From positions 8,884 through 72,883 of the forward strand of contig JBAYMS010000001.1 in assembly GCA_041663425.1 (NCBI GenBank): 64,000 nucleotides of DNA, given 5' to 3'. The position numbers were made by a program, and so were the translations under genes. Positions 1 through 64,000 of this stretch are shown in pieces; the first letter of the stretch is position 1; the number at the start of each line of letters is the position of its first letter. The stretch is from Candidatus Omnitrophota bacterium (GTDB lineage Bacteria; Omnitrophota; Gorgyraeia; 2-01-FULL-45-10). A model generated the notes under the pieces. It was not told where the DNA came from. It was given only the letters and a program-made list of their open reading frames with translations, and ran no database searches.

Positions 1-168
1 CTCTGAGCCCAACTCTTTAAGTTCGCTGCGTGGGAGGGTCTTCTCCCTCATCTGCAATATATCCACACCGCCGGAAATCGCAAGCCTGGCGATTTCTGCC
101 GCAGGCCTTCCTTTGCCGCATTCTCCACTCAATACGAGATATAAGTTATGCTCTTTTAATTTGCTCAT
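1..168 (-). CDS. thiE: thiamine-phosphate synthase, N-terminal part (gene runs off left edge)
   Basis: Absent from the ORF track because it has no stop in the window. Reverse translation from ATG at 168-166 gives MSKLKEHNLYLVLSGECGKGRPAAEIARLAISGGVDILQMREKTLPRSELKELGSE. This fits the ThiE N-terminal pattern (LYLV.., GGV..LQ.REK). Confidence 0.55.
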   Translation of the reverse strand, partial: MSKLKEHNLYLVLSGECGKGRPAAEIARLAISGGVDILQMREKTLPRSELKELGSE

Positions 169-219
169 AGATAAAAAACCCTCGCACCATACACCAAACT
201 TATGCTGTCAAGGCTGTTC

Positions 220-1218
220 TCACAGTCTTAAGCGTTCAACATCCTCGATTGTAGCAGGTTTTACAGAGATAGTCTTTTTATCCGCCGAACCCGCCTGCCA
301 ATAATAGACGTTCAGTAATGGTTCGTTCCTGAACTTTGTATGATACGCCGCGACGCCTGCGGCCAGGGCAATGGTATTTTCATCGCCACCACCACGCAAA
401 ACCGCCAGAGGTCCCTGGTAATCTTTTAACTTAAACATGATATCTGTCTTTCCTGCCATCTCCTGAAGCGCCTCATTCTCATCCTGGTCTCTTCCCACAG
501 CCAGCTTAGCCGCTGAAGATATCCTGAAGTGACGTCCGACCGTCAGGAACTTCAGATTCTGGGGTGAGAGTTCATTGTGCTGTATAAGGTCTTTAACCCT
601 CTTCGTAAAACCGGGGTCGGTAAGAAGACACCCGCCTGCCGGGTTCGGATATTGTTTTATACCATATTGTTCGGCCAGGGTAAATTGCGGCTTACGCGAC
701 CGGCCGGATATGGCAAGCAGCCTTTCTCTGTCAACAGCACCGTCTTTTTCCGGCACTGTAGGCTCGAGCAGTTTTGCCGATAGGGGTCTGAGCAGAAAAC
801 CTTTTAAACCGGAATCTCTTGTAATGATGTTAAGCGCATCGAGCCTCTGAGACATCGGCCGCTCACCGAGCACTTCTCCCGTTATGATAAATGATGCCCC
901 AAACTCGGCCATCATTTCTTTAGCTTTTTTAAGCATAAATATTTTACAGTCGATGCACGGATTTATATTTGCACCATATCCATGGCTGGGATTTTTGAGG
1001 ACACTTATATATTCTTCGGTAATATCGACGACTCTGATCGGCACGTCGAGCGCCTTGGCAGCTTTCGTCGCGACATTCTCACCATCCTGCATGATGCAGG
1101 CGCAGAAATCTATAGAAAAATTTACCGCCTGGACCTCGACATTCTGTTCCTGCATCAGCTTTACGGCAAGAATGCTGTCAAGTCCGCCTGAAAACATAGC
1201 AATACACTTTTTGTTCAT
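220..1218 (-). CDS. PP-loop ATP pyrophosphatase, ThiI-like / tRNA sulfurtransferase-type (THUMP-less)
   Basis: 332-aa ORF with N-terminal PP-loop motif MFSGGLDS and a CIDCK cysteine motif. It lies next to thiE. The subfamily cannot be resolved by eye. Confidence 0.55.
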   Translation of the reverse strand: MNKKCIAMFSGGLDSILAVKLMQEQNVEVQAVNFSIDFCACIMQDGENVATKAAKALDVPIRVVDITEEYISVLKNPSHGYGANINPCIDCKIFMLKKAKEMMAEFGASFIITGEVLGERPMSQRLDALNIITRDSGLKGFLLRPLSAKLLEPTVPEKDGAVDRERLLAISGRSRKPQFTLAEQYGIKQYPNPAGGCLLTDPGFTKRVKDLIQHNELSPQNLKFLTVGRHFRISSAAKLAVGRDQDENEALQEMAGKTDIMFKLKDYQGPLAVLRGGGDENTIALAAGVAAYHTKFRNEPLLNVYYWQAGSADKKTISVKPATIEDVERLRL

Positions 1219-1257
1219 ATTGATGATTATAGCTTAGTGCGGAGCAAAACTGAAGAA

Positions 1258-3705
1258 TTAGTTTCTGCGCGGCGGAATAAACCTCTCTATCCTGTCCAGG
1301 CAGAATATGACTTCCTTTCGATTTATAGCATCGAACGGAATATATATCTGATACACCCCTTTGCCGCCATTCTTTATTCCTCCCCAGATAAAATAACAGC
1401 CTTTTTTTATTATGGAGTTCAGACGCATCTGCGCATTATTCCAATCGACAAAATAAAAATTCTTAATAGCATCGGCAGGGTCATCATAGCTTGAATCCGA
1501 GAACCATCTTCCCTCTATCCATGATTTTTTCTCCACCTTGGTGCCGTTTTCATCACAATGGAAGAACCTGTTTATAAATATATTTTTTTTCGCAACATAC
1601 ACCTTCATCGGACCGTCAAAATTTTCTGCGTTCTGGCCCAGTTCAGCCATAAGTTTTTTCGCAATTTCAGGCGGGGCAGTATCGTATTGCAGCCTATCCT
1701 TTATATTAAATTTTACCGTATTGTGGCTCTCGCCGAACAGCTCATATGAATTATTTTCATTAAGCTCGTCATACTTTACCGGAACGCTCACCCACCGTCC
1801 TTTTTCCCCATCGCCCCCGGGACCCTTTTTAGCTTTTTGTCCGCGATCTATTACTATCGTTTTATACGATTCTTTCCATAGAGAATCAAATTTTTCTTTA
1901 TATTCTTTGACAGCGCACGGAATAAAGACAAGACTTTCTCTCTCTTTGGTTTTTTTACCATCCCAATCATAACTGCCGGTAACCGTCTCATTTCCTATGA
2001 CTACAAACTCATTGCTCATGAGGCGCTTGCTTACACGATCATAGGTTATCGAAATATCTCCCCTTCGATAATTATTGATTCCCGAGACAGCCTCCTGCCG
2101 TTCAGCTTTTTTCTGAAGATCGCAAAAGTACTTTTTTATGATCCCTTTCTTTTGCTGGCTCGGATCAAGCAGGATTTGAATATTAACTCCCGATTCTCTG
2201 GCATCGAATAACGCTTTTGCTATTTTTTTATTTGTGAAAGAATGTTGCGCTATGCGTATGCTGGTATCTTCTGCGGGATGTTCCAGTTTACGTATCTTTG
2301 CTTTGTGGATAGAATTTATTATTGCTGTTTCACATTCGCATTGGCTGGAAAAATATGCTCTTACACCGTCGGGCGGTGAAAGATTTCGCGGTAACAGCCG
2401 TTTTTCGCCTCCCCACAGATAATCAAATTCCTCCTGAAAGCCGTCGGCATATTGTGTTAGAACGAGGCTGTCTTCGTTTATTTTTCCCGCTTTCTCGTCC
2501 CAATCAGAGCTGCCTGTCACTACAACCTTTTTATCGACAATAATAAACTTATCATGCATAAGGCCATTGCGCGAATCATACATTATATTCACTCCGCACT
2601 TTACCAGTTTTTTACTTATATCATCGTCCGCCTGGTCCTTGTTTAACACGATCCTTACCCTGACACCCGGCCGCCTGTTTTTCAGTGCACTCAACAAGAC
2701 GTCGGATTTAAAATTATACATGACTATATCGATCGCATTGTGAGCATTTGCGATTTCTTTGGACAAAGAACCAAGGGAACTGCCGTCCGGTGAAAATAAA
2801 ACACGCGCAGGTTCGTATGCCTTCACACTGTCTATTACTGTATAGTTTAATTTGCCCTGTATCGCTTCTATGTCTTTACGATTTTTACCGTCATTGTGCC
2901 TGGCGAGGATCTCCAATACACGGCGCCGCTCAGCGGTATTGTCCATGAGATCATCCGTTATTCTGTATTCGTATCCACCGGACATTGCTGTATTTGCCGT
3001 AACCAATCCCATCTGCGCGAGCAGATCCAGGCTGCGATAAACCTTCTGTGGAGATATTTCCATTTTTTTTGCATATTCCGAAACTGTGGCTTTTCCCTTA
3101 AAGTTATACGTAAGGCATTTCAATACTTCGCTCACCGGCAAAGGTCCTGCCCTGTTATTTTCCTCTGTGATTTCTTTGTATTTTTCACAGCTTAACTCTT
3201 CAACAAAAATCCTGCGGAAAGACCGTGACCCGACCTCTATATGATTAAACGTTCTGGCCCTGCTTTTATTGCGGAAATAATGGAAAACTTTGGCACTCGA
3301 ACCGGGTCTTTGCCTATAAGTTATGTATACCCCGTCCTGTATATCGATTTTTTCTATTTTCACCCTGCTGCAATTCGGCAATTTTATAATACGCCGGAGA
3401 TCGCTAAGCGAAAGTCCTGCTTCCAGTCCTCTCGATACAAAAAAAGCTGTGTAAAGAAATGTTGTATCGCTTTCTAATTTTTCTTTCGTGTCGTTTGTAT
3501 CGCTACATACCTTAAGCTGATTATCGGCGTTTGTGATTTTCACCAATGGCGCAAATTGTGAGTTAGGGCTTATGCTTTGAATGTCGGGATAAATGGGGGC
3601 ATCGCTTAATAGCGCATATAATAAAAAAGACCATGCGGCGATCTTTATCCCACATGGTCTATGCGGCTTTTTTGCAAACCTGCTTTCTACTAAAACAATA
3701 CTCAC
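1258..3705 (-). CDS. large PLD/Nuc-family (HKD) protein with wHTH-like segment and hydrophobic N-terminus
   Basis: 815-aa ORF. Hydrophobic N-terminal segment IAAWSFLLYALL. HTH-like stretch ISPQKVYRSLDLLAQMGLV. One intact HKD motif (LMHDKFIIVD...GSSDWD) and a second, degenerate copy (LMSNEFVVIG...GSYDWD). The ~200-aa C-terminal region has no motif I recognise. Confidence 0.6.
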   Translation of the reverse strand: MSIVLVESRFAKKPHRPCGIKIAAWSFLLYALLSDAPIYPDIQSISPNSQFAPLVKITNADNQLKVCSDTNDTKEKLESDTTFLYTAFFVSRGLEAGLSLSDLRRIIKLPNCSRVKIEKIDIQDGVYITYRQRPGSSAKVFHYFRNKSRARTFNHIEVGSRSFRRIFVEELSCEKYKEITEENNRAGPLPVSEVLKCLTYNFKGKATVSEYAKKMEISPQKVYRSLDLLAQMGLVTANTAMSGGYEYRITDDLMDNTAERRRVLEILARHNDGKNRKDIEAIQGKLNYTVIDSVKAYEPARVLFSPDGSSLGSLSKEIANAHNAIDIVMYNFKSDVLLSALKNRRPGVRVRIVLNKDQADDDISKKLVKCGVNIMYDSRNGLMHDKFIIVDKKVVVTGSSDWDEKAGKINEDSLVLTQYADGFQEEFDYLWGGEKRLLPRNLSPPDGVRAYFSSQCECETAIINSIHKAKIRKLEHPAEDTSIRIAQHSFTNKKIAKALFDARESGVNIQILLDPSQQKKGIIKKYFCDLQKKAERQEAVSGINNYRRGDISITYDRVSKRLMSNEFVVIGNETVTGSYDWDGKKTKERESLVFIPCAVKEYKEKFDSLWKESYKTIVIDRGQKAKKGPGGDGEKGRWVSVPVKYDELNENNSYELFGESHNTVKFNIKDRLQYDTAPPEIAKKLMAELGQNAENFDGPMKVYVAKKNIFINRFFHCDENGTKVEKKSWIEGRWFSDSSYDDPADAIKNFYFVDWNNAQMRLNSIIKKGCYFIWGGIKNGGKGVYQIYIPFDAINRKEVIFCLDRIERFIPPRRN

Positions 3706-3879
3706 AGGATTTCACCTTTCTTTAAAAAGGCGGGCATAAAAAAATGCCTGGCGAAAATATGCCAAGCATTTATTCAGTATTTTTAAAGCCTATAAAAGCT
3801 TACATTAAGAATGGGGATAAAGCAATAGGCGGGAGGCTACCTTTTTTATCTTTAATCAACTAAATTTAACAAAAGATTA

Positions 3880-5184
3880 TCACTGCTTTTTAAGATTTTC
3901 AAGCCATTCTTTGATCTTTTTCTCGTAACCCATCTCGGTTGGGATGTAATAAGCCTTGCTGGAGGGCTTATATTCCTGCTTCACATAATGATTTTTGAAA
4001 TCGTGCGCATATTTGTAATCTTTGCCGTGTCCGAATGCATCGGAATCCATAGTAGCATCTTTGAGGTGGTTAGGCACTTCCAGGACCTTACCCTCCTCAA
4101 CATCTTTCATAGCTGCCTCTATGCCCAGATACGCCGCATTTGACTTAGGTGCACATGCTACATAAACGGCTGCCTGGGCAAGCGGTATGCGCGCTTCCGG
4201 CATTCCGACAAATTCCGACACCTGCAGCGCCGCATTCGCTATTACTATCGCCTGCGGGTCTGCGTTACCCACATCTTCTGCCGCACATATCACGATTCTG
4301 CGGGCTATAAACCGCGGATCTTCGCCTGCGTAGATCATCTTTGCCAGCCAATAAAGCGCTGCGTCCGGATCCGAGCCTCTCATAGACTTTATGAATGCGG
4401 AGATCGTGTCGTAATGCCCGTCTTCGTCTTTGTCATACAATACGGACTTCTTCTGTATCGACTCCTCGGCAACTTTAAGCGTAAAATGTATTTTTTTGTC
4501 TTTGGCGGCAAGGGTGGTCAGCGCTCCTACCTCAAGCGCAGAAAGAGCCCTCCTCGCATCACCATCTGAAACTTTAGCCAGATGCTCCAGCGCTCCGGCC
4601 TCTATCTCAACCGGCATCTTACCAAGTCCGCGCTCTTTGTCTGCCAAAGCCTTTTTTAATATTGTAATTATATTTTCGTCTGAAAGTTTCTTGTATTCGA
4701 AAACCTGGGACCGGGACAGTAAGGCGGCATTTACGTAAAAGAACGGGTTATGTGTTGTTGTGCCTATCAGTATTGGGTTGCCGGCTTCAACATCCGGCAT
4801 AAGCACATCCTGCTGCGCCTTATTAAACCGGTGTATCTCGTCGACTAAAAGTATTGTCCGTTTGCCGCTGGTCGCTTCGCGCTTATGCGCCTGTTCTATT
4901 ATACGCCGCATGTCCGCGACATTGTTTGACGCGGCGTTTATACGCTCAAAATGGGAATTCGTCTTCTCGCTTATTATAAGAGCAAGTGTAGTCTTGCCGC
5001 AACCAGGAGGGCCATAAAGAATTATCGAGGAGATAGTATCGGATTCGATCAGACGGCGCAACAGCTTATCTTTGCCGAGGATATGTTCCTGGCCTACAAA
5101 ATCATCGAGCGACCCGGGCCTCATACGCGAGGCCATAGGCTCATTTTCTTTTATTTTAATTTTTTCTTTTTCGAATAGATCCAT
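3880..5184 (-). CDS. rarA: replication-associated recombination protein A (AAA+ ATPase MgsA/RarA)
   Basis: 434 aa. Walker A GPPGCGKTTLA, Walker B LLVDEIHRFNK, N-terminal ASRMRPGSLDDFVGQEH and RarA-type C-terminal helical region (ALYWLAKMIYAGEDPRFIARR). Confidence 0.88.
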   Translation of the reverse strand: MDLFEKEKIKIKENEPMASRMRPGSLDDFVGQEHILGKDKLLRRLIESDTISSIILYGPPGCGKTTLALIISEKTNSHFERINAASNNVADMRRIIEQAHKREATSGKRTILLVDEIHRFNKAQQDVLMPDVEAGNPILIGTTTHNPFFYVNAALLSRSQVFEYKKLSDENIITILKKALADKERGLGKMPVEIEAGALEHLAKVSDGDARRALSALEVGALTTLAAKDKKIHFTLKVAEESIQKKSVLYDKDEDGHYDTISAFIKSMRGSDPDAALYWLAKMIYAGEDPRFIARRIVICAAEDVGNADPQAIVIANAALQVSEFVGMPEARIPLAQAAVYVACAPKSNAAYLGIEAAMKDVEEGKVLEVPNHLKDATMDSDAFGHGKDYKYAHDFKNHYVKQEYKPSSKAYYIPTEMGYEKKIKEWLENLKKQ

Positions 5185-5199
5185 ATTAAATAAAAAAAT

Positions 5200-5349
5200 C
5201 CCCGCCTGTGCCGTGTGAACTTAATAATTTTGATCCCGATTCTCATCAGGTGGGAGCCCTCGAACAAACGCCAAAGCGTTTAACCAGTTAGGCCCCCGAT
5301 TCTAAATTATTGGGTCAAAATTTCTAATTCAATCACGCGCACCGCAGGG
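5200..5349 (-). ncRNA. candidate structured RNA: ~150-nt long imperfect hairpin with large internal loop (6S-like or rarA leader)
   Basis: The ends pair on the minus strand (CCCUGC/GCGGGG). Further helices are AAUUUUGACCC/GGGAUCAAAAUU and GGGGGCC/GGCUCCC, with an apical hairpin AAACGC-UUUG-GCGUUU. A roughly 14x14-nt internal loop has GAAUC on both sides. G-U pairs occur only in the minus-strand reading. A sigma70-like promoter lies upstream (TTGCCT at 5398-5393, N17, TATACT at 5375-5370). A U-run (AUUUUUUUAUUU) follows directly downstream. Confidence 0.3.
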
Positions 5350-5423
5350 ATATTTCTATTCCTAAATAAAGTATATCATACGATTACCGCAAAGGCAAAT
5401 TACGCCCGGGCGGTGCGATGGTT

Positions 5424-7463
5424 CTATCGTAATTTTGCGTCGAGTTTTTCTTCAAGTACACGCAGAATATTTGAATGGACAGACGTAACATCTTTTTCTT
5501 CGAGAGTTTTGGACAGATCAGCGTATTCAAGCCTGTAGGTAAGACTAACCTTACCGTCGGGAATCTGTTTACCGGCATATCTGTCGATCAGTTTTATCTC
5601 TTTTAGGATCGTCCCTGCCGTAGATTTTACCAGGTCGATAAGATCGGCATTTAAAACATCTTTGGGTACTACAAGCGACATGTCCCTGTGAGCTGACGGG
5701 TATTTCGGAAGCTCTACAAATCGCTTTTTAAGATTAGCGTGTTTTATTATAGTTTCCAGCGACAGCTCGCAGAAATATACATTGTCTTTGACGTCAAATT
5801 TATTAAGCATCTCCCTGTAAACCTCGCCTATCATGCCTATCACTTCTCCGGATATCTCAATAGATGCAGAGCATGAACGGGAATAAATATCGCCTGAGGT
5901 GGTTTTGAAAATTACTTTATCTATGCCGAGCGCTGATAAGGCCGCCTCTACCATTCCTTTTAGATCAAAAAAGCTGCAGGCCCTGGCGCCTTCTATCCAA
6001 CTCGTCACCTCTCCGGTAATGCCTATCGATAGATGTTTTTTTTCGGCAAATTTAATATCCGATTCTCTTATATATATTTTACCTATCTCAAAAAGTTTCA
6101 GATCTTTTGCTTTCCTGTTTATATTCCATAATATCGAGGAAAGCATGCCCGAGACAAGATTCGGCCGCATCACTTCCTGCTCGCTCGATAGCGGATTCTT
6201 TATCTCAACTATGGTGTTCAAAGCCGTATCAGAAACCGTAAGCATATTCTTACCAAGCAAACTATAGGTTATGATCTCGTCCGCACCCAATCCAGTCAGT
6301 ATTGTCCTTACTATTGTTTCGACTGTCATCTCAACGGGGATTTTGTTCTCCTGCTCCACTATTTCAGGTATGGTGCTCGGTATTTTATTATAACCATATA
6401 TGCGGGCCACCTCTTCCACCACGTCTATCTCTGTGTTAAGATCATACCGGAATGGCGGCGGTTCCACCACTATGCCGCTCTTTGAAGTTTTCTTTATCTT
6501 CATACCGAGGGAACTGATAATTCTCTTTGCCGTAAGCGCGGGTACTTCTATCCCCAAAGTTGCCTCAAGCTTTGAAAACCGTAACGTTATCGTTTTTTTA
6601 GCTGGAATATTTTTGCCTATGTCGATAAAATTACAAATTTCACCGCGGGCCGTTTCTTTTATAAGTGACGCCGCCCGCGAAGAGGAATACACTATATTAT
6701 TTATATCTATCTTTCTTTCAAACCGATAGCTTGAATCAGTAGATATGCCGAGCGATCGGGCAGTTCTTCTCACGGATATCTGGTCAAATGAAGCAGCTTC
6801 AAGTAGTATATTTTTCGTTGCGTTTGTAACTTCTGTATTTATACCGCCCATCACTCCGGCGATCGCGATCGCTTTCACTTTATCGGCTATTACAAGCATG
6901 GACTCGGTAAGAGTTCTTTCGACACCATCGATCGTGACTATCTTTTCGCCCTTGCGCGCCTTCCTTATAATGATCTCGCCGCCTTCGATTTTATCCATAT
7001 CGAAAGCATGCATGGGCTGGCCGGTTTCGAATAAACAGAAATTGGTTATATCGACAACGTTATTGACCGGGCGCAGGTTCATTGCATCAAGTTTTTTTCT
7101 GATCCCATCTGCGGAATCCGCGACTTTTACATCTTTTATAACCTGCAGCGTATATCTGGGACATAAGGTTTTTTCTTCAACGTTAACTTTTATCCCGGCT
7201 TTATCTTTGGAAGTTTTTATTTTCGGAAGGATGGGCAGTTTAAGTTTATTACCCGTAATGGCAGAAAGCTCTCTTGCCACTCCTATGTGCGATAGCCAAT
7301 CGGGCCTATTCGCAGTAACTTCTATTTCCAGAATGTAGTCGCTGCCTTCTTTATGCAAGATAGACTCTGTTGTAAGCCCGGACATTGTCAGCAGTTCTGC
7401 CAACTTTTCGGGCGCAGCATTCAGATTTATATAGTCTTTTAACCAGTTATAGCTTATGCGCAT
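5424..7463 (-). CDS. pheT: phenylalanine--tRNA ligase beta subunit (short form lacking OB-fold tRNA-binding insert)
   Basis: 679 aa with the typical N-terminus MRISYNWLKDYI. It lies 4 nt downstream of pheS and has a C-terminal anticodon-binding-like region. The segment after aa ~40 goes straight to ..LEIEVTANRPDWLSHIGVAREL, so the ~100-aa OB domain seen in E. coli PheT is missing. Confidence 0.9.
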   Translation of the reverse strand: MRISYNWLKDYINLNAAPEKLAELLTMSGLTTESILHKEGSDYILEIEVTANRPDWLSHIGVARELSAITGNKLKLPILPKIKTSKDKAGIKVNVEEKTLCPRYTLQVIKDVKVADSADGIRKKLDAMNLRPVNNVVDITNFCLFETGQPMHAFDMDKIEGGEIIIRKARKGEKIVTIDGVERTLTESMLVIADKVKAIAIAGVMGGINTEVTNATKNILLEAASFDQISVRRTARSLGISTDSSYRFERKIDINNIVYSSSRAASLIKETARGEICNFIDIGKNIPAKKTITLRFSKLEATLGIEVPALTAKRIISSLGMKIKKTSKSGIVVEPPPFRYDLNTEIDVVEEVARIYGYNKIPSTIPEIVEQENKIPVEMTVETIVRTILTGLGADEIITYSLLGKNMLTVSDTALNTIVEIKNPLSSEQEVMRPNLVSGMLSSILWNINRKAKDLKLFEIGKIYIRESDIKFAEKKHLSIGITGEVTSWIEGARACSFFDLKGMVEAALSALGIDKVIFKTTSGDIYSRSCSASIEISGEVIGMIGEVYREMLNKFDVKDNVYFCELSLETIIKHANLKKRFVELPKYPSAHRDMSLVVPKDVLNADLIDLVKSTAGTILKEIKLIDRYAGKQIPDGKVSLTYRLEYADLSKTLEEKDVTSVHSNILRVLEEKLDAKLR

Positions 7464-7466
7464 ATA

Positions 7467-8507
7467 TTAAAATTGTTTCAGGAACCTCTCGTCGTTCTCA
7501 AAAAACAGCCTTATGTCATTTACTCCATACTTAAGTATTGCTATCCTGTCAGCTCCCATGCCGAATGCAAATCCGGTATATTTTTCCGGATCATATCCTA
7601 CATTTTTAAACACCTTCGGATTTACCATGCCTGAACCCAATATCTCTATCCAGCCTTTACCGCCGCAGAGACTGCATCTGGCATGACCCTTAGATCCCGA
7701 TCCTTGCCCTCCGCAAAGTATGCATGATATATCTACTTCGGCGCTGGGTTCCGTGAAAGGAAAGAAACTCGGACGGAAACGCATTCTTGTAGATTTTCCA
7801 AATAACTGCTTTGCAAATACTTCTAAAACACCTTTGAGATCGGAAAATTTTATTGATTTTCCTACTACCAGCCCCTCGATCTGATGGAACATGAAGGAGT
7901 GAGATGCGTCGGTAGCGTCAGGCCTGTAAACTTTCCCCGGAACGATTATCGAAAATGGCGGTTTATTCTTTTCCATAAAGCGCGCCTGTACTGGAGATGT
8001 ATGGCTTCTTAAAAGATATTTTTCTGCGGACTTCAGATAAAAAGTATCGAAAGCATCCCTGGAGGGATGTTCCAGCGGTATGTTCAGAGCTTCAAAATTA
8101 TAACGCTCAGTCTCTATTTCCGGCCCCTCGACTATCTTAAAACCAAGCGAGACGAATACTGAGCATATTTCGTTTATTGTCTGCGTAATAGGATGTATCT
8201 TGCCGGGTTTTCTGGCAATGCCGGGCAGCGTTACATCAATACGGTCTTTGATTTCTTCGGCATGCGAAGCTACAGCCAGCTTATCATCAAGCGTCTTGGT
8301 AAGAGTGTTCTTAAGGGCATTTACAAGGACACCTACCTCGGGTTTTTCGGCAGCGGGAAGGAGCGCCATTTTTTTAAACAACTCCGTCACCACACCTTTA
8401 CGCCCGAGATATTTTATCCTTAGAGTCTCCAGACAAGCCTTGTCGGTATTTGATGAACCTATCTCGGCAAGTGCTTCGGCTTCTATTTTTTTAAGCTCTT
8501 CTTTCAT
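7467..8507 (-). CDS. pheS: phenylalanine--tRNA ligase alpha subunit
   Basis: 346 aa with class II aaRS motifs (FRPSFFPFTEPSAEVD, GFAFGMGADRIA). Located upstream of pheT. Confidence 0.92.
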   Translation of the reverse strand: MKEELKKIEAEALAEIGSSNTDKACLETLRIKYLGRKGVVTELFKKMALLPAAEKPEVGVLVNALKNTLTKTLDDKLAVASHAEEIKDRIDVTLPGIARKPGKIHPITQTINEICSVFVSLGFKIVEGPEIETERYNFEALNIPLEHPSRDAFDTFYLKSAEKYLLRSHTSPVQARFMEKNKPPFSIIVPGKVYRPDATDASHSFMFHQIEGLVVGKSIKFSDLKGVLEVFAKQLFGKSTRMRFRPSFFPFTEPSAEVDISCILCGGQGSGSKGHARCSLCGGKGWIEILGSGMVNPKVFKNVGYDPEKYTGFAFGMGADRIAILKYGVNDIRLFFENDERFLKQF

Positions 8508-8528
8508 CTGCTAAGCTTTACGTTCCTG

Positions 8529-8876
8529 CTATGCTTTTACTGCTTCTACAAGTTTTGTAAATGCCTTTTTATCAGAAACTGCAAGTTCCGCCAGTATCTT
8601 TCTGTCTATAAGAACTTTTATCTTCTTGAGGCCGTTCATGAACTTCGAGTAAGATATTTCGTTCTCTCTGCAGGCTGCATTGATCCTGACTATCCAAAGC
8701 GAACGGAAATCGCGTTTACGCGCTTTACGGTCTCTGGTGGCATACATCATGCCTTTTGCCACGGACTCCATAGCGCGTTTATGAAAACGCGACCTGCCGC
8801 CCCATTGGCCTTCGGCAAGTTTCATTACCCTTTTTTTACGTTTATGTGCCGCTACTGCATGTTTTACTTTTGACAT
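8529..8876 (-). CDS. rplT: 50S ribosomal protein L20
   Basis: 115 aa, basic, HKRKKRVMKLAEGQWGGRS pattern. Sits in the canonical infC-rpmI-rplT order. Confidence 0.92.
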   Translation of the reverse strand: MSKVKHAVAAHKRKKRVMKLAEGQWGGRSRFHKRAMESVAKGMMYATRDRKARKRDFRSLWIVRINAACRENEISYSKFMNGLKKIKVLIDRKILAELAVSDKKAFTKLVEAVKA

Positions 8877-8887
8877 TGATCCCCCTT

Positions 8888-9088
8888 TTAAGCGCCGTAG
8901 GGCAGAAGCTTATTCATAGCGGACTCAAAACCTTTCGCTACAAATCCTGCCTTAGATAATTGGCGTTTTCTTTTTGCCGTTCTGCCCGTCAATAGATGGC
9001 TCTTATTGGCTTTGAACCTTTTTATCTTGCCGGACTTCGTTGTTCTCATTCTTTTTTTAACACTTCTGTTCGTCTTTAGTTTTGGCAT
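8888..9088 (-). CDS. rpmI: 50S ribosomal protein L35
   Basis: 66 aa, MPKLKTNRSVKKRMRTTKSGKIKR. Located between infC and rplT. Confidence 0.9.
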   Translation of the reverse strand: MPKLKTNRSVKKRMRTTKSGKIKRFKANKSHLLTGRTAKRKRQLSKAGFVAKGFESAMNKLLPYGA

Positions 9089-9201
9089 CGTCTTTCTCCT
9101 TTGTTATATCAAACCATTCATAAGTTGCAAATTATAAGCTGCGAATAAATGCCTTGCTGTTACGGCTAAAGCTTAAAGCTGGTATTTACCTGACTTTGCT
9201 C

Positions 9202-9717
9202 TTATTTCGCCCTTATAACCATATTTATAAACCGGCCTTCTTGTCTGGGCGGCTCTTCTATTTCGCCTATCTGGGAAATATCGCTCGATAATCTGTCCAG
9301 TATCTTTCTGCCAAGGTCGACGTGGGCCATTTCTCTGCCTTTAAACATCATCGTGACTTTCACTTTGTCGCCTCGTTTCAAAAAGTCTTCCAGATTTCTT
9401 ACTTTAAACTGGTAGTCGTGCTCTCCTATCTTAGGGCTTAGGCGTATTTCTTTAAGACGCACTACTTTTTGTTTTTTACGAGCCTCTTTTTCCCTCTTCT
9501 CCTGTTCGTATTTATACTTTGAGTAATCCATTATTCTGCAAACAGGCGGCACAGCTGTTGGCGCTACTTCGACCAGGTCCAGGCCCGCTTCTTCAGCTCT
9601 TTTTAATGCATCCGGTGTTGCTAATACTCCGAGCTGCTCGCCGGCTTCTCCGACAACCCTGACCTCCCTGACTCTTATCCGGTTATTGATCCTCAAGTCT
9701 TTCTTAGCGATAGTCAA
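9202..9717 (-). CDS. infC: translation initiation factor IF-3
   Basis: 171 aa with INNRIRVREVRVVGEAGEQLGV and the C-terminal IF3 domain. The start is TTG (revcomp of 9715-9717) and directly abuts the thrS stop at 9718-9720. Confidence 0.9.
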   Translation of the reverse strand: MTIAKKDLRINNRIRVREVRVVGEAGEQLGVLATPDALKRAEEAGLDLVEVAPTAVPPVCRIMDYSKYKYEQEKREKEARKKQKVVRLKEIRLSPKIGEHDYQFKVRNLEDFLKRGDKVKVTMMFKGREMAHVDLGRKILDRLSSDISQIGEIEEPPRQEGRFINMVIRAK

Positions 9718-11433
9718 TCACCTCACTTTCTCTTTGATCTCTTTATTTATCATCTGAATAAATTCTTCACCTGTCATTATACCCATATCTCCCTGAGCCT
9801 TAGACCTTATGGAAAGAACTTCTCCGGCGGCCTCTTTCTCGCCCACGATTATCATGTATGGGATCTTTTCAATCTCCGCATCCCGTATTTTTTTCTGCAA
9901 TCTTTCATTTCTGGAATCCAAAGAAACCCTTATATTCTGCTCAACCATATTCGCTTCAACTTTTTTCGCATAGCTGAGAGCTTTGTCAGATATCGGTATT
10001 ATAATACACTGAACCGGCGCAAGCCATAAGGGCATCGCACCCGCAAAATGTTCTATCAATGCGCCCATGAATCTTTCCAGAGAACCCAGTATTACCCTGT
10101 GAAGCATTATCGGGCGGTATTCTTTGCCGTCCTGGCCTATATATTTAAGGTTAAACCTCTCTGGAAGAGCGAAATCGCACTGGATCGTTGCGCACTGCCA
10201 TTCACGCTTAAGAGCATCTTTCAGTTTGATATCTATTTTGGGCCCGTAAAAAGCGCCGTCGCCTTCATTTATCGTGTAATTCAGGTATTTGCGTTTTAAT
10301 GCCTGGATCAGCGCCCGCTCAGCCGCTTCCCAGTCAGCATCGTTGCCTATAGATTTCTCCGGCCTGGTCGATACCTCGACGGAGAAATCCTCAAATCCAA
10401 AGACATTCAGAGTATCTATAACAAAGTTGATGACCTTTATTATCTCGTCCTCAACCTGATCTCTCAAACAGAATATGTGCGCATCATCCTGTGTAAATCC
10501 CCTGACCCTGAGAAGGCCGTGCAGAACTCCGGATTTTTCGTTTCTGTAAACAGTCCCCAGTTCAAAATATCTTAACGGCAGATCTTTGTAGCTTCTCGTT
10601 TTTGACCTGTAAACCAGGATGTGTCCCGGACAATTCATAGGCTTTATCGCATATTCCTGGCCCTCGATCTTGAACATGTACATATTTTCTTTATAATAAT
10701 CGTAATGGCCTGACTCTATCCAGATATCGCTCTTCATTATGTGCGGGCCCAGGACGAGCTCATAACCGCGCCTTAAATGCTCTCTTTTTATATAATCTTC
10801 TATGATGCTTCGAAGCCGCGCGCCTTTAGGATGATACAGCACTAACCCGGGACCAACCTCTTCATTGAAACTGAAATATTCCAGCTGCTTGCCAAGCACT
10901 CTGTGATCTCTCTTGCCGGCTTCTTCCAGGAGCGTCAAATAGCTCTGCAGCTCGTTTTCTGTTTCAAAAGCTGTCCCGTATATTCTCTGCAGCATCGGGT
11001 TGGTTTCTATACCGTGCCAATATGCTCCGGCTATCGAAAGCAATTTAAAAGCTTTTATCTGCCCTGTTGATTCAATGTGCGGCCCGCGGCACAGGTCTAT
11101 AAAATCTCCGTCCTGATATATGGTGACAACGGCTTCGGGGATTTTTTCGATTAACTCAACTTTATATTTCTCTTTTAATTTTTTAAAAAGCTTTATCGCC
11201 TCAGCCTTTTTCATCTCTTTTTTTTCAAACTTATAGTCTTTTTTTATGATCTCCTGCATCCTGTTCTCTATAAGCTCTATATCTTCCGGCGTGAAGGGAT
11301 CTTCCATGTCAAAATCGTAATAGAAACCATCTTCAATAGACGGCCCTATGGCAAGTTTTGCGTCGGGCCATAAACTTTTTACCGCCTGCGCCATAACGTG
11401 TGCAGTAGAATGTCTTAGTGTTGCTAAATCCAT
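9718..11433 (-). CDS. thrS: threonine--tRNA ligase (no TGS domain)
   Basis: Class II ThrRS motifs and the editing-domain HSTAHV motif lie right at the N-terminus. The ORF track extends to 11514. I prefer Met28 (MDLATLRHSTAHV) at 11433, but the start is uncertain. Confidence 0.88.
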   Translation of the reverse strand: MDLATLRHSTAHVMAQAVKSLWPDAKLAIGPSIEDGFYYDFDMEDPFTPEDIELIENRMQEIIKKDYKFEKKEMKKAEAIKLFKKLKEKYKVELIEKIPEAVVTIYQDGDFIDLCRGPHIESTGQIKAFKLLSIAGAYWHGIETNPMLQRIYGTAFETENELQSYLTLLEEAGKRDHRVLGKQLEYFSFNEEVGPGLVLYHPKGARLRSIIEDYIKREHLRRGYELVLGPHIMKSDIWIESGHYDYYKENMYMFKIEGQEYAIKPMNCPGHILVYRSKTRSYKDLPLRYFELGTVYRNEKSGVLHGLLRVRGFTQDDAHIFCLRDQVEDEIIKVINFVIDTLNVFGFEDFSVEVSTRPEKSIGNDADWEAAERALIQALKRKYLNYTINEGDGAFYGPKIDIKLKDALKREWQCATIQCDFALPERFNLKYIGQDGKEYRPIMLHRVILGSLERFMGALIEHFAGAMPLWLAPVQCIIIPISDKALSYAKKVEANMVEQNIRVSLDSRNERLQKKIRDAEIEKIPYMIIVGEKEAAGEVLSIRSKAQGDMGIMTGEEFIQMINKEIKEKVR

Positions 11434-11526
11434 ATACAATCTTTCTATTTTTTGTAGCCCCTCATCCTCATGAGCTAAACCGTATAGACCCGGGATAATC
11501 TTGCCCGAGCACAACTACGGCAAAAC

Positions 11527-11613
11527 TGGTGCCGGGAGGGGGGGTCGAACCCCCGTGGCCTTGCGGCCGAGGGATTTTAAGTCCCTTGCGTCTGCCAATT
11601 CCGCCATCCCGGC
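11527..11613 (-). tRNA. tRNA-Leu (anticodon TAA), long variable arm, encoded CCA
   Basis: Revcomp reads GCCGGGATGGCGGAATTGGCAGACGCAAGGGACTTAAAATCCCTCGGCCGCAAGGCCACGGGGGTTCGACCCCCCCTCCCGGCACCA. The acceptor stem pairs GCCGGGA/TCCCGGC. The anticodon loop is CTTAAAA and the T-loop is GTTCGA. Confidence 0.85.
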
Positions 11614-11928
11614 GTATTTATATCGTTCCCGGTCTTTTAAGGAAAATCACATAGACTTCCCAAGCACACAAAAGATATAAGATGCTAGGGATGATTTGTC
11701 TGGCTGAGATGACAGCAAATCACGAGACAGCTTCGCTATATTTACTATTTAAGCGGAACCGGTAGTAAAAAAAACACCTGCTCCTACAAAATTATCCTTA
11801 AATTCGTAAGCGCTATTATATAATTATTAATAATAATAGGCAAGGTTTTTCTCGATTAATAGAGGCGGGCCGGTGATATGTGGTCCAGAATGCTGAAATA
11901 CTTAAAAACAATGGGTATTTAACAAAAT

Positions 11929-12006
11929 TGGCGTCCCCATGGGGATTCGAACCCCAGTCGTCAGAATGAAAATCTGATGTCCTAGGCCAGGCTAGACGAT
12001 GGGGAC
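11929..12006 (-). tRNA. tRNA-Glu (anticodon TTC), encoded CCA
   Basis: Revcomp reads GTCCCCATCGTCTAGCCTGGCCTAGGACATCAGATTTTCATTCTGACGACTGGGGTTCGAATCCCCATGGGGACGCCA. It closely resembles the E. coli tRNA-Glu framework. The anticodon loop is TTTTCAT. Confidence 0.85.
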
Positions 12007-12017
12007 GCTCTTAAAAT

Positions 12018-14606
12018 TTACTTCTTCCGCTTTATCGTTTTCTTCTTGCTCTTGTCTTCTGTCTTCTTAGGCTCAGGCTTAACTTCTTTATCAACCTCTG
12101 CCGATACTTCTTCCTTAAGCTCTGTTTTTACAGTTTCTGGCTTAACAGGCTCTGCTTTAACCGGTTCTATTTTTTCGCTTTCATCTTCAGGAACTATTTT
12201 TGCTACAGACGCTACTTTGTCACCTGCATCCAGCCTCATCAGCCGGACACCTTGCGTAGAGCGGCCTGTGCTGCGGATATCTTTTATCGGGCAACGGACT
12301 ATCATGCCTTTTTCGGTCATGAGTATTATTTCATCTTTATCTGAAACGGTTGTAAGGCCTACCGCTTCACCGTTTTTACCCGTAACTTTGATATTTATAA
12401 TACCTTTTCCGCCCCTAGATTGCAACCTATATTCTTTAAATGAAGTTCTTTTGCCAAACCCCTGTCCCGTCACTGTCAGGACCGTCTGGTCGGCACGGAC
12501 AACTTCCATAGCAATACACTCATCTTTTTTGCCCAGAGTTACACCCTTAACACCCTTGGCTGCCCTGCCCATATCGCGCACTTGAGACTCTTTAAATCTT
12601 ATGGCCTTGCCTTCTTTGGTCGCCATCAGAAGCTCATCGTCGCCGGAAGTCATCTCTACTTCAATAAGCGCGTCATCTTTTTCAAGACCAATACCGATGA
12701 TGCCGCCTTTTCTCGGATTTGAGTAGGCTGTAAGAGCTGTTTTCTTGATAAGGCCGTTCTTTGTGCACATCATCAGGAAGCTGCCTTCTTTAAATTCTCT
12801 CACAGGCACAAATGCACTGATCTTCTCTCCTGCAACAAGCGAAAGCATATTCACTATCGCTTTGCCTTTGGATAGCCTACCGCCTTCGGGGATCTCATGA
12901 ACTTTGAGCCAGCGGACAGTGCCTTTATCACTGAAAAACAGCATATAGTCGTGGGTCGAGGCAATAAATAAGTGTTCGACAAAATCTTCTTCCTTCATAT
13001 CCGCACCGGTCACACCTTTACCGCCGCGATGCTGCTTTTTGTAACTGGAAACAGGGAGCCTCTTTATATAACCTGAGTGGCTAATCGTTACTACCACATC
13101 CTCTTCGGCTATCAGGTCTTCTATTTCCAGCTCTTCGGCCTCAGGCGCTACTTCCGTCCTTCTTTCATCGCCGAACTTTTCAGACAAAGCATTCATTTCT
13201 TCTTTTATGATCTCAAGGACTTTTTTCTCGCTCGCAAGAATAGATTTCAGGAATTCGATCTTCTTTATAAGTTCCAGGTATTCTTTTTCTATCTTGTCGC
13301 GTTCCAGGCCTGTCAGACGCTGTAATTGCATTTCAAGGATCGCCGTTGCCTGTTTTTCGGATAGCCCAAATTTTTTCATCAGCTCTACTTTAGCTATCTG
13401 CGGATTTGCCGATTCTTTTATAACTTTTATGATCTTTTCGAGATTGTCCAGCGCTATCTTTAATCCCTCAAGGATGTGCGCCCTATCCTGGGCTTTCGCA
13501 AGTTCAAATTTAGTTCTCCGGACAATTACTATTTTCCGGTGTTTTATAAATTCATCCAGAATTTCTTTCAGATTTAAAACTTTTGGTCTGCCGCCGACTA
13601 GCGCCAGCATAATAACACCGAAAGTTTCCTGCATCTGTGTATGTTTATACAGCTGATTCAATACGACATGCGCATTAGCACCGCGTTTCAGATCTATCAC
13701 TATCCGCATTCCGTCCTTATCGGATTCATCCCGCAAATCGGAAATGCCCTCTATTTTTTTATCTTGGATCAGGTCTGCTATAGATTTAATAAGATTTGCT
13801 TTATTGACCTGATATGGGATCTCTTTAACTATAATGGCTTCCTTGCCGCTCTTCTGTTCTTCGATGAAAGCCTTCGCATTTATTTTAAGACGCCCCCGCC
13901 CTGTCGTATATGCGTTCTTTATGCCGTCATAACCGCGGATTATTCCGCCCGTCGGGAAATCAGGTCCTTTTACTTTTTTTAGAAGGTCTTTCGATTCGCA
14001 CTCAGGATTGTCTATCACATAAATAACCGCGTCACATATCTCTCTTAAGTTGTGCGGAGGGATATTGGTTGCCATACCAACAGCTATGCCGCTCGATCCG
14101 TTAACCAGAAGATACGGCAGGCATGTGGGAAGAAGCGACGGCTCCTGAAGCGACCCGTCAAAGTTCGGAACAAAATCTACAGTGTCTTTTTCGATATCGA
14201 GAAGCATCTGATCGGTTATATGTTCAAGGCGCGCTTCCGTATACCTCATAGCAGCCGCGGAATCACCGTCTATCGAACCGAAATTTCCCTGCCCGTCAAC
14301 TAAAGGATAACGCAACGAAAAATCCTGTGCTAAACGCACAAGGGTCTCGTAAACCGCACTATCGCCATGCGGATGATATTTACCTAAAACTTCTCCGACT
14401 ATTCTTGCGCATTTTTTATATGGCTTAGTATGTTCTAGGCTAAGTTCCTTCATCGCGTAGAGGACTCTCCTGTGAACCGGCTTCAACCCGTCGCGAACGT
14501 CCGGCAGTGCGCGGCCGACAATAACGCTCATCGCGTAATTGATATACGAATCTTTCATCTCTTCTTCTATGTATCTCGGTAATACTTTTTCGTTACGTGT
14601 ATACAT
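12018..14606 (-). CDS. gyrA: DNA gyrase subunit A
   Basis: 862 aa. Catalytic region [10 protein letters not shown] and GyrA-box-like QHRGGKG. The C-terminal ~55 aa form a Lys/Glu/Pro-rich tail ([22 protein letters not shown]...KKKTIKRKK). Confidence 0.95.
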
Positions 14607-14625
14607 TTTCTCTCCTGAAATTTTT

Positions 14626-17392
<2,767 letters not shown>

Positions 17393-17396
<4 letters not shown>

Positions 17397-18490
17397 GTGA
17401 TTTGCATTGGAAGGACTACATATATATATTCGGCACCTATTCTAACAACGCCCGGTTTTTCCGGGTCGGTTACCTCGAAAGCGATTTTTTCAATTTCAGT
17501 ATTTTTTAAAAAGTCTATTAAGTAATTGGGATTGAACCCGACAGATATTTCCTTACCTTTATATTCTGCATCTATCTCTACCCGCGCCTCCCCTAAATAC
17601 GGTGTGCTTTTAGAGATCACCACTTTATCCTTACCGAGATCCATTTTTATTGCCGCGGAATCCTGGTTCGTAAACAAAGCTGCTCTTTTAACTGCCGATA
17701 AGAATATGTTTTTAGATAAGATTATTTTATCTTTGGCTTCTTTTGGTATAACCTGCTCGTAATTAGGGAATTCTCCCTCTATTAATCGTGATACAAGCCG
17801 CGTTTTACCCATATCAAAAAATATCTGGTTCTCGCTGAAACATATTTTAACTTCGCCGTCATCACCCAATGATTTATCAAGCTCATTAACAGCTTTTGTC
17901 GGCACTATAAATTTACGTTCAAGTGTTTTTGGTAATTGTAGCTTATCCTCAACCATTGCAAGACGTCTTCCGTCTGTAGCAACAAGTCTTATATATGTAG
18001 GTTTTATTACAAACAGAACTCCATTTAAAACATATCTGGATTCATCGTGGCTTATTGCGAATGATGTAAGCTTCATCATTGATTTTAGTTTTTTTTGCTG
18101 CAGCACCAAAGATTCTTTATCTTTAAATTCTGGCAGTTGTGGAAATTCTTCTTTTGGCAACCCCATTATTTTAAACACACTTTTCCCGCATTCAATGTTT
18201 ACGAGATTGTTTTTTTTCACCGAAACTGATATAGGTTCACCGTCAGGTAGTTCCTTAACTATATCTGAGAATTTTTTTGCAGGTATTGTTATAGCTCCGG
18301 TTATTTGTGGTTTTAGAGTTATTTTTGATGTTATTCCTATATCAAGATCTGTTGTTGTTAGTATTAAATTATCTTCCGTTGCTTCTATAAGAATGTTTGA
18401 TAGTATAGGAAGACTTGATTTTGAGCTTATAGCAGATTGAACTTCTTGGATACCTTTTAATAGCACATCTTTCGTTGTATTAAATTTCAT
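17393..18490 (-). CDS. dnaN: DNA polymerase III beta sliding clamp
   Basis: 365 aa, MKFNTTKDVLLKGIQEVQSAIS N-terminus and three-domain length. Located directly downstream of dnaA. Confidence 0.92.
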
Positions 18491-18722
18491 CCCAAAAAAT
18501 CTCCCAAATTTATTCAGCCAAGGTGTCGGCTAAGTGTCGATATCCACCGATATCAACCTTCTATTACAAAACCTTATTTAATTTAAAAGTAACAGAATTA
18601 GTAGAGCCTGTTGATAAGTTAGTAACTTTTTAATATATTGCAAAATAACGACTTAAAAACAATTAAAACCAGCCGGAACCTATAAAACTTATCAACACAA
18701 CTAACAACATATACCCAAAAAG
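18491..18722. other. AT-rich dnaA-dnaN intergenic region with DnaA-box-like sites (candidate oriC part)
   Basis: TTATCAACA, one mismatch from TTATCCACA, occurs twice in inverted orientation: 18609-18617 (as TGTTGATAA) and 18689-18697. Surrounding sequence is AT-rich. Confidence 0.45.
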
Positions 18723-20096
18723 TTAATTCTTAATGCTTTGTATCAACTTATCCACTATCGTCTTTAAACCAGTTTTATTTTTTAGTTCGTTTTCAATTTT
18801 TTCACAGGCATGGATAACGGTTGTGTGATCCCTGCCGCCAAACTGGTCGCCGATTTCAGGAAGAGAAAAATCGGTCAATTGCCTGGCCAGATACATTGCG
18901 ATCTGTCTCGGGTATGCGATTGCCTTGCTTCTTTTCTTCGCCCGCATATCTGAAAGCTTTATATCAAAATATTCAGCGACTTTTTTCTGGATGAGATCGA
19001 TCGTTATTTTTTTCTCACCCTCTATTATCATATCTTTTAAAACTTCTTTAGCCAGCTCAACAGAAACGTCCTTGCCGATAAGTTTCGCATATGCAACTAC
19101 CCGGATCAGCGCACCCTCAAGCTCTCTTATGTTTGTCTTTACTTTCTCAGCTAAAAAATAAAACACATCTTCTGATAATGCTATCGTTTCCTTCTCGGAT
19201 TTCTTTTTCAGTATCGCGGTGCGCGTTTCGAAATCCGGCGGCTGGATGTCAGTCACAAGCCCCCACTCAAACCTTGAAATAAGGCGCTCTTCAAGAGACT
19301 GTATCTCTTTCGGAGGGCGGTCGCTTGTAACCACTATCTGTTTATGTGCATCATAAAGAGCGTTAAAGGTGTGGAAGAATTCTTCCTGGGTTGATTCCTT
19401 ACCCGCTATGAATTGTATATCATCTATAAGAAGAATGTCAACATTGCGGTACTTTTCTCTGAACTTCTGCGTCGAGCGATTCTGTATCGAGCTTATAAGC
19501 TGATTTGTAAATTCTTCACTCGAAATATACAGAACTTTTGATTTGGGTGTTTTGTGCAGAGCGCTTTGTCCGATAGCATGCATCAGGTGGGTCTTTCCGA
19601 GCCCGACGCCGCCGTATATAAAAAGAGGGTTGTATGCTTTTGCCGGCGACTCAGAAACAGCCATTGATGCCGCATGCGCAAACCTGTTGCTCGGACCTAT
19701 GACAAAACTGTCAAAAGTGTATTTTGGGCTCAATCCTATTTCTTTAGCTGTGTCCGACGCCTGCCTTACAAAAGGCCAGAAAGGTTTGGATTCTTTTTTC
19801 TGCTCTTCCGGTTTAATTTTTTTAGCCGTATCATCTTCAGGTTTTTCACACAAGACAAAATCTATACGCACTTCTTTACCGACAACTTTTTTTACAGACT
19901 CTGTAAGAAGCGGCATGTAACGATCGAGCAGCCATACCTGGAAAAATTTATTCGGCACTTCCAATAAAATAGCTTCATCTGAAAGAGAGATGAATTTTAT
20001 AGGGCTGAACCATATGTTGTAGGTCTGATCATTTGAGAGATCTTTTTTAATGATCTCCAAAGCCATAGACCAGATAGAGGTATTGTCTGATGTCAC
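18723..20096 (-). CDS. dnaA: chromosomal replication initiator DnaA
   Basis: 457 aa with a GTG start. Walker A GGVGLGKTHL, AAA+ core and C-terminal DNA-binding domain (GGRDHTTVIHA). Confidence 0.95.
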   Translation of the reverse strand: MTSDNTSIWSMALEIIKKDLSNDQTYNIWFSPIKFISLSDEAILLEVPNKFFQVWLLDRYMPLLTESVKKVVGKEVRIDFVLCEKPEDDTAKKIKPEEQKKESKPFWPFVRQASDTAKEIGLSPKYTFDSFVIGPSNRFAHAASMAVSESPAKAYNPLFIYGGVGLGKTHLMHAIGQSALHKTPKSKVLYISSEEFTNQLISSIQNRSTQKFREKYRNVDILLIDDIQFIAGKESTQEEFFHTFNALYDAHKQIVVTSDRPPKEIQSLEERLISRFEWGLVTDIQPPDFETRTAILKKKSEKETIALSEDVFYFLAEKVKTNIRELEGALIRVVAYAKLIGKDVSVELAKEVLKDMIIEGEKKITIDLIQKKVAEYFDIKLSDMRAKKRSKAIAYPRQIAMYLARQLTDFSLPEIGDQFGGRDHTTVIHACEKIENELKNKTGLKTIVDKLIQSIKN

Positions 20097-20327
20097 GGAA
20101 TGCCTTTAGTTTACGGAATTAATGTTATCCACAGCTAAACAAGCACGGTTTCAACACAAAACCGAAAGTTATGCACAAGTTGTGCACAACCGTTTTCAGC
20201 ATTGGGACACCATTATAATGAATGAAATAGGTTTTTGCAACACAAAAGATATATTTTTTGTTGACGGAATTATTTGTTATGATATAATTACGATACCGAA
20301 AGTGTCTAAAATTAGAAAGGGACAACA
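20097..20327. other. DnaA-box cluster upstream of dnaA, shared with the rpmH promoter (candidate oriC / dnaA autoregulatory region)
   Basis: Perfect TTATCCACA at 20125-20133, TTATGCACA at 20169-20177 and TTGTGCACA at 20180-20188. An rpmH promoter-like TTGACG-N16-TGaTATAAT lies near 20260-20290. Confidence 0.6.
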
Positions 20328-20465
20328 ATGAAATACGGATTAACATGCAAATCGAACCTAAAACGTAAACGAAAACATGGTTTCAGGAAACGAATGAAAG
20401 ACCGTTGGGGCAGAGAAGTGCTTAAAAGGCGCAGACAGAAAGGCCGGCACAAGCTTACTGTATGA
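20328..20465 (+). CDS. rpmH: 50S ribosomal protein L34
   Basis: Below the ORF-track size cutoff. Translated by hand: [45 protein letters not shown]. It has the L34 signature (KRKR.HGFR.RM) and overlaps the rnpA start (ATGA). Confidence 0.85.
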
Positions 20466-20821
20466 TCTCCGACGAGAGATTCTGTAAAAAAGAACATATT
20501 CTCAAGTCAAAAGAGTTCAGTAAAGTATATAAAAAAGGATCGGCAGGCAGGATAAGCGGAGTTGTTTTGTATTGCCTGGAAAATAAGCTTGAGCACAATC
20601 GTTTGGGTTTTTCAATAGGGTCAAAAAATATTAAGCGCGCCACGTCCCGCAACCGCATACGAAGGTTGTTTAGAGAAGCTTACCGGAAAAATAAACGTAA
20701 ATTTAAGTGCGGCTTTGATATTGTTATGGTAGTGCGAAAAGACCTGCACAAGGATCTGACTTACAATTCCGCAGAAGCCGCTTTTTTGAAACTTGCTAAA
20801 GAGGTAAATCTGGCGGTATAA
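20462..20821 (+). CDS. rnpA: ribonuclease P protein component
   Basis: 119 aa, basic, with an RNR-like motif ([11 protein letters not shown]). Sits in the canonical rpmH-rnpA-yidD-yidC order. Confidence 0.85.
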
Positions 20822-20837
20822 AAATCAGCGCGGGCAT

Positions 20838-21047
20838 ATGAAAAAAGTAGTAATTTTCCTATTAAATTTTTATCGTAAATATCTATCCCCATTGAAGTTG
20901 CAATGTTGTAGGTTCTATCCAACCTGCTCACAATATACTGTAGAATCCGTTGAGAAATACGGGGTTTTAAGAGGTTTGTTAAAAGGTGCAAAACGTATCC
21001 TTAGGTGCCATCCTTTTGCTAAGGGCGGATACGATCCAGTAGCATAG
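20838..21047 (+). CDS. yidD: membrane protein insertion efficiency factor YidD
   Basis: 69 aa with the YRKYLSP...[10 protein letters not shown] motif. Confidence 0.85.
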
Positions 21048-21077
21048 TCCTAAAAGGCGTGCTTAAAAAGGAGATCG

Positions 21078-22664
21078 ATGGAAAAGAAGCTTATAACAGC
21101 AATAGCATTATCGATATTAATCATCGTAACATTCCAGTATTTTTCGCCAAAACCAACTCCTCCCCCAGCCGTTCAGGTGCAAGGTGAAGCAGGCGCTATA
21201 AAGAAAGAGATCGAGGTCATACCTGTAGCTGAGCCAAAGAATTTACCCGAAGAGAAAGAAACCGAAGTCGTAACCGGTAAATATATTTTTACATTTAGTA
21301 ACATCGGCGGGTCAATTAAGGAAATAAAGCTGGTTGACTATAAAGCGCTTGATTCTAAAGAACCTTTAAAATTAGTAGAAATAATAAATCCAAAAGATTA
21401 TATTTTTAATATAAGTAACATTAAAGGCACAGAAGTGCTGGACCTTGCCGGATATAATTTAAAAGGTAATGGTTCGGATCTGATATATGTGCTTACCACA
21501 AAAGATTTTGAGATACGGAAGAAATATATTTTACGTAAGTCAAGCTATGGCATAGACTTAGAGCTAAATATAAAAAACATTTCGGGCACCCCGAAAGAAT
21601 TTTCATATAGCATAATAAGCGGTGCAGGCCTTACCGAAAAGAGCGAACAGGATAAGAGGCTTATAGAAGCATCGGCAAATATCAATGGGAAGATGGTTGT
21701 GAGCAAACGGCCAAAACCAGGTGAGCGCACAACAAACTATGGTATAGCGGTATGGCAAGCGCTGAAAAATAAATATTTTTCGGTTATTTTGAAGCCATTC
21801 GCACAAACAAGCAGTGTTTATTCCACGGAAGACAACTCCGGTAATCTAATAATTGGTGTAAATGTTGAAAAGACCATAATACAACCAGGAGAGTCGATAG
21901 AAAATAAATATAGTTTATATGCCGGCCCAAGCAGCATACCAGACATGAAGGAGTTTGGATATGGCATAGAAGAATCTGTCAATTATGGATTTTTTGGCGG
22001 GATAAGTAAGATTTTAATAGTTGTGATGAGAATGTGCCACATGGCAGTTCGTAATTGGGGACTATCGATTATTCTTTTATCAGTGCTGCTGAACCTTGTA
22101 ACGCTTCCTCTTACCATGAAAAGTTTTAAATCCATGCAAAAGATGCAAGAATTGCATCCGCAAATGGAAAAACTAAAAGGGCAGTATAAAGACCAGCCTC
22201 AAAAGTTGAATAAAGAGATAATGGAGCTTTACAAAAAGTACAATATAAATCCGTTCAGCGGATGCCTACCTATATTGTTGCAGATGCCTATATTCATCGC
22301 TCTGTATCAAGCGCTGATGAAATCGATAGAACTTAGAAACGCGGGATTCCTATGGATTCGCGACTTATCATCGCCAGAGGCTATCCCTATCCCCATTTCA
22401 TTGCCAATAATAGGCAACACTATAAATATTTTACCGCTACTTATGGTTGGAGCGATGGTCGTTCAGCAAAAAATTTCAACCGCATCAGCCGGTTCGGCCA
22501 TTACCGAAGAGCAGAAGCAGCAGCAAAAAATAATGCTGATTGTTATGCCAATAATGTTCGGATTTATATTTTACAATATGCCGTCGGGATTAGTTTTATA
22601 CTGGATAGTAAATACTATCCTGACGATCACCGAACAAGCTTCGATATTACGTAAAGAAGCATGA
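21078..22664 (+). CDS. yidC: membrane protein insertase YidC
   Basis: 528 aa. N-terminal TM helix, periplasmic domain and conserved C-terminal core (PILLQMPIFIALY, NMPSGLVLYWIVN). Confidence 0.9.
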   Translation: MEKKLITAIALSILIIVTFQYFSPKPTPPPAVQVQGEAGAIKKEIEVIPVAEPKNLPEEKETEVVTGKYIFTFSNIGGSIKEIKLVDYKALDSKEPLKLVEIINPKDYIFNISNIKGTEVLDLAGYNLKGNGSDLIYVLTTKDFEIRKKYILRKSSYGIDLELNIKNISGTPKEFSYSIISGAGLTEKSEQDKRLIEASANINGKMVVSKRPKPGERTTNYGIAVWQALKNKYFSVILKPFAQTSSVYSTEDNSGNLIIGVNVEKTIIQPGESIENKYSLYAGPSSIPDMKEFGYGIEESVNYGFFGGISKILIVVMRMCHMAVRNWGLSIILLSVLLNLVTLPLTMKSFKSMQKMQELHPQMEKLKGQYKDQPQKLNKEIMELYKKYNINPFSGCLPILLQMPIFIALYQALMKSIELRNAGFLWIRDLSSPEAIPIPISLPIIGNTINILPLLMVGAMVVQQKISTASAGSAITEEQKQQQKIMLIVMPIMFGFIFYNMPSGLVLYWIVNTILTITEQASILRKEA

Positions 22665-22717
22665 GCTTGGCGAATGCCTTGACAAACATGTTTTTATGAG
22701 GTATAGTTAAGAAAAAT

Positions 22718-22749
22718 AGTTCCACGTGGAAATTGTTCCACGGGGAACA
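22718..22749. promoter_or_regulatory. two abutting parS-like sites
   Basis: AGTTCCACGTGGAAAT (22718-22733) contains the perfect 12-bp palindrome TTCCACGTGGAA. TGTTCCACGGGGAACA (22734-22749) has one mismatch to the TGTTCCACGTGGAACA parS consensus. Both lie 13 nt upstream of the parA ATG. Confidence 0.65.
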
Positions 22750-22761
22750 ATTTCAGGGAAA

Positions 22762-23613
22762 ATGGCTAAAGTAATCGCGATCTGTAATCAAAAAGGCGGT
22801 GTGGGAAAAACCACCACCGCTATCAATCTTTCCGTCTATCTTGCCCTATCTGGAAAGCGAGTTCTTCTGATAGATATAGATCCGCAAGGTAATGCCACAA
22901 GCGGATTAGGTATCAATAAGCATAATATTAAAGCCAGCATATACGATCTTCTGATAGACGAGATAGATCCGAACGGCGTAACTATTAAAACAGCTATAAA
23001 TAACCTGTCTCTGATCCCCTCTACGATCAGTCTTACAGGTGCCGAAGTTGAGCTAGTTGGTATAATGGGCCGTGAATATAGGTTGAAAAAGGCTCTCTCC
23101 CCCATTTCTGGCACATACGATTACATAATAATAGATTGTCCACCATCTTTAGGTCTCCTTACGGTTAATTCACTTACCGTAGCCAATTCAGTTCTTATAC
23201 CTATCCAGTGTGAGTATTATGCCCTGGAAGGACTGAGCCAGCTTGTGAATACTGTTAATTTGGTAAAAGAAAATCTTAATGCAAATCTAGGGATTGAAGG
23301 TGTATTGCTTACCATGGCCGATTTCAGGACCAATTTAACCACCGAGGTTATTAAGGAAGTGCGAAATTTCTTTAAAGGCAAAGTCTATGAAACTATAATA
23401 CCGAGAAATATTCGGCTCACAGAAGCTCCGGGATTTGGTAAACCAATAGCGCTTTACGATAAAAATTCTATAGGAGCGCAAAAATATCATGAGTTTATGA
23501 ATGAATTGTTAGGGGTAAAAAAAGAAATCGCCACCAATATTATAGTAGAAGAAACGCCTAAACCAAATAATGATAATGATTTACAACAAATTAGTGAAGG
23601 AGAGATTAAGTGA
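22762..23613 (+). CDS. parA: chromosome partitioning ATPase ParA/Soj
   Basis: Deviant Walker A KGGVGKTT. I prefer the start at MAKVIAICNQKGG (22762) over the track GTG at 22726, which would place the parS sites inside the CDS. Confidence 0.9.
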   Translation: MAKVIAICNQKGGVGKTTTAINLSVYLALSGKRVLLIDIDPQGNATSGLGINKHNIKASIYDLLIDEIDPNGVTIKTAINNLSLIPSTISLTGAEVELVGIMGREYRLKKALSPISGTYDYIIIDCPPSLGLLTVNSLTVANSVLIPIQCEYYALEGLSQLVNTVNLVKENLNANLGIEGVLLTMADFRTNLTTEVIKEVRNFFKGKVYETIIPRNIRLTEAPGFGKPIALYDKNSIGAQKYHEFMNELLGVKKEIATNIIVEETPKPNNDNDLQQISEGEIK

Positions 23614-24470
23614 TGGAAAAGAGAGCTTTGGGAAAAGGTCTTAGTGCCCTTATTCCCGGTAAAGAAGTAACGCAAGAGAATGGAGAGTCAGTTTTAAAGA
23701 TTGATATATCAAAAATTAAGACAAACAAATATCAGCCTCGTTTAGAATTTAATAAAGAAAAATTAGAAGAGCTTATGAGCTCTATAAAAGAAAAGGGAGT
23801 CGTCCAGCCCGTCCTAGTCCGAAAGATCGCGGATGGCTATGAATTAATAGCTGGAGAACGGCGTTTGCGGGCCGTTACCGGCCTGGGAATGACCACAATC
23901 CCTGTTATTGTTAAAGATGTTGCGGATCTGGACATGCTTGAGCTGTCATTGATCGAAAACATTCAGCGGGAAGAGCTTAACCCGATAGAAGAAGCGGTTG
24001 CGTTCCAGAAATTCATAACAGATTTCAATTTTACACAGGAAAAGATCGCCGCATCGCTTGGCAAAGACCGTTCCACGGTAGCCAATACGATCAGACTTCT
24101 TACGCTGCCTCAAAAAATACGTGAATTCATTTCCAGCGGCAGTATAACAGCCGGCCACGCCAAAGCGATTCTGTCTTTACCGACGGAAAACGAGCAGCTT
24201 AGAGTCTGCAATCTTGTTGTTAAAAAAGGCCTATCGGTCAGAGAAACAGAATCTCTGGCATCCCGCAGAGCCAGCGGGCAGGGGGAGAAGAATGTTAAAA
24301 TAGGTAAAGACCAGAGTCTGGTCGATCTGGAAAGCCAGCTTCAGCAGTTTTTTGGTACCCGCGTCAAAATAATGCAGGGTAAAAAGCGCGGCTGCATACA
24401 GATAGAGTACTATTCCAGCGATGATTTAAACCGCATATTGGACATCTTTTCGGCAAAATCTCAAGCTTAA
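23610..24470 (+). CDS. parB: chromosome partitioning protein ParB/Spo0J
   Basis: 286 aa with the ParB box GERRLRA and an HTH. It overlaps the parA stop by 4 nt. Confidence 0.9.
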   Translation: MMEKRALGKGLSALIPGKEVTQENGESVLKIDISKIKTNKYQPRLEFNKEKLEELMSSIKEKGVVQPVLVRKIADGYELIAGERRLRAVTGLGMTTIPVIVKDVADLDMLELSLIENIQREELNPIEEAVAFQKFITDFNFTQEKIAASLGKDRSTVANTIRLLTLPQKIREFISSGSITAGHAKAILSLPTENEQLRVCNLVVKKGLSVRETESLASRRASGQGEKNVKIGKDQSLVDLESQLQQFFGTRVKIMQGKKRGCIQIEYYSSDDLNRILDIFSAKSQA

Positions 24471-24535
24471 ATATCTTGACTAAATAATATTAAAACAATA
24501 CAATATTATATTCTATATATAATAAGGAAGGGTAT

Positions 24536-25033
24536 ATGATACAACAGACATTGGTTCTTATTAAGCCTGACGGCTTAAAGAAGTCTCTGACAGGTAACGT
24601 TTTAACGCGGCTTGCCGAAACTAAGCTTGAGATCGTGGCCGGGAAGATAGTAAAAGTTTCCAGGGAACTGGCCGCAGAGCATTATAGGGAGCTTAGAGAT
24701 AAGCCGTTTTTTGAAGATCTTCTGAAATACCTGATGGGTGAATACCATAAAAAGAAAGTAATGGCTCTTGTTTATTGGGGTGAAGATGCAATAGATAAGG
24801 TCCGTAAAATATGCGGATCGACAAACCCCGAAGAGGCGGACGCCGTTTCTATACGCGGTGCTTACGGAAGGATAACGACAAAAGGTGTTTATGAAAACGT
24901 TATTCACGCCTCGGCGAATATGACCGATGCCGAACGCGAAATAAAACTTTGGTTCCAGCCCGACGAGATAATCGAAGAAATATATCCATCAAAGCTTACA
25001 AAAGTTACTGTTGAAAAAAAGATCTGGGCGTAG
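24536..25033 (+). CDS. ndk: nucleoside-diphosphate kinase
   Basis: 165 aa with LVLIKPDG and active-site region NVIHAS. A TTGACT-N17-TACAAT promoter-like sequence lies in the upstream gap. Confidence 0.85.
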   Translation: MIQQTLVLIKPDGLKKSLTGNVLTRLAETKLEIVAGKIVKVSRELAAEHYRELRDKPFFEDLLKYLMGEYHKKKVMALVYWGEDAIDKVRKICGSTNPEEADAVSIRGAYGRITTKGVYENVIHASANMTDAEREIKLWFQPDEIIEEIYPSKLTKVTVEKKIWA

Positions 25034-25053
25034 AGAAGAGGAAGAGGCAAAAA

Positions 25054-25932
25054 GTGATAAATTCAATGACCGGTTTCGGGAAGGGTGAGGCGAGTTTTAA
25101 ATCAGGTAAGGTAACAGTGGAAATAAAAACCGTCAACCATAAGTTTTTTGATGCCACTCTCAAGCTCCCCAGCGGGATAATACCCTTTGAAGATAGAATA
25201 AAAGAAGTGCTGCAAAAAAGGATAAAAAGAGGAAAAATAAATTTAAATCTCACTCACGACGGAGCGCTTCTTAAAAGCGATCGGATAGCGATAAATAAAA
25301 AAGCCGCAAAGAGTTATTTTAACGAACTTGAGGCGCTTAAAAAACATCTCGGATTGCAGGAAGAAGTAAAATTAAAAGATATAATAGCGTTACCCGGCGT
25401 TTTAAGTTTCGATTCGATGGAATCGGGGCTGGCCAGTTTTTGGCCGAAGATAAAAAAAGCGCTCGATATGGCCATTGACAGTCTCATCTCCGACAGAGAA
25501 AAAGAAGGCAAGGCTCTTTGTAAAGATCTGACGTCTAGGACAAAGCAGATAGAAAAAATGCTGGCAACGATAAAATCGCGCGCCCATTTAAATATCGACG
25601 AATACAGAAAAAGATTTGCTGACAGGGTGAAGGACCTGACCGGCGGCCGTGATATAGATATGGGAAGGCTTGAAATGGAAGTAGCGATCTTTGCAAAGAA
25701 TTGTGATATTTCGGAAGAGATAACCAGACTGCAGAACCATCTTTCCAATTTCAATAAGACCATATCTTCCGGCGGGGAGGTCGGGAAAAAAATAGATTTT
25801 ATAGCACAGGAACTCCATCGCGAAATAAATACCATCGGCTCTAAGGCCAGTGATTTTAAGATATCGAAGAACGTGATCGAGATAAAAGGCGAGATAGAAA
25901 AAATACGCGAACAGGCAAAAAATTTAGAATGA
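25054..25932 (+). CDS. yicC: YicC-family stress-induced protein / endoribonuclease
   Basis: 292 aa with a GTG start, MINSMTGFG N-terminus and a YicC-type C-terminal helical region. Located upstream of gmk, as in many genomes. Confidence 0.8.
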   Translation: MINSMTGFGKGEASFKSGKVTVEIKTVNHKFFDATLKLPSGIIPFEDRIKEVLQKRIKRGKINLNLTHDGALLKSDRIAINKKAAKSYFNELEALKKHLGLQEEVKLKDIIALPGVLSFDSMESGLASFWPKIKKALDMAIDSLISDREKEGKALCKDLTSRTKQIEKMLATIKSRAHLNIDEYRKRFADRVKDLTGGRDIDMGRLEMEVAIFAKNCDISEEITRLQNHLSNFNKTISSGGEVGKKIDFIAQELHREINTIGSKASDFKISKNVIEIKGEIEKIREQAKNLE

Positions 25933-26489
25933 AGGCTAAATTGTTCGTAGTCTCCGCTCCGTCGGGATCCGGCAAAACCACCTTATGCAACAAACTATTA
26001 AAAGATGATTTAGGTCTTGCCCAATCTGTTTCCATGACTACACGGCCGCCCAGAAAAGGCGAGCAGGACGGGGTTGATTATCATTTTGTGTCAGAAAGAT
26101 CTTTTAAAGACACGATAAAGAAAAAAGGATTTCTGGAATACGAGGAAAATTTCGGCTGTTTGTACGGGACGCCGAAGAAGCTCATAGAAAAGCGTCTTAA
26201 AAAAGGTTTAAATGTTCTTTTAAGTATCGATGTAAAAGGTGCGATGAAGGTAAAAAAAGAATATCCCGACGAGAGTATTCTCATTTTTATCCTTCCGCCG
26301 TCTTTAGGGGTTTTAAAAAACAGGCTTAATTCAAGAAGATCGGAGGACAAGAAAGCGATCTCAGAGAGACTTAAGCTGGCAAAAAAAGAAATCGCATATA
26401 AAAAGAAATACGATTACACGGTCGTGAACGATCGTCTGGATGTTGCATATAAAAAATTGAAAAAAATAGTGCTTTCAGAAATTAACTAA
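25929..26489 (+). CDS. gmk: guanylate kinase
   Basis: 186 aa with P-loop SAPSGSGKTT and TTRPPRKGE. Confidence 0.9.
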   Translation: MKAKLFVVSAPSGSGKTTLCNKLLKDDLGLAQSVSMTTRPPRKGEQDGVDYHFVSERSFKDTIKKKGFLEYEENFGCLYGTPKKLIEKRLKKGLNVLLSIDVKGAMKVKKEYPDESILIFILPPSLGVLKNRLNSRRSEDKKAISERLKLAKKEIAYKKKYDYTVVNDRLDVAYKKLKKIVLSEIN

Positions 26490-26501
26490 GGAGCTAAGAA
26501 A

Positions 26502-26708
26502 ATGCAGAATTTTGATATACAGAAACTGCTGGACAAGGTCGGAAGTTTGTACAAGCTCGTCATACTTACATCTCTGCGTGCTGTGGAGTTGAGCGATGGC
26601 GCAGCGAATCTTACAGGCGAAAAACCTGATGCAAAAACGATCAATACAGCTTTGAGGGAAATATCCGAAGGAAAGATCGAGTATAAAATAAAAGAGAAAA
26701 AAGAATGA
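26502..26708 (+). CDS. rpoZ: RNA polymerase omega subunit
   Basis: 68 aa with LVILTSLRAVEL. Sits in the gmk-rpoZ order. Confidence 0.8.
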   Translation: MQNFDIQKLLDKVGSLYKLVILTSLRAVELSDGAANLTGEKPDAKTINTALREISEGKIEYKIKEKKE

Positions 26709-27247
26709 ACAGATCCAAGCCGGTCGTACTTGGTGTAACCGGCAGCATAGCTGCTTACAGAGCGTGCGACATAATCAGCGCGTTCAGAAGAGAAGAGATA
26801 GAAGTGCAGGCCGTTCTTACCAAAGAGGCCGCAGAATTTATCACTCCGCTTTCTCTGCAGACCCTTTCACGTAATAAAGTCATTACGGACATGTTTGCGC
26901 TGCCTGAAAAATGGGATCCTGTACATACTTCAATAGCTGAGAAGGCAGGATTGATTTTAATAGCGCCTGCTACAGCAAATGTAATCGGCAAGCTTGCCAG
27001 CGGGATATGCGACGATCTTCTGACGTGCATTGTATTTGCAACAAAAGCGCCTGTTCTTATAGCGCCGGCTATGAATGAGAAGATGTATAATCACAAAATA
27101 GTCCAGGCCAACATAGCGAAGCTGAAAGCGATAGGATACAAATTTGTAGGACCGATAAAAGGCTACCTTGCATGCGGACATGTGGATACAGGACACATTG
27201 CCGACACAGATCAGATTGTGAAGGAAGCTAAAAGACTGCTGAAGTGA
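26705..27247 (+). CDS. coaC: phosphopantothenoylcysteine decarboxylase (flavoprotein half of CoaBC)
   Basis: 180 aa with VVLGVTGSIAAYRA and PAMN motifs. It ends in a TGA that overlaps the GTG start of the next ORF (GTGA). Confidence 0.8.
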   Translation: MNRSKPVVLGVTGSIAAYRACDIISAFRREEIEVQAVLTKEAAEFITPLSLQTLSRNKVITDMFALPEKWDPVHTSIAEKAGLILIAPATANVIGKLASGICDDLLTCIVFATKAPVLIAPAMNEKMYNHKIVQANIAKLKAIGYKFVGPIKGYLACGHVDTGHIADTDQIVKEAKRLLK

Positions 27248-27897
27248 AATCAAAAAACGGAAAGAATATAACCGTTCTTGTGGTTGCAGGCCCGACGAGA
27301 GAAAAGATAGATCCCGTCAGGTTTATTTCAAATTATTCTACCGGAACTTTTGGTTATGCAATTGCCGGTGAAGCATCCAGGCGCGGCCATAGAACTATTT
27401 TAGTAAGCGGACCTACCTGTCTCGAGGTTCCGGAAAAAGTAGAATTTATCAGTGTTGAAAGCGCCCTCGAAATGAGGCGTGAAGTTAGGTCTCTGGCAAA
27501 GTCAGCAACATGCGTGATAATGGCCGCTGCGGTTTGTGATTGGAGGGCTGAGCTGGTTCTGCCGCGCAAGATAAAACGAAAAGGCGGCGTTAAAGTACTT
27601 AAGCTGAAAGAAAATCCGGACATACTTAAAGAGCTCGGAGAAAAGAAAAATAGTATTTTGGTAGGTTTTGCCCTGGAAACCGAACACTTAGAGAAAAATG
27701 CTATTGAGAAGCTCAAAAAAAAGAATCTAGATCTCATAATAGCAAACAGGCTTACAAAAGATAGCGGATTGTTCGGGGATAGATTGACAGACGTTTTGAT
27801 GATAGACAGGTCTTTGCAGAAATTGGTATGCCGCCGCAAGACCAAGAAGGAACTGGCCAAGATTATTCTTGACAAGGCCTTAAAGTCTAAGATATAG
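27244..27897 (+). CDS. coaB: phosphopantothenate--cysteine ligase (C-terminal half of CoaBC)
   Basis: 217 aa with GPTREKIDPVRFISNYSTG and AAAVCDWR, typical of the Dfp C-terminal domain. It is a separate ORF in a different frame from coaC. Confidence 0.8.
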   Translation: MKSKNGKNITVLVVAGPTREKIDPVRFISNYSTGTFGYAIAGEASRRGHRTILVSGPTCLEVPEKVEFISVESALEMRREVRSLAKSATCVIMAAAVCDWRAELVLPRKIKRKGGVKVLKLKENPDILKELGEKKNSILVGFALETEHLEKNAIEKLKKKNLDLIIANRLTKDSGLFGDRLTDVLMIDRSLQKLVCRRKTKKELAKIILDKALKSKI

Positions 27898-27958
27898 TCA
27901 TTTCCTCGACGAAGCTCGGGATCGATCCTGGGTATAGTGAAGGATCAGAATTTCGCAT

Positions 27959-28387
27959 ATGATGAGAAAAAGAGCTTTTACTATTATAGAATTGCTGGTC
28001 GTTATATGTGTATTTCTAATTATGTTTGCCGCGCTGGCTCCTTTTGTGCGTATGGCAAAAATATACGCGAACAAAATAAATTGCGCTAATAATTTGCGGC
28101 AGATAAGTTTAGGGCTGCATAAATATGCGCGGGATCACGGCAAAAAGTTTCCAAAAAGCCTCGGAGAATTATATCCGGCTTATATAAATGACGGCGGAAT
28201 ATTGGATTGCCCTTCGATAAAAGACAGGGCAGCGAAAAATACGCCGGATTATACTTATACGCAGGGCCTTACAGAGGCTTCGCCGGCCAAAGAAGTGATA
28301 GTGCAGGATGCTGACGGTAATCACAAAGGGGCCGGAAGAAATGTTTTAAGGGTTGACGGCTCTGTGGATTTGATTTTGGCGCGGTAG
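27959..28387 (+). CDS. prepilin-type N-terminal methylation-domain protein with H-X9/10-DG-like C-terminus
   Basis: 142 aa. The N-terminus KRAFTIIELLVVI matches the type IV pilin-like cleavage/methylation motif. The C-terminus is HKGAGRNVLRVDGSV. The last 10 nt overlap tRNA-Cys. Confidence 0.7.
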   Translation: MMRKRAFTIIELLVVICVFLIMFAALAPFVRMAKIYANKINCANNLRQISLGLHKYARDHGKKFPKSLGELYPAYINDGGILDCPSIKDRAAKNTPDYTYTQGLTEASPAKEVIVQDADGNHKGAGRNVLRVDGSVDLILAR

Positions 28388-28452
28388 CCAAGCGGTAAGG
28401 CAGGAGTCTGCAAAACTCTTATACAGCGGTTCAATTCCGCTCCGCGCCTCCA
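28378..28452 (+). tRNA. tRNA-Cys (anticodon GCA), encoded CCA
   Basis: GGCGCGGTAGCCAAGCGGTAAGGCAGGAGTCTGCAAAACTCTTATACAGCGGTTCAATTCCGCTCCGCGCCTCCA. The acceptor stem pairs GGCGCGG/CCGCGCC and the anticodon loop is CTGCAAA. Confidence 0.85.
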
Positions 28453-28455
28453 GAT

Positions 28456-28532
28456 GGACGCGTAGCTCAGTTGGTTAGAGCACTACCTTGACATGGTAGG
28501 GGTCACAGGTTCGAGTCCTGTCGCGTCCACCA
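28456..28532 (+). tRNA. tRNA-Val (anticodon GAC), encoded CCA
   Basis: GGACGCGTAGCTCAGTTGGTTAGAGCACTACCTTGACATGGTAGGGGTCACAGGTTCGAGTCCTGTCGCGTCCACCA. The anticodon loop is TTGACAT. Confidence 0.85.
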
Positions 28533-28595
28533 TTCTACAGTTTGAGTCGGGAATTGTGGAGTGGAGACAAAAATTTAATTTTATTTAAGGTGTGT

Positions 28596-30455
28596 ATGTG
28601 TGGAATAGTAGGATACATAGGAACAAAAAGTGCGCAGGAAGTGCTGCTGAAGGGATTGAGCCGTCTGGAATACAGGGGCTACGATTCCTCCGGCGTAGCT
28701 ATTATTGAATCTAAGAAGCTAAACCTGGTAAAACGACAGGGCAAGCTGCGCATATTGGCCGACGTCTTAAAAGAAGGTCCTTCCAAGGGTACGGTTGGTA
28801 TAGGTCATACGCGCTGGGCAACACACGGTATTCCCAATGACATAAATGCGCACCCCCATTTAGACTGCACAGGCAAGATAGCCGTAGTTCATAACGGCAT
28901 TGTCGAAAATTATCTCGAGCTCAAAAAAATCCTGATGAAAGAAGGGCACAAATTTATATCGGAAACCGATACCGAAATAATTGCGCACCTGATCGAAAAA
29001 TATTATAACGGACATCTAGAAGCCGCAGTTTTAAAAGCAATCAAACTGCTCAAAGGTTCTTATGCGATAGCTGTTGTGCATTCTGGGGAGCCGGATAAGA
29101 TAGTCGGAGCAAGGTGTGATTCACCACTTATCATAGGTCTGGGCGACGGGGAAAATTTTCTGGCAAGCGATGTTCCCGCCGTGCTTGATTATACGAAAGA
29201 CGTCATATATCTCGATAACCATGAGCTTATCATTCTGACCAAAACCGGCGTCACCATCAAAGATTATGACGGACGAGTTTTATCGAAAAAACCGTCTAAA
29301 ATAAAATGGGATATTAAACAGGCGGAAAAAGCCGGCCATGAACATTTTATGCTCAAAGAGATTTATGAGCAGGGCGACATCCTCAGAAATATACTCGACG
29401 AAAGACTGCATGGCGGCAAGGTGGTTTTTGAAGAGCTTGCCATAGAAGCCGCAGCATTCAAACATTTTAAAAAAATAGCTCTGGTAGCATGCGGTACCGC
29501 TTATCATGCGGGACTGACCGGTAAATACATGATAGAGGAATATGTCAGGATACCATGCTGGGTGGATACCTCGAGTGAATTTCGATACAGAGATCCCATT
29601 GTTGACAAGGAAACGCTCTTCATAGTTATTTCGCAGTCGGGAGAGACAGCAGATTCTCTGGCGGCGCTCCGGGAGGCAAAAAGGCGCGGGGCGACAACCT
29701 TGGGCATATGTAATGCCGTCGGAAGTTCTATAGCGAGGGAATCGGACGGAGTGATTTATACTCATGCGGGTCCGGAGATAGCGGTGGCGTCCACAAAAGC
29801 CTATACTGCACAGCTGGCGATACTTTATTTGTTGACGCTTTATATGGGCACATTGCGCGGCAATATATCGAAGACGAAACTGGAAAAGCTTATTGCAGAA
29901 TTCCGAAGAGCACCCGATCTTATGGACGAGCTCATAAGCGAATATAAAGATCCGTATAATAATATTGCAGCTTATGCGAGTGAATTTAAACGATATTACT
30001 ACGAAAAACACAATAAATCCTATTTCCTGTATCTCGGGCGTAACATAAATTATCCCAATGCGCTCGAAGGAGCTCTGAAGCTGAAGGAAATATCCTACAT
30101 CAGCGCTGAGGGGTATCCTGCCGGCGAGATGAAACACGGGCCGATAGCTCTGATAGACGAAAATCCATGGGTTGTCTGCATTGCCACACAGGCAAAGACT
30201 TATGACAAGATGTTATCCAATATCCAGGAGATAAAAGCGCGCAGCGGCATAGTAATAGCGCTTGTGACTGAAGGCGACAAAGAGATACAGCACCATAATG
30301 TCAACTATGTTATAGAGGTGCCGAAGATAGACGAGCTGTTCAGCCCGCTTTTGGTGGTGATACCGCTCCAGCTGCTTGCTTATTATGTCGCGAAAAAGTT
30401 CGGTTATGATATAGATCAGCCGCGCAATCTTGCAAAATCGGTAACAGTCGAATAA
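28596..30455 (+). CDS. glmS: glutamine--fructose-6-phosphate aminotransferase
   Basis: The start is set at MCGIVGY because the Cys after Met is the obligatory nucleophile. The track TTG at 28542 adds 18 non-conserved residues. Two SIS domains and the C-terminal KSVTVE are present. Confidence 0.92.
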   Translation: MCGIVGYIGTKSAQEVLLKGLSRLEYRGYDSSGVAIIESKKLNLVKRQGKLRILADVLKEGPSKGTVGIGHTRWATHGIPNDINAHPHLDCTGKIAVVHNGIVENYLELKKILMKEGHKFISETDTEIIAHLIEKYYNGHLEAAVLKAIKLLKGSYAIAVVHSGEPDKIVGARCDSPLIIGLGDGENFLASDVPAVLDYTKDVIYLDNHELIILTKTGVTIKDYDGRVLSKKPSKIKWDIKQAEKAGHEHFMLKEIYEQGDILRNILDERLHGGKVVFEELAIEAAAFKHFKKIALVACGTAYHAGLTGKYMIEEYVRIPCWVDTSSEFRYRDPIVDKETLFIVISQSGETADSLAALREAKRRGATTLGICNAVGSSIARESDGVIYTHAGPEIAVASTKAYTAQLAILYLLTLYMGTLRGNISKTKLEKLIAEFRRAPDLMDELISEYKDPYNNIAAYASEFKRYYYEKHNKSYFLYLGRNINYPNALEGALKLKEISYISAEGYPAGEMKHGPIALIDENPWVVCIATQAKTYDKMLSNIQEIKARSGIVIALVTEGDKEIQHHNVNYVIEVPKIDELFSPLLVVIPLQLLAYYVAKKFGYDIDQPRNLAKSVTVE

Positions 30456-30477
30456 TTTCGACGCAGAGCCTAAAATT

Positions 30478-31140
30478 ATGAACGGCACATTATATGTGGT
30501 TTCTACTCCCATAGGTAATCTGGAAGACATAACCCTGCGTGCCATAGAAACATTGAAATCGGTTGACCTTATCGCTGCCGAAGATACCCGCCACACAAAA
30601 ATACTGCTCGACAGATATGAAATAAGAACTCCGACGACAAGTTACTTCGAATATAATAAGATCCAGAAGACAGATTATCTTATAAAAGTTCTGCAGGAAG
30701 GTAAATCTGTTGCCCTGGTCTCTGATGCGGGCACGCCCGGCATATCGGATCCGGGGTATAGGGTTATCCATCTTTGTATAGAAAACGGAATATCGGTAGT
30801 GCCGATCCCGGGAGCCTCGGGGCTCATAACAGCTCTTACTATTTCAGGGAAACCTACTGATAAATTTACATTTGAAGGATTTTTATCAAATAAGGGTGCT
30901 AGAAGGAAAAATCAGCTTAAGAAATTGCACGAAGAGGGCAGAACGGCCGTTTTATATGAATCGCCGCACAGGATAGTGAAGATGCTGGAGGATGCCCTGG
31001 AAGTTTACGGCGATGTGGATATTGTTCTGGCCAGAGAGCTTACAAAGAAATTTGAGGAAGTGCGGCGCGAAAAGGTTTCCGCAACGATCGCGCACTTTAC
31101 ATCTCACGCGCCAAAAGGCGAATTTATTGTAATTATTTAA
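30478..31140 (+). CDS. rsmI: 16S rRNA (cytidine1402-2'-O)-methyltransferase
   Basis: 220 aa of the tetrapyrrole-methylase-fold family, with N-terminus GTLYVVSTPIGNLEDITLRA. Confidence 0.8.
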   Translation: MNGTLYVVSTPIGNLEDITLRAIETLKSVDLIAAEDTRHTKILLDRYEIRTPTTSYFEYNKIQKTDYLIKVLQEGKSVALVSDAGTPGISDPGYRVIHLCIENGISVVPIPGASGLITALTISGKPTDKFTFEGFLSNKGARRKNQLKKLHEEGRTAVLYESPHRIVKMLEDALEVYGDVDIVLARELTKKFEEVRREKVSATIAHFTSHAPKGEFIVII

Positions 31141-31208
31141 GCCCAAAATTACATTGACAAAATGCTTAAAGCGTGATACAATTACCACAATAAAGTTACC
31201 TTTTAATG

Positions 31209-31299
31209 CCGGTCCAGAGAGTCCGGAAAAGGAGAAGTAAGGATGAATACCAGACCCACTTATCTGTTTTGTAAAAATGATAGGTGGGATTTTTATTTT
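31209..31299 (+). promoter_or_regulatory. PyrR-binding leader plus intrinsic terminator (pyr attenuator)
   Basis: CCGG-UCCAGAGAGU-CCGG hairpin at 31209-31226 carries the PyrR box UCCAGAGAG. A 10-bp stem follows (CCCACTTATC 31255-31264 / GATAGGTGGG 31279-31288) and then ATTTTTATTTT (31289-31299). This lies just before the pyrR ATG at 31311. Confidence 0.6.
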
Positions 31300-31310
31300 A
31301 AGGCGGCCAT

Positions 31311-31859
31311 ATGACGTTCAAAGAAAAGACCAAAATACTCGATAAAGACGATATAGACAGATCCCTTCAGAGGATAGCCCACGAAATAGTAGAAAAAATA
31401 AAGGCCACCGAGGAAATAGCGATAATAGGCATAAAGAACCGCGGAGCGTATTTGGGCCAGCGGCTTGCTGAAAAAATAGGAAAGATAACCGGCTCGAAAA
31501 TACCGGTCGGTGCGCTTGATATCACACTATACAGAGACGATCTTACTGAGGCTTCAAGTCAGCCCATAGTCCATGCCACAGAAATAAATTTTGATATCGA
31601 GGGAAAAAAAATAATATTGGTAGACGATGTCCTGTATACCGGCAGGACGATAAGGTGTGCTCTGGATGCATTGATAGATTTTGGAAGGCCCGCCCAGATA
31701 CAGCTTGCCGTATTGGTTGACAGAGGCCACAGAGAGCTTCCGATAAGGGCAGATTATGTAGGTAAAAATGTCCCGACGTCTCTTAAAGAGGTCGTGGAAG
31801 TTAAGTTATCAGAGACCGAAGGCAAAGACGAAGTAGTGCTTTGCGAAAAAGATAGGTAA
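31311..31859 (+). CDS. pyrR: bifunctional pyr operon regulator / uracil phosphoribosyltransferase PyrR
   Basis: 182 aa with PRTase motif [12 protein letters not shown] and the typical N-terminus [18 protein letters not shown]. Confidence 0.88.
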
Positions 31860-31863
31860 AGGG

Positions 31864-32808
31864 ATGGCAGAGAAGAAGATAGTCTGGACGAAGAAAGACC
31901 TTCTGGGGCTCGAATATCTTTCCAAAGAAGAGATCGAGCTCATTTTATATACAGCCGGAAGCTTTAAAGAAGTTACAACACGCCAGATAAAGAAAGTGCC
32001 CGCCCTGCGCGGCAAAACGGTGGTCAATTTATTCTATGAGCCCTCAACTAGAACGCGCACGTCGTTTGAACTTGCCGCAAAGCGCCTCTCAGCCGATGTC
32101 GTGAATATAGAGATAGAGACCTCCAGTGTGCGGAAAGGCGAGACCCTGATAGATACGGGGCGCAATATCGAAGCGCTGAAGATAGATATAATAGTGGTTC
32201 GGCACAACTGCAGCGGCGCTCCGATGATACTGGCGCGCAATGTGCAGGCGCGCGTGGTGAATGCCGGCGATGGATGGCATGAACATCCCACGCAGGCACT
32301 CCTGGATATGTTCACCCTGAAATCAAAACTCGGAAGAATCGAAGATCTGAAGGTAAGCATAATAGGCGACATAGCTCACTCACGTGTGGCACGGTCAAAT
32401 ATATGGGGGCTTACAAAGCTGGGCGCTAAAGTGACCGTATGCGCGCCGAAGCTTTTGGTTCCGGAAGGAATAGAAAAGATGGGCGTTAAGGTAACGACCG
32501 ACATAAGCGAAGCGCTCGAAGGGGCTGACGCGATAAATGTGCTTCGCATGCAATTTGAACGGGACGGTGCCATGGCATTTCCTTCGAAGCTGGAATATTT
32601 CAAGCAATATGGCATTACGGCCGAGCGTCTTTCGAAATGCAAAAAAGATATAGTTGTAATGCACCCGGGGCCGATAAACAGGGGCGTGGAGATGTCGAGC
32701 GAGGTAGCTGACGGGAAGAACTCGGTAATACTTGAGCAGGTGACCAACGGTATAGCGGTGAGGATGGCGGTCCTGTATCTGGTGGCTCACACAAAAGAGG
32801 CAGCATGA
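31864..32808 (+). CDS. pyrB: aspartate carbamoyltransferase catalytic subunit
   Basis: 314 aa with STRTRTSFE, HPTQALLD and HPGP motifs. Confidence 0.9.
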   Translation: MAEKKIVWTKKDLLGLEYLSKEEIELILYTAGSFKEVTTRQIKKVPALRGKTVVNLFYEPSTRTRTSFELAAKRLSADVVNIEIETSSVRKGETLIDTGRNIEALKIDIIVVRHNCSGAPMILARNVQARVVNAGDGWHEHPTQALLDMFTLKSKLGRIEDLKVSIIGDIAHSRVARSNIWGLTKLGAKVTVCAPKLLVPEGIEKMGVKVTTDISEALEGADAINVLRMQFERDGAMAFPSKLEYFKQYGITAERLSKCKKDIVVMHPGPINRGVEMSSEVADGKNSVILEQVTNGIAVRMAVLYLVAHTKEAA

Positions 32809-34094
32809 GTAAACAATATCTTATAAAAGACGGAAGAGTGGTCGATCCCGCCAATAAAATAAACGATATTTTCGATATATTAATATCCGACGGGAAAATA
32901 GAAAAAACCGGCAAAAATTTAAATATTAAATCAGGCGAGACTATCGATGCTAAAGGAAAGATAGTTGCGCCAGGATTTATAGATATGCATGTTCATTTGC
33001 GAGAGCCCGGGCGGGAAGATGAAGAGACGGTCAGAACCGGATCCAGGGCGGCAGTCCACGGAGGATTTACCAGCATCCTTTGTATGCCAAATACCGATCC
33101 GGCTATTGATAATCCGGCAGTCGTGAAAAACCTGAAAGATATAATCGCCAAAGATGCCGTCTGCAACGTTTTTATAGCCGGCGCTGTTACCGAAGGCCGC
33201 ACGGGTAAAAAACTTACCGATTTTGATAACTTAAAATCCGCGGGAGTCATAGCGCTCTCCGATGACGGATCTCCGACGCCGGATAGTATGATCGACGAAG
33301 CTCTTAAGCGTTCAATGAAAGCAGGGCTTCTGCTCACAGAGCATTGTGAAGTGCCGCGGCTATCGCAGGGCGGTGTTATGAATAAAGGATTTATTTCAAC
33401 GAAGCTTGGCCTGAAAGGCATTTCCGCGCAATCAGAATATGAAGCGGTAAAACGCAATATCGACATCGCTGAAAAATTATCCGCGCGCATCCATATTGCC
33501 CACGTCAGCTGTAAAGAGTCGGTAGAGTTTATAAGGCAAGCTAAAAAGAAAGGCGTTCAGGTTACTACGGAGACAGCGCCGCATTACTTTGCGTTGAGTG
33601 AAGAATGCTGCGCTACATATGACACAAACACCAAGATCAACCCGCCTTTGCGGAGCATGGCGGATGTTGACGCGATAAAGGCAGGGCTTGCGGACGGCAC
33701 CATAGATGTGATAGCGACAGATCATGCACCCCACACAGATTCAGAAAAAGATGTCGAGTTTGATTATGCGCCGTTCGGGAAAATAGGCCTTGAAAGCGCT
33801 TTACCTGTCAGCGTTATGGAGCTTGTCGATAAGAAGATCTTATCATGGGATGAGCTTATAAAAAAGTTGTCAGCCAATCCTGCTAAAATACTGGGCGTGC
33901 CAGGCGGTAGATTAAGTAAAGGCGATCCTGCGGATATAACCATAATAGATCCCGATAAAGAATATATATTGAAAAAAGATATTATAGAATCGAAATCAAA
34001 AAATTCACCCTTCATAGGCTGGAAGGTGAAAGGGAGAATATCCACGGTTTTTGTAAAAGGCACAATAGTAATGAAGGATGAAATAATGTTATAA
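32805..34094 (+). CDS. pyrC: dihydroorotase
   Basis: 429 aa with amidohydrolase motifs DMHVHLREPG and TDHAPH. Confidence 0.88.
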   Translation: MSKQYLIKDGRVVDPANKINDIFDILISDGKIEKTGKNLNIKSGETIDAKGKIVAPGFIDMHVHLREPGREDEETVRTGSRAAVHGGFTSILCMPNTDPAIDNPAVVKNLKDIIAKDAVCNVFIAGAVTEGRTGKKLTDFDNLKSAGVIALSDDGSPTPDSMIDEALKRSMKAGLLLTEHCEVPRLSQGGVMNKGFISTKLGLKGISAQSEYEAVKRNIDIAEKLSARIHIAHVSCKESVEFIRQAKKKGVQVTTETAPHYFALSEECCATYDTNTKINPPLRSMADVDAIKAGLADGTIDVIATDHAPHTDSEKDVEFDYAPFGKIGLESALPVSVMELVDKKILSWDELIKKLSANPAKILGVPGGRLSKGDPADITIIDPDKEYILKKDIIESKSKNSPFIGWKVKGRISTVFVKGTIVMKDEIML

Positions 34095-34105
34095 GAGGGA
34101 CAGCA

Positions 34106-35341
34106 ATGCCATTTATCGCCGACTTCCATATACACTCAAAATACTCACGCGCGACGGCAAAAGATATGGATCTGGCCTCGCTGGCAAAATGGGCGAAGAT
34201 AAAAGGCGTTGCAATGCTGGGCACCGGCGATTTTACCCACCCTTCGTGGTTTTCGGAACTTAAAAATAAATTAAAAGAAACAGATGCACCGGGCGTTTAT
34301 GAATACGAAGGCATATTATTCATACTGACGGCTGAAGTTTCAAATATATATTTTAAGGCAGGCAGGACCAGGAAAGTACACAATATAATATTTGCCCCAT
34401 CGCTTAATGCGGCTGAGGAAATAACTTCCGCAGTATCGGAATACGGCGAACTTTCCAGCGACGGCAGGCCGATCCTGAGTGTAGAATGCGACAGGATGGT
34501 CAGGCTCCTTACCAGGATAGACCCGAAGATTTTCTTTGTCCCCGCTCATGCGTGGACGCCGCACTTCAGTGTGTTCGGTTCGAATTCCGGATTTGACCTG
34601 CCCGAAGAGTGTTACGAAGACCAGACGGACAAAATATTTTCGATAGAGACCGGGTTGTCGAGCGATCCGGCCATGAACTGGCGCTGGTCCAGGCTCGACA
34701 GGTTTTGCATGACGTCCAACTCTGATGCGCATTCTCCGTCGAAAATAGGGCGCGAGGCGAATGTATTTAAAGATAAAATAAATTACACTGAGCTCATTGA
34801 TATACTTAAGAAAAAAGATAAGGCGCGGTTCCTTTACACGATAGAATTTTTTCCTGAAGAAGGAAAATACCACTGGGACGGGCACAGGGACTGCAAGGCA
34901 AGGTTTCCGCCGCGGGAAGCGATGAAGTTAAATAATATTTGCCCTGTCTGCGGCAAGAAGGTTACAATAGGTGTTATGCACAGGCTCGAAGGCCTGGCAG
35001 ACAGAAGCGAAGGATATGCCGATGCGGCGAGCCCTTCTTATAAAAGATTGGTGCCGCTGGCGGAGATCATAGGAAGTGCTTTTGGTGTAGGTACGGAATC
35101 CCTGAAGGTAGAAAGGGAATATTTCCGGTTAATTAAAAATTTCGGAACAGAATTTAATATGCTCCTGTATATGAACGAAAAGGAGCTTCGCGAAAGTCTC
35201 CCGGAGAGGATCGCCAGAGGAATTATAAACGTCCGCAGCGGCGATATCGAAATAAATCCGGGCTACGATGGAGAATACGGGAAAGTAACGGTTTTCAAAG
35301 AAGGCGACACGGCTCAGGATAAGCAGATGAGCTTCTTATAG
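34106..35341 (+). CDS. endonuclease Q (EndoQ)-like PHP-domain protein with Zn-ribbon
   Basis: 411 aa. The N-terminus ADFHIHSKYSRATAKDM...GTGDFTHPSW closely parallels the archaeal/Bacillus EndoQ N-terminus. It has PHP-type His/Asp residues and a CPVCGKKVTIGVMHR zinc-finger-like motif. Confidence 0.7.
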   Translation: MPFIADFHIHSKYSRATAKDMDLASLAKWAKIKGVAMLGTGDFTHPSWFSELKNKLKETDAPGVYEYEGILFILTAEVSNIYFKAGRTRKVHNIIFAPSLNAAEEITSAVSEYGELSSDGRPILSVECDRMVRLLTRIDPKIFFVPAHAWTPHFSVFGSNSGFDLPEECYEDQTDKIFSIETGLSSDPAMNWRWSRLDRFCMTSNSDAHSPSKIGREANVFKDKINYTELIDILKKKDKARFLYTIEFFPEEGKYHWDGHRDCKARFPPREAMKLNNICPVCGKKVTIGVMHRLEGLADRSEGYADAASPSYKRLVPLAEIIGSAFGVGTESLKVEREYFRLIKNFGTEFNMLLYMNEKELRESLPERIARGIINVRSGDIEINPGYDGEYGKVTVFKEGDTAQDKQMSFL

Positions 35342-35347
35342 GAAAAC

Positions 35348-36151
35348 ATGAAACAGCTGAACGAAAAAATACTGGATAATAAAAAGATGGGTGCAGGGTT
35401 CTGGCGCATGCGCATCTGTTCTGCGTATCTCGCCGGAAAGGCAAAGCCGGGGCAGTTTGTAGAGGTGAGGTGTTCGGCAGGCTCGGATCCGCTTTTGCGC
35501 AGGCCTTTGGGCATTCACAGGATCATAAAAGGCGGCGCGGAACTTTTATATGAAGTGGTCGGCAAAGGTACGGACATACTCTCTCAGAAGAAGAAGGGCG
35601 AGGAACTCGACCTGATAGGGCCCCTCGGAAACGGTTTTGATGTCCCCGGCCGTAAAGGGATAGCGATACTTGTTGCCGGCGGTAACGGAGTGGCTCCGTT
35701 ATTCGCGCTTGCGGAGAAAATTGAAAAGCTGGGATGGAAAGTTAAAGTGCTGATAGGTGCGCGCCACAATACGCATATTTTATGCGAAAAAGAATTTAAA
35801 TCGCTCGGGGCAGAGGTTATCGTTGCCACAGAGGATGGGTCAAAAGGACACAAAGGCCTTGTGACGCATCTACTGAAAACGGAGCTGGCAGGGGCACAAA
35901 CCGGTAAAGTAGTGAATGTATATGCCTGCGGGCCCATGGGGATGCTTAAGGCTGTCGCAAATATAGCGCGCGATTACAGAGCGCCGTGTCAGGTTTCGCT
36001 CGAGGAACGCATGGCATGCGGTGTAGGCGTGTGTCTGGGCTGCCCTGTTAAAATAAAAATAGGGCACGGGATAAACGAAGCCGGCTATACATATAAGATG
36101 GTTTGTAAAGACGGGCCTGTATTCGATGCAGAAGAAGTTTTCTGGGAATAA
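35348..36151 (+). CDS. pyrK: dihydroorotate dehydrogenase electron-transfer subunit
   Basis: 267 aa. Ferredoxin-reductase-like fold with a C-terminal Cys cluster (CGVGVCLGC). Confidence 0.85.
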   Translation: MKQLNEKILDNKKMGAGFWRMRICSAYLAGKAKPGQFVEVRCSAGSDPLLRRPLGIHRIIKGGAELLYEVVGKGTDILSQKKKGEELDLIGPLGNGFDVPGRKGIAILVAGGNGVAPLFALAEKIEKLGWKVKVLIGARHNTHILCEKEFKSLGAEVIVATEDGSKGHKGLVTHLLKTELAGAQTGKVVNVYACGPMGMLKAVANIARDYRAPCQVSLEERMACGVGVCLGCPVKIKIGHGINEAGYTYKMVCKDGPVFDAEEVFWE

Positions 36152-36155
36152 AAAT

Positions 36156-37079
36156 ATGAAACCTGATCTTCAAGTAAAAATAGGAACGCTGAAACTTAAA
36201 AACCCGGTCATGGTAGCGTCGGGGACATTCGGCGCTGAATACCGGGAGCTTGTCGATGTCGGTAAGCTGGGTGCGATAGTCACCAAGACCATTACGCTAA
36301 ACGGTCGCGCCGGCAATCCTGCCCCGAGAGTGGCGGAGGCATCTTCAGGTATGCTCAATTCGATAGGACTGGAAAACAAAGGGCTGGAAGATTTTATAAA
36401 CAAAAAAATACCGGCTTTTCCGGGCGGTGATACCAAACTTATTGTAAGTATTGCCGGAGACACCGAAGGTGAATTTACGCGCATGGTCGGAGAGCTCGAC
36501 AAAGTGAAGAAGGTGAGCGCTATAGAGATCAACCTCTCCTGCCCAAACGTAAAGCACGGCAGCAGGACCGGACTTACTGCCCAGGATGAGGACGCATCAT
36601 ACAGTGTAGTGCGCGCTGTGCGCAGGGCGACGGGACTGCCGATCATAGCGAAGCTTACTCCGAACGTAACCGATATAGCGAAGATAGCTGTGGCTGTGGA
36701 GAAGGCCGGTGCCGACGCTATCCTCGCAGTTAATACATTTGCCGCTATGGCTATCGATATCGAGACCCGCAGGCCTAAGCTCGGGAACGTGACGGGCGGT
36801 TTAAGCGGTCCGGCGATAAAACCTATAGCGCTGAAGATGATATGGGACATTTACAATAAAGTAGAAATCCCTATAATAGGTGTGGGCGGTATCATGAATT
36901 ATAAAGATGCCGTTGAATTTATGCTCTGCGGCGCGGCAGCGATACAGGTCGGCACGGCTACATTTGTAAATCCAAACACAGCGATCGAGATCATAAAAGG
37001 ACTTAATAAATACTGCAGTGATAAAAATATAAAAAATATGTCCGAGCTCGTCGGAAATATTAATATAGGCCGCTTGTAG
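36156..37079 (+). CDS. pyrD: dihydroorotate dehydrogenase (class 1B catalytic subunit)
   Basis: The start is taken at MKPDLQVKIG (36156), just after the pyrK stop, rather than the overlapping track start at 36126. Motifs include NPVMVASGTFG and EINLSCPN. Confidence 0.88.
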   Translation: MKPDLQVKIGTLKLKNPVMVASGTFGAEYRELVDVGKLGAIVTKTITLNGRAGNPAPRVAEASSGMLNSIGLENKGLEDFINKKIPAFPGGDTKLIVSIAGDTEGEFTRMVGELDKVKKVSAIEINLSCPNVKHGSRTGLTAQDEDASYSVVRAVRRATGLPIIAKLTPNVTDIAKIAVAVEKAGADAILAVNTFAAMAIDIETRRPKLGNVTGGLSGPAIKPIALKMIWDIYNKVEIPIIGVGGIMNYKDAVEFMLCGAAAIQVGTATFVNPNTAIEIIKGLNKYCSDKNIKNMSELVGNINIGRL

Positions 37080-37087
37080 AACTCGCG

Positions 37088-37120
37088 GCACTTAGCCACA
37101 CCGTGGCTTAATAAACTTGG
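37088..37120 (+). repeat. copy A of a ~33-nt 5'-leader motif (GCACTTAG-N-GTGGCTnAATAAACTTGG)
   Basis: GCACTTAGCCACACCGTGGCTTAATAAACTTGG is followed by AGcattATG of pyrF. Two more copies lie at 55046-55080 and 55098-55132. Confidence 0.6.
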
Positions 37121-37126
37121 AGCATT

Positions 37127-37840
37127 ATGACATCCATTAATAAATTGATAGTAGCGCTCGATGTAAATACCGAAGAAAAAGCGGTCGCCCTGGCTGAGAC
37201 GCTGAAAAATGAAGTGAGATTTCTCAAGATAGGCCTTGAGTTATTTTCAGCATGCGGGCCGAAGATAGTGGAGAGGATAAAAGAGACCGGCTGCGATGTA
37301 TTCCTCGACCTGAAATTTCATGACATTCCGACAACAGTTATGAAAGCCGCAGCAGCGGTAACTGCGCTCGAGCCTTTCATGTTCAATGTGCACGCGCTGG
37401 GCGGATATGAGATGATGAAACGGACTGCCGAGGCTGTAGCGAGCGAGACCTCAAGGCTCGAAATAGTAAAACCGAAAGTTCTGGCGGTGACGATACTTAC
37501 CAGCATGGACGAAAAGGCGATGAGAGAGATAGGGCTATCCTTAAATCCGAAAGACGCGGTTCTGAAATTGGCTGCTCTGGCGAAAAAAGCGGGCTTAGAC
37601 GGAGTGGTGGCTTCACCGTCCGAGACGAAAGCCATAAGGGAAGAGCTGGGCGAGGATTTTATTATAGTGACTCCGGGTGTGCGTCCGGAATGGGCCGCAG
37701 TAAATGATCAGAAGAGGGTCGCCACACCGAAAGCGGCAATAAAAGACGGCGCAAATTATATAGTTGTCGGCCGTCCGATAACGGAATATAAAGATCCTGC
37801 CGAAGCGGCCAGGCAGATACGAAAAGAGATGGAGATATGA
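37127..37840 (+). CDS. pyrF: orotidine 5'-phosphate decarboxylase
   Basis: 237 aa with VALDV and DLKFHDIPTT motifs. Confidence 0.88.
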   Translation: MTSINKLIVALDVNTEEKAVALAETLKNEVRFLKIGLELFSACGPKIVERIKETGCDVFLDLKFHDIPTTVMKAAAAVTALEPFMFNVHALGGYEMMKRTAEAVASETSRLEIVKPKVLAVTILTSMDEKAMREIGLSLNPKDAVLKLAALAKKAGLDGVVASPSETKAIREELGEDFIIVTPGVRPEWAAVNDQKRVATPKAAIKDGANYIVVGRPITEYKDPAEAARQIRKEMEI

Positions 37841-38406
37841 ACGAGAAAGAAGTTTTGGATGTATTTAATAAAAAGAATGCGTTGTTAACAGGCCATTTCA
37901 AATTATCGAGCGGCCTTCACAGTAAAAATTATCTGCAATGCGCCCTGATATTGCAGTATCCGGACATCGCGGAAGAGCTTTCGAAAGAGATAGCGAAAAG
38001 AGTTTCAAAAGAAAATATAGATGTGGTTGTAGGACCAGCTCTGGGCGGGGTAACATTTGCTTATGAGATCGCGAGAGCACTTAAAGTGCGCGGGCTATTT
38101 ACGGAACGACAGGAAGGTGCGATGGTGCTGCGCCGCGGTTTTACTATATCGCCGGGTGAGAAAGTTCTTGTGGCAGAAGACGTTATAACAACGGGCGGTT
38201 CTACTAAAGAAGTCATCGAAGTTGTAAAAAAGCTGGGCGGTATCGTGGTCGGAGTAGCGAGCATAATAGACAGAAGCTCAGAGCCTGTGGACTTCGGCGT
38301 GCCGTTTACGGCTCTTGCCAGGATAAAGGTTGAGACTTTCAAAGAAGAAGATTGTCCTCTCTGTAAGGCAAAAACCCCGATAACAAAGCCCGGCTCGAGA
38401 AAATAA
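37837..38406 (+). CDS. pyrE: orotate phosphoribosyltransferase
   Basis: 189 aa with PRTase motif VLVAEDVITTGGS. Confidence 0.88.
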   Translation: MNEKEVLDVFNKKNALLTGHFKLSSGLHSKNYLQCALILQYPDIAEELSKEIAKRVSKENIDVVVGPALGGVTFAYEIARALKVRGLFTERQEGAMVLRRGFTISPGEKVLVAEDVITTGGSTKEVIEVVKKLGGIVVGVASIIDRSSEPVDFGVPFTALARIKVETFKEEDCPLCKAKTPITKPGSRK

Positions 38407-38466
38407 GCATAAATTCTAAATTATTGCGTCCGGACGGGCGGTTATGGTATTATATTTTCCACTTTA

Positions 38467-38541
38467 GGGCAAGTAGCTCAATGGCGGAGCAATCGGTTTA
38501 CATCCGATAGGTTACAGGTTCGACCCCTGTCTTGCCCACCA
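38467..38541 (+). tRNA. tRNA-Val (anticodon TAC), encoded CCA
   Basis: GGGCAAGTAGCTCAATGGCGGAGCAATCGGTTTACATCCGATAGGTTACAGGTTCGACCCCTGTCTTGCCCACCA. The anticodon loop is TTTACAT. Confidence 0.85.
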
Positions 38542-38616
38542 CTTCTCTGAATAACCCAAGCCATGCAGTCCCGAGGAGATGTGGTTTGACTGATGCGACG
38601 AGGGACACTTAACCCT

Positions 38617-38859
38617 ATGAGCAAGTGGACTGTTTATATTCTTAAATGTAATGACGCTTCTTTATATACCGGCATTACGACCGATCTTGAAAAACGGGTA
38701 AAAAAGCACAATGAAGGCCGTGCTGCGAAGTACACGAGAGCAAAAAGGCCTGTTTCAGTGGTTTATACTGAAGGCGCTGTTAATTCATCCTCAGCTAAAA
38801 AGAGAGAAGCCGAGATAAAAAAATTATCTCGACAAGCTAAGGTAGAGCTGATAAAATAA
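38617..38859 (+). CDS. GIY-YIG (URI) domain nuclease-family protein
   Basis: WTVYILKCNDASLYTGITTDLEKRVKKHNEG matches the GIY..YIG..R..HN pattern. The start is taken at MSKW. It is sandwiched between tRNA-Val and tRNA-Asp. Confidence 0.75.
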   Translation: MSKWTVYILKCNDASLYTGITTDLEKRVKKHNEGRAAKYTRAKRPVSVVYTEGAVNSSSAKKREAEIKKLSRQAKVELIK

Positions 38860-38873
38860 GCTTCCAGATTTCC

Positions 38874-38950
38874 GGGGACGTAGTTCAGTTGGTTAGAACG
38901 TCAGATTGTCGATCTGAAGGTCGCGGGTTCGACCCCCGTCGTCCCCGCCA
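38874..38950 (+). tRNA. tRNA-Asp (anticodon GTC), encoded CCA
   Basis: GGGGACGTAGTTCAGTTGGTTAGAACGTCAGATTGTCGATCTGAAGGTCGCGGGTTCGACCCCCGTCGTCCCCGCCA. The anticodon loop is TTGTCGA. Confidence 0.85.
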
Positions 38951-38984
38951 TATAGAAACAGTAACTGGTTTAATACCAGATGAT

Positions 38985-39030
38985 TAGCCGTAACAAGTTG
39001 TAAATTCAACTGGTTACGGCTATTTTATTT
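38985..39030 (+). terminator. intrinsic terminator after tRNA-Asp
   Basis: A 15-bp stem TAGCCGTAACAAGTT / AACTGGTTACGGCTA with one mismatch and loop GTAAATTC, followed by TTTTATTT. Confidence 0.55.
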
Positions 39031-39104
39031 ATCTTGCGTGTTTTGGAAATTAGCGCTATTCTTGGAAGTGATGGCACAAAAATGGCACAGTCATAGGGCT
39101 CCGA

Positions 39105-39599
39105 ATGGCGAATAATATTGATGTTTCAAAACTTCCGCTAAGCAAGATATTGATTTTGTTTGGCGACTTAATGGATGAGCTGAAGAAAAGAGGCGTTGTT
39201 AGAACGCGTAATAATCCGGTAGCTGACTATGCCGAATGGCTAACGGTAAGAGTCTTTAGTCTTGGCATCCAAACAAGCTCTAACAAAGGCTTTGATGCCA
39301 TTGATAAAAAAGGAATTCGATACCAAATAAAAGGCCGTAGGCTCGATGCTTCAAACCCATCCCGGCAATTGGGGGTTATTCGCGATCTTGATAAAAAGGG
39401 ATTCGATTTTCTTATCGCTATCATATTTAACAAAGATTTTACTATTCACGATGCCTATAAAATTCCGCACGAGCTCATAGGCGAATACGCTCGTTATAGT
39501 AAACATCAAAATGGATATATATTACACCTTAAAGGAAAAATTCTTCTGGCAAAAGGCGTTGAGAATATTACCGGAGCATTAAGCAAAGTTTCGGCATGA
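39105..39599 (+). CDS. small hypothetical protein with PD-(D/E)xK-like motif spacing (putative nuclease-fold partner of the PHP-ATPase)
   Basis: 164 aa with E44 (DYAEW), D64 (GFDAID), Q74-I-K76 (YQIKGRR) and a hydrophobic strand FDFLIAIIF. It ends 7 nt before the next gene, which has its own GAGGAG SD. The fold assignment is by motif spacing only. Confidence 0.4.
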   Translation: MANNIDVSKLPLSKILILFGDLMDELKKRGVVRTRNNPVADYAEWLTVRVFSLGIQTSSNKGFDAIDKKGIRYQIKGRRLDASNPSRQLGVIRDLDKKGFDFLIAIIFNKDFTIHDAYKIPHELIGEYARYSKHQNGYILHLKGKILLAKGVENITGALSKVSA

Positions 39600-39606
39600 G
39601 GAGATT

Positions 39607-42477
39607 ATGAACTATCCACGAGGGTCGGAATGGAGAAAATGGGACTTACATTTACACACACCGTCTTCTTATGATTACGATGACAAGAGCGTCACAGATG
39701 AGCAATTGATTAAAACCTTAAAAGAAAACGAAATTACCGTTGTAGCTATAACGGATCATCATTTTATAGATGTTGAAAAGATAAAGAAACTACAAGAATT
39801 AGCAAAAGACGAAATTACAATATTCCCGGGGATTGAGCTTCGAGCAGAGCTGGGAGGTAGCGAATCCATCCATTTTATAGGAATATTCCCAGAGGATTCT
39901 GATGTAAATGATATTTGGACAAAATTACAGGGGCAGTTAGAATTAACGCCAGCGGATGTAAAGAAAAAAGGTAATGATAAGATTTATTGCCATTTGAATA
40001 AGGCCGCCGAGCTTATTCATCAGTTGGGAGGCATTATAACTATTCATGCTGGCTCGAAAAGTAACTCGGTTGAAAAAATCACTAATGCGCTTCCATATAA
40101 AGAAGCGCTTAAAGAAGACATTGTGAAATCTATCAATGTCTATGAAATCGGGAATTCAGCCGATGTGGAAGGATACAGAAGCAATGTTTTTCCGAACATA
40201 GGGATTAAAATTCCTTTGGTAATTTGTTCTGACAACCACGATATAAAAAAGTATGTGTTAAAAGAGAATTGTTGGATAAAAGCAGATCCAACATTTACCG
40301 GGTTAAAGCAGATTATATTAGAGCCGGAGGATAGGGTATATATTGGCAAAGCTCCAACGAGGAGGAAAAACCTCGCCAGCGTAATCGACAAGATTGAGAT
40401 TAGTAATTCTAACGGGTGGTTTGAGGAATCCCCTATTGTTTTAAACGAAGACTTGGTCACCATAATAGGAGAAAAAGGTGCCGGTAAGACCGCGCTTGCC
40501 GATTTTATAGCTCTGGCGGGCGGGGATTTTGGGCTTCAAAAAAGCGATGCTAGCTCTTTTGTATTCAAAGCTCTAACCCCTACCAAACAAATCGAGAAGA
40601 CCATTGAAAATTGTCAAGTAACTATCAAATGGAAAGAGGGCAATCCCGACCAGATAACTATAAACAAAGAGCTGGTTGATTATAAACCTACGAAGAAAGT
40701 AAAATATTTATCTCAAAGTTTTATTGAGGAAAAATGTCGCCCAGAACACGCTGATGAATTGAGAAAAGAAATCGAGAATATCGTTTTTCAATATATACCA
40801 ACATCCGATAGGCTTGGGCAAACAACATTTAACGATTTAAAACGTTTAATGACGCGGGGTATTGAAGTAGAAAAAAGTAACTGCAGACAGCTTTTATTCG
40901 ACCTCAATGGTGAAATTTCTATTCTAAGAGACGAGATAGATAATCTCGAAGTACAAAAGTCAACTAAGAAGAAAACTGAAGATGAAATAACTCAGTTAAA
41001 TGAACAGAAACCAAAACCTGCTGATGCCGAGGAAAAAGCCATCGAAGATAAGCTGGCTATTTTATATACCAAGAAAAGTGAGATTAACGAAAAAGTTGCA
41101 GAATGCAAGTTGCAATTAAGCACCATAGAATCTATAAAAACAAAGCTGCTAGCTCTAAGTCAATACGTTGAAAAAGAATTGATTAGCATTAAGACGGACC
41201 TTGATTCAATAGCTTTAGGCAGTATTTACAACAAGCTAACATTTTCAATAAATCCAGAATTTCATACGAAGCTTGATGAAGCTAAGAATAAGCTGACGAA
41301 ACAGATTAAAGATTTTGAAGGAGCGCCGGAAAAAGTATCGTCCCTCACCGAAGATGAGAAAAAACTAGAGCTGATAACGACTGATTTTGTCAATGGGCTC
41401 ACACTTTCTCGTTTAGATGTAATTATAGAATGGCTAGAAACAAAATCGAGCATTGCCTATGATGCAAGAAAAGTTATTAAGGATTTCGAAGAGAAAATAG
41501 AGAAAAATAAGAAAGCAGTAGCATCTTTAGAAAAAAGCATCGCCGAGGTAGAGAAAACAAAAAAACCTACTCTTGCGAAGAAAATCGAGGAAAGAAATAG
41601 TGCCTATAAAAGTTATTTCACTTTGCTCCAAAAAGAAAAAAGTGTATTTGAAAGCCTGAGCGCACCTATTAAAACAAAAATTGATTCAGAGAATGTTGGT
41701 GATAAGCAGATAGGTTACTCAGCAAGAATTGAATTTGATGTTAATGGATTTTATGAAAAAGCATGTGAAATAATAAATTTCAAAGCAGCTGGTCATTATC
41801 ATCAAGATGGCCAACTGTTATTTAAAGATATCAAAGCCATAGCAGAAAAGATTGAGCTCGCAGAAGATGCCGATGTTTGCGCTTGTCTTGTAGACCGGTT
41901 CATTCAAACATTCGAAAAAGATGATGGTAGCGATGTTGATATTAAAACTCAACTGAAAAAAGGTAAAAAACAAATTGATTTTGATGCATGGCTTTTTGGT
42001 ATTTCATTCTTCAGCGTGACATATAGCATAAAATACCAAGATACTTATATTGAATTGCTATCTCCTGGAAAAAAAGGGATAGTGTTGTTACTAATGTATC
42101 TCACGTTAGATGCTGAGAGTGGCATACCGTTGATTATAGACCAACCAGAAGAAAATCTAGACAACAAATCCGTATATGCGCATCTAATAGAATACTTCCG
42201 CCAAGCCAAGAAGCGGCGGCAAATTATCGTTGTAACACACAATCCGAATTTAGTATTAAATACAGATGCCGAACAAGTGCTTGTTGCTGATTTTCAAGTC
42301 GTACCACCTGCGGGGCAAGCAAGAATAAGATATATAAGCGGGTCTATAGAAAATTCGTTTATTAACGAGTCTCTCAAAGACCCTCTCAGAAGACAGGGTA
42401 TTCGCGAGCATGGTGCCGAGATATTGGAGGGCGGTAAAAAGGCCTTTATTCAGCGAAAAGATAAGTACGAATACTAA
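39607..42477 (+). CDS. PHP-domain phosphoesterase fused to Rad50/SbcC-like ABC ATPase with central coiled coil (Ppl-like architecture)
   Basis: 956 aa. PHP motifs are WDLHLHT, ITDHH, GIELR, IHAGS and SDNHD (aa 1-~230). Walker A is GEKGAGKT (aa 288-295). A long charged heptad-like region spans aa ~420-690. The signature-like LSPGKKG, Walker B LIIDQPEENLD and H-loop VVTHNPN follow. Confidence 0.7.
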   Translation: MNYPRGSEWRKWDLHLHTPSSYDYDDKSVTDEQLIKTLKENEITVVAITDHHFIDVEKIKKLQELAKDEITIFPGIELRAELGGSESIHFIGIFPEDSDVNDIWTKLQGQLELTPADVKKKGNDKIYCHLNKAAELIHQLGGIITIHAGSKSNSVEKITNALPYKEALKEDIVKSINVYEIGNSADVEGYRSNVFPNIGIKIPLVICSDNHDIKKYVLKENCWIKADPTFTGLKQIILEPEDRVYIGKAPTRRKNLASVIDKIEISNSNGWFEESPIVLNEDLVTIIGEKGAGKTALADFIALAGGDFGLQKSDASSFVFKALTPTKQIEKTIENCQVTIKWKEGNPDQITINKELVDYKPTKKVKYLSQSFIEEKCRPEHADELRKEIENIVFQYIPTSDRLGQTTFNDLKRLMTRGIEVEKSNCRQLLFDLNGEISILRDEIDNLEVQKSTKKKTEDEITQLNEQKPKPADAEEKAIEDKLAILYTKKSEINEKVAECKLQLSTIESIKTKLLALSQYVEKELISIKTDLDSIALGSIYNKLTFSINPEFHTKLDEAKNKLTKQIKDFEGAPEKVSSLTEDEKKLELITTDFVNGLTLSRLDVIIEWLETKSSIAYDARKVIKDFEEKIEKNKKAVASLEKSIAEVEKTKKPTLAKKIEERNSAYKSYFTLLQKEKSVFESLSAPIKTKIDSENVGDKQIGYSARIEFDVNGFYEKACEIINFKAAGHYHQDGQLLFKDIKAIAEKIELAEDADVCACLVDRFIQTFEKDDGSDVDIKTQLKKGKKQIDFDAWLFGISFFSVTYSIKYQDTYIELLSPGKKGIVLLLMYLTLDAESGIPLIIDQPEENLDNKSVYAHLIEYFRQAKKRRQIIVVTHNPNLVLNTDAEQVLVADFQVVPPAGQARIRYISGSIENSFINESLKDPLRRQGIREHGAEILEGGKKAFIQRKDKYEY

Positions 42478-42655
42478 GTTTAATAATCAATTGCTGAGAA
42501 TAAATATAAACAAGAACTGATTAATCGCTGGTCTAAGCTTTATGGTAAACAGATAACCGAAGAAGAATATCGACAGATTTGTGATAATTTAAGCGGTTAC
42601 ATTAAACTTTTGTATGAGTGGGATATGAAAGATAAAACGCAAAAAGGAGAGCACA

Positions 42656-42880
42656 ATGCCAAGGATAGCAAGTAATGTTTGCCCAGCGTGTCATAATAAG
42701 TTTCCTGCACACAAAGGTAACACGAAAACTTTTAGACAACTTACGCCGGCGGAGAGAAGTAGGTCTATTAGAATGATGGCTATCAATTTAAAGAAGGCTA
42801 TAAATGCTGACTTGCCATCGACCCGTATCAGACGGCTTTTTTGGGTTATAGATTATATGGCGCGGCAGGGAAGCAGGTAA
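42656..42880 (+). CDS. hypothetical small protein (CPACH Cys/His-containing N-terminus)
   Basis: 74-aa ORF with a good SD (AAGGAG 8 nt upstream). No recognisable family. Confidence 0.3.
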   Translation: MPRIASNVCPACHNKFPAHKGNTKTFRQLTPAERSRSIRMMAINLKKAINADLPSTRIRRLFWVIDYMARQGSR

Positions 42881-42883
42881 CAA

Positions 42884-43025
42884 ATGATACATGAAAAAAA
42901 CGTATTTAACGATATCTTCGCTGATTTGATTTGCCATTCCCAGTTTGATGGAGGGCATAATCCTTTAGATTATTTGCACTATATGGACAAAATGGAACAG
43001 GCTAGAAAAAATAATAATGAAGAAG
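42884..43025 (+). pseudogene. 5' fragment of a small ORF interrupted by the IS3-family element
   Basis: ATG at 42884 encodes MIHEKNVFNDIFADLICHSQFDGGHNPLDYLHYMDKMEQARKNNNEE, then reads into the IS left inverted repeat and terminates. Deleting 43026-44259 joins it in frame to the fragment at 44260-44462. Confidence 0.5.
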
Positions 43026-43037
43026 TGACCTTACCCC

Positions 43038-43913
43038 TTACACTGCACAGCTCGTAAGGTGAATTTCTGGTGTTTTTTGTTGTTCTTTCCAGGCCTTGGT
43101 GAACTCTGCCGGAGTTAGACCGTCTAACGATCCGTGAGGCCTGAATGTATTATACTCCACTCTCCAGTCTTCGATAATCTTTTTTGCTTCTTCAATCGTA
43201 ACGAAGTAATGTTGATTGAGGCATTCGTGCCGTAGCCTACCATTGAACGACTCGATAAAAGCGTTCTGTATGGGCTTGCCGGGCTTTATAAAGTCAAGCC
43301 TAGCACCGTTATCATACGCCCATTTATCAAGGGCTCGTCCCGCGAACTCAGGACCGTTATCGGTCGTGATTACTTGCGGACATCCTCTTGTAAGAACTAG
43401 CCAATCAAGCACTCTCGTTACTCTGTTACCGTCTATAGACGTATCGACTTCGATAGAGAGACATTCTTTAGTAAAGATATCAAGCACGTTCAGCGTCTTT
43501 ATCTTCCTGCCGTTCCATAACCCGTCTGACATAAAGTCCATCGCCCAGCGTTCATTGGGCTTCGAGGCTTCCGGTAGCTCTAGTCTGATCATTGAGGCTC
43601 TCTTGTGACGTTTGCGAAGCTTTAGCGCGAGGCTATTCTCCTTATAGATGCGCTCGGTGCGCTTATGGTTTACTACAAGTCCCTCACGATGCAATATATC
43701 GTGAAGCATCGGAAGTCCCCAGCTCTTATGCGTAGCTATAAGCTCCTTCATACGGTCTAATATCTTCGCATCGTTATTAGCTCTACTGGTCTTGTAATAA
43801 TAGCTTGATCTATTAAGCTCTACAAGCCTGCATGATCTAGCCTTCGACAGCCCAAAGCGCTCTTTTAACCGAGCTACAGCAAGTCTCTTTACTTTGGGCT
43901 TAGGAAGTTTTTT
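43038..43913 (-). CDS. IS3-family transposase OrfB (DDE integrase core), expressed as OrfAB via -1 frameshift
   Basis: The track ORF (43038-43751) begins at an internal Met. The same frame stays open upstream to the slippery site AAAAAAC (revcomp of 43907-43913) and encodes KKLPKPKVKRLAVARLKERFGLSKARSCRLVELNRSSYYYK... rve-type motifs are WAMDFM, TDNGPEF and ESFNGRLRHECLN. Confidence 0.8.
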   Translation of the reverse strand, partial: KKLPKPKVKRLAVARLKERFGLSKARSCRLVELNRSSYYYKTSRANNDAKILDRMKELIATHKSWGLPMLHDILHREGLVVNHKRTERIYKENSLALKLRKRHKRASMIRLELPEASKPNERWAMDFMSDGLWNGRKIKTLNVLDIFTKECLSIEVDTSIDGNRVTRVLDWLVLTRGCPQVITTDNGPEFAGRALDKWAYDNGARLDFIKPGKPIQNAFIESFNGRLRHECLNQHYFVTIEEAKKIIEDWRVEYNTFRPHGSLDGLTPAEFTKAWKEQQKTPEIHLTSCAV

Positions 43914-44167
43914 GAGTTGAGCGCCTTTAACGCCTGGTTATCGAGTGTTAAGTCCGCGACTATGTTCTTTAGTCTGCGGTTCTCATCCTCGAGCGCCCTT
44001 AGTTTCTTCGCGTCTGATACTTCCATGCCGCCATACTTCGATATCCACTTATAGATCGTGCCTTCACAGACATTAGCTTCTCTTGAGATATCTGAAACCG
44101 CCACTCCTTGCTCATGTCTCTTTAAAAAAGCTATTATCTGTTCCTCTGTAAATCTTTTGCGTGACAT
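43889..44167 (-). CDS. IS3-family transposase OrfA (HTH + leucine zipper)
   Basis: 92 aa, MSRKRFTEEQIIAFLKRHEQG...KLRALEDENRRLKNIVADLTLDNQALK, typical of IS3 OrfA. Confidence 0.85.
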   Translation of the reverse strand: MSRKRFTEEQIIAFLKRHEQGVAVSDISREANVCEGTIYKWISKYGGMEVSDAKKLRALEDENRRLKNIVADLTLDNQALKALNSKNFLSPK

Positions 44168-44259
44168 ATCCCGAGCCTCCTTTACGTAGCTATTGGTAGC
44201 TACGGTTATACACTAGGAAACTCGCCTTGTAAACTGTCTAGTTTAGCGGGGTAGGGTCA

Positions 44260-44462
44260 CTTTCGTCAGTTTAAATTATGGCGAGCCCGCAGATTTTTAC
44301 ATTGTCCCAAGCAAAGTCGTTGCAACCTTCATAAAAAAACATAATCGAAAGTGGCTTAAGACCCCCGGCAGAAAAGGCCAGAAACACAACCAAACCTCAA
44401 TGAGACAATTTAGAGACGACGAACAGCGATATCGTAACGCATATTACCTCATGAAGTTGTAA
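44260..44462 (+). pseudogene. 3' fragment of the IS-interrupted small ORF
   Basis: An open frame without a start encodes FVSLNYGEPADFYIVPSKVVATFIKKHNRKWLKTPGRKGQKHNQTSMRQFRDDEQRYRNAYYLMKL, with a stop at 44460-44462. An in-frame stop just inside the IS end precedes it. Confidence 0.5.
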
Positions 44463-44541
44463 TATTTTGTAAATTTATATAATAGTTTAAGGGACGGTTC
44501 TGACGAAAATCTGACCGGTGACATACCACCGACAGGTTCCT

Positions 44542-45084
44542 ATGATACTCAAAGACTATGACATATCGTTAGTATATAGGCTACTTGAGCCGGGCCCGGT
44601 TGTGATGGTAACAACATCGCGGGATGGCAGGCCCAATGTTATGACTATGTCCTGGCATACCATGATGGAATTTACCCCGCCTCTTATAGGATGTGTTATA
44701 AGTGACAGGAATTACACATTCGATGCGCTCAAAGCCACAAAAGAATGCGTTATTGCGATACCTTCGGTAAAGCTTGCAGGCAAAGTGGTGCAGGTGGGCA
44801 GTGTTTCAGGCCGGAACACGGATAAATTTAAAACAATAGGACTTACTCCGAAACCCGCCTTTATAGTGAAAGCGCCTATCATAGCCGAATGTTTTGCAAA
44901 CATAGAATGCAGGGTGGTAGATACCTCGCTGGTAAATAAATATAATTTCTTCATAATGGAAGCGGTGAAAGCTTCCATAGATCACGCGCAAAAAAATCCG
45001 AAAACCCTCCATCATCATGGTAAAGGAACGTTCGTTTCCGATGGCGTAAAAATAAGGCGTAAATTTAACAGCCTTGAGCCATAG
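44542..45084 (+). CDS. flavin reductase-like (FMN-binding split-barrel) protein
   Basis: LLEPGPVVMVTTSRDGRPNVMTMSWHTMMEFTPPLIGCVIS is typical of the flavin reductase-like domain. The start is taken at MILKDY; the track GTG at 44518 is also possible. Confidence 0.72.
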   Translation: MILKDYDISLVYRLLEPGPVVMVTTSRDGRPNVMTMSWHTMMEFTPPLIGCVISDRNYTFDALKATKECVIAIPSVKLAGKVVQVGSVSGRNTDKFKTIGLTPKPAFIVKAPIIAECFANIECRVVDTSLVNKYNFFIMEAVKASIDHAQKNPKTLHHHGKGTFVSDGVKIRRKFNSLEP

Positions 45085-45126
45085 AAAATAAAAATCGCAC
45101 TTATATTTGACACTTGCACATACATC

Positions 45127-47085
45127 ATGTATACTTCATCAAAAACCGAAAGGAAATTAATGTCAAATAAATCTATATTTGCGGCAGTAATAACAGTATT
45201 TGTTTTATTTATAACTTCCGTTTCTTTTGCAAGTCAAGCGTCAACCACTTCCACCAATCAAAGCGAGATCAAACCCTACTGGTTTTTAGATGCGCCTAAA
45301 GAATGGCCCGCCCAGGTAATGCCTGGTATGCGCGGCGGGACTGAGAAACTTAAAAGCTATATCGACAATCTCATCCCTGTTTTTGGCACAAAAGATATCA
45401 TACTATTTGCTGATTATAAATCTGTTATGGGAGCCAGAGGTTCAAACGAAGAGAATATAGGAATAGGGTTAAGAGATCTTCTCTTCGACGAAAAGCTTAT
45501 CCTGGGAGGCAATTTCTTCTATGATACCCGCTATACGGAAAACAAGATAAGGCATCATCAGCTGGCATTTGGTTTGGAGGGTTTGACGAAATGGGTAGAT
45601 GTAAGGTCTAATTTTTACTTTCCGATATCGGGTAGGCAGATGCTAAGCGGTGATACTACATATTTATTCGGCTCGAAAAGCCTGGATGTGCAGAACACAT
45701 ACGAAGAACCGTTAACCGGCATTGATTACGAAGCAGGTGTTCTTATACCATGTTTGTCTGATTACGTTGAGACAAGAGCATTTCTGGGAGGATATAACTA
45801 TTTTCCCGGCATAGGTAAAGGGCTTAACGGTATAAAGGCAAGGTTTGAAGTCCGTCCCATAAAGGCGCTTACGGTAAATGTTGAGATGAAAAGCGATAAT
45901 TACGGTGCGCCCCAATATTTTGTTGAAGGTTTTATGACAATCCCTCTCGATACGATGAACGTATTCAAAATAAAAAATCCATTTACCGAATTTGGAAAAT
46001 ACTTCTCCTATAAAAAGGGCATTAGGTCTTTAAGAGAACGTATGGTTGATAGAGTAGTGAGAGACATAGACGTAACCGCTAAAAGCACTCCTACGGTACG
46101 GTCAAAAGCTCATGATCTTACCTATGTAGACAACACATATTATAGCGGATACTCGAATGGTTCGCTGGATCGCCCGTATACGACTATAGCCGATGGTATA
46201 ACAAATGCCACGGGAGACCATTGGATTTACGTAAAAGGCACCGGCACTAATTATGCCGGCAATCTTAACCTCCCCTCAAACTACGTTCTTTGGGGTAGTG
46301 CTTATAATGGAGGCTTCCAGAATCTCGGCGTAAGCGGTGTTTATCCCGTCATAAGCGGCGGCACTCAATGCTTAACTATTAATAATAATAATACGGTTAT
46401 GGGGATGAAGATGCAGAGCGCCACGGACAACGGTATCAAATTTACCGCAGGGACCACATTAACCGGAACGATAAAACATAATATCTGTAATAGCAACGGC
46501 AACAACGGAATAGATCTGGACAGCAACACAGCTACGATCACAAGCTTCACCATCGACAGTAATACGCTCAATAGTAATACCAGTAATGGAATAAACTTTG
46601 GAGGCAATAGCGGGACGATGCGTAACGTTACTATTTCCAATAATATGATAGACAGCAACGGGGATGATGCAATAAGGATGTGGGCAAACTCAGGGACACT
46701 GACCGGTTTTCTCATCTCTAATAATACGTGCAGCAATGCCGGCCTTCACCATGGAATAGATATGGATGGCAATGGTGGCACTATGAGTAATTTTACGTTC
46801 TTGCGTAACGTCATAACAGGTAATAACCGGGACGGAATAATGATGAAGGGCGGGACTATAACCGGCATTAATTTTGGCGATGGCACAGCAGGCGGCTATA
46901 ACTCCATCTATAATAACAACCAAGCGGCTGGCAGCTATTACGATTTTGAAAACCAAACCGGAAACGCTGTCTACGCCCAGTATAACTGGTGGGGACAGGC
47001 TACCGGACCGGGCGCAGGGCAGATTTACAATAGTGCCACTAGCAGCACAAATTCTTCAAATTACCTATCCTCAAATCCAAACTAA
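45127..47085 (+). CDS. secreted/outer-membrane protein: inverse-autotransporter-like beta-domain plus parallel beta-helix (PbH1) repeat passenger
   Basis: 652 aa with a signal-like N-terminus. The region aa ~90-280 shows the intimin/invasin beta-domain pattern (NIGIGLR...GGNFFYDTRY...HHQLAFGLE...VRSNFYFPISG). The C-terminal half has repeated NNGIDLDSN / SNGINFGGN / GDDAIRMW / HHGIDMDGN / NRDGIMMKG units. Confidence 0.55.
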   Translation: MYTSSKTERKLMSNKSIFAAVITVFVLFITSVSFASQASTTSTNQSEIKPYWFLDAPKEWPAQVMPGMRGGTEKLKSYIDNLIPVFGTKDIILFADYKSVMGARGSNEENIGIGLRDLLFDEKLILGGNFFYDTRYTENKIRHHQLAFGLEGLTKWVDVRSNFYFPISGRQMLSGDTTYLFGSKSLDVQNTYEEPLTGIDYEAGVLIPCLSDYVETRAFLGGYNYFPGIGKGLNGIKARFEVRPIKALTVNVEMKSDNYGAPQYFVEGFMTIPLDTMNVFKIKNPFTEFGKYFSYKKGIRSLRERMVDRVVRDIDVTAKSTPTVRSKAHDLTYVDNTYYSGYSNGSLDRPYTTIADGITNATGDHWIYVKGTGTNYAGNLNLPSNYVLWGSAYNGGFQNLGVSGVYPVISGGTQCLTINNNNTVMGMKMQSATDNGIKFTAGTTLTGTIKHNICNSNGNNGIDLDSNTATITSFTIDSNTLNSNTSNGINFGGNSGTMRNVTISNNMIDSNGDDAIRMWANSGTLTGFLISNNTCSNAGLHHGIDMDGNGGTMSNFTFLRNVITGNNRDGIMMKGGTITGINFGDGTAGGYNSIYNNNQAAGSYYDFENQTGNAVYAQYNWWGQATGPGAGQIYNSATSSTNSSNYLSSNPN

Positions 47086-47107
47086 TTCTTAGGTAGATTG
47101 AAACCGC

Positions 47108-47156
47108 GGGGACGGCTCTGAATGTAATTTCAGAACCGTCCCCAAATTTTTATTTT
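47108..47156 (+). terminator. intrinsic terminator
   Basis: GGGGACGGCTCTGAA ... TTCAGAACCGTCCCC stem with one internal mismatch, followed by AAATTTTTATTTT. Confidence 0.6.
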
Positions 47157-47237
47157 ATATTATCATTATCAAAAACTTGTCAACCGTGCATTTTTAATGT
47201 AAGCTTAAACCGCTGATGTTAAAAACAGAGGAGCGGC

Positions 47238-47642
47238 ATGGCCCAGAAAATATTGATAGTAGATGACGAAAAAGATTTTATCGATATGCTTGCCGAAAGG
47301 CTTATGGCAAAAGGATTTAACATAGTCGAAGCCTTTAACGGAAAAGATGGGCTCGATAAAGCGCATGCAGAAAAGCCTGATGTGATAGTGCTCGACCTGA
47401 CAATGCCGGAGATGAGCGGTTATGATGTATGCAGAAAGCTTAAAATAGATAAAAATTATAAAGACATACCGATCATAATGTTGACTGGAAAGTTCCAGCC
47501 AAACGATATAGAGTTCGGCAGGGAAATGGGAGCAGATGCGTATCTGACAAAACCGCTGGAGTTGAAAGCGTTATCCCACAAGATAGACGCGCTCTTACGC
47601 CTTCGGGATAAAAATAAAAAAATAAAAGGAGTATCAAGATGA
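47238..47642 (+). CDS. single-domain response regulator (CheY-like receiver)
   Basis: 134 aa with KILIVDDE, VIVLDLTMPEMSG and the conserved K in AYLTKP. Confidence 0.85.
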   Translation: MAQKILIVDDEKDFIDMLAERLMAKGFNIVEAFNGKDGLDKAHAEKPDVIVLDLTMPEMSGYDVCRKLKIDKNYKDIPIIMLTGKFQPNDIEFGREMGADAYLTKPLELKALSHKIDALLRLRDKNKKIKGVSR

Positions 47643-48745
47643 AGAAAATGCTTGTTGCGCTGTTCGGCATTGTGTTTTTAACATCATCAGTAATAATTCC
47701 TGCCGAGGCCTGCACAAGTTTTCTTTTAAAAACCAAAAACGGCAGCCCTGTTTATGGACGCACATGTGAGTGGGGTGCTTTTGATACCGAGCCAGATATT
47801 GTAATGGTGCCGCGCAACTATAAATTTACTTCTAAGCTGAAAGACGGCAAATTGGGAATGACCTGGAAAAATAAATATGGATACGTTGCTATAAACGCTC
47901 TTAACCTGCCATTCTACCTGGACGGCATGAATGAAACCGGTCTTACCATAGGCGGTTTGTATTTACCGGCGTTCGCCGAATTTCAGCCCTTTAAAGCCAG
48001 TGAGCAATCTGTTACTGTAAATAATCTCGATCTGATAGGTTATATACTGGGCCAGTTCAAGACGACAGGAGAGGTCAGGGCCGCATTGCCAAAACTACGC
48101 ATTGTAGAATTGTCTAAAGATGTTCTCAACGTGCCTATGCCTCTGCATTATGTTGTTACAGACAGCACGGGGAATTCTATAGTGATCGAATATGTTAAAG
48201 GCTCGCTGAATATTTACGATAATACAATCGGGGTTATGACTAATTCCCCGGGTTACGACTGGCATATAATAAATTTACGCAACTATACTCATCTTACGCC
48301 ATACGGCGAAGAACCAGGCGATAAAGAAATAAACGGTGCTAATTTTACTCCCGTTGGTGTAGGCGACGGTATGACGGGTCTGCCCGGCGACTACTCGTCG
48401 GCATCCCGCTTTATCCGGGCTTTTTTCTATACAGAGACGTCCCTTCCGCTCGAAGATGCTGACGCGGCGATAAATCAGGCATCCCGCATTCTTAATAACT
48501 TCGATTATCCCAAAGGTTTTGAACGCAATGGAACTTCGGAAAAATATACGCTTGGATATACGCAGTGGAGTGTGATAGGCGACATCCGGAATAAGCGCTA
48601 CTATTGGTGGACGGAATGGAACCGCCAGATGCGCATGGTCGATCTGAATAAATTGAGTTTCAGCGGCAGTGAAATTGCTGTCAGCCAGCTGGACAAGGTG
48701 CGGATGCAAAACGTAGACGACCGGACCAGGGATTTCCAAAAATGA
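47639..48745 (+). CDS. choloylglycine hydrolase / linear amide C-N hydrolase family (Ntn hydrolase), secreted
   Basis: 368 aa. A signal peptide ends ..PAEA followed by CTSFLL, which is the N-terminal nucleophile Cys context of penicillin V acylase / bile salt hydrolase-like enzymes. Confidence 0.72.
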   Translation: MKKMLVALFGIVFLTSSVIIPAEACTSFLLKTKNGSPVYGRTCEWGAFDTEPDIVMVPRNYKFTSKLKDGKLGMTWKNKYGYVAINALNLPFYLDGMNETGLTIGGLYLPAFAEFQPFKASEQSVTVNNLDLIGYILGQFKTTGEVRAALPKLRIVELSKDVLNVPMPLHYVVTDSTGNSIVIEYVKGSLNIYDNTIGVMTNSPGYDWHIINLRNYTHLTPYGEEPGDKEINGANFTPVGVGDGMTGLPGDYSSASRFIRAFFYTETSLPLEDADAAINQASRILNNFDYPKGFERNGTSEKYTLGYTQWSVIGDIRNKRYYWWTEWNRQMRMVDLNKLSFSGSEIAVSQLDKVRMQNVDDRTRDFQK

Positions 48746-49833
48746 AACAAAAAAAACGGGAGGTGTGGGTGCATAAATATTTCGCAGTATTATTGGCATT
48801 TATTTTTGTATTATTTATTTCGCCAGCTGCATTATTGGCCGGTGAGAAATCGGCAGAAATAAAGAAGACGACATGGAATGATATCTTTTCCGGAGTGGTT
48901 GGAAATTACCCGCTTAGTATGGAACAGACCAGCCCTGAGCCAGCTCAAAAAAACAAGCTCAGCATACCGAAAAACTGGGAATTCAACGCGGAAATAAAAC
49001 GTTATCTTACAAGCCATACTTCGTATGAATTTGGAAGCCCTGAAGCTCCTTTTACAAAGCCGCTAAGCCGGCTCGAATTTCCAGTTAATACATGGTGGTT
49101 AAATCTTGATCTGCGCCGGACTTCTCCGCGATGGTCTGTCGGAGGCAGGGCAGGGTTAAGCCTTAACCGCAATTCAAACCAATGGATGGAGGATTCGGAT
49201 TGGGGCCCTTCCGGCAGCGTAAATGCGTTAACCAACTATTCCAGAAATTATTGTGATATAAGGAACGCATTCCTGTTCCGTGGAGATGTAGACGTGAATA
49301 TTTCGGACTGGCTGCGTCTGCCGTCCGCGTGGGAGATCAGACCGCTTTTTGCGTTCCAGTTCCAGAGGTTCAAAGCAGTGGCGCACGATGGTGTTCAGTG
49401 GAACTACGATAAAGATACTTCCGAGCCGCTGGACGGGGATGCCATAAGCTTCCGGCAGGATTGGTATACATATATGATCGGGCTCAGAGGCTCATATAGT
49501 AAGAATTTAAACAAGAATGTAACGATTAAACTCAGAGGAGAGGCTGATTGGGGACCTGCTGTCGGATATAACGAAGATCATCATCTTCTGCGCGGGAATA
49601 GGTTTACCTATGAAAAGACATCCGGCCAGGCTCTTTACTTCTCGACCGGACTGGACATGACCGTTTCAAAAACTATAACCATGGGTGTCGGTATAGACTA
49701 TCTGCAGATAAGAACTTCAGGTATACACAGATGGTGGGATACTGCAGAAGCCGCTGATCAATGCTGGTCAGACGGGGTGAAGGCCTGGTCCGATCAGTTC
49801 GGCCTGAGCACACACATATCGTATGCATTTTAA
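48742..49833 (+). CDS. putative outer-membrane beta-barrel protein
   Basis: 363 aa with a signal peptide, alternating amphipathic strands and a C-terminal ...HISYAF aromatic terminus. Omptin-like features (DSDW, EDHH) are only vaguely suggestive. Confidence 0.45.
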   Translation: MKQKKREVWVHKYFAVLLAFIFVLFISPAALLAGEKSAEIKKTTWNDIFSGVVGNYPLSMEQTSPEPAQKNKLSIPKNWEFNAEIKRYLTSHTSYEFGSPEAPFTKPLSRLEFPVNTWWLNLDLRRTSPRWSVGGRAGLSLNRNSNQWMEDSDWGPSGSVNALTNYSRNYCDIRNAFLFRGDVDVNISDWLRLPSAWEIRPLFAFQFQRFKAVAHDGVQWNYDKDTSEPLDGDAISFRQDWYTYMIGLRGSYSKNLNKNVTIKLRGEADWGPAVGYNEDHHLLRGNRFTYEKTSGQALYFSTGLDMTVSKTITMGVGIDYLQIRTSGIHRWWDTAEAADQCWSDGVKAWSDQFGLSTHISYAF

Positions 49834-49853
49834 AAGAGTGATATAATTAATAT

Positions 49854-50480
49854 ATGCTTATACTGATCGAGAAAATACCGTTTCACAGGCTTGGAGCGCT
49901 GATAGACGGTGTATTTGCGATAGTCATGACGATACTTGTCCTCGATATAAAAGTTCCTCATGACATGGCTGTATTTAAAAGTTTAAGTTTAGAGCACTTC
50001 CTCACCGGACAGTTCCAGGATATAGTTATCTACATGGTAGTCTTTATGGTCCTCGCGTATCTGTGGATAATAAATCACAGCGAGTCACACTTTATAAAAT
50101 TTACCGACTATGTCCACTTATGGCTTACCATACTATGTCTTATGTTCGTAGCGCTTCTTCCTTTCTCATCCGCTCTGGTGAATAAATATCCGCAAGATGA
50201 GATCGCGGAGCTGTTCCTTGCGGGGAATGTTCTGATAATAGGCATATTTAACTATATCAGCTGGGCATATATTATAAAGCGTCCGGCGCTGCTGGAGTCT
50301 ACGCTCACTGAGAAACAAACAGCCACAGAGAAGAAGAAGCTTCTGATAATGCCTCTTGTGGCCGTTATGGCAATGGCGGTTGCTCTTATATATCCCCTGG
50401 GGTCATCGTATACGCTTCTTTTAGCTCCGGTAGCAATGTTCTTTATGGAATTGCGATGGGGAGCTAGGAATAAAAGGTAA
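49854..50480 (+). CDS. TMEM175 / DUF1211-family membrane protein (putative K+ channel)
   Basis: 208 aa with the signature RLGALIDGVFAIVMTILVLDI and six hydrophobic segments. Confidence 0.7.
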   Translation: MLILIEKIPFHRLGALIDGVFAIVMTILVLDIKVPHDMAVFKSLSLEHFLTGQFQDIVIYMVVFMVLAYLWIINHSESHFIKFTDYVHLWLTILCLMFVALLPFSSALVNKYPQDEIAELFLAGNVLIIGIFNYISWAYIIKRPALLESTLTEKQTATEKKKLLIMPLVAVMAMAVALIYPLGSSYTLLLAPVAMFFMELRWGARNKR

Positions 50481-50484
50481 GGCA

Positions 50485-50623
50485 TTGTATTTCTCTTCAA
50501 CATATGCTATACTATAGGTGAGGCCAAGGGAGAAGGGATTTAGACAGTAGCCCATAAGCCTCACAAGGTTTTGCCCATCTACCAAATACGGTATAAACAG
50601 AAAAGGTAGGTGGGTTTTCTTTT
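50485..50623 (+). promoter_or_regulatory. promoter + structured leader + intrinsic terminator (candidate riboswitch/attenuator)
   Basis: TTGTAT (50485-50490)-N17-TATACT (50508-50513). Hairpin GTGAGGC (50518-50524)/GCCTCAC (50558-50564) encloses a 33-nt purine-rich segment. A 10-bp stem CCCATCTACC (50574-50583)/GGTAGGTGGG (50605-50614) is followed by TTTTCTTTT. Confidence 0.35.
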
Positions 50624-50654
50624 AGATAAAAACAGCACAATATCCGCATATCTG

Positions 50655-52148
50655 ATGAATCAGGAACGAAAAAATATATTTTTCCTGCCTATTATTTCAA
50701 TAATCATTTTAGGGGCTATTTGTTATGCCGGCTCTCTGAATGGGAAATTTATACTGGATGATGAGCTTCTGGTAAAAGAGAACGCGCTCATAGCGAACAG
50801 GGCAGGTCCTGGTACATTTCTTTCTACCAATATCATGGCAGGGGCCGGCATGGTCTCCGCTTTTTACCGTCCATTGCAGATGATCACCTATGCGCTGGAT
50901 CATGCCATATGGGATCTTAATCCGTTCGGATATCATATTACTAATATATTTATTCATATTCTTACCGCACTATGCATATATTGGCTGATCAATATTTTAT
51001 ATAATGATAATAAATTATCCTTTTTAACCGCCGCATTATTCGTGGTTCATCCGATGCATACCGAAGCCGTAAGCTATATCTCTGGCAGGGCAGATCCTCT
51101 TTCCGCATTATCTATGCTTCTATGCGCGATAATATATATAAAACAAGTGAAGCTGGGCAGGGCAGGTGTTTCGGGCTGCGCACTGCTCATATTAACTTAT
51201 GTTTTAGCGCTTCTTTCGAAAGAGATGAGTGTGGTGCTGCCGCTACTGCTCCTTCTTTATCATTTTGTTTTCAAAAAGAAGGTGCGTTGGCCGGCATTTG
51301 TGTCTTTACTGAGCGTCCTGGCTGTCTATCTGTTAGTCAGGTTCACTTATCTTAGAGATATATCTTTTCCGACGAATATTGGGATCGATACGATGCTTAA
51401 CAGGATTCCCGGATTCTTCGCCGCAATACTGAATTATATAAAGCTTTTATTTGTGCCGATCCCGCTTCATATGGAATACGGGGCCAGACTGTTCCGATTT
51501 GCGGACCCAATAGTAGTTTCCGGCATGGTAGTAGTTTTTAATATACTCGTTTTTGCCTATACGAAAAGAAACAACAAGGTAGTCCTATTTTCAATAGGCT
51601 GGTTTTTTCTGGCCTTGCTTCCGTCGGCTAATTTATACAAAGTAAACGCATACATGGCGGAACATTTTCTTTATCTGCCTTCCATAGGATTTTTCCTGTT
51701 GGCAGCCTATGTTTTAACAAATATTTATAATAATAAAAGGTATAAAATTATCGGACTTGCGCTGATGGTGACTGCTATCTTATTTTATTCGGTCCTTACG
51801 ATAAAACAAAACGAATACTGGAGAGACCCTATAACATTTTACACAAGGACCATAGAATTTGCCCCACCCAGTGCGAACATTTATTATGGCCGTGGAATAA
51901 TTTATGATAAAAAAGGTGACTATGATAAAGCCATATCAGATTACACCATGGCTATTAAAATAAAACCTGACTATACGGATGCATACAATAATAGGGGTAT
52001 CGTCCACAGTAAAATGGGCAATTATGAACAAGCCATATCAGATTATGCTATGGCTATAAAGATAGATCCGGACTATATTCCCGCCCAGAAAAATCTTATA
52101 AAAGCACGTAAAGATAGCGGCAGGATTGCAGAGGGCCATAGCAGATGA
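50655..52148 (+). CDS. polytopic membrane protein with C-terminal TPR repeats (TMTC/PMT-like glycosyltransferase-type architecture)
   Basis: About 11 hydrophobic segments, an N-terminal FILDDELLV motif and C-terminal TPR units (YYGRGIIYDKKGDYDKAISDY, YNNRGIVHSKMGNYEQAISDY). The start is taken at MNQERK because the track GTG at 50610 lies inside the terminator stem. Confidence 0.6.
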   Translation: MNQERKNIFFLPIISIIILGAICYAGSLNGKFILDDELLVKENALIANRAGPGTFLSTNIMAGAGMVSAFYRPLQMITYALDHAIWDLNPFGYHITNIFIHILTALCIYWLINILYNDNKLSFLTAALFVVHPMHTEAVSYISGRADPLSALSMLLCAIIYIKQVKLGRAGVSGCALLILTYVLALLSKEMSVVLPLLLLLYHFVFKKKVRWPAFVSLLSVLAVYLLVRFTYLRDISFPTNIGIDTMLNRIPGFFAAILNYIKLLFVPIPLHMEYGARLFRFADPIVVSGMVVVFNILVFAYTKRNNKVVLFSIGWFFLALLPSANLYKVNAYMAEHFLYLPSIGFFLLAAYVLTNIYNNKRYKIIGLALMVTAILFYSVLTIKQNEYWRDPITFYTRTIEFAPPSANIYYGRGIIYDKKGDYDKAISDYTMAIKIKPDYTDAYNNRGIVHSKMGNYEQAISDYAMAIKIDPDYIPAQKNLIKARKDSGRIAEGHSR

Positions 52149-53068
52149 AGCATCTTAATAAGATAGCCGGTTATTTTACGGAATATATGGTGGCATGGGT
52201 GGTTGTCGCCGTAGTGCTGGCATATATATTTCCATCTGCATTCATTCCTCTCAAACCTTATATAGACTGGCTATTTGCCTGCACCATGTTCGGCATAGGT
52301 GCGCTCCTTTCGGTAAAAGATTTCGAGCCAATAGTTAAAAAACCCAGGCTTGTTCTTTTAGGCATTCTGGCGCAATTTGCCATCATGCCGTTTGCAGCTT
52401 TTGTGATCGTGCGCATATTAAATCTTCCTCCCGCGATAGCATTCGGACTCATACTTGCCGGAGCGGTTCCCGACGCTATGGCCGCAGGTGTGATGTCTTA
52501 TATAGCGGAGGCGGATGTCGCGTTATCGGTAGCGCTTACTACAGGGACGACGTTAATCTCGCCATTGGTTACACCCGCGCTCATGTATATATTTGCCAGG
52601 GAATATATTCCGGTCCAGTTTTTCCCGATGTTCAAAAGCATAATGTTCATGGTTATTGTCCCGCTTTTCTTAGGACTTATGGTGCGGTATCGTTTCCAGA
52701 GGCATGTAGAAATGATACGTCCGGTATTTCCGGCCTTATCCACAATATTTATAGCGTTCATCTGCGGACTGGTAGTCGCGCTTAACAGAGATGCACTAGG
52801 TCAGATCACGGCGATAGTATTTTTTGCGGTCGTGCTTCTTAATCTGGCAGGATTGGTGTTGGGATATGGTGCGGGTCTGCTATTTAAATTTAACAAAAAA
52901 CAATGCCGCACTCTCGCCATAGGAGTGGGGATGCAGAATGCCGGTCTCGGCGCTGTTCTCGCGATAAAGTATGCCTCGCCCGAAGCTGCTATACCAAACG
53001 CGCTTTTCGCAACGTGGTGCATCGTCAGCGCGGCCATACTTGCCGGTGTGTGGAGCAGGAACGTATGA
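52145..53068 (+). CDS. bile acid:sodium symporter (BASS/SBF-like) family transporter
   Basis: 307 aa with ~9-10 TM segments and a BASS-like pattern (FACTMFGIGALLSVKDF, ILAQFAIMPFAAF, GVGMQNAGLG). Confidence 0.78.
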   Translation: MKHLNKIAGYFTEYMVAWVVVAVVLAYIFPSAFIPLKPYIDWLFACTMFGIGALLSVKDFEPIVKKPRLVLLGILAQFAIMPFAAFVIVRILNLPPAIAFGLILAGAVPDAMAAGVMSYIAEADVALSVALTTGTTLISPLVTPALMYIFAREYIPVQFFPMFKSIMFMVIVPLFLGLMVRYRFQRHVEMIRPVFPALSTIFIAFICGLVVALNRDALGQITAIVFFAVVLLNLAGLVLGYGAGLLFKFNKKQCRTLAIGVGMQNAGLGAVLAIKYASPEAAIPNALFATWCIVSAAILAGVWSRNV

Positions 53069-54969
53069 AGGTCTCCGATTATTTAATCAAGCATGAGAGC
53101 CTCATAGTTTCTATAGCAGCCGTGATTCTATCAGCGCTGTCTGCATTTGTATACGGTTATGAATATGGAATAACCCCAAACCATATACAATCGCTTCCTT
53201 TTATAGCAAAGATCCACGACCCATCTCTTTTTCCTAATGATTATTTTGTAAATACCTTAAGCCGGTTTCCGAGCGTTTACACATATATAATGGCGTATTT
53301 ATCTAACTGGATAAATCTGGAGATGCTGCACCTTGTGCTGTATTTCGTATTTAAATTTGCACTTTTTATATTTGCTTATCAGCTGGCCTGTTTTTTATTC
53401 CGGTCCAGGCGGACGGGGATAATAACCATGTTCCTTTTTGCTTTCTCTCCGCTTATTAACGCTTACGGCCTTTTAGGGCACGACCCTTTCATGAAAACAT
53501 CGTTTTATCAGACGAGCGCAGTCTCGCCGCTTGCCCTCGCAGCTATCCTGATGTTCCTGAGGAAAAAATACATGACGGCATATACTATTCTTGCCTGCAT
53601 ATACTATATAAATGCGCTCATAGGGAATTTTCTGATAATACTTTTTATCGCAGCGTCGGGATATGAGTATATGCGCAAAAGGAATTTCGCAGAGTTTAAG
53701 TATATAATGCGCCCCGCCTTGTTCTTCGCGGCATTGATGATACCCGGCATAGTATGGCTCACACACCTGAACATAACAAATCCGGCGCATGCAGCAGCAA
53801 ATTTCCCCTTATATCTTAAATTGTGGTATACGGGCCATTACTTTCCATCGTTCTTTACGGCACACCAGTGGTATCATTTTGCCGTCATATGTATATTTTT
53901 CATTATTTTTTTCCGGAAGGGATTCGGACGTTGCAGTGAAAAAGACACGGTGCGAGTGTTCATATATACACTCTTCGCAATGTGGCTATTCGCGGCCTTA
54001 TGCGCAGAGATCCTGCCGGTGCGGAGTTTTATACTGCTCCAGTTCCTGCGCAGCGACGTATTCTTTATAGTCCTGGGTATTATATTCGCGGCAGATTATA
54101 TAAGGTCGCTTCTATATGGTAAATCGTTGCGCAGTATAGCTATCGGCGGGCTTATGGTGCTTGCGCTGACAGAGTTTTCTCAGCCATCTTATATAGAATT
54201 TATACTGATAGCGCTTTTATTGACAGAATTTGAACTTCCAATAAAAAATTTTTTGAGAAAAGCAACGCAAGACCCCGAAGGATTGTTTAATCTTCTGTGG
54301 TTTTTCTTCACATTGGCTATAGTCGCGTTTTCTGCCGTTCCTATCCTGCTTCATAAAGCATCGCCAAAAATGAGCTGTTTTTTATTTTTCGCGGTAATGC
54401 TGATGGTGTCGGGAGATAAAAAAGCACCGCAGCGGTTTAAAAATTTAGTTGCCGCGCTGGTGCTCGCAGCGGCTGTATTTGCATATATTCATATAATCGA
54501 ATACAGAGCGGTGAGTATGAATTTTTCTAATATGCTCACTGAAAGCGATGCTGACTGGAAAAAAGTTCAGCTGTGGGCCAGAGACAACACCCCGGTTTCT
54601 TCGGTATTCATTGCACCGCTTAATATGAACGGCTTCCGCGTTTTCTCAAACCGCTCTGTATTTTTTGATTGGGTTGACGGTGCGGCCATGCACTGGTCTG
54701 CGGGTTTTGAATATGAGTGGGCGCAAAGGCTTTCGAGGCTCGGAATGGGCGAAGGCCTGACGAAAGACCGTGCCGGGCTTATCTGCGGAATGGGTGCTGC
54801 GAATGAAAAGCCTATACATAGGCTGATATACGAAAATCTGACAGAAAATGATTTCAGACATATCGCTGAAGAATGCGGTGCGGGATATGTTGTAGAGTAT
54901 GTCACCCGACCGCTTAATTTTAAAACTGTATACGAAAACGCAACATTCCGTATCTATCGGATAAGTTAA
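53065..54969 (+). CDS. large polytopic membrane protein with C-terminal soluble domain (unknown function)
   Basis: The start is taken at ATG 53065 (ATGA overlap with the upstream stop). The track extension from 52903 overlaps the transporter in another frame. There are more than 12 hydrophobic segments and a ~150-aa C-terminal non-membrane region. Confidence 0.5.
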   Translation: MKVSDYLIKHESLIVSIAAVILSALSAFVYGYEYGITPNHIQSLPFIAKIHDPSLFPNDYFVNTLSRFPSVYTYIMAYLSNWINLEMLHLVLYFVFKFALFIFAYQLACFLFRSRRTGIITMFLFAFSPLINAYGLLGHDPFMKTSFYQTSAVSPLALAAILMFLRKKYMTAYTILACIYYINALIGNFLIILFIAASGYEYMRKRNFAEFKYIMRPALFFAALMIPGIVWLTHLNITNPAHAAANFPLYLKLWYTGHYFPSFFTAHQWYHFAVICIFFIIFFRKGFGRCSEKDTVRVFIYTLFAMWLFAALCAEILPVRSFILLQFLRSDVFFIVLGIIFAADYIRSLLYGKSLRSIAIGGLMVLALTEFSQPSYIEFILIALLLTEFELPIKNFLRKATQDPEGLFNLLWFFFTLAIVAFSAVPILLHKASPKMSCFLFFAVMLMVSGDKKAPQRFKNLVAALVLAAAVFAYIHIIEYRAVSMNFSNMLTESDADWKKVQLWARDNTPVSSVFIAPLNMNGFRVFSNRSVFFDWVDGAAMHWSAGFEYEWAQRLSRLGMGEGLTKDRAGLICGMGAANEKPIHRLIYENLTENDFRHIAEECGAGYVVEYVTRPLNFKTVYENATFRIYRIS

Positions 54970-55037
54970 AAATAAAATTTAAGTTCGATGAAACTTTTTT
55001 ATCCAATCTCTTGTCTAATATTCGAAGCCTACGCCAG

Positions 55038-55132
55038 GAGACATAGGCACTTAGCTAACTGTGTGGCTGAATAAACTTGGCTGATGTCAGAGACATCAGC
55101 ACTTAGTCAGCAGCGTGGCTGAATAAACTTGG
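55038..55132 (+). repeat. tandem duplication (period 52 nt) of the GCACTTAG-N-GTGGCTGAATAAACTTGG leader motif (copies B and C)
   Basis: Unit B (55038-55080) is GAGACATAGGCACTTAGCTAACTGTGTGGCTGAATAAACTTGG. Unit C (55090-55132) is GAGACATCAGCACTTAGTCAGCAGCGTGGCTGAATAAACTTGG. An 8-bp hairpin CTGATGTC-AGA-GACATCAG bridges the two units. Unit C supplies the GGAGG SD for the next gene. Confidence 0.65.
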
Positions 55133-55143
55133 AGGGATTGGAT

Positions 55144-55716
55144 ATGTTAAAACAAATACTAAAATGTAAGGTAACGACGGCTCTTTGTTTGGCGCTGGTT
55201 TTATGCTCTCAGGAAGCATTTGCCAGAGGGGGAGGCGGGCCCGGACCTGAGCCGCGGCATCGCGGAGATTATTATTATCGCGGAGATCAGTTGTATAGGC
55301 ATGGATGGCTAGGGTTTGATATTGCTGTTGCGGCGCTGACTATAGGCGCAATAGTAGATTCTCTTCCGCCAAGGTATAACACGGTTGTGGTCGGAGGGGT
55401 GCCGTACTACTATTATGGGAATGCCTACTATAGGCCATGTCCGGGCGGTTACGTTGTTGTTCCGCCGCCTATTGCAACTCAACCCATTATAGTAGCGTCT
55501 GAAGCGGTCCAGCCGGTTACCGTGGTTACTCCGGTGGTCGCTGCTCAAACTCAGGCCCAGACCGCTGAAACGGTGACAATCAATATCCCCAGTTCAAAAG
55601 GCGGGTATAAAGCGATATCGCTCAAAAAATCAGGCAACGGGTTTATCGGGCCTCAGGGCGAGTATTATTATGAGCATCCCACAGTTGAGCAGTTAAAAAC
55701 ATTGTATGGAAGTTAA
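55144..55716 (+). CDS. secreted Tyr/Gly/Pro-rich protein of unknown function
   Basis: Signal-like N-terminus MLKQILKCKVTTALCLALVLCSQEAFA. YYYRGDQLY, GGVPYYYYGNAYYRPCPGGYVVVPPP and a central hydrophobic segment are present. The start is at ATG 55144, after the SD GGAGGG. Confidence 0.45.
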   Translation: MLKQILKCKVTTALCLALVLCSQEAFARGGGGPGPEPRHRGDYYYRGDQLYRHGWLGFDIAVAALTIGAIVDSLPPRYNTVVVGGVPYYYYGNAYYRPCPGGYVVVPPPIATQPIIVASEAVQPVTVVTPVVAAQTQAQTAETVTINIPSSKGGYKAISLKKSGNGFIGPQGEYYYEHPTVEQLKTLYGS

Positions 55717-55742
55717 AAACAGAAATAAAAAAGGAGGGCACC

Positions 55743-56288
55743 ATGAAGTATATTATGGGTATTCTGATAGTGTTGTGTTGTGCGGTAGCGATGGTATCGT
55801 CGAGCGTATTTGCCAACGAGTGTCCTATGGGTAAAGACGGGGTTGGGCCCCAGTATGGGAAAATGGCCCGTGGTATGGACAAGGACAACATCTTTTTTTA
55901 TAAAGCGCATTTCGTTATGGAAAATGCGGCCGAGCTGGGTTTAAGTAACGAACAGATAGAAAAAATAAAAACGCTTAAATACGGCATCGAAAAAAATAGC
56001 ATAAAGAAAGATGCAGATATAATGATCCTTGCCCTTGATATTAAAGAGGCGCTTGGCAAAGACGAGACAGATATTAATGCTGTAAATGCTCTCATAGACC
56101 AGAAATATGCGCTGAAAGCTCAGAAGGCGAAAGAAGAGATGGATGCATGCGTAAGCCTTAAGAAGATCCTGACTCCTGAGCAGCTCAAAAAAATGAAAGA
56201 GATGCATCGGAAAGGCCCTAAGGGATGGGGCAAAGGCCCTGATGCGGCAAAAGTGCCTATGGCTGAAATGGAAGAGCGCGGCGAATAA
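55743..56288 (+). CDS. periplasmic Spy/CpxP-like LTxxQ-motif protein
   Basis: 181 aa with a signal peptide and two LxxEQ/LTPEQ motifs (LSNEQIEKIK, LTPEQLKKMK). The composition is helical and charged. Confidence 0.6.
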   Translation: MKYIMGILIVLCCAVAMVSSSVFANECPMGKDGVGPQYGKMARGMDKDNIFFYKAHFVMENAAELGLSNEQIEKIKTLKYGIEKNSIKKDADIMILALDIKEALGKDETDINAVNALIDQKYALKAQKAKEEMDACVSLKKILTPEQLKKMKEMHRKGPKGWGKGPDAAKVPMAEMEERGE

Positions 56289-56306
56289 AAAAATAATACT
56301 GTAAGC

Positions 56307-56338
56307 GGGGCCGGGCAAAACGCCCGGCCCTTTTTGTT
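56307..56338 (+). terminator. intrinsic terminator
   Basis: GGGCCGGGC-AAAAC-GCCCGGCCC followed by TTTTTGTTT. Confidence 0.65.
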
Positions 56339-56356
56339 TATGACAGCTAAAAATAC

Positions 56357-56408
56357 TTGCATAGTCGCAAAGATGTGATATAATTATTATGAACATATGT
56401 TCATAATA
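56357..56408 (+). promoter_or_regulatory. sigma70-like promoter with 24-bp perfect palindromic operator
   Basis: TTGCAT (56357-56362)-N16-TGaTATAAT (-10 at 56379-56384). The perfect palindrome TATTATGAACATATGTTCATAATA (56385-56408) follows immediately and covers the expected transcription start. Confidence 0.5.
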
Positions 56409-56414
56409 GAGGAT

Positions 56415-56723
56415 ATGATGAGACCGAAAAAAACGAGATGGATAAAGTGCCTGCCCGGCGAAAGATGTTTTAAACCGATGTGCAAACCTTTAAACAAAGT
56501 TAAATGTGTTTGTCTGACCCTGGACGAGTTTGAGGCTGTTAGGTTGGCCGACCTGGAAGGTATGGAACAGGCTGAGGCTGCCAAAATGCTTAAAATATCA
56601 AGACCGACATTCTCGAGGATAGCGGCTTCCGCCCGCAAAAAAATCGCTGACGGACTGGTAAATATCAAAGCTATCAGGATAGAAGGCGGCTGCTGCAAAG
56701 TCGTAAGGAGAAAAATAAGATGA
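56415..56723 (+). CDS. DUF134 (UPF0251) family DNA-binding protein
   Basis: MMRPKKTRWIKCLPGERCFKP...LTLDEFEAVRLADLEGMEQAEAAKMLKISRPTFSRI...KAIRIEGG matches the DUF134 pattern. The start is taken after the SD AGAGGA; the track ATG at 56397 lies inside the palindrome. Confidence 0.7.
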   Translation: MMRPKKTRWIKCLPGERCFKPMCKPLNKVKCVCLTLDEFEAVRLADLEGMEQAEAAKMLKISRPTFSRIAASARKKIADGLVNIKAIRIEGGCCKVVRRKIR

Positions 56724-58024
56724 AAGATTTGAAGAAATTCTGGTGGCTCGTAGGTATATTCATAGTGATGTACTTTCTGCCGCTGGGTAACCCCAAGGTA
56801 TCGAACGCCATCTTTGAGGCGTTTAAGCTTCTTCAATGGTATGTCATTAACCATACACTAGCCTGTGTTGTTCCAGCCATGTTCATAGCAGGGGCTATAT
56901 CGACGTTTTTGTCGCAGGCCTCAGTAATGAGATATCTCGGACCGGATGCGAATCGACCACTAGCTTATACGGTAGCGTCTGTCTCAGGGATTATCCTCGC
57001 GGTATGCTCATGCAGTGTGCTTCCGATGTTTGCGGGTATTTATACTATGGGAGCAGGTCTTGGGCCCGCAAGCGCTTTTCTTTATTCAGGCCCGGCGATA
57101 AATGTTATGGCTGTATTTCTTTCTGCGCGCGTTCTAGGGTTTGATATAGGACTGGCCAGGGCTATTGGTGCGATCGGTTTTGCCTTTATCATAGGTCTTT
57201 CTATGGCATTTATATTTAGGAAGTCGGAGCACGTGCGTAATAAAGCCGCTATGGCTCTGCCGCCAGCCCCGAAACCTACCAGACAACTCTGGAAGACAGG
57301 TCTTTACTTCTTCTGTATGATAATGTTCCTTGTCTTTAGCGATTGGTATAACACTAACGACGTCACTCTTAATTTGAAAACCGGCACTACAATGAAAGCA
57401 AGCATACAATACTCAACACAGGATTTCATCGAAGTAAAAGAATATAAGGCCGACGGGATGATAGCTATAGATGCTGTGCGCCTTGACCGTAAAGATATTG
57501 CTAAAATAACCCCGGAAGATAATTTCGTAATGAGGGTACACGCTATTAAGTGGTACCTTGCCGGTCTTATGTTGTTAGCTATCCTGATCATGCTAAAAAA
57601 ATGGTTTACTCGTGCTGAGATAAAAGAGTGGATGACTGCAACCTGGGATTTTGGGATGATGATCGTTCCTCTTCTTTTTGGAGGCGTATTTGTAACAGGA
57701 TTTATCGGCGGAATTATGCCGGAGAAGGCAGTGGCTACTTTTGTGGGAGGCAACGGATTCTTCTCAAACCTTGTTGCGTCTGTCATAGGCTCACTCTGGT
57801 ATTTTGCGACGCTAACCGAGATACCGATCACCGAAATGCTGATGCGTCTGGGGATGGGCAAAGGACCTGCGCTTGCGCTTCTTCTGGCTGGCCCGGCATT
57901 GTCGCTCCCGAGCATTTTAGTCATTAACAAAATATTAAAGTGGCGGAAAACACTTATATTCTGTTTGCTTGTAGTTGGATTTTCTACTATCGTGGGATAT
58001 ATCTTTGGAATGATAGCACATTAA
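56720..58024 (+). CDS. permease of the ArsP-like / predicted-permease (PF03773-type) family
   Basis: 434 aa, polytopic, with a conserved LAVCSCSVLPMF cysteine motif. The following gene encodes a small redox-active CxxC protein, which is the usual pairing. Confidence 0.65.
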   Translation: MKDLKKFWWLVGIFIVMYFLPLGNPKVSNAIFEAFKLLQWYVINHTLACVVPAMFIAGAISTFLSQASVMRYLGPDANRPLAYTVASVSGIILAVCSCSVLPMFAGIYTMGAGLGPASAFLYSGPAINVMAVFLSARVLGFDIGLARAIGAIGFAFIIGLSMAFIFRKSEHVRNKAAMALPPAPKPTRQLWKTGLYFFCMIMFLVFSDWYNTNDVTLNLKTGTTMKASIQYSTQDFIEVKEYKADGMIAIDAVRLDRKDIAKITPEDNFVMRVHAIKWYLAGLMLLAILIMLKKWFTRAEIKEWMTATWDFGMMIVPLLFGGVFVTGFIGGIMPEKAVATFVGGNGFFSNLVASVIGSLWYFATLTEIPITEMLMRLGMGKGPALALLLAGPALSLPSILVINKILKWRKTLIFCLLVVGFSTIVGYIFGMIAH

Positions 58025-58079
58025 ATATCAGTATCTGTATGTAATAATCTTTGCAAGTATCTACTAAATGGAGGAGAGG

Positions 58080-58313
58080 ATGAAAATTGAAATATTAGGA
58101 GTTGGTTGCCCGAAATGCAAACAGCTTACCGCCAATGCTGAAGCAGCGGTGCAAGAGTTAAATATTCAGGCCGAAATCGGTAAAGTCACCGATATTGTCA
58201 AAATTACAGAATATGGGATCATGATGACTCCGGCATTAGCGATCGATGGTACTGTTGTATCTGTGGGTAAGGTATTAAGTAAAGATGAGATCAAAAAGAT
58301 TATATCAAAATAA
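58080..58313 (+). CDS. small thioredoxin-fold protein (redox-active disulfide protein 2-like)
   Basis: MKIEILGVGCPKCKQL CxxC motif, ~77 aa. The SD GGAGGAGAGG precedes ATG 58080. Confidence 0.7.
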   Translation: MKIEILGVGCPKCKQLTANAEAAVQELNIQAEIGKVTDIVKITEYGIMMTPALAIDGTVVSVGKVLSKDEIKKIISK

Positions 58314-58329
58314 ATACAGGGGAGGGTAA

Positions 58330-58767
58330 GTGAAAAAAATATTTCCAGTTCTTCTGGCGGTTGCCGTGCTAATTAGTAGCGGCCTAATTATTTCTTTGCC
58401 GGCCCAAGCAGAAGATAATGCCAAAAGCGCGCAAGTTGTTGCTTATTATTTTCACGGAGATATGCGTTGTCCCACTTGCCATAAGCTGGAGCAATATTCT
58501 AAAGAAGCGGTGGAGACTAACTTTAAGGATGCGGTTGCATCCGGAAAATTAGACTTTAAAGTTATCAATGTAGAAGATAAAGGCAACGAACACTATGCTA
58601 GCGATTACCAGCTTTACACCAAATCGCTTATTTTGTCTTTAGTTAAAGACGGTAAGGAAATAAAATGGAAGAATATGGATAAGATATGGGAGTATGTACA
58701 TAATAAAGAGAAATTTATTGATTATGTAAAGAGCGGGGTTGCCGATTTATTAAAGGAAACCAAATGA
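58330..58767 (+). CDS. secreted thioredoxin-like CxxC protein (ArsF-like family as I recall NCBI naming)
   Basis: 145 aa with a GTG start and a signal peptide. It has the VVAYYFHGDMRCPTCHKLE motif. Confidence 0.5.
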   Translation: MKKIFPVLLAVAVLISSGLIISLPAQAEDNAKSAQVVAYYFHGDMRCPTCHKLEQYSKEAVETNFKDAVASGKLDFKVINVEDKGNEHYASDYQLYTKSLILSLVKDGKEIKWKNMDKIWEYVHNKEKFIDYVKSGVADLLKETK

Positions 58768-59444
58768 CAGAGATGCTTATAGCTTTTGCGTCAGCATTAT
58801 GGCTAGGTATATTAACTTCAATAAGCCCGTGCCCTTTGGCTAGCAATGTAGCCGCTATTTCTTTTTTATCTAAAAAGATAACACATCCAGCGCTTGTGTT
58901 TATTTCAGGCCTTGCCTACATGTTTGGTAGAATGGTATCTTATGCGATCTTGGGATGGATTATTATTAGTTCCCTTATAAGTGTCCCTCAAGTCGCCCAG
59001 TTCTTACAGAAATACATGGGGAAGGCTTTGGGGCTCATTCTGATTCTTGTCGGCCTCGTCCTGCTTGAGGTGCTAACGCTTCGTTTGCCCGGGTTGTCGT
59101 TGTCGCAAAAACATCACAAAAGAATAGCAGAGTCCGGCGCTCCGGGGGCCTTTTTGCTTGGCTTTATCTTTGCCCTTTCTTTTTGTCCTATTTCCGCCGC
59201 ATTATTTTTCGGAAGCCTTATACCTCTTGCGGTAGATAGTAAAATAGGCCTGGCCCTGCCATTTGTATATGGAATAGGAACAGGCCTTCCTGTATTTATT
59301 TTTGCTCTGGGTATTGCGCTGGGGGTTGCATCCTTAAGTCATTGGTTTAAGAAGCTGATAGCGATCGAAATATATGCCAGGAAAATCACAGGGGTGGTTT
59401 TTATTGCTGTGGGGTTGTATTATATTTTAAGATACATAGTATAA
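58764..59444 (+). CDS. CcdA/DsbD-like transmembrane thiol-disulfide transporter family protein (ArsG-like)
   Basis: 226 aa with ~6 TM segments. TSISPCPLASN and SFCPISAALF are Cys-Pro motifs typical of the DsbD/CcdA fold. Confidence 0.6.
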   Translation: MTEMLIAFASALWLGILTSISPCPLASNVAAISFLSKKITHPALVFISGLAYMFGRMVSYAILGWIIISSLISVPQVAQFLQKYMGKALGLILILVGLVLLEVLTLRLPGLSLSQKHHKRIAESGAPGAFLLGFIFALSFCPISAALFFGSLIPLAVDSKIGLALPFVYGIGTGLPVFIFALGIALGVASLSHWFKKLIAIEIYARKITGVVFIAVGLYYILRYIV

Positions 59445-59463
59445 AGATAATGTGAGGACATAC

Positions 59464-60282
59464 ATGAAAAATATAAAAAGCAAGGTTAGAGAAGGATACG
59501 CGAAGATCGCCAAAACAAACGGTTCATGCTGCGGCGGAAGCCCATGCTGTTCCGGGGCAAATCCGGCCGAGACTATAAGCAAGAATGTAGGATATAAAGA
59601 CGAGGATATGAAAAATGTGCCTGAAGGTGCAAACCTGGGGCTTGGCTGCGGTAACCCAATCGCTCTGGCATCTTTAAAGGCCGGTGAAGCCGTACTTGAC
59701 TTAGGGTCCGGTGCAGGCTTTGACGCGTTTCTGGCAGCTAAAAAAGTCGGAAAAGATGGCCGGGTGATAGGAGTAGACATGACGCCCGAGATGGTCGAGA
59801 AAGCGCGCGGCAATGCAGATAAGGGCGGATATAAAAATGTAGAGTTCCGCTTAGGAGAGATCGAAAGCCTGCCCGTCGCAGACGCCTGCGTCGATGTCAT
59901 AATATCGAACTGTGTTATTAATCTCTCGCCCGATAAGCAAAAAGTATTTCAGGAGGCTATGAGGGTTTTAAAGAATGGCGGAAGGCTTATGGTTTCTGAT
60001 CTGGTGCTTCGCAAAGAGCTGCCCGGGGTAATAAAAAAGTCGGTCGAAGCTTATGTAGGCTGCATTTCAGGAGCCGTTCTGAAAAAAGAGTATCTGGAAT
60101 ATATAAAAAATGCCGGTTTTGAAAATATTGACGTGGTTGGTGAGACATCATTTCCTATGGACGATATGGCTCACGATATAACCGCAAAAGCGATCAAAGA
60201 TAACATCGACTTAACTCCGGACGATATTAAAGCACTGGAAGGGTCAGTGGTCAGCATAAAAGTATCCGCTATAAAAAAATAA
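59464..60282 (+). CDS. arsM: arsenite S-adenosylmethionine methyltransferase
   Basis: Cys-rich N-terminus GSCCGGSPCCSG, SAM-binding VLDLGSGAGFD, VIGVDMTPEM and a conserved Cys in VISNCVINL. The start is taken at ATG 59464 after GAGGA. Confidence 0.78.
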   Translation: MKNIKSKVREGYAKIAKTNGSCCGGSPCCSGANPAETISKNVGYKDEDMKNVPEGANLGLGCGNPIALASLKAGEAVLDLGSGAGFDAFLAAKKVGKDGRVIGVDMTPEMVEKARGNADKGGYKNVEFRLGEIESLPVADACVDVIISNCVINLSPDKQKVFQEAMRVLKNGGRLMVSDLVLRKELPGVIKKSVEAYVGCISGAVLKKEYLEYIKNAGFENIDVVGETSFPMDDMAHDITAKAIKDNIDLTPDDIKALEGSVVSIKVSAIKK

Positions 60283-60283
60283 T

Positions 60284-61870
60284 ATGCATGAAAATAACAA
60301 TAAAATTTTAAACCCTGTTTTTTTAACGCTTATTTTATGTGTAGCTGGGTTTATTATTTATTCCAATACTCTTGCCGGCTCTTTTCAGCTCGACGATCAT
60401 ATAGTCATTATTGATAATACCGCAGTAAAAAATATATCAAACCCAGGCGGTATCTGGAAGTATTGGCCCACGCGCTTTATTACGAATTTTTCATTTGCTG
60501 TAAATTATCAGATGGGGAAGCTTAACGTGTTATATTACCATCTGTTCAATCTTCTTATTCATATAGGTTCTGCGATATTGGTGTGGCGGCTTATGCTGCT
60601 TACTCTTATATCTCCCGGCATGAAGGGGCAGGGAATCACAAATTATAGAGAGGAAATAGCATTCTTCGCAGGATTAGTATTTTTAACTCATCCTATTCAG
60701 ACTCAGGCGGTAAGCTACATAGTCCAGAGAGCCACTTCAATGTCAGGGTTTTTTTGTATCCTGTCTATGTATCTTTACGCCAGGGCGGCATTGTTAGATG
60801 GAAAGTTTTACTTTGGAGCATTGCTGGCAGGAATAATAGCTATGTTTACAAAAGAGAGTGCCGTGATCCTGCCATTTACCATAATGCTCTACGATTTCTT
60901 TTTTATTACTGAATCCCAGTCCTCCAGATGGAAGCGGATCGCGCCTTTTCTTTTTACGCTATTTATAATTCCTGCGACCATGTTTTTTACCAGATCAATC
61001 GATTTTGCGAATATGTGCAGGGTCCAGGAGGGCTCGCCCGGCATTGCACCCGCAAACTATTTAATGACGCAATTCGGAGTTATTGTAGAATATATGAAGC
61101 TTCTGATCGTGCCCGTGAGCCAAAACGTAGACCACGATTATCGCGTTGCTTTATCTTTTACACAGCCGCAGGTTTTTATGCCCATGACTGCCCTTATATT
61201 TGTTCTTATTATAGGAGTTAAAACATTTTCGAAATACAAGCTGATCTCATTCGGGATCTTCTGGTTTTTTATTACTCTTTTACCGGAATCGAGCGTTATT
61301 CCGATAGCCGACGTTATGTTTGAACACAGGCTGTATCTGCCGATGTTAGGATATAGCGTTTTTCTGGCAGGGTTAATATATTACGCCTTAGAACGCACTG
61401 GAATAAAGACTGTGAAGACAGTCATGATGTGTTTAGTAATCATTTATTGTGCGATGACTTATAGCAGGAACTTTGTCTGGCAGAGCGAGGTCAGTCTGTG
61501 GGATGACGCAGTGAGAAAATCCCCCGCTAAAAGCCGGGTTTATAATAACCGCGGCTATGCTTATCTCGAAAAGGATAGGTTTGACCTTGCCATAAAAGAT
61601 TTCGATAAAGCGATTGCCCTTGAGCCAGATATTGAAGCAGGATATTATTACAACCGCGGCAATGTCTATAATTACACAGATAAGCCCGACGCTGCGATCG
61701 CCGATTATAGCAAGGCTATTGAGATGAATCCTTATTATGGCTTTGCATATATCGGAAGAGCATTTGCTTATTTTAAAAAGAAGGACTTCGATAAAAGTAA
61801 GGCAGATGTAGCCCGGGCAAAATCTCTTGGCTATGAAACAGATGCGATAAGCGCCGCTTTAGGACAATAA
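60284..61870 (+). CDS. polytopic membrane protein with C-terminal TPR repeats (paralog of 50655-52148)
   Basis: 528 aa with the same architecture and shared motifs as the first copy (FQLDDHIVI vs FILDDELLV; HP.HTEAV/HPIQTQAV; MFEHRLYLP vs MAEHFLYLP). TPR units include YNNRGYAYLEKDRFDLAIKDF. Confidence 0.6.
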   Translation: MHENNNKILNPVFLTLILCVAGFIIYSNTLAGSFQLDDHIVIIDNTAVKNISNPGGIWKYWPTRFITNFSFAVNYQMGKLNVLYYHLFNLLIHIGSAILVWRLMLLTLISPGMKGQGITNYREEIAFFAGLVFLTHPIQTQAVSYIVQRATSMSGFFCILSMYLYARAALLDGKFYFGALLAGIIAMFTKESAVILPFTIMLYDFFFITESQSSRWKRIAPFLFTLFIIPATMFFTRSIDFANMCRVQEGSPGIAPANYLMTQFGVIVEYMKLLIVPVSQNVDHDYRVALSFTQPQVFMPMTALIFVLIIGVKTFSKYKLISFGIFWFFITLLPESSVIPIADVMFEHRLYLPMLGYSVFLAGLIYYALERTGIKTVKTVMMCLVIIYCAMTYSRNFVWQSEVSLWDDAVRKSPAKSRVYNNRGYAYLEKDRFDLAIKDFDKAIALEPDIEAGYYYNRGNVYNYTDKPDAAIADYSKAIEMNPYYGFAYIGRAFAYFKKKDFDKSKADVARAKSLGYETDAISAALGQ

Positions 61871-61871
61871 T

Positions 61872-63233
61872 TTATTTTGGCAGGAAAGTTTTTACCTTGC
61901 TGAGCAGCTTCTCAGGAGCATATGGCTTCTGGATAAAGTCATCCGCGCCCATGTCGCGCACCTTCTTCTCAAGATCGTCTTCGACATTGCCGGTGGAAAT
62001 GATCACCGGAATATTGCGCGTAGCATCAATCTGACGGAGATTTTTCAGCACAAAATAGTCATCTACCCCAGGCAGGCTTAGATCGAGAATGATGAGAGAC
62101 GGATTTTCTGTCTGAGCGCTTTTCAGCCCTCCCGCAGCGTCGTTGTTTACCAAGGCTTCGTAACCATTCGCTATAACCATATTTGCGAGCGCGGAAGCAA
62201 AATTTTTGTCATCTTCTATTATAAGTATCTTGTTATTATTTGTATGCACGTGTCTCTCCTTTTGCGCCAACGGCGCTAAAATAGTAAAGCAGTTTGGTTT
62301 TCTAGGTCCGCTGGTTGCCCATACTCTGCCGTTATGAAGCTCTATTATATCTTTTGCTATTGCCAACCCGAGGCCGTGGCCTTCCACGGAAGCATCGAGG
62401 CGTTCAAATTTATCAAATATCTTCTCCAGCATATTTTCAGCTATGGGAGTTCCTGTATTCAAGAATTCCATCCGCGCAAAGCCAGGTTCGGGCAGCATCC
62501 GGATAATGACTTTGCCTCCGGGGGGAGTATATTTTATAGAATTATTCAAGAGGTTGTTGATTGCGCGAACCATCTTTTCCCGGTCAGCGTGGACGGCAAG
62601 TTCTTTTTTAGAAGGCTCTATCAGCAACGTAATATTTTTTGAAACGGCTATGGCTTCAAGCTCGCGTTTCTGTTCGTCAACGATATCGCGCAGATCGAAT
62701 AAGCTTAAATTTAATTTAGCTATGCGTGCTTCATACTTGTATGTGTCGATCAGCTCCATGATTATGGAGTTCATCCTGTCCGTAACGCTGTCGCAGCTCA
62801 AAATGCATTCTTTTTGTTTTGCCGTAAGGTCTCCGTGGTAGCCCGCCCTTAACCCTGCTATATCGGCTTTAATTGCGGACAGGGGGCTTTTGAGGTCGTG
62901 AGCAAGAGACATAGCAAATTTTGATTTTAACTCATCCGCTTTTTTTGCCCTCGTCGCATAACTAAGGATTTTATTAATTATCTCCTCGAGAACTTTATAG
63001 CCGATGGTATAACCGAGAAGAATTATAACGCCGGCCAGGATGCAGATCCGTGTGAGGTCGGCGACAGATGTCTCAGCAGTGAAATTATTACTATAAATTA
63101 TATAAATCAGGGTAAGGATAGGGATGATGCTTATCAGGAGAAATGCAAGGTTAAGCTGCCTGTAAGGATTTTCATTTAGTTCCTGCAGTAATAGCCGGAG
63201 CTTGCTGTCTTTTTTCATGATACAAGGATACAT
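61872..63233 (-). CDS. hybrid sensor histidine kinase (TM sensor, HisKA, HATPase_c, C-terminal receiver)
   Basis: H-box SLAHDLKSPLSAI, N-box LLNNSIKYT, G-box GHGLGLAIAKDI and a C-terminal REC domain (ILIIEDD...LIILDLSLPGVDD). The start may instead be Met6. Confidence 0.8.
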   Translation of the reverse strand: MYPCIMKKDSKLRLLLQELNENPYRQLNLAFLLISIIPILTLIYIIYSNNFTAETSVADLTRICILAGVIILLGYTIGYKVLEEIINKILSYATRAKKADELKSKFAMSLAHDLKSPLSAIKADIAGLRAGYHGDLTAKQKECILSCDSVTDRMNSIIMELIDTYKYEARIAKLNLSLFDLRDIVDEQKRELEAIAVSKNITLLIEPSKKELAVHADREKMVRAINNLLNNSIKYTPPGGKVIIRMLPEPGFARMEFLNTGTPIAENMLEKIFDKFERLDASVEGHGLGLAIAKDIIELHNGRVWATSGPRKPNCFTILAPLAQKERHVHTNNNKILIIEDDKNFASALANMVIANGYEALVNNDAAGGLKSAQTENPSLIILDLSLPGVDDYFVLKNLRQIDATRNIPVIISTGNVEDDLEKKVRDMGADDFIQKPYAPEKLLSKVKTFLPK

Positions 63234-63361
63234 TCAGGTGTAGGAAAAGTCAAGGCATGGCGTAAAAGATTTTGAGTAACAGCAAAAATACCGCCTGAAA
63301 ATTATTGCTATAATTAATTTTAACGGCTATAATAAAACAAATACCAAAATAACGGGATGCT

Positions 63362-64000
63362 ATGGGATATAAAAGGCATAAAAAAGCATTTACGATAATC
63401 GAACTGTTAATAATTTTTTCGGTTATTGTAATCATCATCGGCATCTCTATACCGCGGTTTAAAGGGATGGCAGATTCAGCCGCCTATGCCAAAGCCAAAA
63501 AAGAGCTGGTCATGCTCTCATCGGCGGTAGAAAGTTTCTCTATCCATAATAATAAAGTGTATCCTGTAGCCTTAGCAAATCTTGTTGCTACCGTGCCTCT
63601 TATAGTTAAATCGTTACCGTTGGACCCATTTAAAAAAGATGCTGATTATGGGTATTATTTATCCCCAAACGGTAAATACTACATAATTTTCTCCGCTGGA
63701 TTTAACGGTGTTGCCACAATAGGCGGTATAGACGATACAGGCACACCTACCGGATCAGTAGGGGACGATGTCTATGTATCCAACGGCGGGTCTTCTACGG
63801 GCGGACTTACGTATAGCTGGAGCATGAATGAAGGTTCCGGAAAGACGGTAGGGGAAGGGCTTTATTCCGGGCAGATAGTAGGAAATGCGGCGTGGACGGA
63901 TGGCAAAGTAGGTGCAGCCCTGGATTTTGACGGCACCGGCAGCCATGTTTCTGTGCCAGACTCTTCCGTGCTCGACCTGACTACACAAGGAACTGTTGCA
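63362..64000 (+). CDS. prepilin-type N-terminal domain protein with LamG/concanavalin-like C-terminal region (partial, runs off right edge)
   Basis: Absent from the ORF track because there is no stop in the window. ATG 63362 gives MGYKRHKKAFTIIELLIIFSVIVIIIGISIPRF. Later ...YSWSMNEGSGKTVGEGLYSGQIVGNAAWTDGKVGAALDFDGTGSHVSVPDSSVLDLT matches the LamG-type pattern. The frame is open to position 64000. Confidence 0.6.
   Translation, partial: MGYKRHKKAFTIIELLIIFSVIVIIIGISIPRFKGMADSAAYAKAKKELVMLSSAVESFSIHNNKVYPVALANLVATVPLIVKSLPLDPFKKDADYGYYLSPNGKYYIIFSAGFNGVATIGGIDDTGTPTGSVGDDVYVSNGGSSTGGLTYSWSMNEGSGKTVGEGLYSGQIVGNAAWTDGKVGAALDFDGTGSHVSVPDSSVLDLTTQGTVA

Follow-up and report, generated by a model that had tools for sequence, protein, structure and literature searches.

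The window analyzed here, a stretch of 64,000 nucleotides of a Candidatus Omnitrophota genome, carries on its minus strand the gene pheT (5424-7463) and, after a gap of 239 nt, the gene rarA, the identity of both flanking genes being unambiguous from Pfam. RarA is a replication-fork rescue ATPase. The conservation of its N-terminus in relatives begins at residue 1-2, two metagenome contigs that share this gene order encode an identical RarA protein, and the closest genome relatives are Candidatus Omnitrophota MAGs (best RarA identity 83%), followed by Verrucomicrobiota and other MAGs. A first-pass annotation of the window had claimed that the pheT-rarA gap is not empty, and a match to 6S RNA does lie inside the 239 nt. 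The features of the locus, listed in the direction of transcription, are the following:

5393-5398, minus strand: -35 hexamer TTGCCT of the ssrS promoter (promoter scan)
5370-5378, minus strand: TG-extended -10 element TATACT, TGATATACT (promoter scan)
5362-5363, minus strand: predicted transcription start, A5363 or G5362, 7-8 nt past the -10 element by sigma-70 geometry
5195-5353, minus strand: 6S RNA (ssrS) gene, 159 nt, with bounds from the Rfam RF00013 model
5344-5351, minus strand: closing stem, 5' strand, RNA positions 3-10, AUCCCUGC, paired with positions 149-156 in the minimum free energy (MFE) fold
5309-5322, minus strand: predicted pRNA template AAUUUUGACCCAAU, placed by homology, with initiation at U45 (window position 5309)
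5298-5311, minus strand: bubble 5' strand, AAUAAUUUAGAAUC, 14 nt, unpaired in the MFE and centroid folds and open in 60/60 homologues
5252-5297, minus strand: apical stem-loop GGGGGCC...AAACGC-UUUG-GCGUUU...GGCUCCC, a shortened 6S apical arm
5235-5251, minus strand: bubble 3' strand, holding CCUGAU (5250-5245) and AUCGGG (5240-5235)
5198-5205, minus strand: closing stem, 3' strand, GCGGGGAU, of which GCGGGG is nearly invariant in relatives
5188-5198, minus strand: U-tract UUUUUUUAUUU, directly 3' of the closing stem
3880-5184, minus strand: rarA/mgsA, 434 aa, with Pfam domains MgsA_C, AAA_assoc_2 and AAA
3735-3771, minus strand: strong canonical intrinsic terminator, 11-bp stem and T-run (terminator scan)

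6S RNA is a widespread bacterial RNA that mimics an open promoter and sequesters RNA polymerase, and it is among the best-known regulatory RNAs. In a covariance-model scan with Rfam, the 6S/SsrS family (RF00013) matches 5195-5353 of the minus strand with a score of 77.5 bits (E 1.5e-13; gathering score 46.4 bits), and the alignment is full length, spanning model positions 1-187 of 187, with about 25 model positions deleted in an apical arm that is shorter than the Rfam consensus. This match is the sole non-tRNA match at gathering level in the whole window, where it occurs in one copy, and the same scan finds no RF00013 match on the plus strand. A permissive scan of window positions 5000-5600 finds no other Rfam family at E up to 1, so that SRP RNA, Ms1, riboswitches and leaders were rejected as the family of the gap element; the absence of an SRP RNA, for which the first pass had pointed to missing domain IV motifs, is borne out. 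The 5' side of the central bubble, GACCCAAU, aligns with the Rfam consensus GAgCCgAa, and the 3' side, CCCACCUG...GGGAUCAA, with CCCACCUg...GGuUCaA; in relatives the two parts of the signature, 5' GAnCC-AA and 3' CCCACCUG...GGUUCA, fall in columns that are invariant or nearly so, and the 3' signature in the form CCCACCUG...GG(U/A)UCA agrees with the Rfam consensus. What lies between pheT and rarA is thus a 6S RNA gene of the ordinary kind, a member of a known family, and the defining features of that family that can be examined in sequence are present at this locus, the rearrangement on pRNA synthesis as a prediction. The by-eye structural call of the first-pass annotation, which had guessed at the 6S design and proposed Rfam and covariation searches, proved sound: the Rfam search returned RF00013 and no unrelated family, and the guess is borne out by the full-length match, by covarying homologues at the same position and by the bubble signature. 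The existing Rfam model recognizes the Omnitrophota copy outright, so that there is little new biology in the identification itself; its value for annotation is that it fills a seemingly empty gap in the genome of an uncultivated organism.

The 159 nt from 5353 to 5195 fold as one interrupted rod of -66 kcal/mol (MFE), compared to -41.2 ± 4.1 kcal/mol for dinucleotide shuffles, none of which (0/200) is as stable (z = -6.0). Both the MFE and the centroid structure consist of a closing stem, a central bubble of 14 x 14 nt and an apical stem. The MFE fold contains all of the helices that had been named by eye, namely the terminal helix CCCUGC/GCGGGG (5349-5344 / 5205-5200), the helix P2 formed by AAUUUUGACCC/GGGAUCAAAAUU (5322-5312 / 5237-5226), the helix GGGGGCC/GGCUCCC (5297-5291 / 5258-5252) and the apical AAACGC-UUUG-GCGUUU hairpin, and the bubble, AAUAAUUUAGAAUC / ACCUGAUGAGAAUC, has GAAUC on each side as had been described. 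The duplicated GAAUC is not conserved among homologues, and it is set aside as a lineage-specific or chance feature rather than a meaningful motif. The minus-strand orientation that had been argued from G-U pairs holds: eight G-U pairs of the minus-strand fold exist on that strand only, and the plus strand folds 11.7 kcal/mol weaker, with a z-score of -6.3 versus -6.0 for the minus strand. More decisive is a clade-specific covariance model built from 30 of the relatives' 6S sequences, which scores the window at 129.9 bits in the sense and 36.8 bits in the antisense direction and thereby fixes the orientation; the plus strand, which also has no Rfam match, is ruled out.

The same RNA recurs at the same position in relatives. 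At 44/60 loci (29/40 in the first set scanned, 15/20 in the second), rarA is immediately preceded, in the same orientation, by an Rfam 6S match at or above the gathering score, and the clade-specific model finds a sense match in that place at 68/80 loci of Omnitrophota, Verrucomicrobiota and others, with none at this position in the other 12 (L006, L014, L017, L020, L052, L059, L062, L069, L070, L072-L074). The gene pheT is upstream in 44 of the 80 rarA loci. Two Omnitrophota loci with no 6S match, L006 and L017, have pheT abutting rarA (pheT end 2488, rarA start 2501); these would be lineages in which 6S was lost from the pheT-rarA site or moved elsewhere. The relatives' 6S sequences form two length classes, about 155 nt and about 185 nt, that differ in the apical arm. 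When 60 sense homologues are aligned, standard pairs fill 92.7% of the pair cells and compensatory double changes are seen at 31 of the 37 pairs; because the model guided this alignment, the counts lean towards the structure. Its covariation score of 0.458 compares to 0.168 ± 0.007 for shuffles (0/500 reach the native score) and to no more than 0.12 after sliding the partners by 1-3 columns. RNAalifold, applied to an independent plain MAFFT alignment, finds 37 pairs of which 26 are compensatory, in agreement with the model-fitted counts. Helix 1, the closing stem, is 98.8% paired across the 60 homologues with double changes in 5 of 7 pairs, and helices 5-8 of the apical arm are 86-97% paired with compensatory changes in every pair. 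Covariation of homologous regions, which had also been proposed as a check, is strong, both in the 60 sequences and by RNAalifold.

The sigma70-like promoter noticed in the first pass is present as TTGCCT-N17-TATACT at 5398-5370 of the minus strand, with TG ahead of the -10 element, and it is conserved: of 67 usable relatives, 42 have TGnTAnnnT in the 70 nt that precede 6S, versus 2.9 ± 1.8 of 69 control windows drawn at random from the same loci. The usual extended -10 form in relatives is TGTGCTATACT, and TTG at -35 accompanies the extended -10 in 38 of the 42 (38/67 loci). The -10 element ends 16 nt ahead of the Rfam 6S start, and the primary transcript probably begins at one of the two purines listed above, as judged from promoter geometry. 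The A-rich leader that would precede the Rfam match can pair with the U-tract, and the resulting fold of 178 nt has an energy of -73.4 kcal/mol. The length of about 150 nt estimated in the first pass is near to the 159 nt of the Rfam match, but the primary transcript to the U-tract is predicted to be about 170 nt. At the other end of the RNA, AUUUUUUUAUUUAAU follows the closing stem and the rarA ATG comes directly next, just as had been described. In relatives the conserved 3' end of 6S is GCGGGGAUUUUUU, and a run of at least four T is found at the 3' end of 58/67 homologues. The closing stem with the U-tract is likely to be both the 3' end of the 6S RNA and a leaky terminator, one that the terminator scan missed because the closing stem encloses about 140 nt.

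6S RNAs compete with promoters for the housekeeping holoenzyme, and synthesis of a short product RNA (pRNA) from the 5' bubble strand releases them (PMC8414754, PMC8876501). In E. coli 6S RNA, pRNA initiates with ATP at U44 of a GAnCCnAU motif (PMC9670815), and alignment with this motif places the predicted start at U45 of the Omnitrophota RNA. The predicted pRNA, antisense to 5309-5322, is 5'-AUUGGGUCAAAAUU. The published hallmarks are a template start at U or C with A next to it on the 3' side and, in the pRNA itself, GG at 4/5 or 5/6 and AA at 9/10 (PMC8414754); here A46 follows U45, and the predicted pRNA has GG at 4/5 and AA at 9/10. It is identical at 11 of 14 positions to the pRNA of B. 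subtilis 6S-1 (bsrA), GUUCGGUCAAAACU. Most relatives have C as the predicted initiating template base (a G start), and the window and about a dozen others have U (an A start). The initiating C of B. subtilis 6S-1 is like that of most Omnitrophota relatives, whereas the window has U; pRNA efficiency reportedly depends on the initiating nucleotide in B. subtilis but not in E. coli (PMC3753640).

A release mechanism can also be predicted from the fold. When at least 8 nt of the template are blocked in constrained folding, a 6-bp hairpin CCUGAU/AUCGGG with a GAGA loop is predicted in the 3' bubble strand; the GGG of its AUCGGG arm is common to helix P2, where it is otherwise paired with GACCC. An equivalent hairpin of at least 4 bp ending on that GG is predicted in silico in 36/60 homologues versus 6.9 ± 2.4 for shuffled sequences, and its arms vary in homologues (CCUG/CAGG, CAUG/CAUG, CCUC/GAGG). 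The very probable explanation of the whole locus is an ssrS gene with its own promoter, encoding a rod that mimics a promoter to RNA polymerase and is released by pRNA synthesis, and likely bicistronic with rarA. Transcription of the minus strand from the TG-extended -10 promoter would start at about 5363 and yield an RNA of about 160-170 nt, the bubble of which, judging from its homologues in E. coli (6S) and B. subtilis (6S-1), would mimic an open promoter and occupy the active site of the housekeeping sigma-70-type holoenzyme, so that housekeeping transcription would be damped. When nucleotides are plentiful, the polymerase would copy the 5' bubble strand and the adjacent helix from U45 into the pRNA; this synthesis would unwind the P2 helix and free its GGG, the freed GGG would close the CCUGAU/AUCGGG hairpin, and the rearranged 6S RNA would leave the polymerase. 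Holoenzyme binding and damping of transcription are attributed to the Omnitrophota RNA wholly by transfer from homologous 6S RNAs, and polymerase binding, pRNA synthesis, rearrangement and rarA co-transcription are all predictions at this locus.

The Omnitrophota RNA and E. coli 6S RNA (ssrS) belong to the same covariance-model family and are alike in being rods with a bubble at the center. The predicted pRNA start also corresponds: it uses a template U in the GAnCCnAU motif and initiates with A (U44 in E. coli, U45 here; PMC9670815). In E. coli, pRNA synthesis leads to a hairpin in which the 3' bubble strand pairs with the 3' strand of the downstream helix (PMC8876501), and the same is predicted here; the release hairpin has 9 bp in E. 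coli and is predicted to have 6 bp in the Omnitrophota RNA, in which three pairs are preformed in the free RNA. Compared to E. coli 6S RNA, the Omnitrophota RNA is 159 nt long, with a shorter apical arm and a U-tract at its 3' end. In B. subtilis 6S-1 and the 6S RNAs of lactic acid bacteria, a small hairpin of the 3' bubble strand is present already in the free RNA (PMC8876501), as it is predicted to be here.

The start of rarA is 10 nt past the end of the 6S match on the same strand, and neither a canonical terminator (terminator scan of the minus strand between the 6S promoter and rarA) nor a separate rarA promoter between 6S and rarA, where there is no room for one, was found. This 10-nt gap with no intervening promoter or canonical terminator makes it probable that rarA is read through from the 6S promoter. 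A candidate internal promoter for rarA within the RNA, TAGAAA-16-TAGAAT (5326-5299), was rejected: it is a 9/12 match of which two are found versus 1.3 by chance, and its -10 element lies in a variable bubble strand. Nothing from the 6S promoter to rarA resembles a terminator except the closing stem with the U-tract, and read-through at that point therefore probably sets the transcription of rarA. The strong terminator at 3735-3771 sits in the 174-nt gap between rarA and a downstream PLD-like gene and is likely to be the end of the putative ssrS-rarA unit. On balance, the arrangement of the locus favors a bicistronic ssrS-rarA transcript: the closing stem and U-tract would form the 3' end of the 6S RNA, by partial termination or by processing, and the transcripts that continue past this point would end at 3771-3735. 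There is a precedent in E. coli, in which a protein gene on the same strand, ygfA, directly follows ssrS and is co-transcribed with it (PMC2848244), as rarA is positioned to be here. The U-tract after the long-range closing stem may instead terminate efficiently, in which case the source of the rarA transcript would be unexplained. Co-transcription of ssrS and rarA is not universal: the 6S-to-rarA gap is 3-28 nt in 13 of 45 tabulated sequences (the window and 44 loci), many relatives have a gap of 50-270 nt, in some of which 6S is followed by a hairpin terminator of its own, and 6S is missing from this position at 12/80 loci. The first-pass annotation had also pointed to the missing Shine-Dalgarno (SD) sequence of rarA, which is indeed absent but is not a special feature of this gene, as pheS, pheT and a ThiI-like gene in the same window likewise lack one; other genes there have an SD.

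The same features of the junction could be read as a cis-acting, transcription-attenuating leader of rarA that has no action in trans on RNA polymerase, the alternative that had been offered in the first pass as a terminator-type leader. The closing stem followed by UUUUUUUAUUU and by the rarA ATG 10 nt past the match, the failure to find a separate rarA promoter, and a 6S-rarA gap of at most 28 nt in 13 of 45 sequences, the window included, are all as such a leader would have them, but an attenuator has no role for the conserved bubble signature or the pRNA template, and it does not account for a full-length 6S match far above gathering. Neither the MFE nor the centroid structure contains a competing antiterminator fold, and the terminator scan rejects the structure as canonical, which calls for a compact, GC-rich hairpin (loop 3-8) with a U-tract right next to it. 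In many relatives, moreover, the RNA lies 50-270 nt from rarA, in some cases with its own hairpin terminator, which marks it as an independent gene. An exclusive leader function is therefore very unlikely as the primary identity of the element; the part of the earlier alternative that stands is that this is the only terminator-like feature before rarA.

It is extremely unlikely that the rod is a 6S look-alike, a structured RNA of another kind with RNA polymerase or the ribosome as its partner (Ms1-like, SRP or some other rod-like sRNA). Rods with internal loops are common, and Ms1 of Actinobacteria is likewise rod-shaped, binds RNA polymerase and is reported to be structurally related to 6S RNA (PMC9130861); yet Ms1 binds core polymerase rather than holoenzyme, is actinobacterial whereas the host genome here is that of an Omnitrophota bacterium, and has no match in the gap. 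The absence of any other Rfam family in the gap at E up to 1 and the presence of the sequence-specific 6S signature weigh against the other candidates as well. The probability that the rod is only a palindrome or repeat at the DNA level (REP-like or MITE-like), or an inverted repeat that arose by chance and has no function as RNA, is negligible. The near-equal strand z-scores (-6.0 and -6.3) would be expected of any long inverted repeat, but the Rfam match is on the minus strand only, the clade-specific model separates the strands by 129.9 versus 36.8 bits, eight G-U pairs are specific to the minus strand, the element is single-copy in the window, its position is conserved with extensive covariation across phylum-level relatives, and its upstream promoter is conserved. 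The identification as 6S RNA is thus preferred over all three.

In nearly all Lactobacillales, and for B. subtilis 6S-1, 6S RNA adjoins rarA (PMC8414754), and the same-strand, near-abutting arrangement of ssrS and rarA in the Omnitrophota clade is a small comparative observation that is modestly new and adds no new mechanism. The arrangement differs from that of lactic acid bacteria, in which rarA is upstream of 6S and both genes are apparently monocistronic (PMC8414754), whereas here rarA follows 6S after 10 nt in the same orientation; B. subtilis has rarA on the strand opposite 6S-1 (PMC8414754), in contrast to the shared strand in the Omnitrophota window. The same-strand linkage in 68/80 loci, often at 3-28 nt, thereby extends the Firmicutes linkage to a distant group in a form that implies co-transcription. 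A literature search of limited coverage found no report on 6S RNA in Omnitrophota or the PVC group, or on an ssrS-rarA operon, beyond the paper on lactic acid bacteria. It is a tentative idea, and on present evidence a doubtful one, that in Omnitrophota and their PVC neighbors a conserved pheT-ssrS-rarA arrangement makes the whole 6S RNA the 5' leader of rarA mRNA, with a leaky terminator or processing site, formed by the 6S closing stem and U-tract, that couples the amount of RarA to 6S transcription, and that together with the proximity in Firmicutes this reflects an ancient functional link. A functional linkage of 6S and rarA would hint at a tie between global shutdown of transcription and replication-fork rescue, and if the 6S RNA does serve as the rarA leader, the ancient link would be one between sequestration of RNA polymerase and the handling of stalled forks.

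Some further observations were made at the relatives' loci and elsewhere in the window. A long palindrome, GGCCACAAyTTrCGG ... CGyAArTTGTrTGGCC GAATTAA, is conserved in several of the Omnitrophota relatives that have a 6S-rarA gap of 116-139 nt (L035:2369-2440, L036:2238-2310, L038:2382-2450 and L060:2362-2430, with variants in L025 and L032); its arms have compensatory differences between loci, and a terminator, an operator and a small repeat element are all conceivable identities for it. It was rejected as part of the window locus, where there is one match with a single mismatch (3549-3560), outside the 6S-rarA gap, against 0.8 by chance. On the minus strand at 28494-28617 there is a sub-threshold match to HPnc0260, a Helicobacter antisense RNA (55.3 bits versus a gathering score of 59), which overlaps tRNA-Val (28456-28532) as well as the beginning of a GlmS-like gene and is probably an artefact driven by the tRNA. 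On the plus strand at 31195-31296 there is a sub-threshold match to the PyrR binding site RF00515 (47.3 bits versus a gathering score of 54; E 0.0023), directly followed by genes for a PyrR-like phosphoribosyltransferase of 182 aa (31311-31859), an aspartate carbamoyltransferase-like protein (31864-32808) and a dihydroorotase-like protein (32805-34094); the match together with this gene context suggests a real pyrimidine attenuator that falls below the Rfam cut-off.

What the first reader, a model, noticed from the sequence alone, without database searches (positions are those of the whole stretch)
38951..44517. tRNA-Asp-flanked accessory island lacking an integrase
tRNA-Asp and its terminator (38985-39030) end a housekeeping block of the pyr operon and tRNAs. 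The next ~5.5 kb looks more AT-rich by eye and contains only orphan or mobile content: the PHP-ATPase pair, a startless ORF remnant (~42500-42670), a 74-aa orphan, an IS3 element and a split ORF. Ordinary metabolism resumes with the flavin reductase gene. I could not find an integrase or a direct repeat of the tRNA-Asp 3' end at the distal boundary. This looks like an old or decayed island, or a defence hotspot that is not integrase-mediated.
Basis: partly seen in the sequence, partly recalled or inferred. Interest (0 to 1): 0.5.

Follow-up and report, generated by a model that had tools for sequence, protein, structure and literature searches.

The report
Variable defence island beside tRNA-Asp
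The 5.5 kb after tRNA-Asp in this Omnitrophota genome is a real, horizontally acquired slot that holds two intact anti-phage-type genes and the wreck of an older mobile element; this is an ordinary kind of bacterial defence island, not a new one.

Summary
tRNA-Asp (38874-38950) and a strong terminator hairpin (38985-39022) end a syntenic pyr/tRNA block. The non-IS part of what follows (39031-43025) has the lowest GC of any 4-kb stretch in the window (0.373 against a mean of 0.430).

Five related Omnitrophota lineages keep pyrE-tRNA-Val-GIY-YIG-tRNA-Asp. Each has different DNA after tRNA-Asp.

The interval has two layers.
- Module A (39031-42888) holds an intact BisI-family 5mC-dependent restriction endonuclease, an intact TrlF-family PHP + ABC-ATPase protein (related to Ppl only in its N-terminal part) and two small ORFs. 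A contig 99.99% identical over the next 12.2 kb diverges completely to the left of 42889, so this module looks strain-variable.
- Module B (42889-44517) holds a 137-bp stub, an intact IS3-family element with no target-site duplication, and the last 66 codons of a 150-aa nuclease-like gene. In other genomes that gene sits in defence islands, one of them with integrase, resolvase and TraG genes.

I found no integrase and no tRNA-Asp repeat.

Verdict: a tRNA-adjacent defence hotspot with a decayed mobile-element remnant, a new member of a known kind. How the cargo entered is unresolved.

The parts
38874..38950 (+). tRNA-Asp (GTC). Conserved left anchor of the variable slot.
   Evidence: ARAGORN. 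Rfam tRNA, 72.9 bits. Conserved in L002, L093, L171-177.
38985..39032 (+). Intrinsic-terminator-like hairpin and U-tract after tRNA-Asp. Shared with L002 only.
   Evidence: Inverted repeat I7. Fold -28 kcal/mol, z = -4.75. Window 38962-39030 matches L002 11197-11264 at 80%.
39031..42888 (+). Module A: low-GC defence block whose right edge coincides with a strain-level breakpoint.
   Evidence: GC 0.37. No DNA or protein match in L002. L180 is 99.99% identical from 42889 rightwards, and its first 225 bp are unrelated.
39105..39599 (+). BisI-family modification-dependent (5mC/5hmC, GCNGC) restriction endonuclease homologue, 164 aa. Catalytic E44, D64 and Q74-I75-K76 are present.
   Evidence: PDB Eco15I 8q5m E = 1.2e-42 and NhoI 8q5n E = 1.4e-19, with alignment. 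PADLOC mREase_II PDLC03212 E = 3e-60. Pfam DUF6998. Motifs as described in PMC11347163.
39607..42477 (+). TrlF-family PHP + ABC/SMC-like ATPase, 956 aa, starting 7 bp after the REase gene. Motifs: PHP H15xH17, Walker A 288-295, signature-like 819, Walker B 842-848, H878.
   Evidence: NCBIfam NF045780, 566 bits against a cutoff of 350, full length. Ppl NF042955, only 120 bits against a cutoff of 1000, N-terminal. PADLOC Ppl 1.9e-31 over residues 6-304. Motifs. Identical to NCBI WCY36_00295 of an Omnitrophota MAG; next relative 62%.
42487..42675 (+). Small ORF with no canonical start codon. Homologue of a 53-aa ORF found in a defence island (L169 4302-4463).
   Evidence: Translation. blastn 69%, tblastx 58% over 43 aa. 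L169 ORF sequence.
42656..42880 (+). 74-aa ORF with an N-terminal CxxC. Rare small-protein family, function unknown.
   Evidence: Eight homologues of 53-85 aa, E = 1e-10 to 1e-5, plus three weaker hits. No significant Pfam, PADLOC or NCBIfam family.
42889..43025 (+). 137-bp stub between the strain breakpoint and the IS. The 57-aa ORF 42884-43057 drawn across it is probably not a gene.
   Evidence: It runs into the IS end. In L180 the ATG is absent. No homologue in any fetched locus.
43026..44259 (-). Intact IS3-family insertion sequence, 1234 bp. Terminal inverted repeats 43026-43037 and 44248-44259. orfA 43889-44167. orfB ends at 43038. Slippery A AAA AAC at 43907-43913. No target-site duplication (flanks AAG and CTT).
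   Evidence: Pfam and NCBIfam hits. Inverted repeat I16. Sequence. The conceptual -1 frameshift fusion hits NF033516 positions 1-368 of 369, 296 bits. Single copy in the window. The same IS end is at the end of contigs L171 and L172.
44262..44462 (+). 3' remnant (66 codons plus stop) of a 150-aa PD-(D/E)XK-like gene. The 5' 83-84 codons, which carry the predicted catalytic motifs, are missing. The remnant begins at the IS end.
   Evidence: Homologues P0121-P0140, 150 aa, 75-87% identical over the C-terminal part only. 80% nucleotide identity to L169 8253-8414. Weak Mrr_cat_2 and PHROG hits for the intact family.
44518..45084 (+). Flavin reductase-like gene (start at GTG 44518 or ATG 44542). 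Conserved right anchor.
   Evidence: Pfam Flavin_Reduct 5e-31. 74% amino-acid identity to L002 17809-18369. The ATG-start product is on record in L180 and L181.

Best explanation
The interval between the tRNA-Asp terminator and the flavin-reductase gene is a hypervariable accessory-gene slot, about 19-24 kb from the dnaA/oriC region of an Omnitrophota chromosome. It is now filled by a two-layer mosaic.

Layer B (42889-44517) is the older wreck of a mobile defence island. An IS3-family element sits in a 150-aa nuclease-like gene. The DNA on the other side of the IS was then lost or exchanged. I infer this from the missing target duplication, the gene truncated at the IS end and the unrelated left flank. 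That event would also account for the missing XRE regulator partner of the nuclease gene, and possibly for a missing recombinase module.

Layer A (39031-42888) is a compositionally foreign, apparently recent cassette with two intact single-gene defence functions.
- A BisI-family endonuclease, predicted to cut GCNGC sites carrying several 5-methyl- or 5-hydroxymethyl-cytosines in invading DNA.
- A TrlF-family protein, predicted to couple an ABC/SMC-type ATPase sensor to a PHP metal-dependent phosphoesterase/nuclease effector, by analogy with Ppl and OLD/Gabija-type enzymes.

I think cargo turnover most likely happens by recombination in the conserved anchors (the tRNA-Asp side and the layer B/flavin-reductase side) after DNA uptake. 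Integrative elements that target the tRNA-Asp 3' flank would supply new material.

Shown: variability, composition, gene identities, IS anatomy, the truncated gene, and the absence of an integrase and att repeats. Inferred: the order of events, IS-mediated deletion, the mode of cassette exchange and the biochemical activities.
For: - Synteny with L002 (PyrE 92%) runs up to tRNA-Asp and the hairpin and resumes only at the flavin reductase. Nothing in between is shared at DNA or protein level.
- L002 has its own low-GC block (GC 0.33-0.36 against 0.52 in its core) right after the hairpin.
- L093 (PyrE 99% over the 107 residues on the contig) has a second GIY-YIG gene after tRNA-Asp.
- L171-173 (GIY-YIG 95%) have iteron-like repeats, a 247-aa orphan and then the same IS end.
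- L175/176 have PilZ, Ysc84 and GT87 genes after tRNA-Asp.
- Composition: the lowest-GC 4-kb stretch in the window, and GC3 about 2 sd low.
- Defence identity.
- TrlF relatives sit next to type I R-M, toxin-antitoxin, or methyltransferase plus helicase genes. They also occur on 1105 plasmid records, usually as a single gene.
- BisI relatives occur on 121 plasmid records without a TrlF neighbour in the two records inspected.
- The exact TrlF protein is seen on one contig only, and the next relative is 62% identical.
- L180 is 99.99% identical from 42889 to 55084 but unrelated to the left of it.
- The IS is intact but has no target-site duplication.
- The nuclease gene is truncated at the IS end.
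- The intact nuclease gene lies with a divergent XRE gene in a CBASS, resolvase, integrase and TraG element (L167) and in an SNF2/TIR island (L169). L169 also carries the 53-aa ORF homologue in the same order.
Against: - No empty site was recovered, so insertion cannot be told from replacement.
- Only one relative (L002) reaches the right anchor. The other relatives' contigs end within 0.4-5 kb of tRNA-Asp.
- The alternative fillings are not recognisable defence systems (PADLOC found nothing). The slot is shown to be variable, not shown to be dedicated to defence.
- The L180 breakpoint rests on a single metagenome contig whose unmatched head is only 225 bp. An assembly artefact cannot be excluded.
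- The hairpin shared by the window and L002 lies between the tRNA and both islands. That argues against classical integration into the tRNA 3' end for the present cargo.
- No second IS copy, and no TSD-bearing partner, was found that would document the proposed IS-mediated deletion.
- The activities of both defence genes are predicted from homology only.
Confidence: 0.72

Rival explanations
1. Classical tRNA-targeting integrative element that has decayed. The whole 5.5 kb entered once through a tyrosine integrase at the tRNA-Asp 3' end. The integrase and attR were later removed by the IS-associated deletion.
For: - In L093, L171-173 and L175/176, divergence from the window starts 0-4 nt after the tRNA-Asp 3' end.
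- L171 carries iteron-like repeats and a possible replication protein right there.
- Homologues of the nuclease remnant lie in an element with an integrase, resolvase and TraG.
- The IS lacks a TSD and abuts a truncated gene.
Against: - In the window the native-looking terminator hairpin, shared with L002, lies between the tRNA and the island.
- There is no repeat of the tRNA 3' end anywhere in the window.
- The nuclease remnant's 3' end is intact and only 55 bp from the flavin reductase. In L167 the integrase lies downstream of the nuclease gene, and that side is not deleted here.
- The L180 breakpoint splits the interval into parts with different histories.
Confidence: 0.2
2. Integrase-independent core hotspot. 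The cargo never belonged to a self-mobile element. It is swapped purely by homologous recombination between conserved flanks, as described for the P. aeruginosa core defence hotspots and for part of E. coli hotspot #37.
For: - The window and L002 share the tRNA and hairpin and diverge immediately after it, with different low-GC cargo.
- There is no integrase and no att repeat.
- A near-identical strain differs at a sharp boundary without repeats.
- Literature precedent: PMC10121019 and PMC10250203.
Against: - Mobile-element footprints are present: the IS, a remnant of a gene otherwise found in integrase-bearing islands, and the Rep-like and iteron content in L171.
- The right flank is conserved in only one relative, and synteny breaks again after the flavin reductase (purF in L002, an inverse-autotransporter-like gene here).
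Confidence: 0.3
3. The BisI-like endonuclease and the TrlF-like protein form one co-operating two-gene defence system, not two neighbouring systems.
For: - The intergenic gap is 7 bp, and both genes have the same strand and the same low GC.
- TrlF relatives are often directly next to restriction-type genes: type I R-M in L162, and a methyltransferase and helicase in L166.
Against: - The partner is not conserved. TrlF relatives stand alone on plasmids and between toxin-antitoxin pairs.
- BisI relatives on plasmids have no TrlF neighbour in the two records inspected.
- Eco15I_Ntd and NhoI cleave DNA on their own in vitro (PMC11347163).
Confidence: 0.08
4. Not an island: a vertically inherited region that is AT-rich for functional reasons, or an assembly chimera.
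For: - The other low-GC stretch of the window (16-24 kb) is vertically inherited origin-region DNA with dnaA and dnaN. Low GC alone is therefore not proof.
Against: - Five relatives have different content at this site.
- The exact TrlF protein occurs once in the collection, and its nearest relative is 62% identical.
- L002 independently links tRNA-Asp and the flavin reductase within 6.8 kb, which argues against large-scale chimerism.
Confidence: 0.03

Closest known systems
tRNA-adjacent defence-island hotspots of E. coli (Hochhauser et al. 2023, PMC10121019) and the core defence hotspots of P. aeruginosa (Johnson et al. 2023, PMC10250203)
   Same: - A fixed chromosomal position, bounded by conserved genes and next to a tRNA gene, holds different accessory or defence cargo in different strains.
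- Many occupied sites lack a detectable mobile element: 68% of the cases described for hotspot #37, and 18 hotspots lie in tRNA loci.
   Different: - Here only a handful of metagenome-derived relatives are available.
- The alternative occupants are not recognisable defence systems.
- The phylum is Omnitrophota, and the slot lies about 20 kb from oriC.
[quoted passage not shown]
   Same: - Full-length homology (E = 1.2e-42 to Eco15I).
- Same size as the catalytic domain.
- Conserved E...D...QIK active-site residues.
   Different: - Specificity and activity are untested.
- The protein lacks the extra C-terminal domain described for full-length Eco15I.
TrlF family AAA-like ATPase (NCBIfam NF045780) and the single-gene anti-phage protein Ppl (NF042955, PADLOC Ppl)
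   Same: - N-terminal PHP phosphoesterase domain followed by an ABC/SMC-type ATPase with a long insertion.
- Passes the TrlF curated cutoff over the full length.
- Relatives lie in defence neighbourhoods and on plasmids.
   Different: - It fails the Ppl cutoff (120 bits against 1000), and only the N-terminal 300 residues resemble Ppl.
- I found no experimental paper on TrlF.
IS3-family insertion sequences
   Same: - orfA and orfB with a programmed -1 frameshift at A AAA AAC.
- DDE rve domain.
- TG...CA terminal inverted repeats.
- 1.23 kb long.
   Different: - No 3-4 bp target-site duplication. That points to a post-insertion rearrangement.

Membership tests
Classical tRNA-associated genomic island (integrase-mediated) | Lies next to a tRNA gene | tested here: met
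   tRNA-Asp at 38874-38950. The island starts at 39031.
Classical tRNA-associated genomic island (integrase-mediated) | Atypical base composition or codon usage | tested here: met
   GC 0.373 against 0.430, the lowest of 601 windows. GC3 about 2 sd low.
Classical tRNA-associated genomic island (integrase-mediated) | Variable presence or content among relatives | tested here: met
   Five different fillings, and a strain-level breakpoint in L180.
Classical tRNA-associated genomic island (integrase-mediated) | Tyrosine or serine integrase gene at one end | tested here: not met
   All ORFs of at least 50 aa were listed and the plausible ones scanned. Only the IS transposase has a recombinase-type (rve) domain. 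tblastn with integrase and resolvase queries gave no hit.
Classical tRNA-associated genomic island (integrase-mediated) | Flanking direct repeat (attL/attR) that copies the tRNA 3' end | tested here: not met
   No match with up to 3 mismatches in 64 kb. The best ungapped match is 17 of 35. Only chance-level 9-mers link the junctions.
Defence island / defence hotspot | Two or more defence genes clustered | tested here: met
   BisI-family REase and a TrlF-family, N-terminally Ppl-like protein. The defence role of TrlF is inferred from homology and context.
Defence island / defence hotspot | Conserved flanking core genes with exchangeable cargo across strains | tested here: inconclusive
   The left anchor is conserved in all relatives. 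The right anchor is seen only in L002, L180 and L181.
Defence island / defence hotspot | Alternative occupants are also defence systems | tested here: not met
   The L002, L171 and L093 occupants have no PADLOC hit. Only weak PHROG hits of unknown function were found.
BisI family restriction endonuclease | Sequence homology to characterised members over the catalytic domain | tested here: met
   Eco15I E = 1.2e-42 over residues 14-155. NhoI E = 1.4e-19.
BisI family restriction endonuclease | Catalytic Glu, (P)D and QxK motifs | tested here: met
   E44, D64 and Q74-I75-K76 align with the Eco15I residues. Motif definition from PMC11347163.
BisI family restriction endonuclease | Cleavage of GCNGC only when multiply 5mC/5hmC-modified | not testable with these tools
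   Needs an enzyme assay.
TrlF family AAA-like ATPase (NF045780) | Score above the curated cutoff, full-length | tested here: met
   566.4 bits against a cutoff of 350. Residues 5-955 match model positions 1-944.
Ppl anti-phage protein (NF042955) | Score above the curated cutoff, full-length | tested here: not met
   120 bits against a cutoff of 1000. Only residues 6-305 align.
IS3 family insertion sequence | OrfA/OrfB transposase with a -1 frameshift and a DDE (rve) domain | tested here: met
   The fusion hits NF033516 positions 1-368 of 369, 296 bits. rve and rve_3 domains.
IS3 family insertion sequence | Terminal inverted repeats | tested here: met
   43023-43037 against 44248-44262, 93% complementary.
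IS3 family insertion sequence | 3-4 bp target-site duplication | tested here: not met
   The flanks are ...GAAG and CTTT....

The most novel reading that the evidence does not exclude
In this Omnitrophota lineage, defence cassettes might be exchanged without any site-specific recombinase. The tRNA-Asp/terminator on one side and a resident IS3 copy plus its fixed right flank on the other would serve as portable homology anchors. The same IS end is found downstream of tRNA-Asp in a second lineage (L171/L172) with different cargo between tRNA and IS. A 99.99%-identical strain (L180) differs only to the left of the IS-proximal stub. A weaker variant of this reading is that the adjacent BisI-like and TrlF-like genes act as one coupled system.
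Probability: 0.12. Interest if true: 0.5.

Novelty: new member of a known kind. Interest (0 to 1): 0.3.

Why it matters
- It documents a strain-variable defence slot next to a tRNA gene in Omnitrophota, an uncultured phylum. The anatomy is clear: a recent cassette lies on top of an IS-eroded mobile-element remnant.
- It gives correct names to two genes deposited as hypothetical: a BisI-family modification-dependent endonuclease and a TrlF-family PHP-ATPase.
- It identifies a small backbone (a 53-aa ORF, an XRE gene and a 150-aa nuclease-like gene) that recurs in Omnitrophota-associated defence islands and could be used to find more of them.
- It does not reveal a new kind of system.

Tried and rejected
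- Repeat of the tRNA-Asp 3' end. I searched 25-mer and 16-mer patterns with up to 3 mismatches, an ungapped scan of the last 35 and 18 nt, and k-mer sharing between junctions. Only two 9-mers turned up (AAGTTGTAA, TTGTAAATT) between the hairpin and the end of the nuclease remnant, at about chance level. Rejected as att sites.
- Repeats at the edges of module A, and between the L180 head and the left junction: none of 8 nt or longer.
- 'Split ORF' as one gene interrupted by the IS. The reading frame is continuous across the IS, and a weak PHROG hit spanned the junction. However, the 150-aa homologues align only with the post-IS part. Rejected.
- BisI and TrlF as a conserved pair: not supported by contexts.
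- Composite transposon: there is only one IS copy in the window, and none in the fetched loci apart from the 36-nt ends in L171/L172.
- ncRNA in the interval: Rfam at E <= 0.1 finds only the two tRNAs.
- Literature on TrlF and DUF6998: nothing relevant.
- Phage records contain no BisI-like homologue by tblastn.
- The look-up of the flavin reductase with the GTG start failed. The ATG start worked.
- The look-up of the IS OrfB returned only the L180 contig, so multi-copy status is inferred only from contigs that break at the IS (L171, L172, L181).
- The second low-GC stretch (16-24 kb) turned out to be the dnaA/dnaN origin region, not another island.
Full report
**Source and setting.** The window comes from a Candidatus Omnitrophota MAG. 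The 956-aa protein is 100% identical to NCBI WCY36_00295, on a 99.5-kb contig. The GIY-YIG protein next to tRNA-Asp is on the same contig. The window also contains gyrA, gyrB, dnaN and dnaA on the minus strand and yidC, parA and parB on the plus strand, around 12-24 kb. The finding therefore lies about 19-24 kb from the probable origin of replication.

**Checking the observation.** ARAGORN and Rfam place tRNA-Asp(GTC) at 38874-38950. A 16-nt-arm hairpin at 38985-39022 is followed by a U-run. It folds at -28 kcal/mol, z = -4.75 against shuffles. Upstream lie pyrK, pyrD, pyrF, pyrE, tRNA-Val and a small GIY-YIG gene.
- The AT-richness is real for 39031-43025. GC is 0.373, the lowest of all 601 sliding 4-kb windows (mean 0.430, sd 0.024). 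The preceding block 30000-38950 is at 0.47.
- GC3 of the two large genes is 0.348 and 0.336, against a mean of 0.453 (sd 0.055) for 45 genes.
- The IS itself has GC 0.459.
- The only other low-GC stretch (16-24 kb) is the origin region.
- No integrase was found. The ORF list and family scans show only the IS transposase as a recombinase-type protein, and tblastn with three integrase or resolvase queries gave no hit in 64 kb.
- No copy of the tRNA-Asp 3' end exists elsewhere in the window.

**What the genes are.**
- ORF 39105-39599 (164 aa) is a BisI-family modification-dependent restriction endonuclease homologue. It matches Eco15I (PDB 8q5m, E = 1.2e-42) and NhoI (8q5n, E = 1.4e-19), PADLOC mREase_II at 3e-60 over the full length and Pfam DUF6998. 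The residues that the structural paper names as catalytic align with E44, D64 and Q74-I75-K76: the helix Glu, the Asp of 'AD', and 'QIK' in Eco15I (PMC11347163).
- ORF 39607-42477 (956 aa) starts 7 bp downstream. It passes the curated cutoff of NCBIfam NF045780 (TrlF family AAA-like ATPase) end to end, 566 bits against 350. It reaches only 120 of 1000 bits for Ppl, limited to the N-terminal PHP region. It keeps the PHP HxH motif, Walker A, an ABC-signature-like motif, Walker B and the H-loop. I found no paper on TrlF.
- Relatives of the 956-aa protein sit beside a type I R-M system in another Omnitrophota genome (L162), between VapBC and HicAB pairs (L165), and between a methyltransferase and a helicase near relaxase and coupling-protein genes (L166). 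They also occur on 1105 plasmid records, where the two I inspected were stand-alone genes.
- BisI relatives occur on 121 plasmid records without TrlF neighbours in the two I inspected. The pair is therefore best read as two adjacent single-gene defence functions.

**The distal part.**
- The 'startless remnant' is confirmed. Window 42506-42636 is homologous to a 53-aa ORF in L169, and that ORF's ATG aligns with AAA in the window.
- The 74-aa ORF belongs to a rare small-protein family: 8 homologues of 53-85 aa, plus 3 weaker hits, among 1.84 billion representatives.
- The IS spans 43026-44259. It has 12-nt terminal inverted repeats, orfA and orfB, and an A AAA AAC slippery site. The conceptual -1 fusion covers the IS3 transposase model from position 1 to 368 of 369, at 296 bits. 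The IS is therefore intact.
- Its flanks (…GAAG | IS | CTTT…) carry no target-site duplication.
- The sequence right of the IS (44262-44462) is the last 66 codons of a 150-aa family (P0121-P0140, 75-87% identity). That family's N-terminal 83-84 residues carry PD-(D/E)XK-like motifs. They are absent from the window and are not matched by the 47 codons left of the IS.
- So the 'split ORF' is a coincidental in-frame juxtaposition. The missing duplication and the gene truncated at the IS end point to a deletion or exchange on one side of the IS (inference).
- In other genomes the intact 150-aa gene lies divergent to an XRE-type regulator inside defence or mobile islands. L167 (Omnitrophota) has Z1, DUF2779, patatin and CD-NTase genes upstream, and resolvase, DUF3854, integrase and TraG genes downstream. 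L169 has SNF2, RNase H-like, DUF2130 and TIR genes upstream. L169 also holds the 53-aa ORF homologue, in the same order as in the window.

**Relatives at the same locus.**
- The closest species representative is L002 (PyrE 92%). It is collinear with the window from 28595 to tRNA-Asp. It shares the terminator hairpin, displaced by about 150 bp. The next shared sequence is the flavin reductase, at 74% amino-acid identity.
- L002's 6.5-kb filling is unrelated to the window's. It starts with 2.6 kb at GC 0.32-0.36 (core 0.52) that holds three unknown ORFs. A TPR gene, a DUF748 gene and mscL follow.
- None of these genes is in the window, and none of the window's island genes is in L002.
- After the flavin reductase, synteny breaks again. 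L002 has purF. The window has an inverse-autotransporter-like gene followed by ordinary chromosomal genes.
- L093 (PyrE 99% over the 107 residues on the contig) has a second GIY-YIG gene right after tRNA-Asp.
- L171-173 (GIY-YIG 95%) have three TTTTACACGG repeats and a 247-aa orphan. Their contigs then end 36 nt into the same IS end (97% identical to window 43026-43061).
- L175/176 (GIY-YIG 78%) have PilZ, Ysc84 and GT87 genes.
- L177 ends just after the tRNA.
- In L093, L171 and L175 the divergence from the window begins 0-4 nt after the tRNA 3' end.

**A strain-level breakpoint.** Contig L180, from another assembly, matches window 42889-55084 with one mismatch in 12,196 nt. Its first 225 bp match nothing in the window or in any fetched locus. 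The breakpoint falls a few bases after the stop codon of the 74-aa ORF. L181 starts inside the IS end. I read this as module A (39031-42888) being exchangeable between nearly identical strains, while module B (stub, IS, nuclease remnant) is older and shared. The caveat is that this rests on one contig end.

**Mechanism.**
- Shown: the slot is variable and compositionally foreign, carries defence-type genes, and has no integrase or att repeat. It also contains an intact IS with rearrangement scars.
- Inferred: an integrative, defence-carrying element once sat here. The IS inserted into its nuclease gene, and recombination or deletion removed one side. Cargo is now replaced by recombination in conserved anchors.
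- The hairpin shared with L002 upstream of both islands argues that the present cargo did not enter by integration into the tRNA 3' end. The breakpoints at the tRNA end in three other lineages argue that some occupants did. I cannot decide between a decayed integrative island and an integrase-independent hotspot. I give them roughly 0.2 and 0.3 as exclusive readings. The combined mosaic account gets 0.72 for its core claim, an acquired and variable defence island with a decayed mobile remnant.

**Comparison with known systems.** The arrangement matches published defence hotspots. In E. coli, 18 hotspots lie in tRNA loci, and 68% of the cases described for hotspot #37 had no detectable mobile element (PMC10121019). 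P. aeruginosa has core defence hotspots with no identifiable mobilisation (PMC10250203). The cargo genes are members of curated families. This is therefore a new member of a known kind, and interest is modest.

Noticed in passing
window 11923-28594; L002 2-817: Relative to L002, the segment that holds gyrA-gyrB-dnaN-dnaA | yidC-parA-parB appears inverted. L002 2-799 matches window 12695-11923 in reverse and is followed directly by the equivalent of 28595. The midpoint (about 20.3 kb) falls in the dnaA-yidC intergenic region. The ends lie at tRNA-Glu on one side and tRNA-Cys/tRNA-Val(GAC) on the other. This fits an origin-symmetric inversion with tRNA genes at the breakpoints.
   Followed up: partly
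window 20067-21077: Probable oriC. It is a 1-kb AT-rich gap between divergent dnaA and yidC. dnaN has the lowest GC3 in the window, 0.277. DnaA boxes were not searched.
   Followed up: no
window 38593-38859 (probable start at 38617); L002, L093, L171-177: An 80-aa GIY-YIG (YhbQ-like) gene sits between tRNA-Val(TAC) and tRNA-Asp in every relative. In L093 a second, divergent GIY-YIG gene follows tRNA-Asp. It is flanked by a perfect 12-nt inverted repeat (TTCTGCTTCGCT ... AGCGAAGCAGAA), which suggests a small mobile cassette.
   Followed up: partly
L171 2785-3714 (also L172, L173): Directly after tRNA-Asp there are three tandem TTTTACACGG-type repeats, then a 247-aa orphan protein and then the end of the same IS3-family element. 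This could be the replication module of an integrated plasmid-like element. The only family hit is a weak PHROG match.
   Followed up: partly
L180 1-225: A 225-bp head unrelated to the window is joined at window position 42889 in an otherwise 99.99%-identical contig. It contains two short palindromes (GTTCTGCC...GGCAGAAG; TGTCAAT...ATTGACA). Its origin is unknown.
   Followed up: partly
L167 7691-8453; L169 7720-8453: A conserved divergent pair recurs at the edge of variable defence cargo in Omnitrophota-associated islands: an XRE-type HTH gene (71-73 aa) and a 150-aa PD-(D/E)XK-like gene. It might serve as a marker or regulator module for such islands.
   Followed up: partly
window 45127-47085: A 652-aa protein with an inverse-autotransporter beta-domain and a right-handed beta-helix region follows the flavin reductase. 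It is absent from L002, which has purF there, so a second synteny break lies immediately right of the flavin reductase.
   Followed up: no
L002 11046-11196: About 150 bp are inserted between tRNA-Asp and the conserved terminator hairpin in L002, compared with the window.
   Followed up: no

Follow-up and report, generated by a model that had tools for sequence, protein, structure and literature searches.

Organisation of the locus

The window, by which we mean the whole 64,000-nt stretch of DNA that was analysed, comes from a Candidatus Omnitrophota bacterium (GCA_041663425.1 JBAYMS010000001.1:8884-72883). It carries two co-directional ORFs separated by 7 nt, at 39105-39599 (164 aa, gene 1) and 39607-42477 (956 aa, gene 2), both entered as 'hypothetical protein' in the MAG record. 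The coordinates, the 7-nt gap and the separate Shine-Dalgarno sequence of gene 2 (GAGGAG) given by an earlier sequence-only reading were reproduced exactly by ORF calling and by reading of the sequence. The locus, with the predicted domains of the gene 2 protein, is laid out as follows:

38874..38950, + strand: tRNA-Asp (GTC), found by ARAGORN; left edge of the AT-rich tract
38985..39035, + strand: hairpin followed by a T-rich run, read directly from the sequence; inverted repeat with a 16-nt stem, 94% complementary, and a 6-nt loop
39105..39599, + strand: gene 1, assigned to the BisI-family endonucleases, 164 aa
39597..39609, + strand: gene junction, with TGA stop, GAGGAG Shine-Dalgarno over the stop, 7-nt spacer and ATG
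39607..42477, + strand: gene 2, assigned to the TrlF family, 956 aa
39607..40356, + strand: gene 2 aa 1-250, PHP metal-dependent phosphoesterase/nuclease domain (H15, H17, D50, E77, H147, D209, H211)
40384..40806, + strand: gene 2 aa 260-400, N-terminal lobe of an ABC/SMC-type ATPase head (Walker A GEKGAGKT with K294, Q-loop Q370)
40828..41691, + strand: gene 2 aa 408-695, antiparallel coiled-coil insert (long helices 474-534 and 618-695 in an AlphaFold2 model)
41710..42351, + strand: gene 2 aa 702-915, C-terminal ATPase lobe (LSPGKKG signature, Walker B IIDQPE, D-loop NLD, H-loop H878)
42352..42477, + strand: gene 2 aa 916-956 and stop codon, conserved C-terminal tail
42884..43025, + strand: 5' part of an interrupted small ORF, resuming in frame at 44260-44456 past the IS3 element (114 aa when rejoined, by frame reconstruction)
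43026..44259, - strand: IS3-family insertion sequence; orfA (HTH_Tnp_1) and orfB (rve) by Pfam, terminal inverted repeats by end-to-end alignment

Gene 1 starts 155 nt past tRNA-Asp, and the hairpin between them looks like a terminator that would set the tRNA genes apart from gene 1. The junction between the two genes, which reads ...GCA TGA GGAGATT ATG, is operon-like and fits co-transcription and coupled translation. Such close spacing, with only 7 nt between the genes and the stop codon inside the Shine-Dalgarno region, would not be expected of unrelated neighbours.

Both genes lie in an AT-rich tract of ~4 kb with a GC content of 0.37-0.39, compared to 0.49 upstream (gene 1, 0.388; gene 2, 0.370; 0.489 at 35348-38406; 0.431 for the whole window). 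The IS3 element, with orfA and orfB encoded on the minus strand at about 43.0-44.2 kb, bounds the tract on the right; the small ORF that it splits gave no Pfam match when rejoined. The ORFs flanking gene 2 in the window are of GIY-YIG type, BisI (gene 1), small ORFs of no named family, and IS3, and broken ORFs are present around the locus. An AT-rich stretch directly after tRNA-Asp, beside IS3 and broken ORFs, had been noted by eye and was borne out by measured GC, ARAGORN and Pfam; low GC, tRNA-Asp and IS3 likewise uphold the defence-island context claimed for the locus. Because the 3' end of tRNA-Asp has no second copy elsewhere in the 64-kb window, the island is not delimited by an att repeat. 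The gene pair is unchanged in three assemblies, all of one population, and the two other assemblies end about 380 nt past gene 2.

Family assignment of the two genes

In a phmmer search of the PDB, gene 1 matched Eco15I (8q5m, E=1.2e-42) and NhoI (8q5n, E=1.4e-19), and it matched the PADLOC profile mREase_II (PDLC03212) over its full length with E=3e-60. DUF6998 was the sole Pfam domain detected (28.8 bits, cutoff 27). Identity to Eco15I was 48%, ungapped across 142 residues of the Eco15I catalytic domain. The PD-QxK active site is intact: E44, D64, Q74 and K76 show complete or at least 90% conservation among 22 homologues and correspond, with an offset of +5, to E49, D69, Q79 and K81 of Eco15I, mutation of which abolishes Eco15I activity. 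By homology, gene 1 encodes a restriction endonuclease of the BisI family (Type IIM, 5-methylcytosine-dependent). It had been read as a small PD-(D/E)xK-like nuclease with the spacing E44...D64...Q74-x-K76, which stands; it is no orphan partner of gene 2, being a member of a characterised family.

Members of the BisI family cut GCNGC only when it is multiply modified with 5mC or 5hmC. Gene 1 is a single small domain without a separate modification-sensor domain, and it keeps R78, Q88, R93 and H134, which correspond to base and methyl recognition residues. Its pocket for the internal methyl group contains H134-Q135 and R93, compared to a published motif of (H/R)(V/I/T/M) plus an Arg from the proximal subunit; HQ is also found at this position in most of the clade of gene 1. 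Because Q135 stands outside the published motif, the modification or sequence specificity of gene 1 may differ from that of its characterised relatives.

Gene 2 matched the NCBIfam TrlF equivalog NF045780 with 566.4 bits (cutoff 350), residues 5-955 aligning to model positions 1-944. Judged by this match, it is a full-length TrlF-family protein that combines a PHP nuclease with an ABC head of Rad50/SMC type and a coiled coil. The PHP motifs are WDLHLHT (12-18, with H15 and H17), ITDHH (48-52), GIELR (75-79), IHAGS (146-150) and SDNHD (208-212); those of the ATPase are GEKGAGKT (288-295, with K294), LSPGKKG (818-824), LIIDQPEENLD (842-852), in which Q846 occupies the position of the canonical Walker B Glu, and VVTHNPN (875-881). 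Across 14 homologues of 34-65% identity, most of these motif residues are invariant, including those that bind metal and nucleotide. In the C-terminal tail, L940, E941, G942, A946, F947 and R950 are also invariant among the 14, yet the pLDDT there is <50.

Pfam detected SMC_N (48 bits, cutoff 40; residues 260-887) and AAA_21 (31 bits, cutoff 27; 750-883) in gene 2, with PHP slightly below its cutoff (25.4 versus 26.4 bits). A single-sequence search of the PDB with gene 2 gave no match and a profile search was needed; it returned RNase AM-type PHP proteins and EndoQ as well as Rad50, SMC and AriA heads, with Rad50 and Smc matching over residues 262-309 and AriA and Smc matching the C-terminal lobe. 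The top fold match was Rad50 (Foldseek 7zr1_C, E=4.7e-9), and the same search yielded Smc, JetC, MukB, LmuB and RecN, together with RNase AM and EndoQ (PHP-domain matches 9etk, 7ug9 and 5zb8). The motifs that the sequence-only reading had named all occur at the positions it gave, and profiles and folds agree with its description of a PHP domain joined to a Rad50-like ABC ATPase that is split by a coiled-coil insert.

The same reading had likened gene 2 to Ppl, reportedly described by Gao et al. in 2020 as a single-gene PHP plus ATPase anti-phage protein. The resemblance is real; the identity is not. Against the NCBIfam Ppl model NF042955, gene 2 scored 120 bits where the cutoff is 1000 (E=6e-35, residues 6-305 only), and the best stretch of its match to the PADLOC Ppl profile (E=2e-31) covers residues 6-304. 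TrlF is a sister family and distant relative of Ppl, to which gene 2 itself does not belong.

Co-occurrence, neighbours and interpretation

It had been proposed that the PHP-ATPase is obligately paired with the small nuclease. This proposal failed, as homologues of the two genes did not co-occur in the sampled loci. No BisI-family ORF lay within 6 kb of TrlF at any of 80 TrlF genome loci, and none was found beside six of the closest TrlF relatives (49-62% identity). Conversely, no full TrlF gene stood beside BisI homologues at 85 BisI-family loci (0/85; of the 83 loci in the scan, 58 extend 1 kb or more downstream). Homologues on plasmids were never adjacent in the six records inspected (four TrlF, two BisI). 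We conclude that the BisI-TrlF pairing is confined to this organism or lineage and that neither gene needs the other. Because the pair is found together only in this organism, it is not a new obligate two-gene system; because the gene spacing is so tight, the two may nevertheless be functionally coupled in this lineage.

Some candidate pairings were rejected. A PHP-domain ORF beside three BisI loci (L155, L161 and L162) is a convergently oriented generic PHP phosphoesterase of the nucleoside-bisphosphate phosphatase/RNase AM type (sub-threshold), not TrlF, and was judged coincidental. Phaeobacter plasmids appear in both plasmid match lists, the listed BisI homologues being on other plasmids than TrlF, and a BisI-sized ORF beside TrlF on Phaeobacter pP97_c is unrelated to BisI (E=3.8). 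Contigs of 2932 and 3236 nt, seen for homologues of both genes, are too short to carry the two.

We consider it probable that the locus is a small, horizontally acquired defence islet by tRNA-Asp, with two separately known, co-transcribed single-gene defence modules. The BisI family consists of biochemically and structurally characterised, stand-alone modification-dependent restriction enzymes, which work alone as homodimers and are active alone in vitro (PMC4926085, PMC11347163); 23 of 34 BisI homologues were reported to be active when expressed alone (PMC4926085). By homology, gene 1 would act as a homodimer, directed against phages or plasmids whose cytosines carry C5 modifications. Gene 2 would join an N-terminal PHP nuclease to a Rad50/SMC-like head, an architecture as in Ppl. 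We infer the biochemical activities of both genes by homology, and we also infer that TrlF acts in defence. As a plausible addition only, restriction cuts might give DNA ends that TrlF degrades; this is plausible because TrlF repeatedly joins restriction operons of varied type.

The neighbours of TrlF include R-M subunits, Mrr, Abi, toxin-antitoxin genes, Shedu, TIR genes and integrases. TrlF usually stands alone; in about one locus in five it is attached to, or embedded in, a Type I, II or III restriction system. Among ten tightly coupled same-strand neighbours tested (gap <55 nt), eight were R-M genes: two HsdS, two HsdR, two ResIII-type Res, a BsuBI/PstI REase and an N6/N4 MTase. The order mod-trlF-res, with gaps of 4-24 nt, occurs in two independent loci, one of which is among those six relatives, and in the closest homologue trlF follows hsdMSR. 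On Yersinia ruckeri plasmid pYR3, the TRL copy has genes annotated as Type I M subunits between trlR and trlF (PMC7554251). Our literature search found no paper tying PHP-ATPases to restriction-modification operons.

These arrangements are consistent with TrlF being a facultative, plug-in second-stage effector of restriction systems, an explanation that we regard as possible though doubtful. A restriction enzyme (here of the BisI type, elsewhere Type I, II or III) would first break the foreign DNA, TrlF would load onto the fresh ends by its Rad50-like head, and the PHP exonuclease would degrade the ends, thereby blocking repair or recombinational escape. The variety of restriction types among the tight neighbours argues for this, as does the requirement of Ppl for 3'-OH ends made by endonucleases, reported in a review (PMC12904381). 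R-M HMMs run locally matched 18 of 87 TrlF loci compared to 2 of 85 BisI loci, a control that is biased in that the HMMs were seeded from TrlF loci and the BisI contigs are shorter. However, about three quarters of TrlF genes are without an R-M neighbour, many being solitary. R-M systems are the commonest defence genes, and some adjacency is therefore expected.

A non-defence role for gene 2, as a DNA-repair or end-processing factor (SbcCD-like housekeeping) or a TRL-type growth-control factor that merely adjoins a restriction gene, is unlikely. The Rad50/SMC-like fold would suit such a role, one TrlF homologue lies among housekeeping-type genes, and the family takes its name from the Photorhabdus laumondii temperature restriction locus, which causes growth arrest at 36 C, a phenotype tied to trlG and not to trlF (PMC7554251). 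On the other hand, TrlF is patchily distributed over many phyla and occurs on 273 plasmids; its position is non-syntenic, with neighbours that are defence or mobile genes. The low GC of gene 2 relative to its host, the homology of its N-terminal part to Ppl, a proven anti-phage protein, and the lack of both a zinc hook and a Metallophos partner among the annotated flanking ORFs also argue against housekeeping. That the two genes form a new, obligate DNA-targeting system, with the small nuclease dedicated to the PHP-ATPase, is highly improbable: the 7-nt spacing, the coupled Shine-Dalgarno sequence and the invariance of the pair in three assemblies (of one population) would favour it, but co-occurrence is absent outside this organism from the side of either gene, BisI-family enzymes are active alone, and TrlF is mostly solitary or with other partners.

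The annotation of both genes can be corrected, gene 1 to an m5C-dependent restriction endonuclease of the BisI family and gene 2 to a Ppl-like nuclease-ATPase of the TrlF family. Each of these families is already named; what is new is a member of each, not an obligate pair. TrlF is common, with at least 576 matches in one-genome-per-species contigs and, among its 273 plasmids, 144 from Klebsiella. We tentatively propose that the TrlF PHP/SMC-like ATPases could make up a class of accessory effectors that is widespread but has not been described so far. Restriction systems, whether of Type I, II or III or, as here, of the modification-dependent Type IIM, would recruit them into their operons, with the restriction enzyme supplying the break and TrlF sensing and destroying the ends. 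If so, the window would hold the first example of such a defence in two stages against phages whose cytosines are hypermodified. A functional linkage of TrlF to restriction would point to a general reinforcement of restriction by destruction of cut DNA ends, and would provide a concrete hypothesis for a family present on many clinical plasmids.

Comparison with known systems

Gene 1 shares with Eco15I the E...D...QxK site and the single-domain size; it differs in lacking the extra C-terminal domain of Eco15I and in having Gln, rather than V/I/T/M, as the second residue of the methyl pocket. A TrlF gene follows gene 1 after 7 nt, an arrangement found in none of the characterised family members or sampled homologues.

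Like Mre11-Rad50/SbcCD, gene 2 combines a metal-dependent nuclease with an ABC head into which an antiparallel coiled coil is inserted. Its nuclease, however, is a PHP domain fused in cis rather than a separate calcineurin-fold subunit, the arms of its coiled coil are short, at about 60-80 residues each, and Gln takes the place of the Walker B Glu. A cysteine scan found no CxxC zinc hook anywhere in the 956 residues, and Pfam found no Mre11/SbcD-type Metallophos partner among the annotated ORFs flanking gene 2. Strictly speaking, gene 2 is not an SbcCD/Mre11-Rad50-like machine in one chain, as it lacks the zinc hook.

Gene 2 resembles Ppl in length and in combining a PHP nuclease with an NTPase in one polypeptide, and its PHP domain and the region around Walker A are significantly homologous to those of Ppl, whereas its C-terminal two thirds do not align to the Ppl model. 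Ppl is reported in the review to be an NTP-inhibited 3'-5' ssDNA exonuclease acting on 3'-OH ends (PMC12904381). Because gene 2 misses the curated Ppl threshold and matches over the N-terminal third only, carrying this mechanism over to gene 2 would be an extrapolation.

The Photorhabdus TRL is a trlR-trlF-trlG operon in which TrlG has AlbA_2 and HATPase_c_4 domains (PMC7554251). The annotated flanking ORFs in the window include no TrlG-like or TrlR-like gene, and a TrlG-like upstream neighbour was seen for one of 60 TrlF genes sampled. Gene 2 itself is a full-length match to the trlF family and, as predicted from its sequence, has the same PHP plus ABC-ATPase architecture as the TrlF of that locus (PMC7554251).

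Layout of the locus

Gene 1 and gene 2 are co-directional, and direct reading of the sequence gives their junction as GCA TGA GGAGATT ATG, in which a 7-nt spacer separates the two ORFs and the Shine-Dalgarno sequence of gene 2, GAGGAG, shares bases with the gene 1 stop codon. In window coordinates, the genes and their surroundings are:

38467-38541, tRNA-Val
38593-38859, ORF of 88 aa with a GIY-YIG domain, between tRNA-Val and tRNA-Asp
38874-38950, tRNA-Asp
38985-39035, hairpin with a 16-bp stem and a T-run, after tRNA-Asp
39105-39599, gene 1, 164 aa
39607-42477, gene 2, 956 aa
42484-42660, start-less ORF remnant of ~60 aa directly after the gene 2 stop, with insignificant Pfam matches only
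about 43026-44259, IS3-family element with orfA (Pfam HTH_Tnp_1) and orfB (Pfam rve) on the minus strand, its ends taken from inverted repeats

The sequence-only reading had described the two ORFs, the 7-nt gap and the GAGGAG element, and all were found as described; the motifs it had quoted for gene 2 were likewise each found at the position assigned to them, and the remnant at 42484-42660 is one of the 'broken ORFs' it had mentioned. The IS3-family element splits a small ORF (42884-43025 and 44260-44456) whose halves rejoin in frame to give a 114-aa product that matches nothing in Pfam; the element shows no clear target-site duplication. At 0.388 (gene 1) and 0.370 (gene 2), the GC content of both genes is below the 0.489 of the pyr genes just upstream and the 0.431 of the whole window.

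Elsewhere in the window, GC skew and AT skew both flip sign near 20 kb (~19000-20500), where the cumulative GC skew has its minimum. Either a replication origin or a change of coding strand could account for this.

Family membership of gene 1 and gene 2

Gene 1 barely passes the threshold of Pfam DUF6998 (28.8 bits, cutoff 27) and aligns along its whole length with PADLOC's model of Type II methyl-directed restriction enzymes (E=3e-60). Against PDB sequences it retrieved Eco15I (E=1.2e-42, 142 residues ungapped, 48% identity) and NhoI (E=1.4e-19), the two crystallised BisI-family enzymes. Residues E44, D64, Q74 and K76 align with Eco15I E49, D69, Q79 and K81, and alanine at any of these four abolishes Eco15I activity (PMC11347163). 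E44, D64 and K76 occur in all of 22 homologues of gene 1, and Q74 shows at least 90% conservation. Gene 1 is a new member of the known BisI family.

The residues that the BisI-family structure paper assigned to base and methyl recognition are also kept (R78, Q88, R93 and H134). In the internal-methyl motif, (H/R)(V/I/T/M), the second position is Gln135 in gene 1 and in most of its clade (His-Gln, aa 134-135, window 39504-39509), and the specificity of gene 1 might therefore differ, for example towards 5hmC. Enzymes of the BisI family act on their own as homodimers, and their substrate is GCNGC with two to four 5mC or 5hmC bases; in a survey, 23 of 34 homologues were active when expressed alone (PMC4926085), and the BisI-family papers examined make no mention of an ATPase partner. 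By homology, gene 1 would be expected to cut DNA carrying several C5-modified cytosines at GCNGC-like sites.

Gene 2 matches NCBIfam NF045780, 'TrlF family AAA-like ATPase', end to end (566 bits, cutoff 350), and it is a new member of a known family. Its C-terminal part is matched by a third related NCBIfam family, Spaf_1101; in Pfam, SMC_N and AAA_21 scored above threshold and PHP just below. Searches with a 14-sequence profile linked residues 14-219 to PHP nucleases of the RNase AM type and EndoQ, and the Walker A and signature/Walker B regions to the heads of Rad50, Smc and AriA. An AlphaFold2 model (mean pLDDT 76) has the following parts:

aa 1-250, PHP barrel
aa 260-400, ABC N-lobe
aa 408-695, antiparallel coiled coil
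aa 702-915, ABC C-lobe
aa 916-956 (window 42352-42474), C-terminal tail, pLDDT <50

In a Foldseek search of the PDB, the ATPase part matched Rad50, Smc, JetC, MukB, LmuB and RecN, and the PHP part matched RNase AM and EndoQ. No CxxC zinc hook is present in gene 2. The low-confidence tail nonetheless contains invariant L940, E941, G942, A946, F947 and R950, and might serve as a peptide for interaction or autoinhibition. Within Walker B, IIDQPE (aa 845-848, window 42139-42150), Gln replaces the canonical catalytic Glu. This Gln is invariant in 14 homologues, and the pattern with which at least 576 genomic relatives were retrieved includes it. Such a natural 'EQ' state points more towards a nucleotide sensor than towards a fast-hydrolysing enzyme.

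Neighbourhoods of TrlF and BisI homologues

The closest TrlF homologue (62% identity, likewise from Omnitrophota) follows a Type I hsdM-S-R operon at a distance of 150 nt. A solitary 56% homologue is flanked by toxin-antitoxin pairs, a 51% homologue stands alone with a REase-ARP gene two genes away, and two further close homologues are solitary. Two others, of ~50% identity, are the middle gene of a mod-trlF-res set in Type III-like operons, where the gaps measure 4-24 nt. Type III-like mod-trlF-res sets with these gaps are:

L170 (fetched TrlF locus), 182-7315
L175 (fetched TrlF locus), 3332-10339

Loci L003, L069, L078 and L018 also have mod-trlF-res or appended mod-res-trlF arrangements, and the three-gene set, in variable order, occurs in about 8 of 89 loci. 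A Pfam census of immediate TrlF neighbours contained restriction subunits, Mrr, BsuBI/PstI REase, methyltransferases, Vsr, HipA, AbiEii, Shedu, nSTAND3, integrases and one TrlG-like protein. Eight of the ten tightly coupled same-strand neighbours tested (gap <55 nt) were restriction-modification genes of varied types. With local HMMs of Mod, Res, HsdR and HsdS, matches were obtained in 18/87 TrlF versus 2/85 BisI loci, a comparison biased by the seeding of the HMMs from TrlF loci and by the shorter BisI contigs. Plasmid records numbered 273 for TrlF (144 from Klebsiella, mostly conjugative plasmids) and 105 for BisI homologues; plasmid TrlF neighbours included Abi-family, AAA-ATPase plus UvrD-helicase, and PLD-family genes (L179, Klebsiella pneumoniae p1856-1; L182, Yersinia ruckeri pYR4).

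Thus, TrlF is mostly solitary defence-island cargo that tends, recurrently and regardless of type, to join restriction operons, and the BisI-TrlF pair in the window is one instance of this tendency, not a fixed system. We found no description of this linkage in the searchable literature, and it is here that most of the interest lies. The best-supported reading is that gene 1 and gene 2 are defence genes that share a transcript and work autonomously. That they cooperate, restriction first cutting DNA which TrlF then degrades, is plausible if doubtful, because restriction cleavage yields exactly the ends that are reported to trigger the anti-phage protein Ppl, namely endonuclease-made 3'-OH ends (reviewed in PMC12904381), and because TrlF recurs in restriction operons. 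A role for gene 2 outside defence we consider quite unlikely.

The sequence-only reading had proposed an obligate pairing of the two genes and had set co-occurrence of their homologues in advance as a check. This came out negative: among the loci covered, the only other copies of the pair are in two assemblies of the same population. A BisI-family HMM found no match in 80 TrlF genome loci from many phyla (6-kb flanks), and no TrlF lies beside the 78% and 63% BisI homologues. None of 83 metagenomic or viral BisI loci contained a full TrlF (58 with at least 1 kb of downstream room, 47 with at least 1 kb upstream), and TrlF-BisI adjacency was never seen in the six plasmid records inspected. The juxtaposition is lineage-specific, and an obligate two-gene module is not supported and strikes us as extremely improbable.

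In three related metagenomic BisI loci, a convergent stand-alone PHP phosphoesterase of ~300 aa adjoins the BisI homologue (L155, 3180-4070; L161, 6518-7438; L162, 711-1634). These ORFs are of a generic PHP type (nucleoside-bisphosphate phosphatase or RNase AM-like), and their adjacency was judged coincidental.

Comparison with Ppl and the Photorhabdus locus

Ppl is described in a review as an exonuclease acting 3'-5' on ssDNA, which NTPs inhibit by binding to both the PHP and the NTPase domain (PMC12904381). Its NCBIfam model covers only residues 6-305 of gene 2 (120 bits versus a cutoff of 1000), and the best stretch of the PADLOC match is residues 6-304 (E=2e-31). Gene 2 may act like this distant relative. 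The TrlF name itself comes from the temperature restriction locus of Photorhabdus laumondii, trlR-trlF-trlG, where mutants of trlG (AlbA_2 plus HATPase_c_4) are relieved of the growth arrest that sets in at 36 C, a role shown for trlG and not for trlF (PMC7554251).
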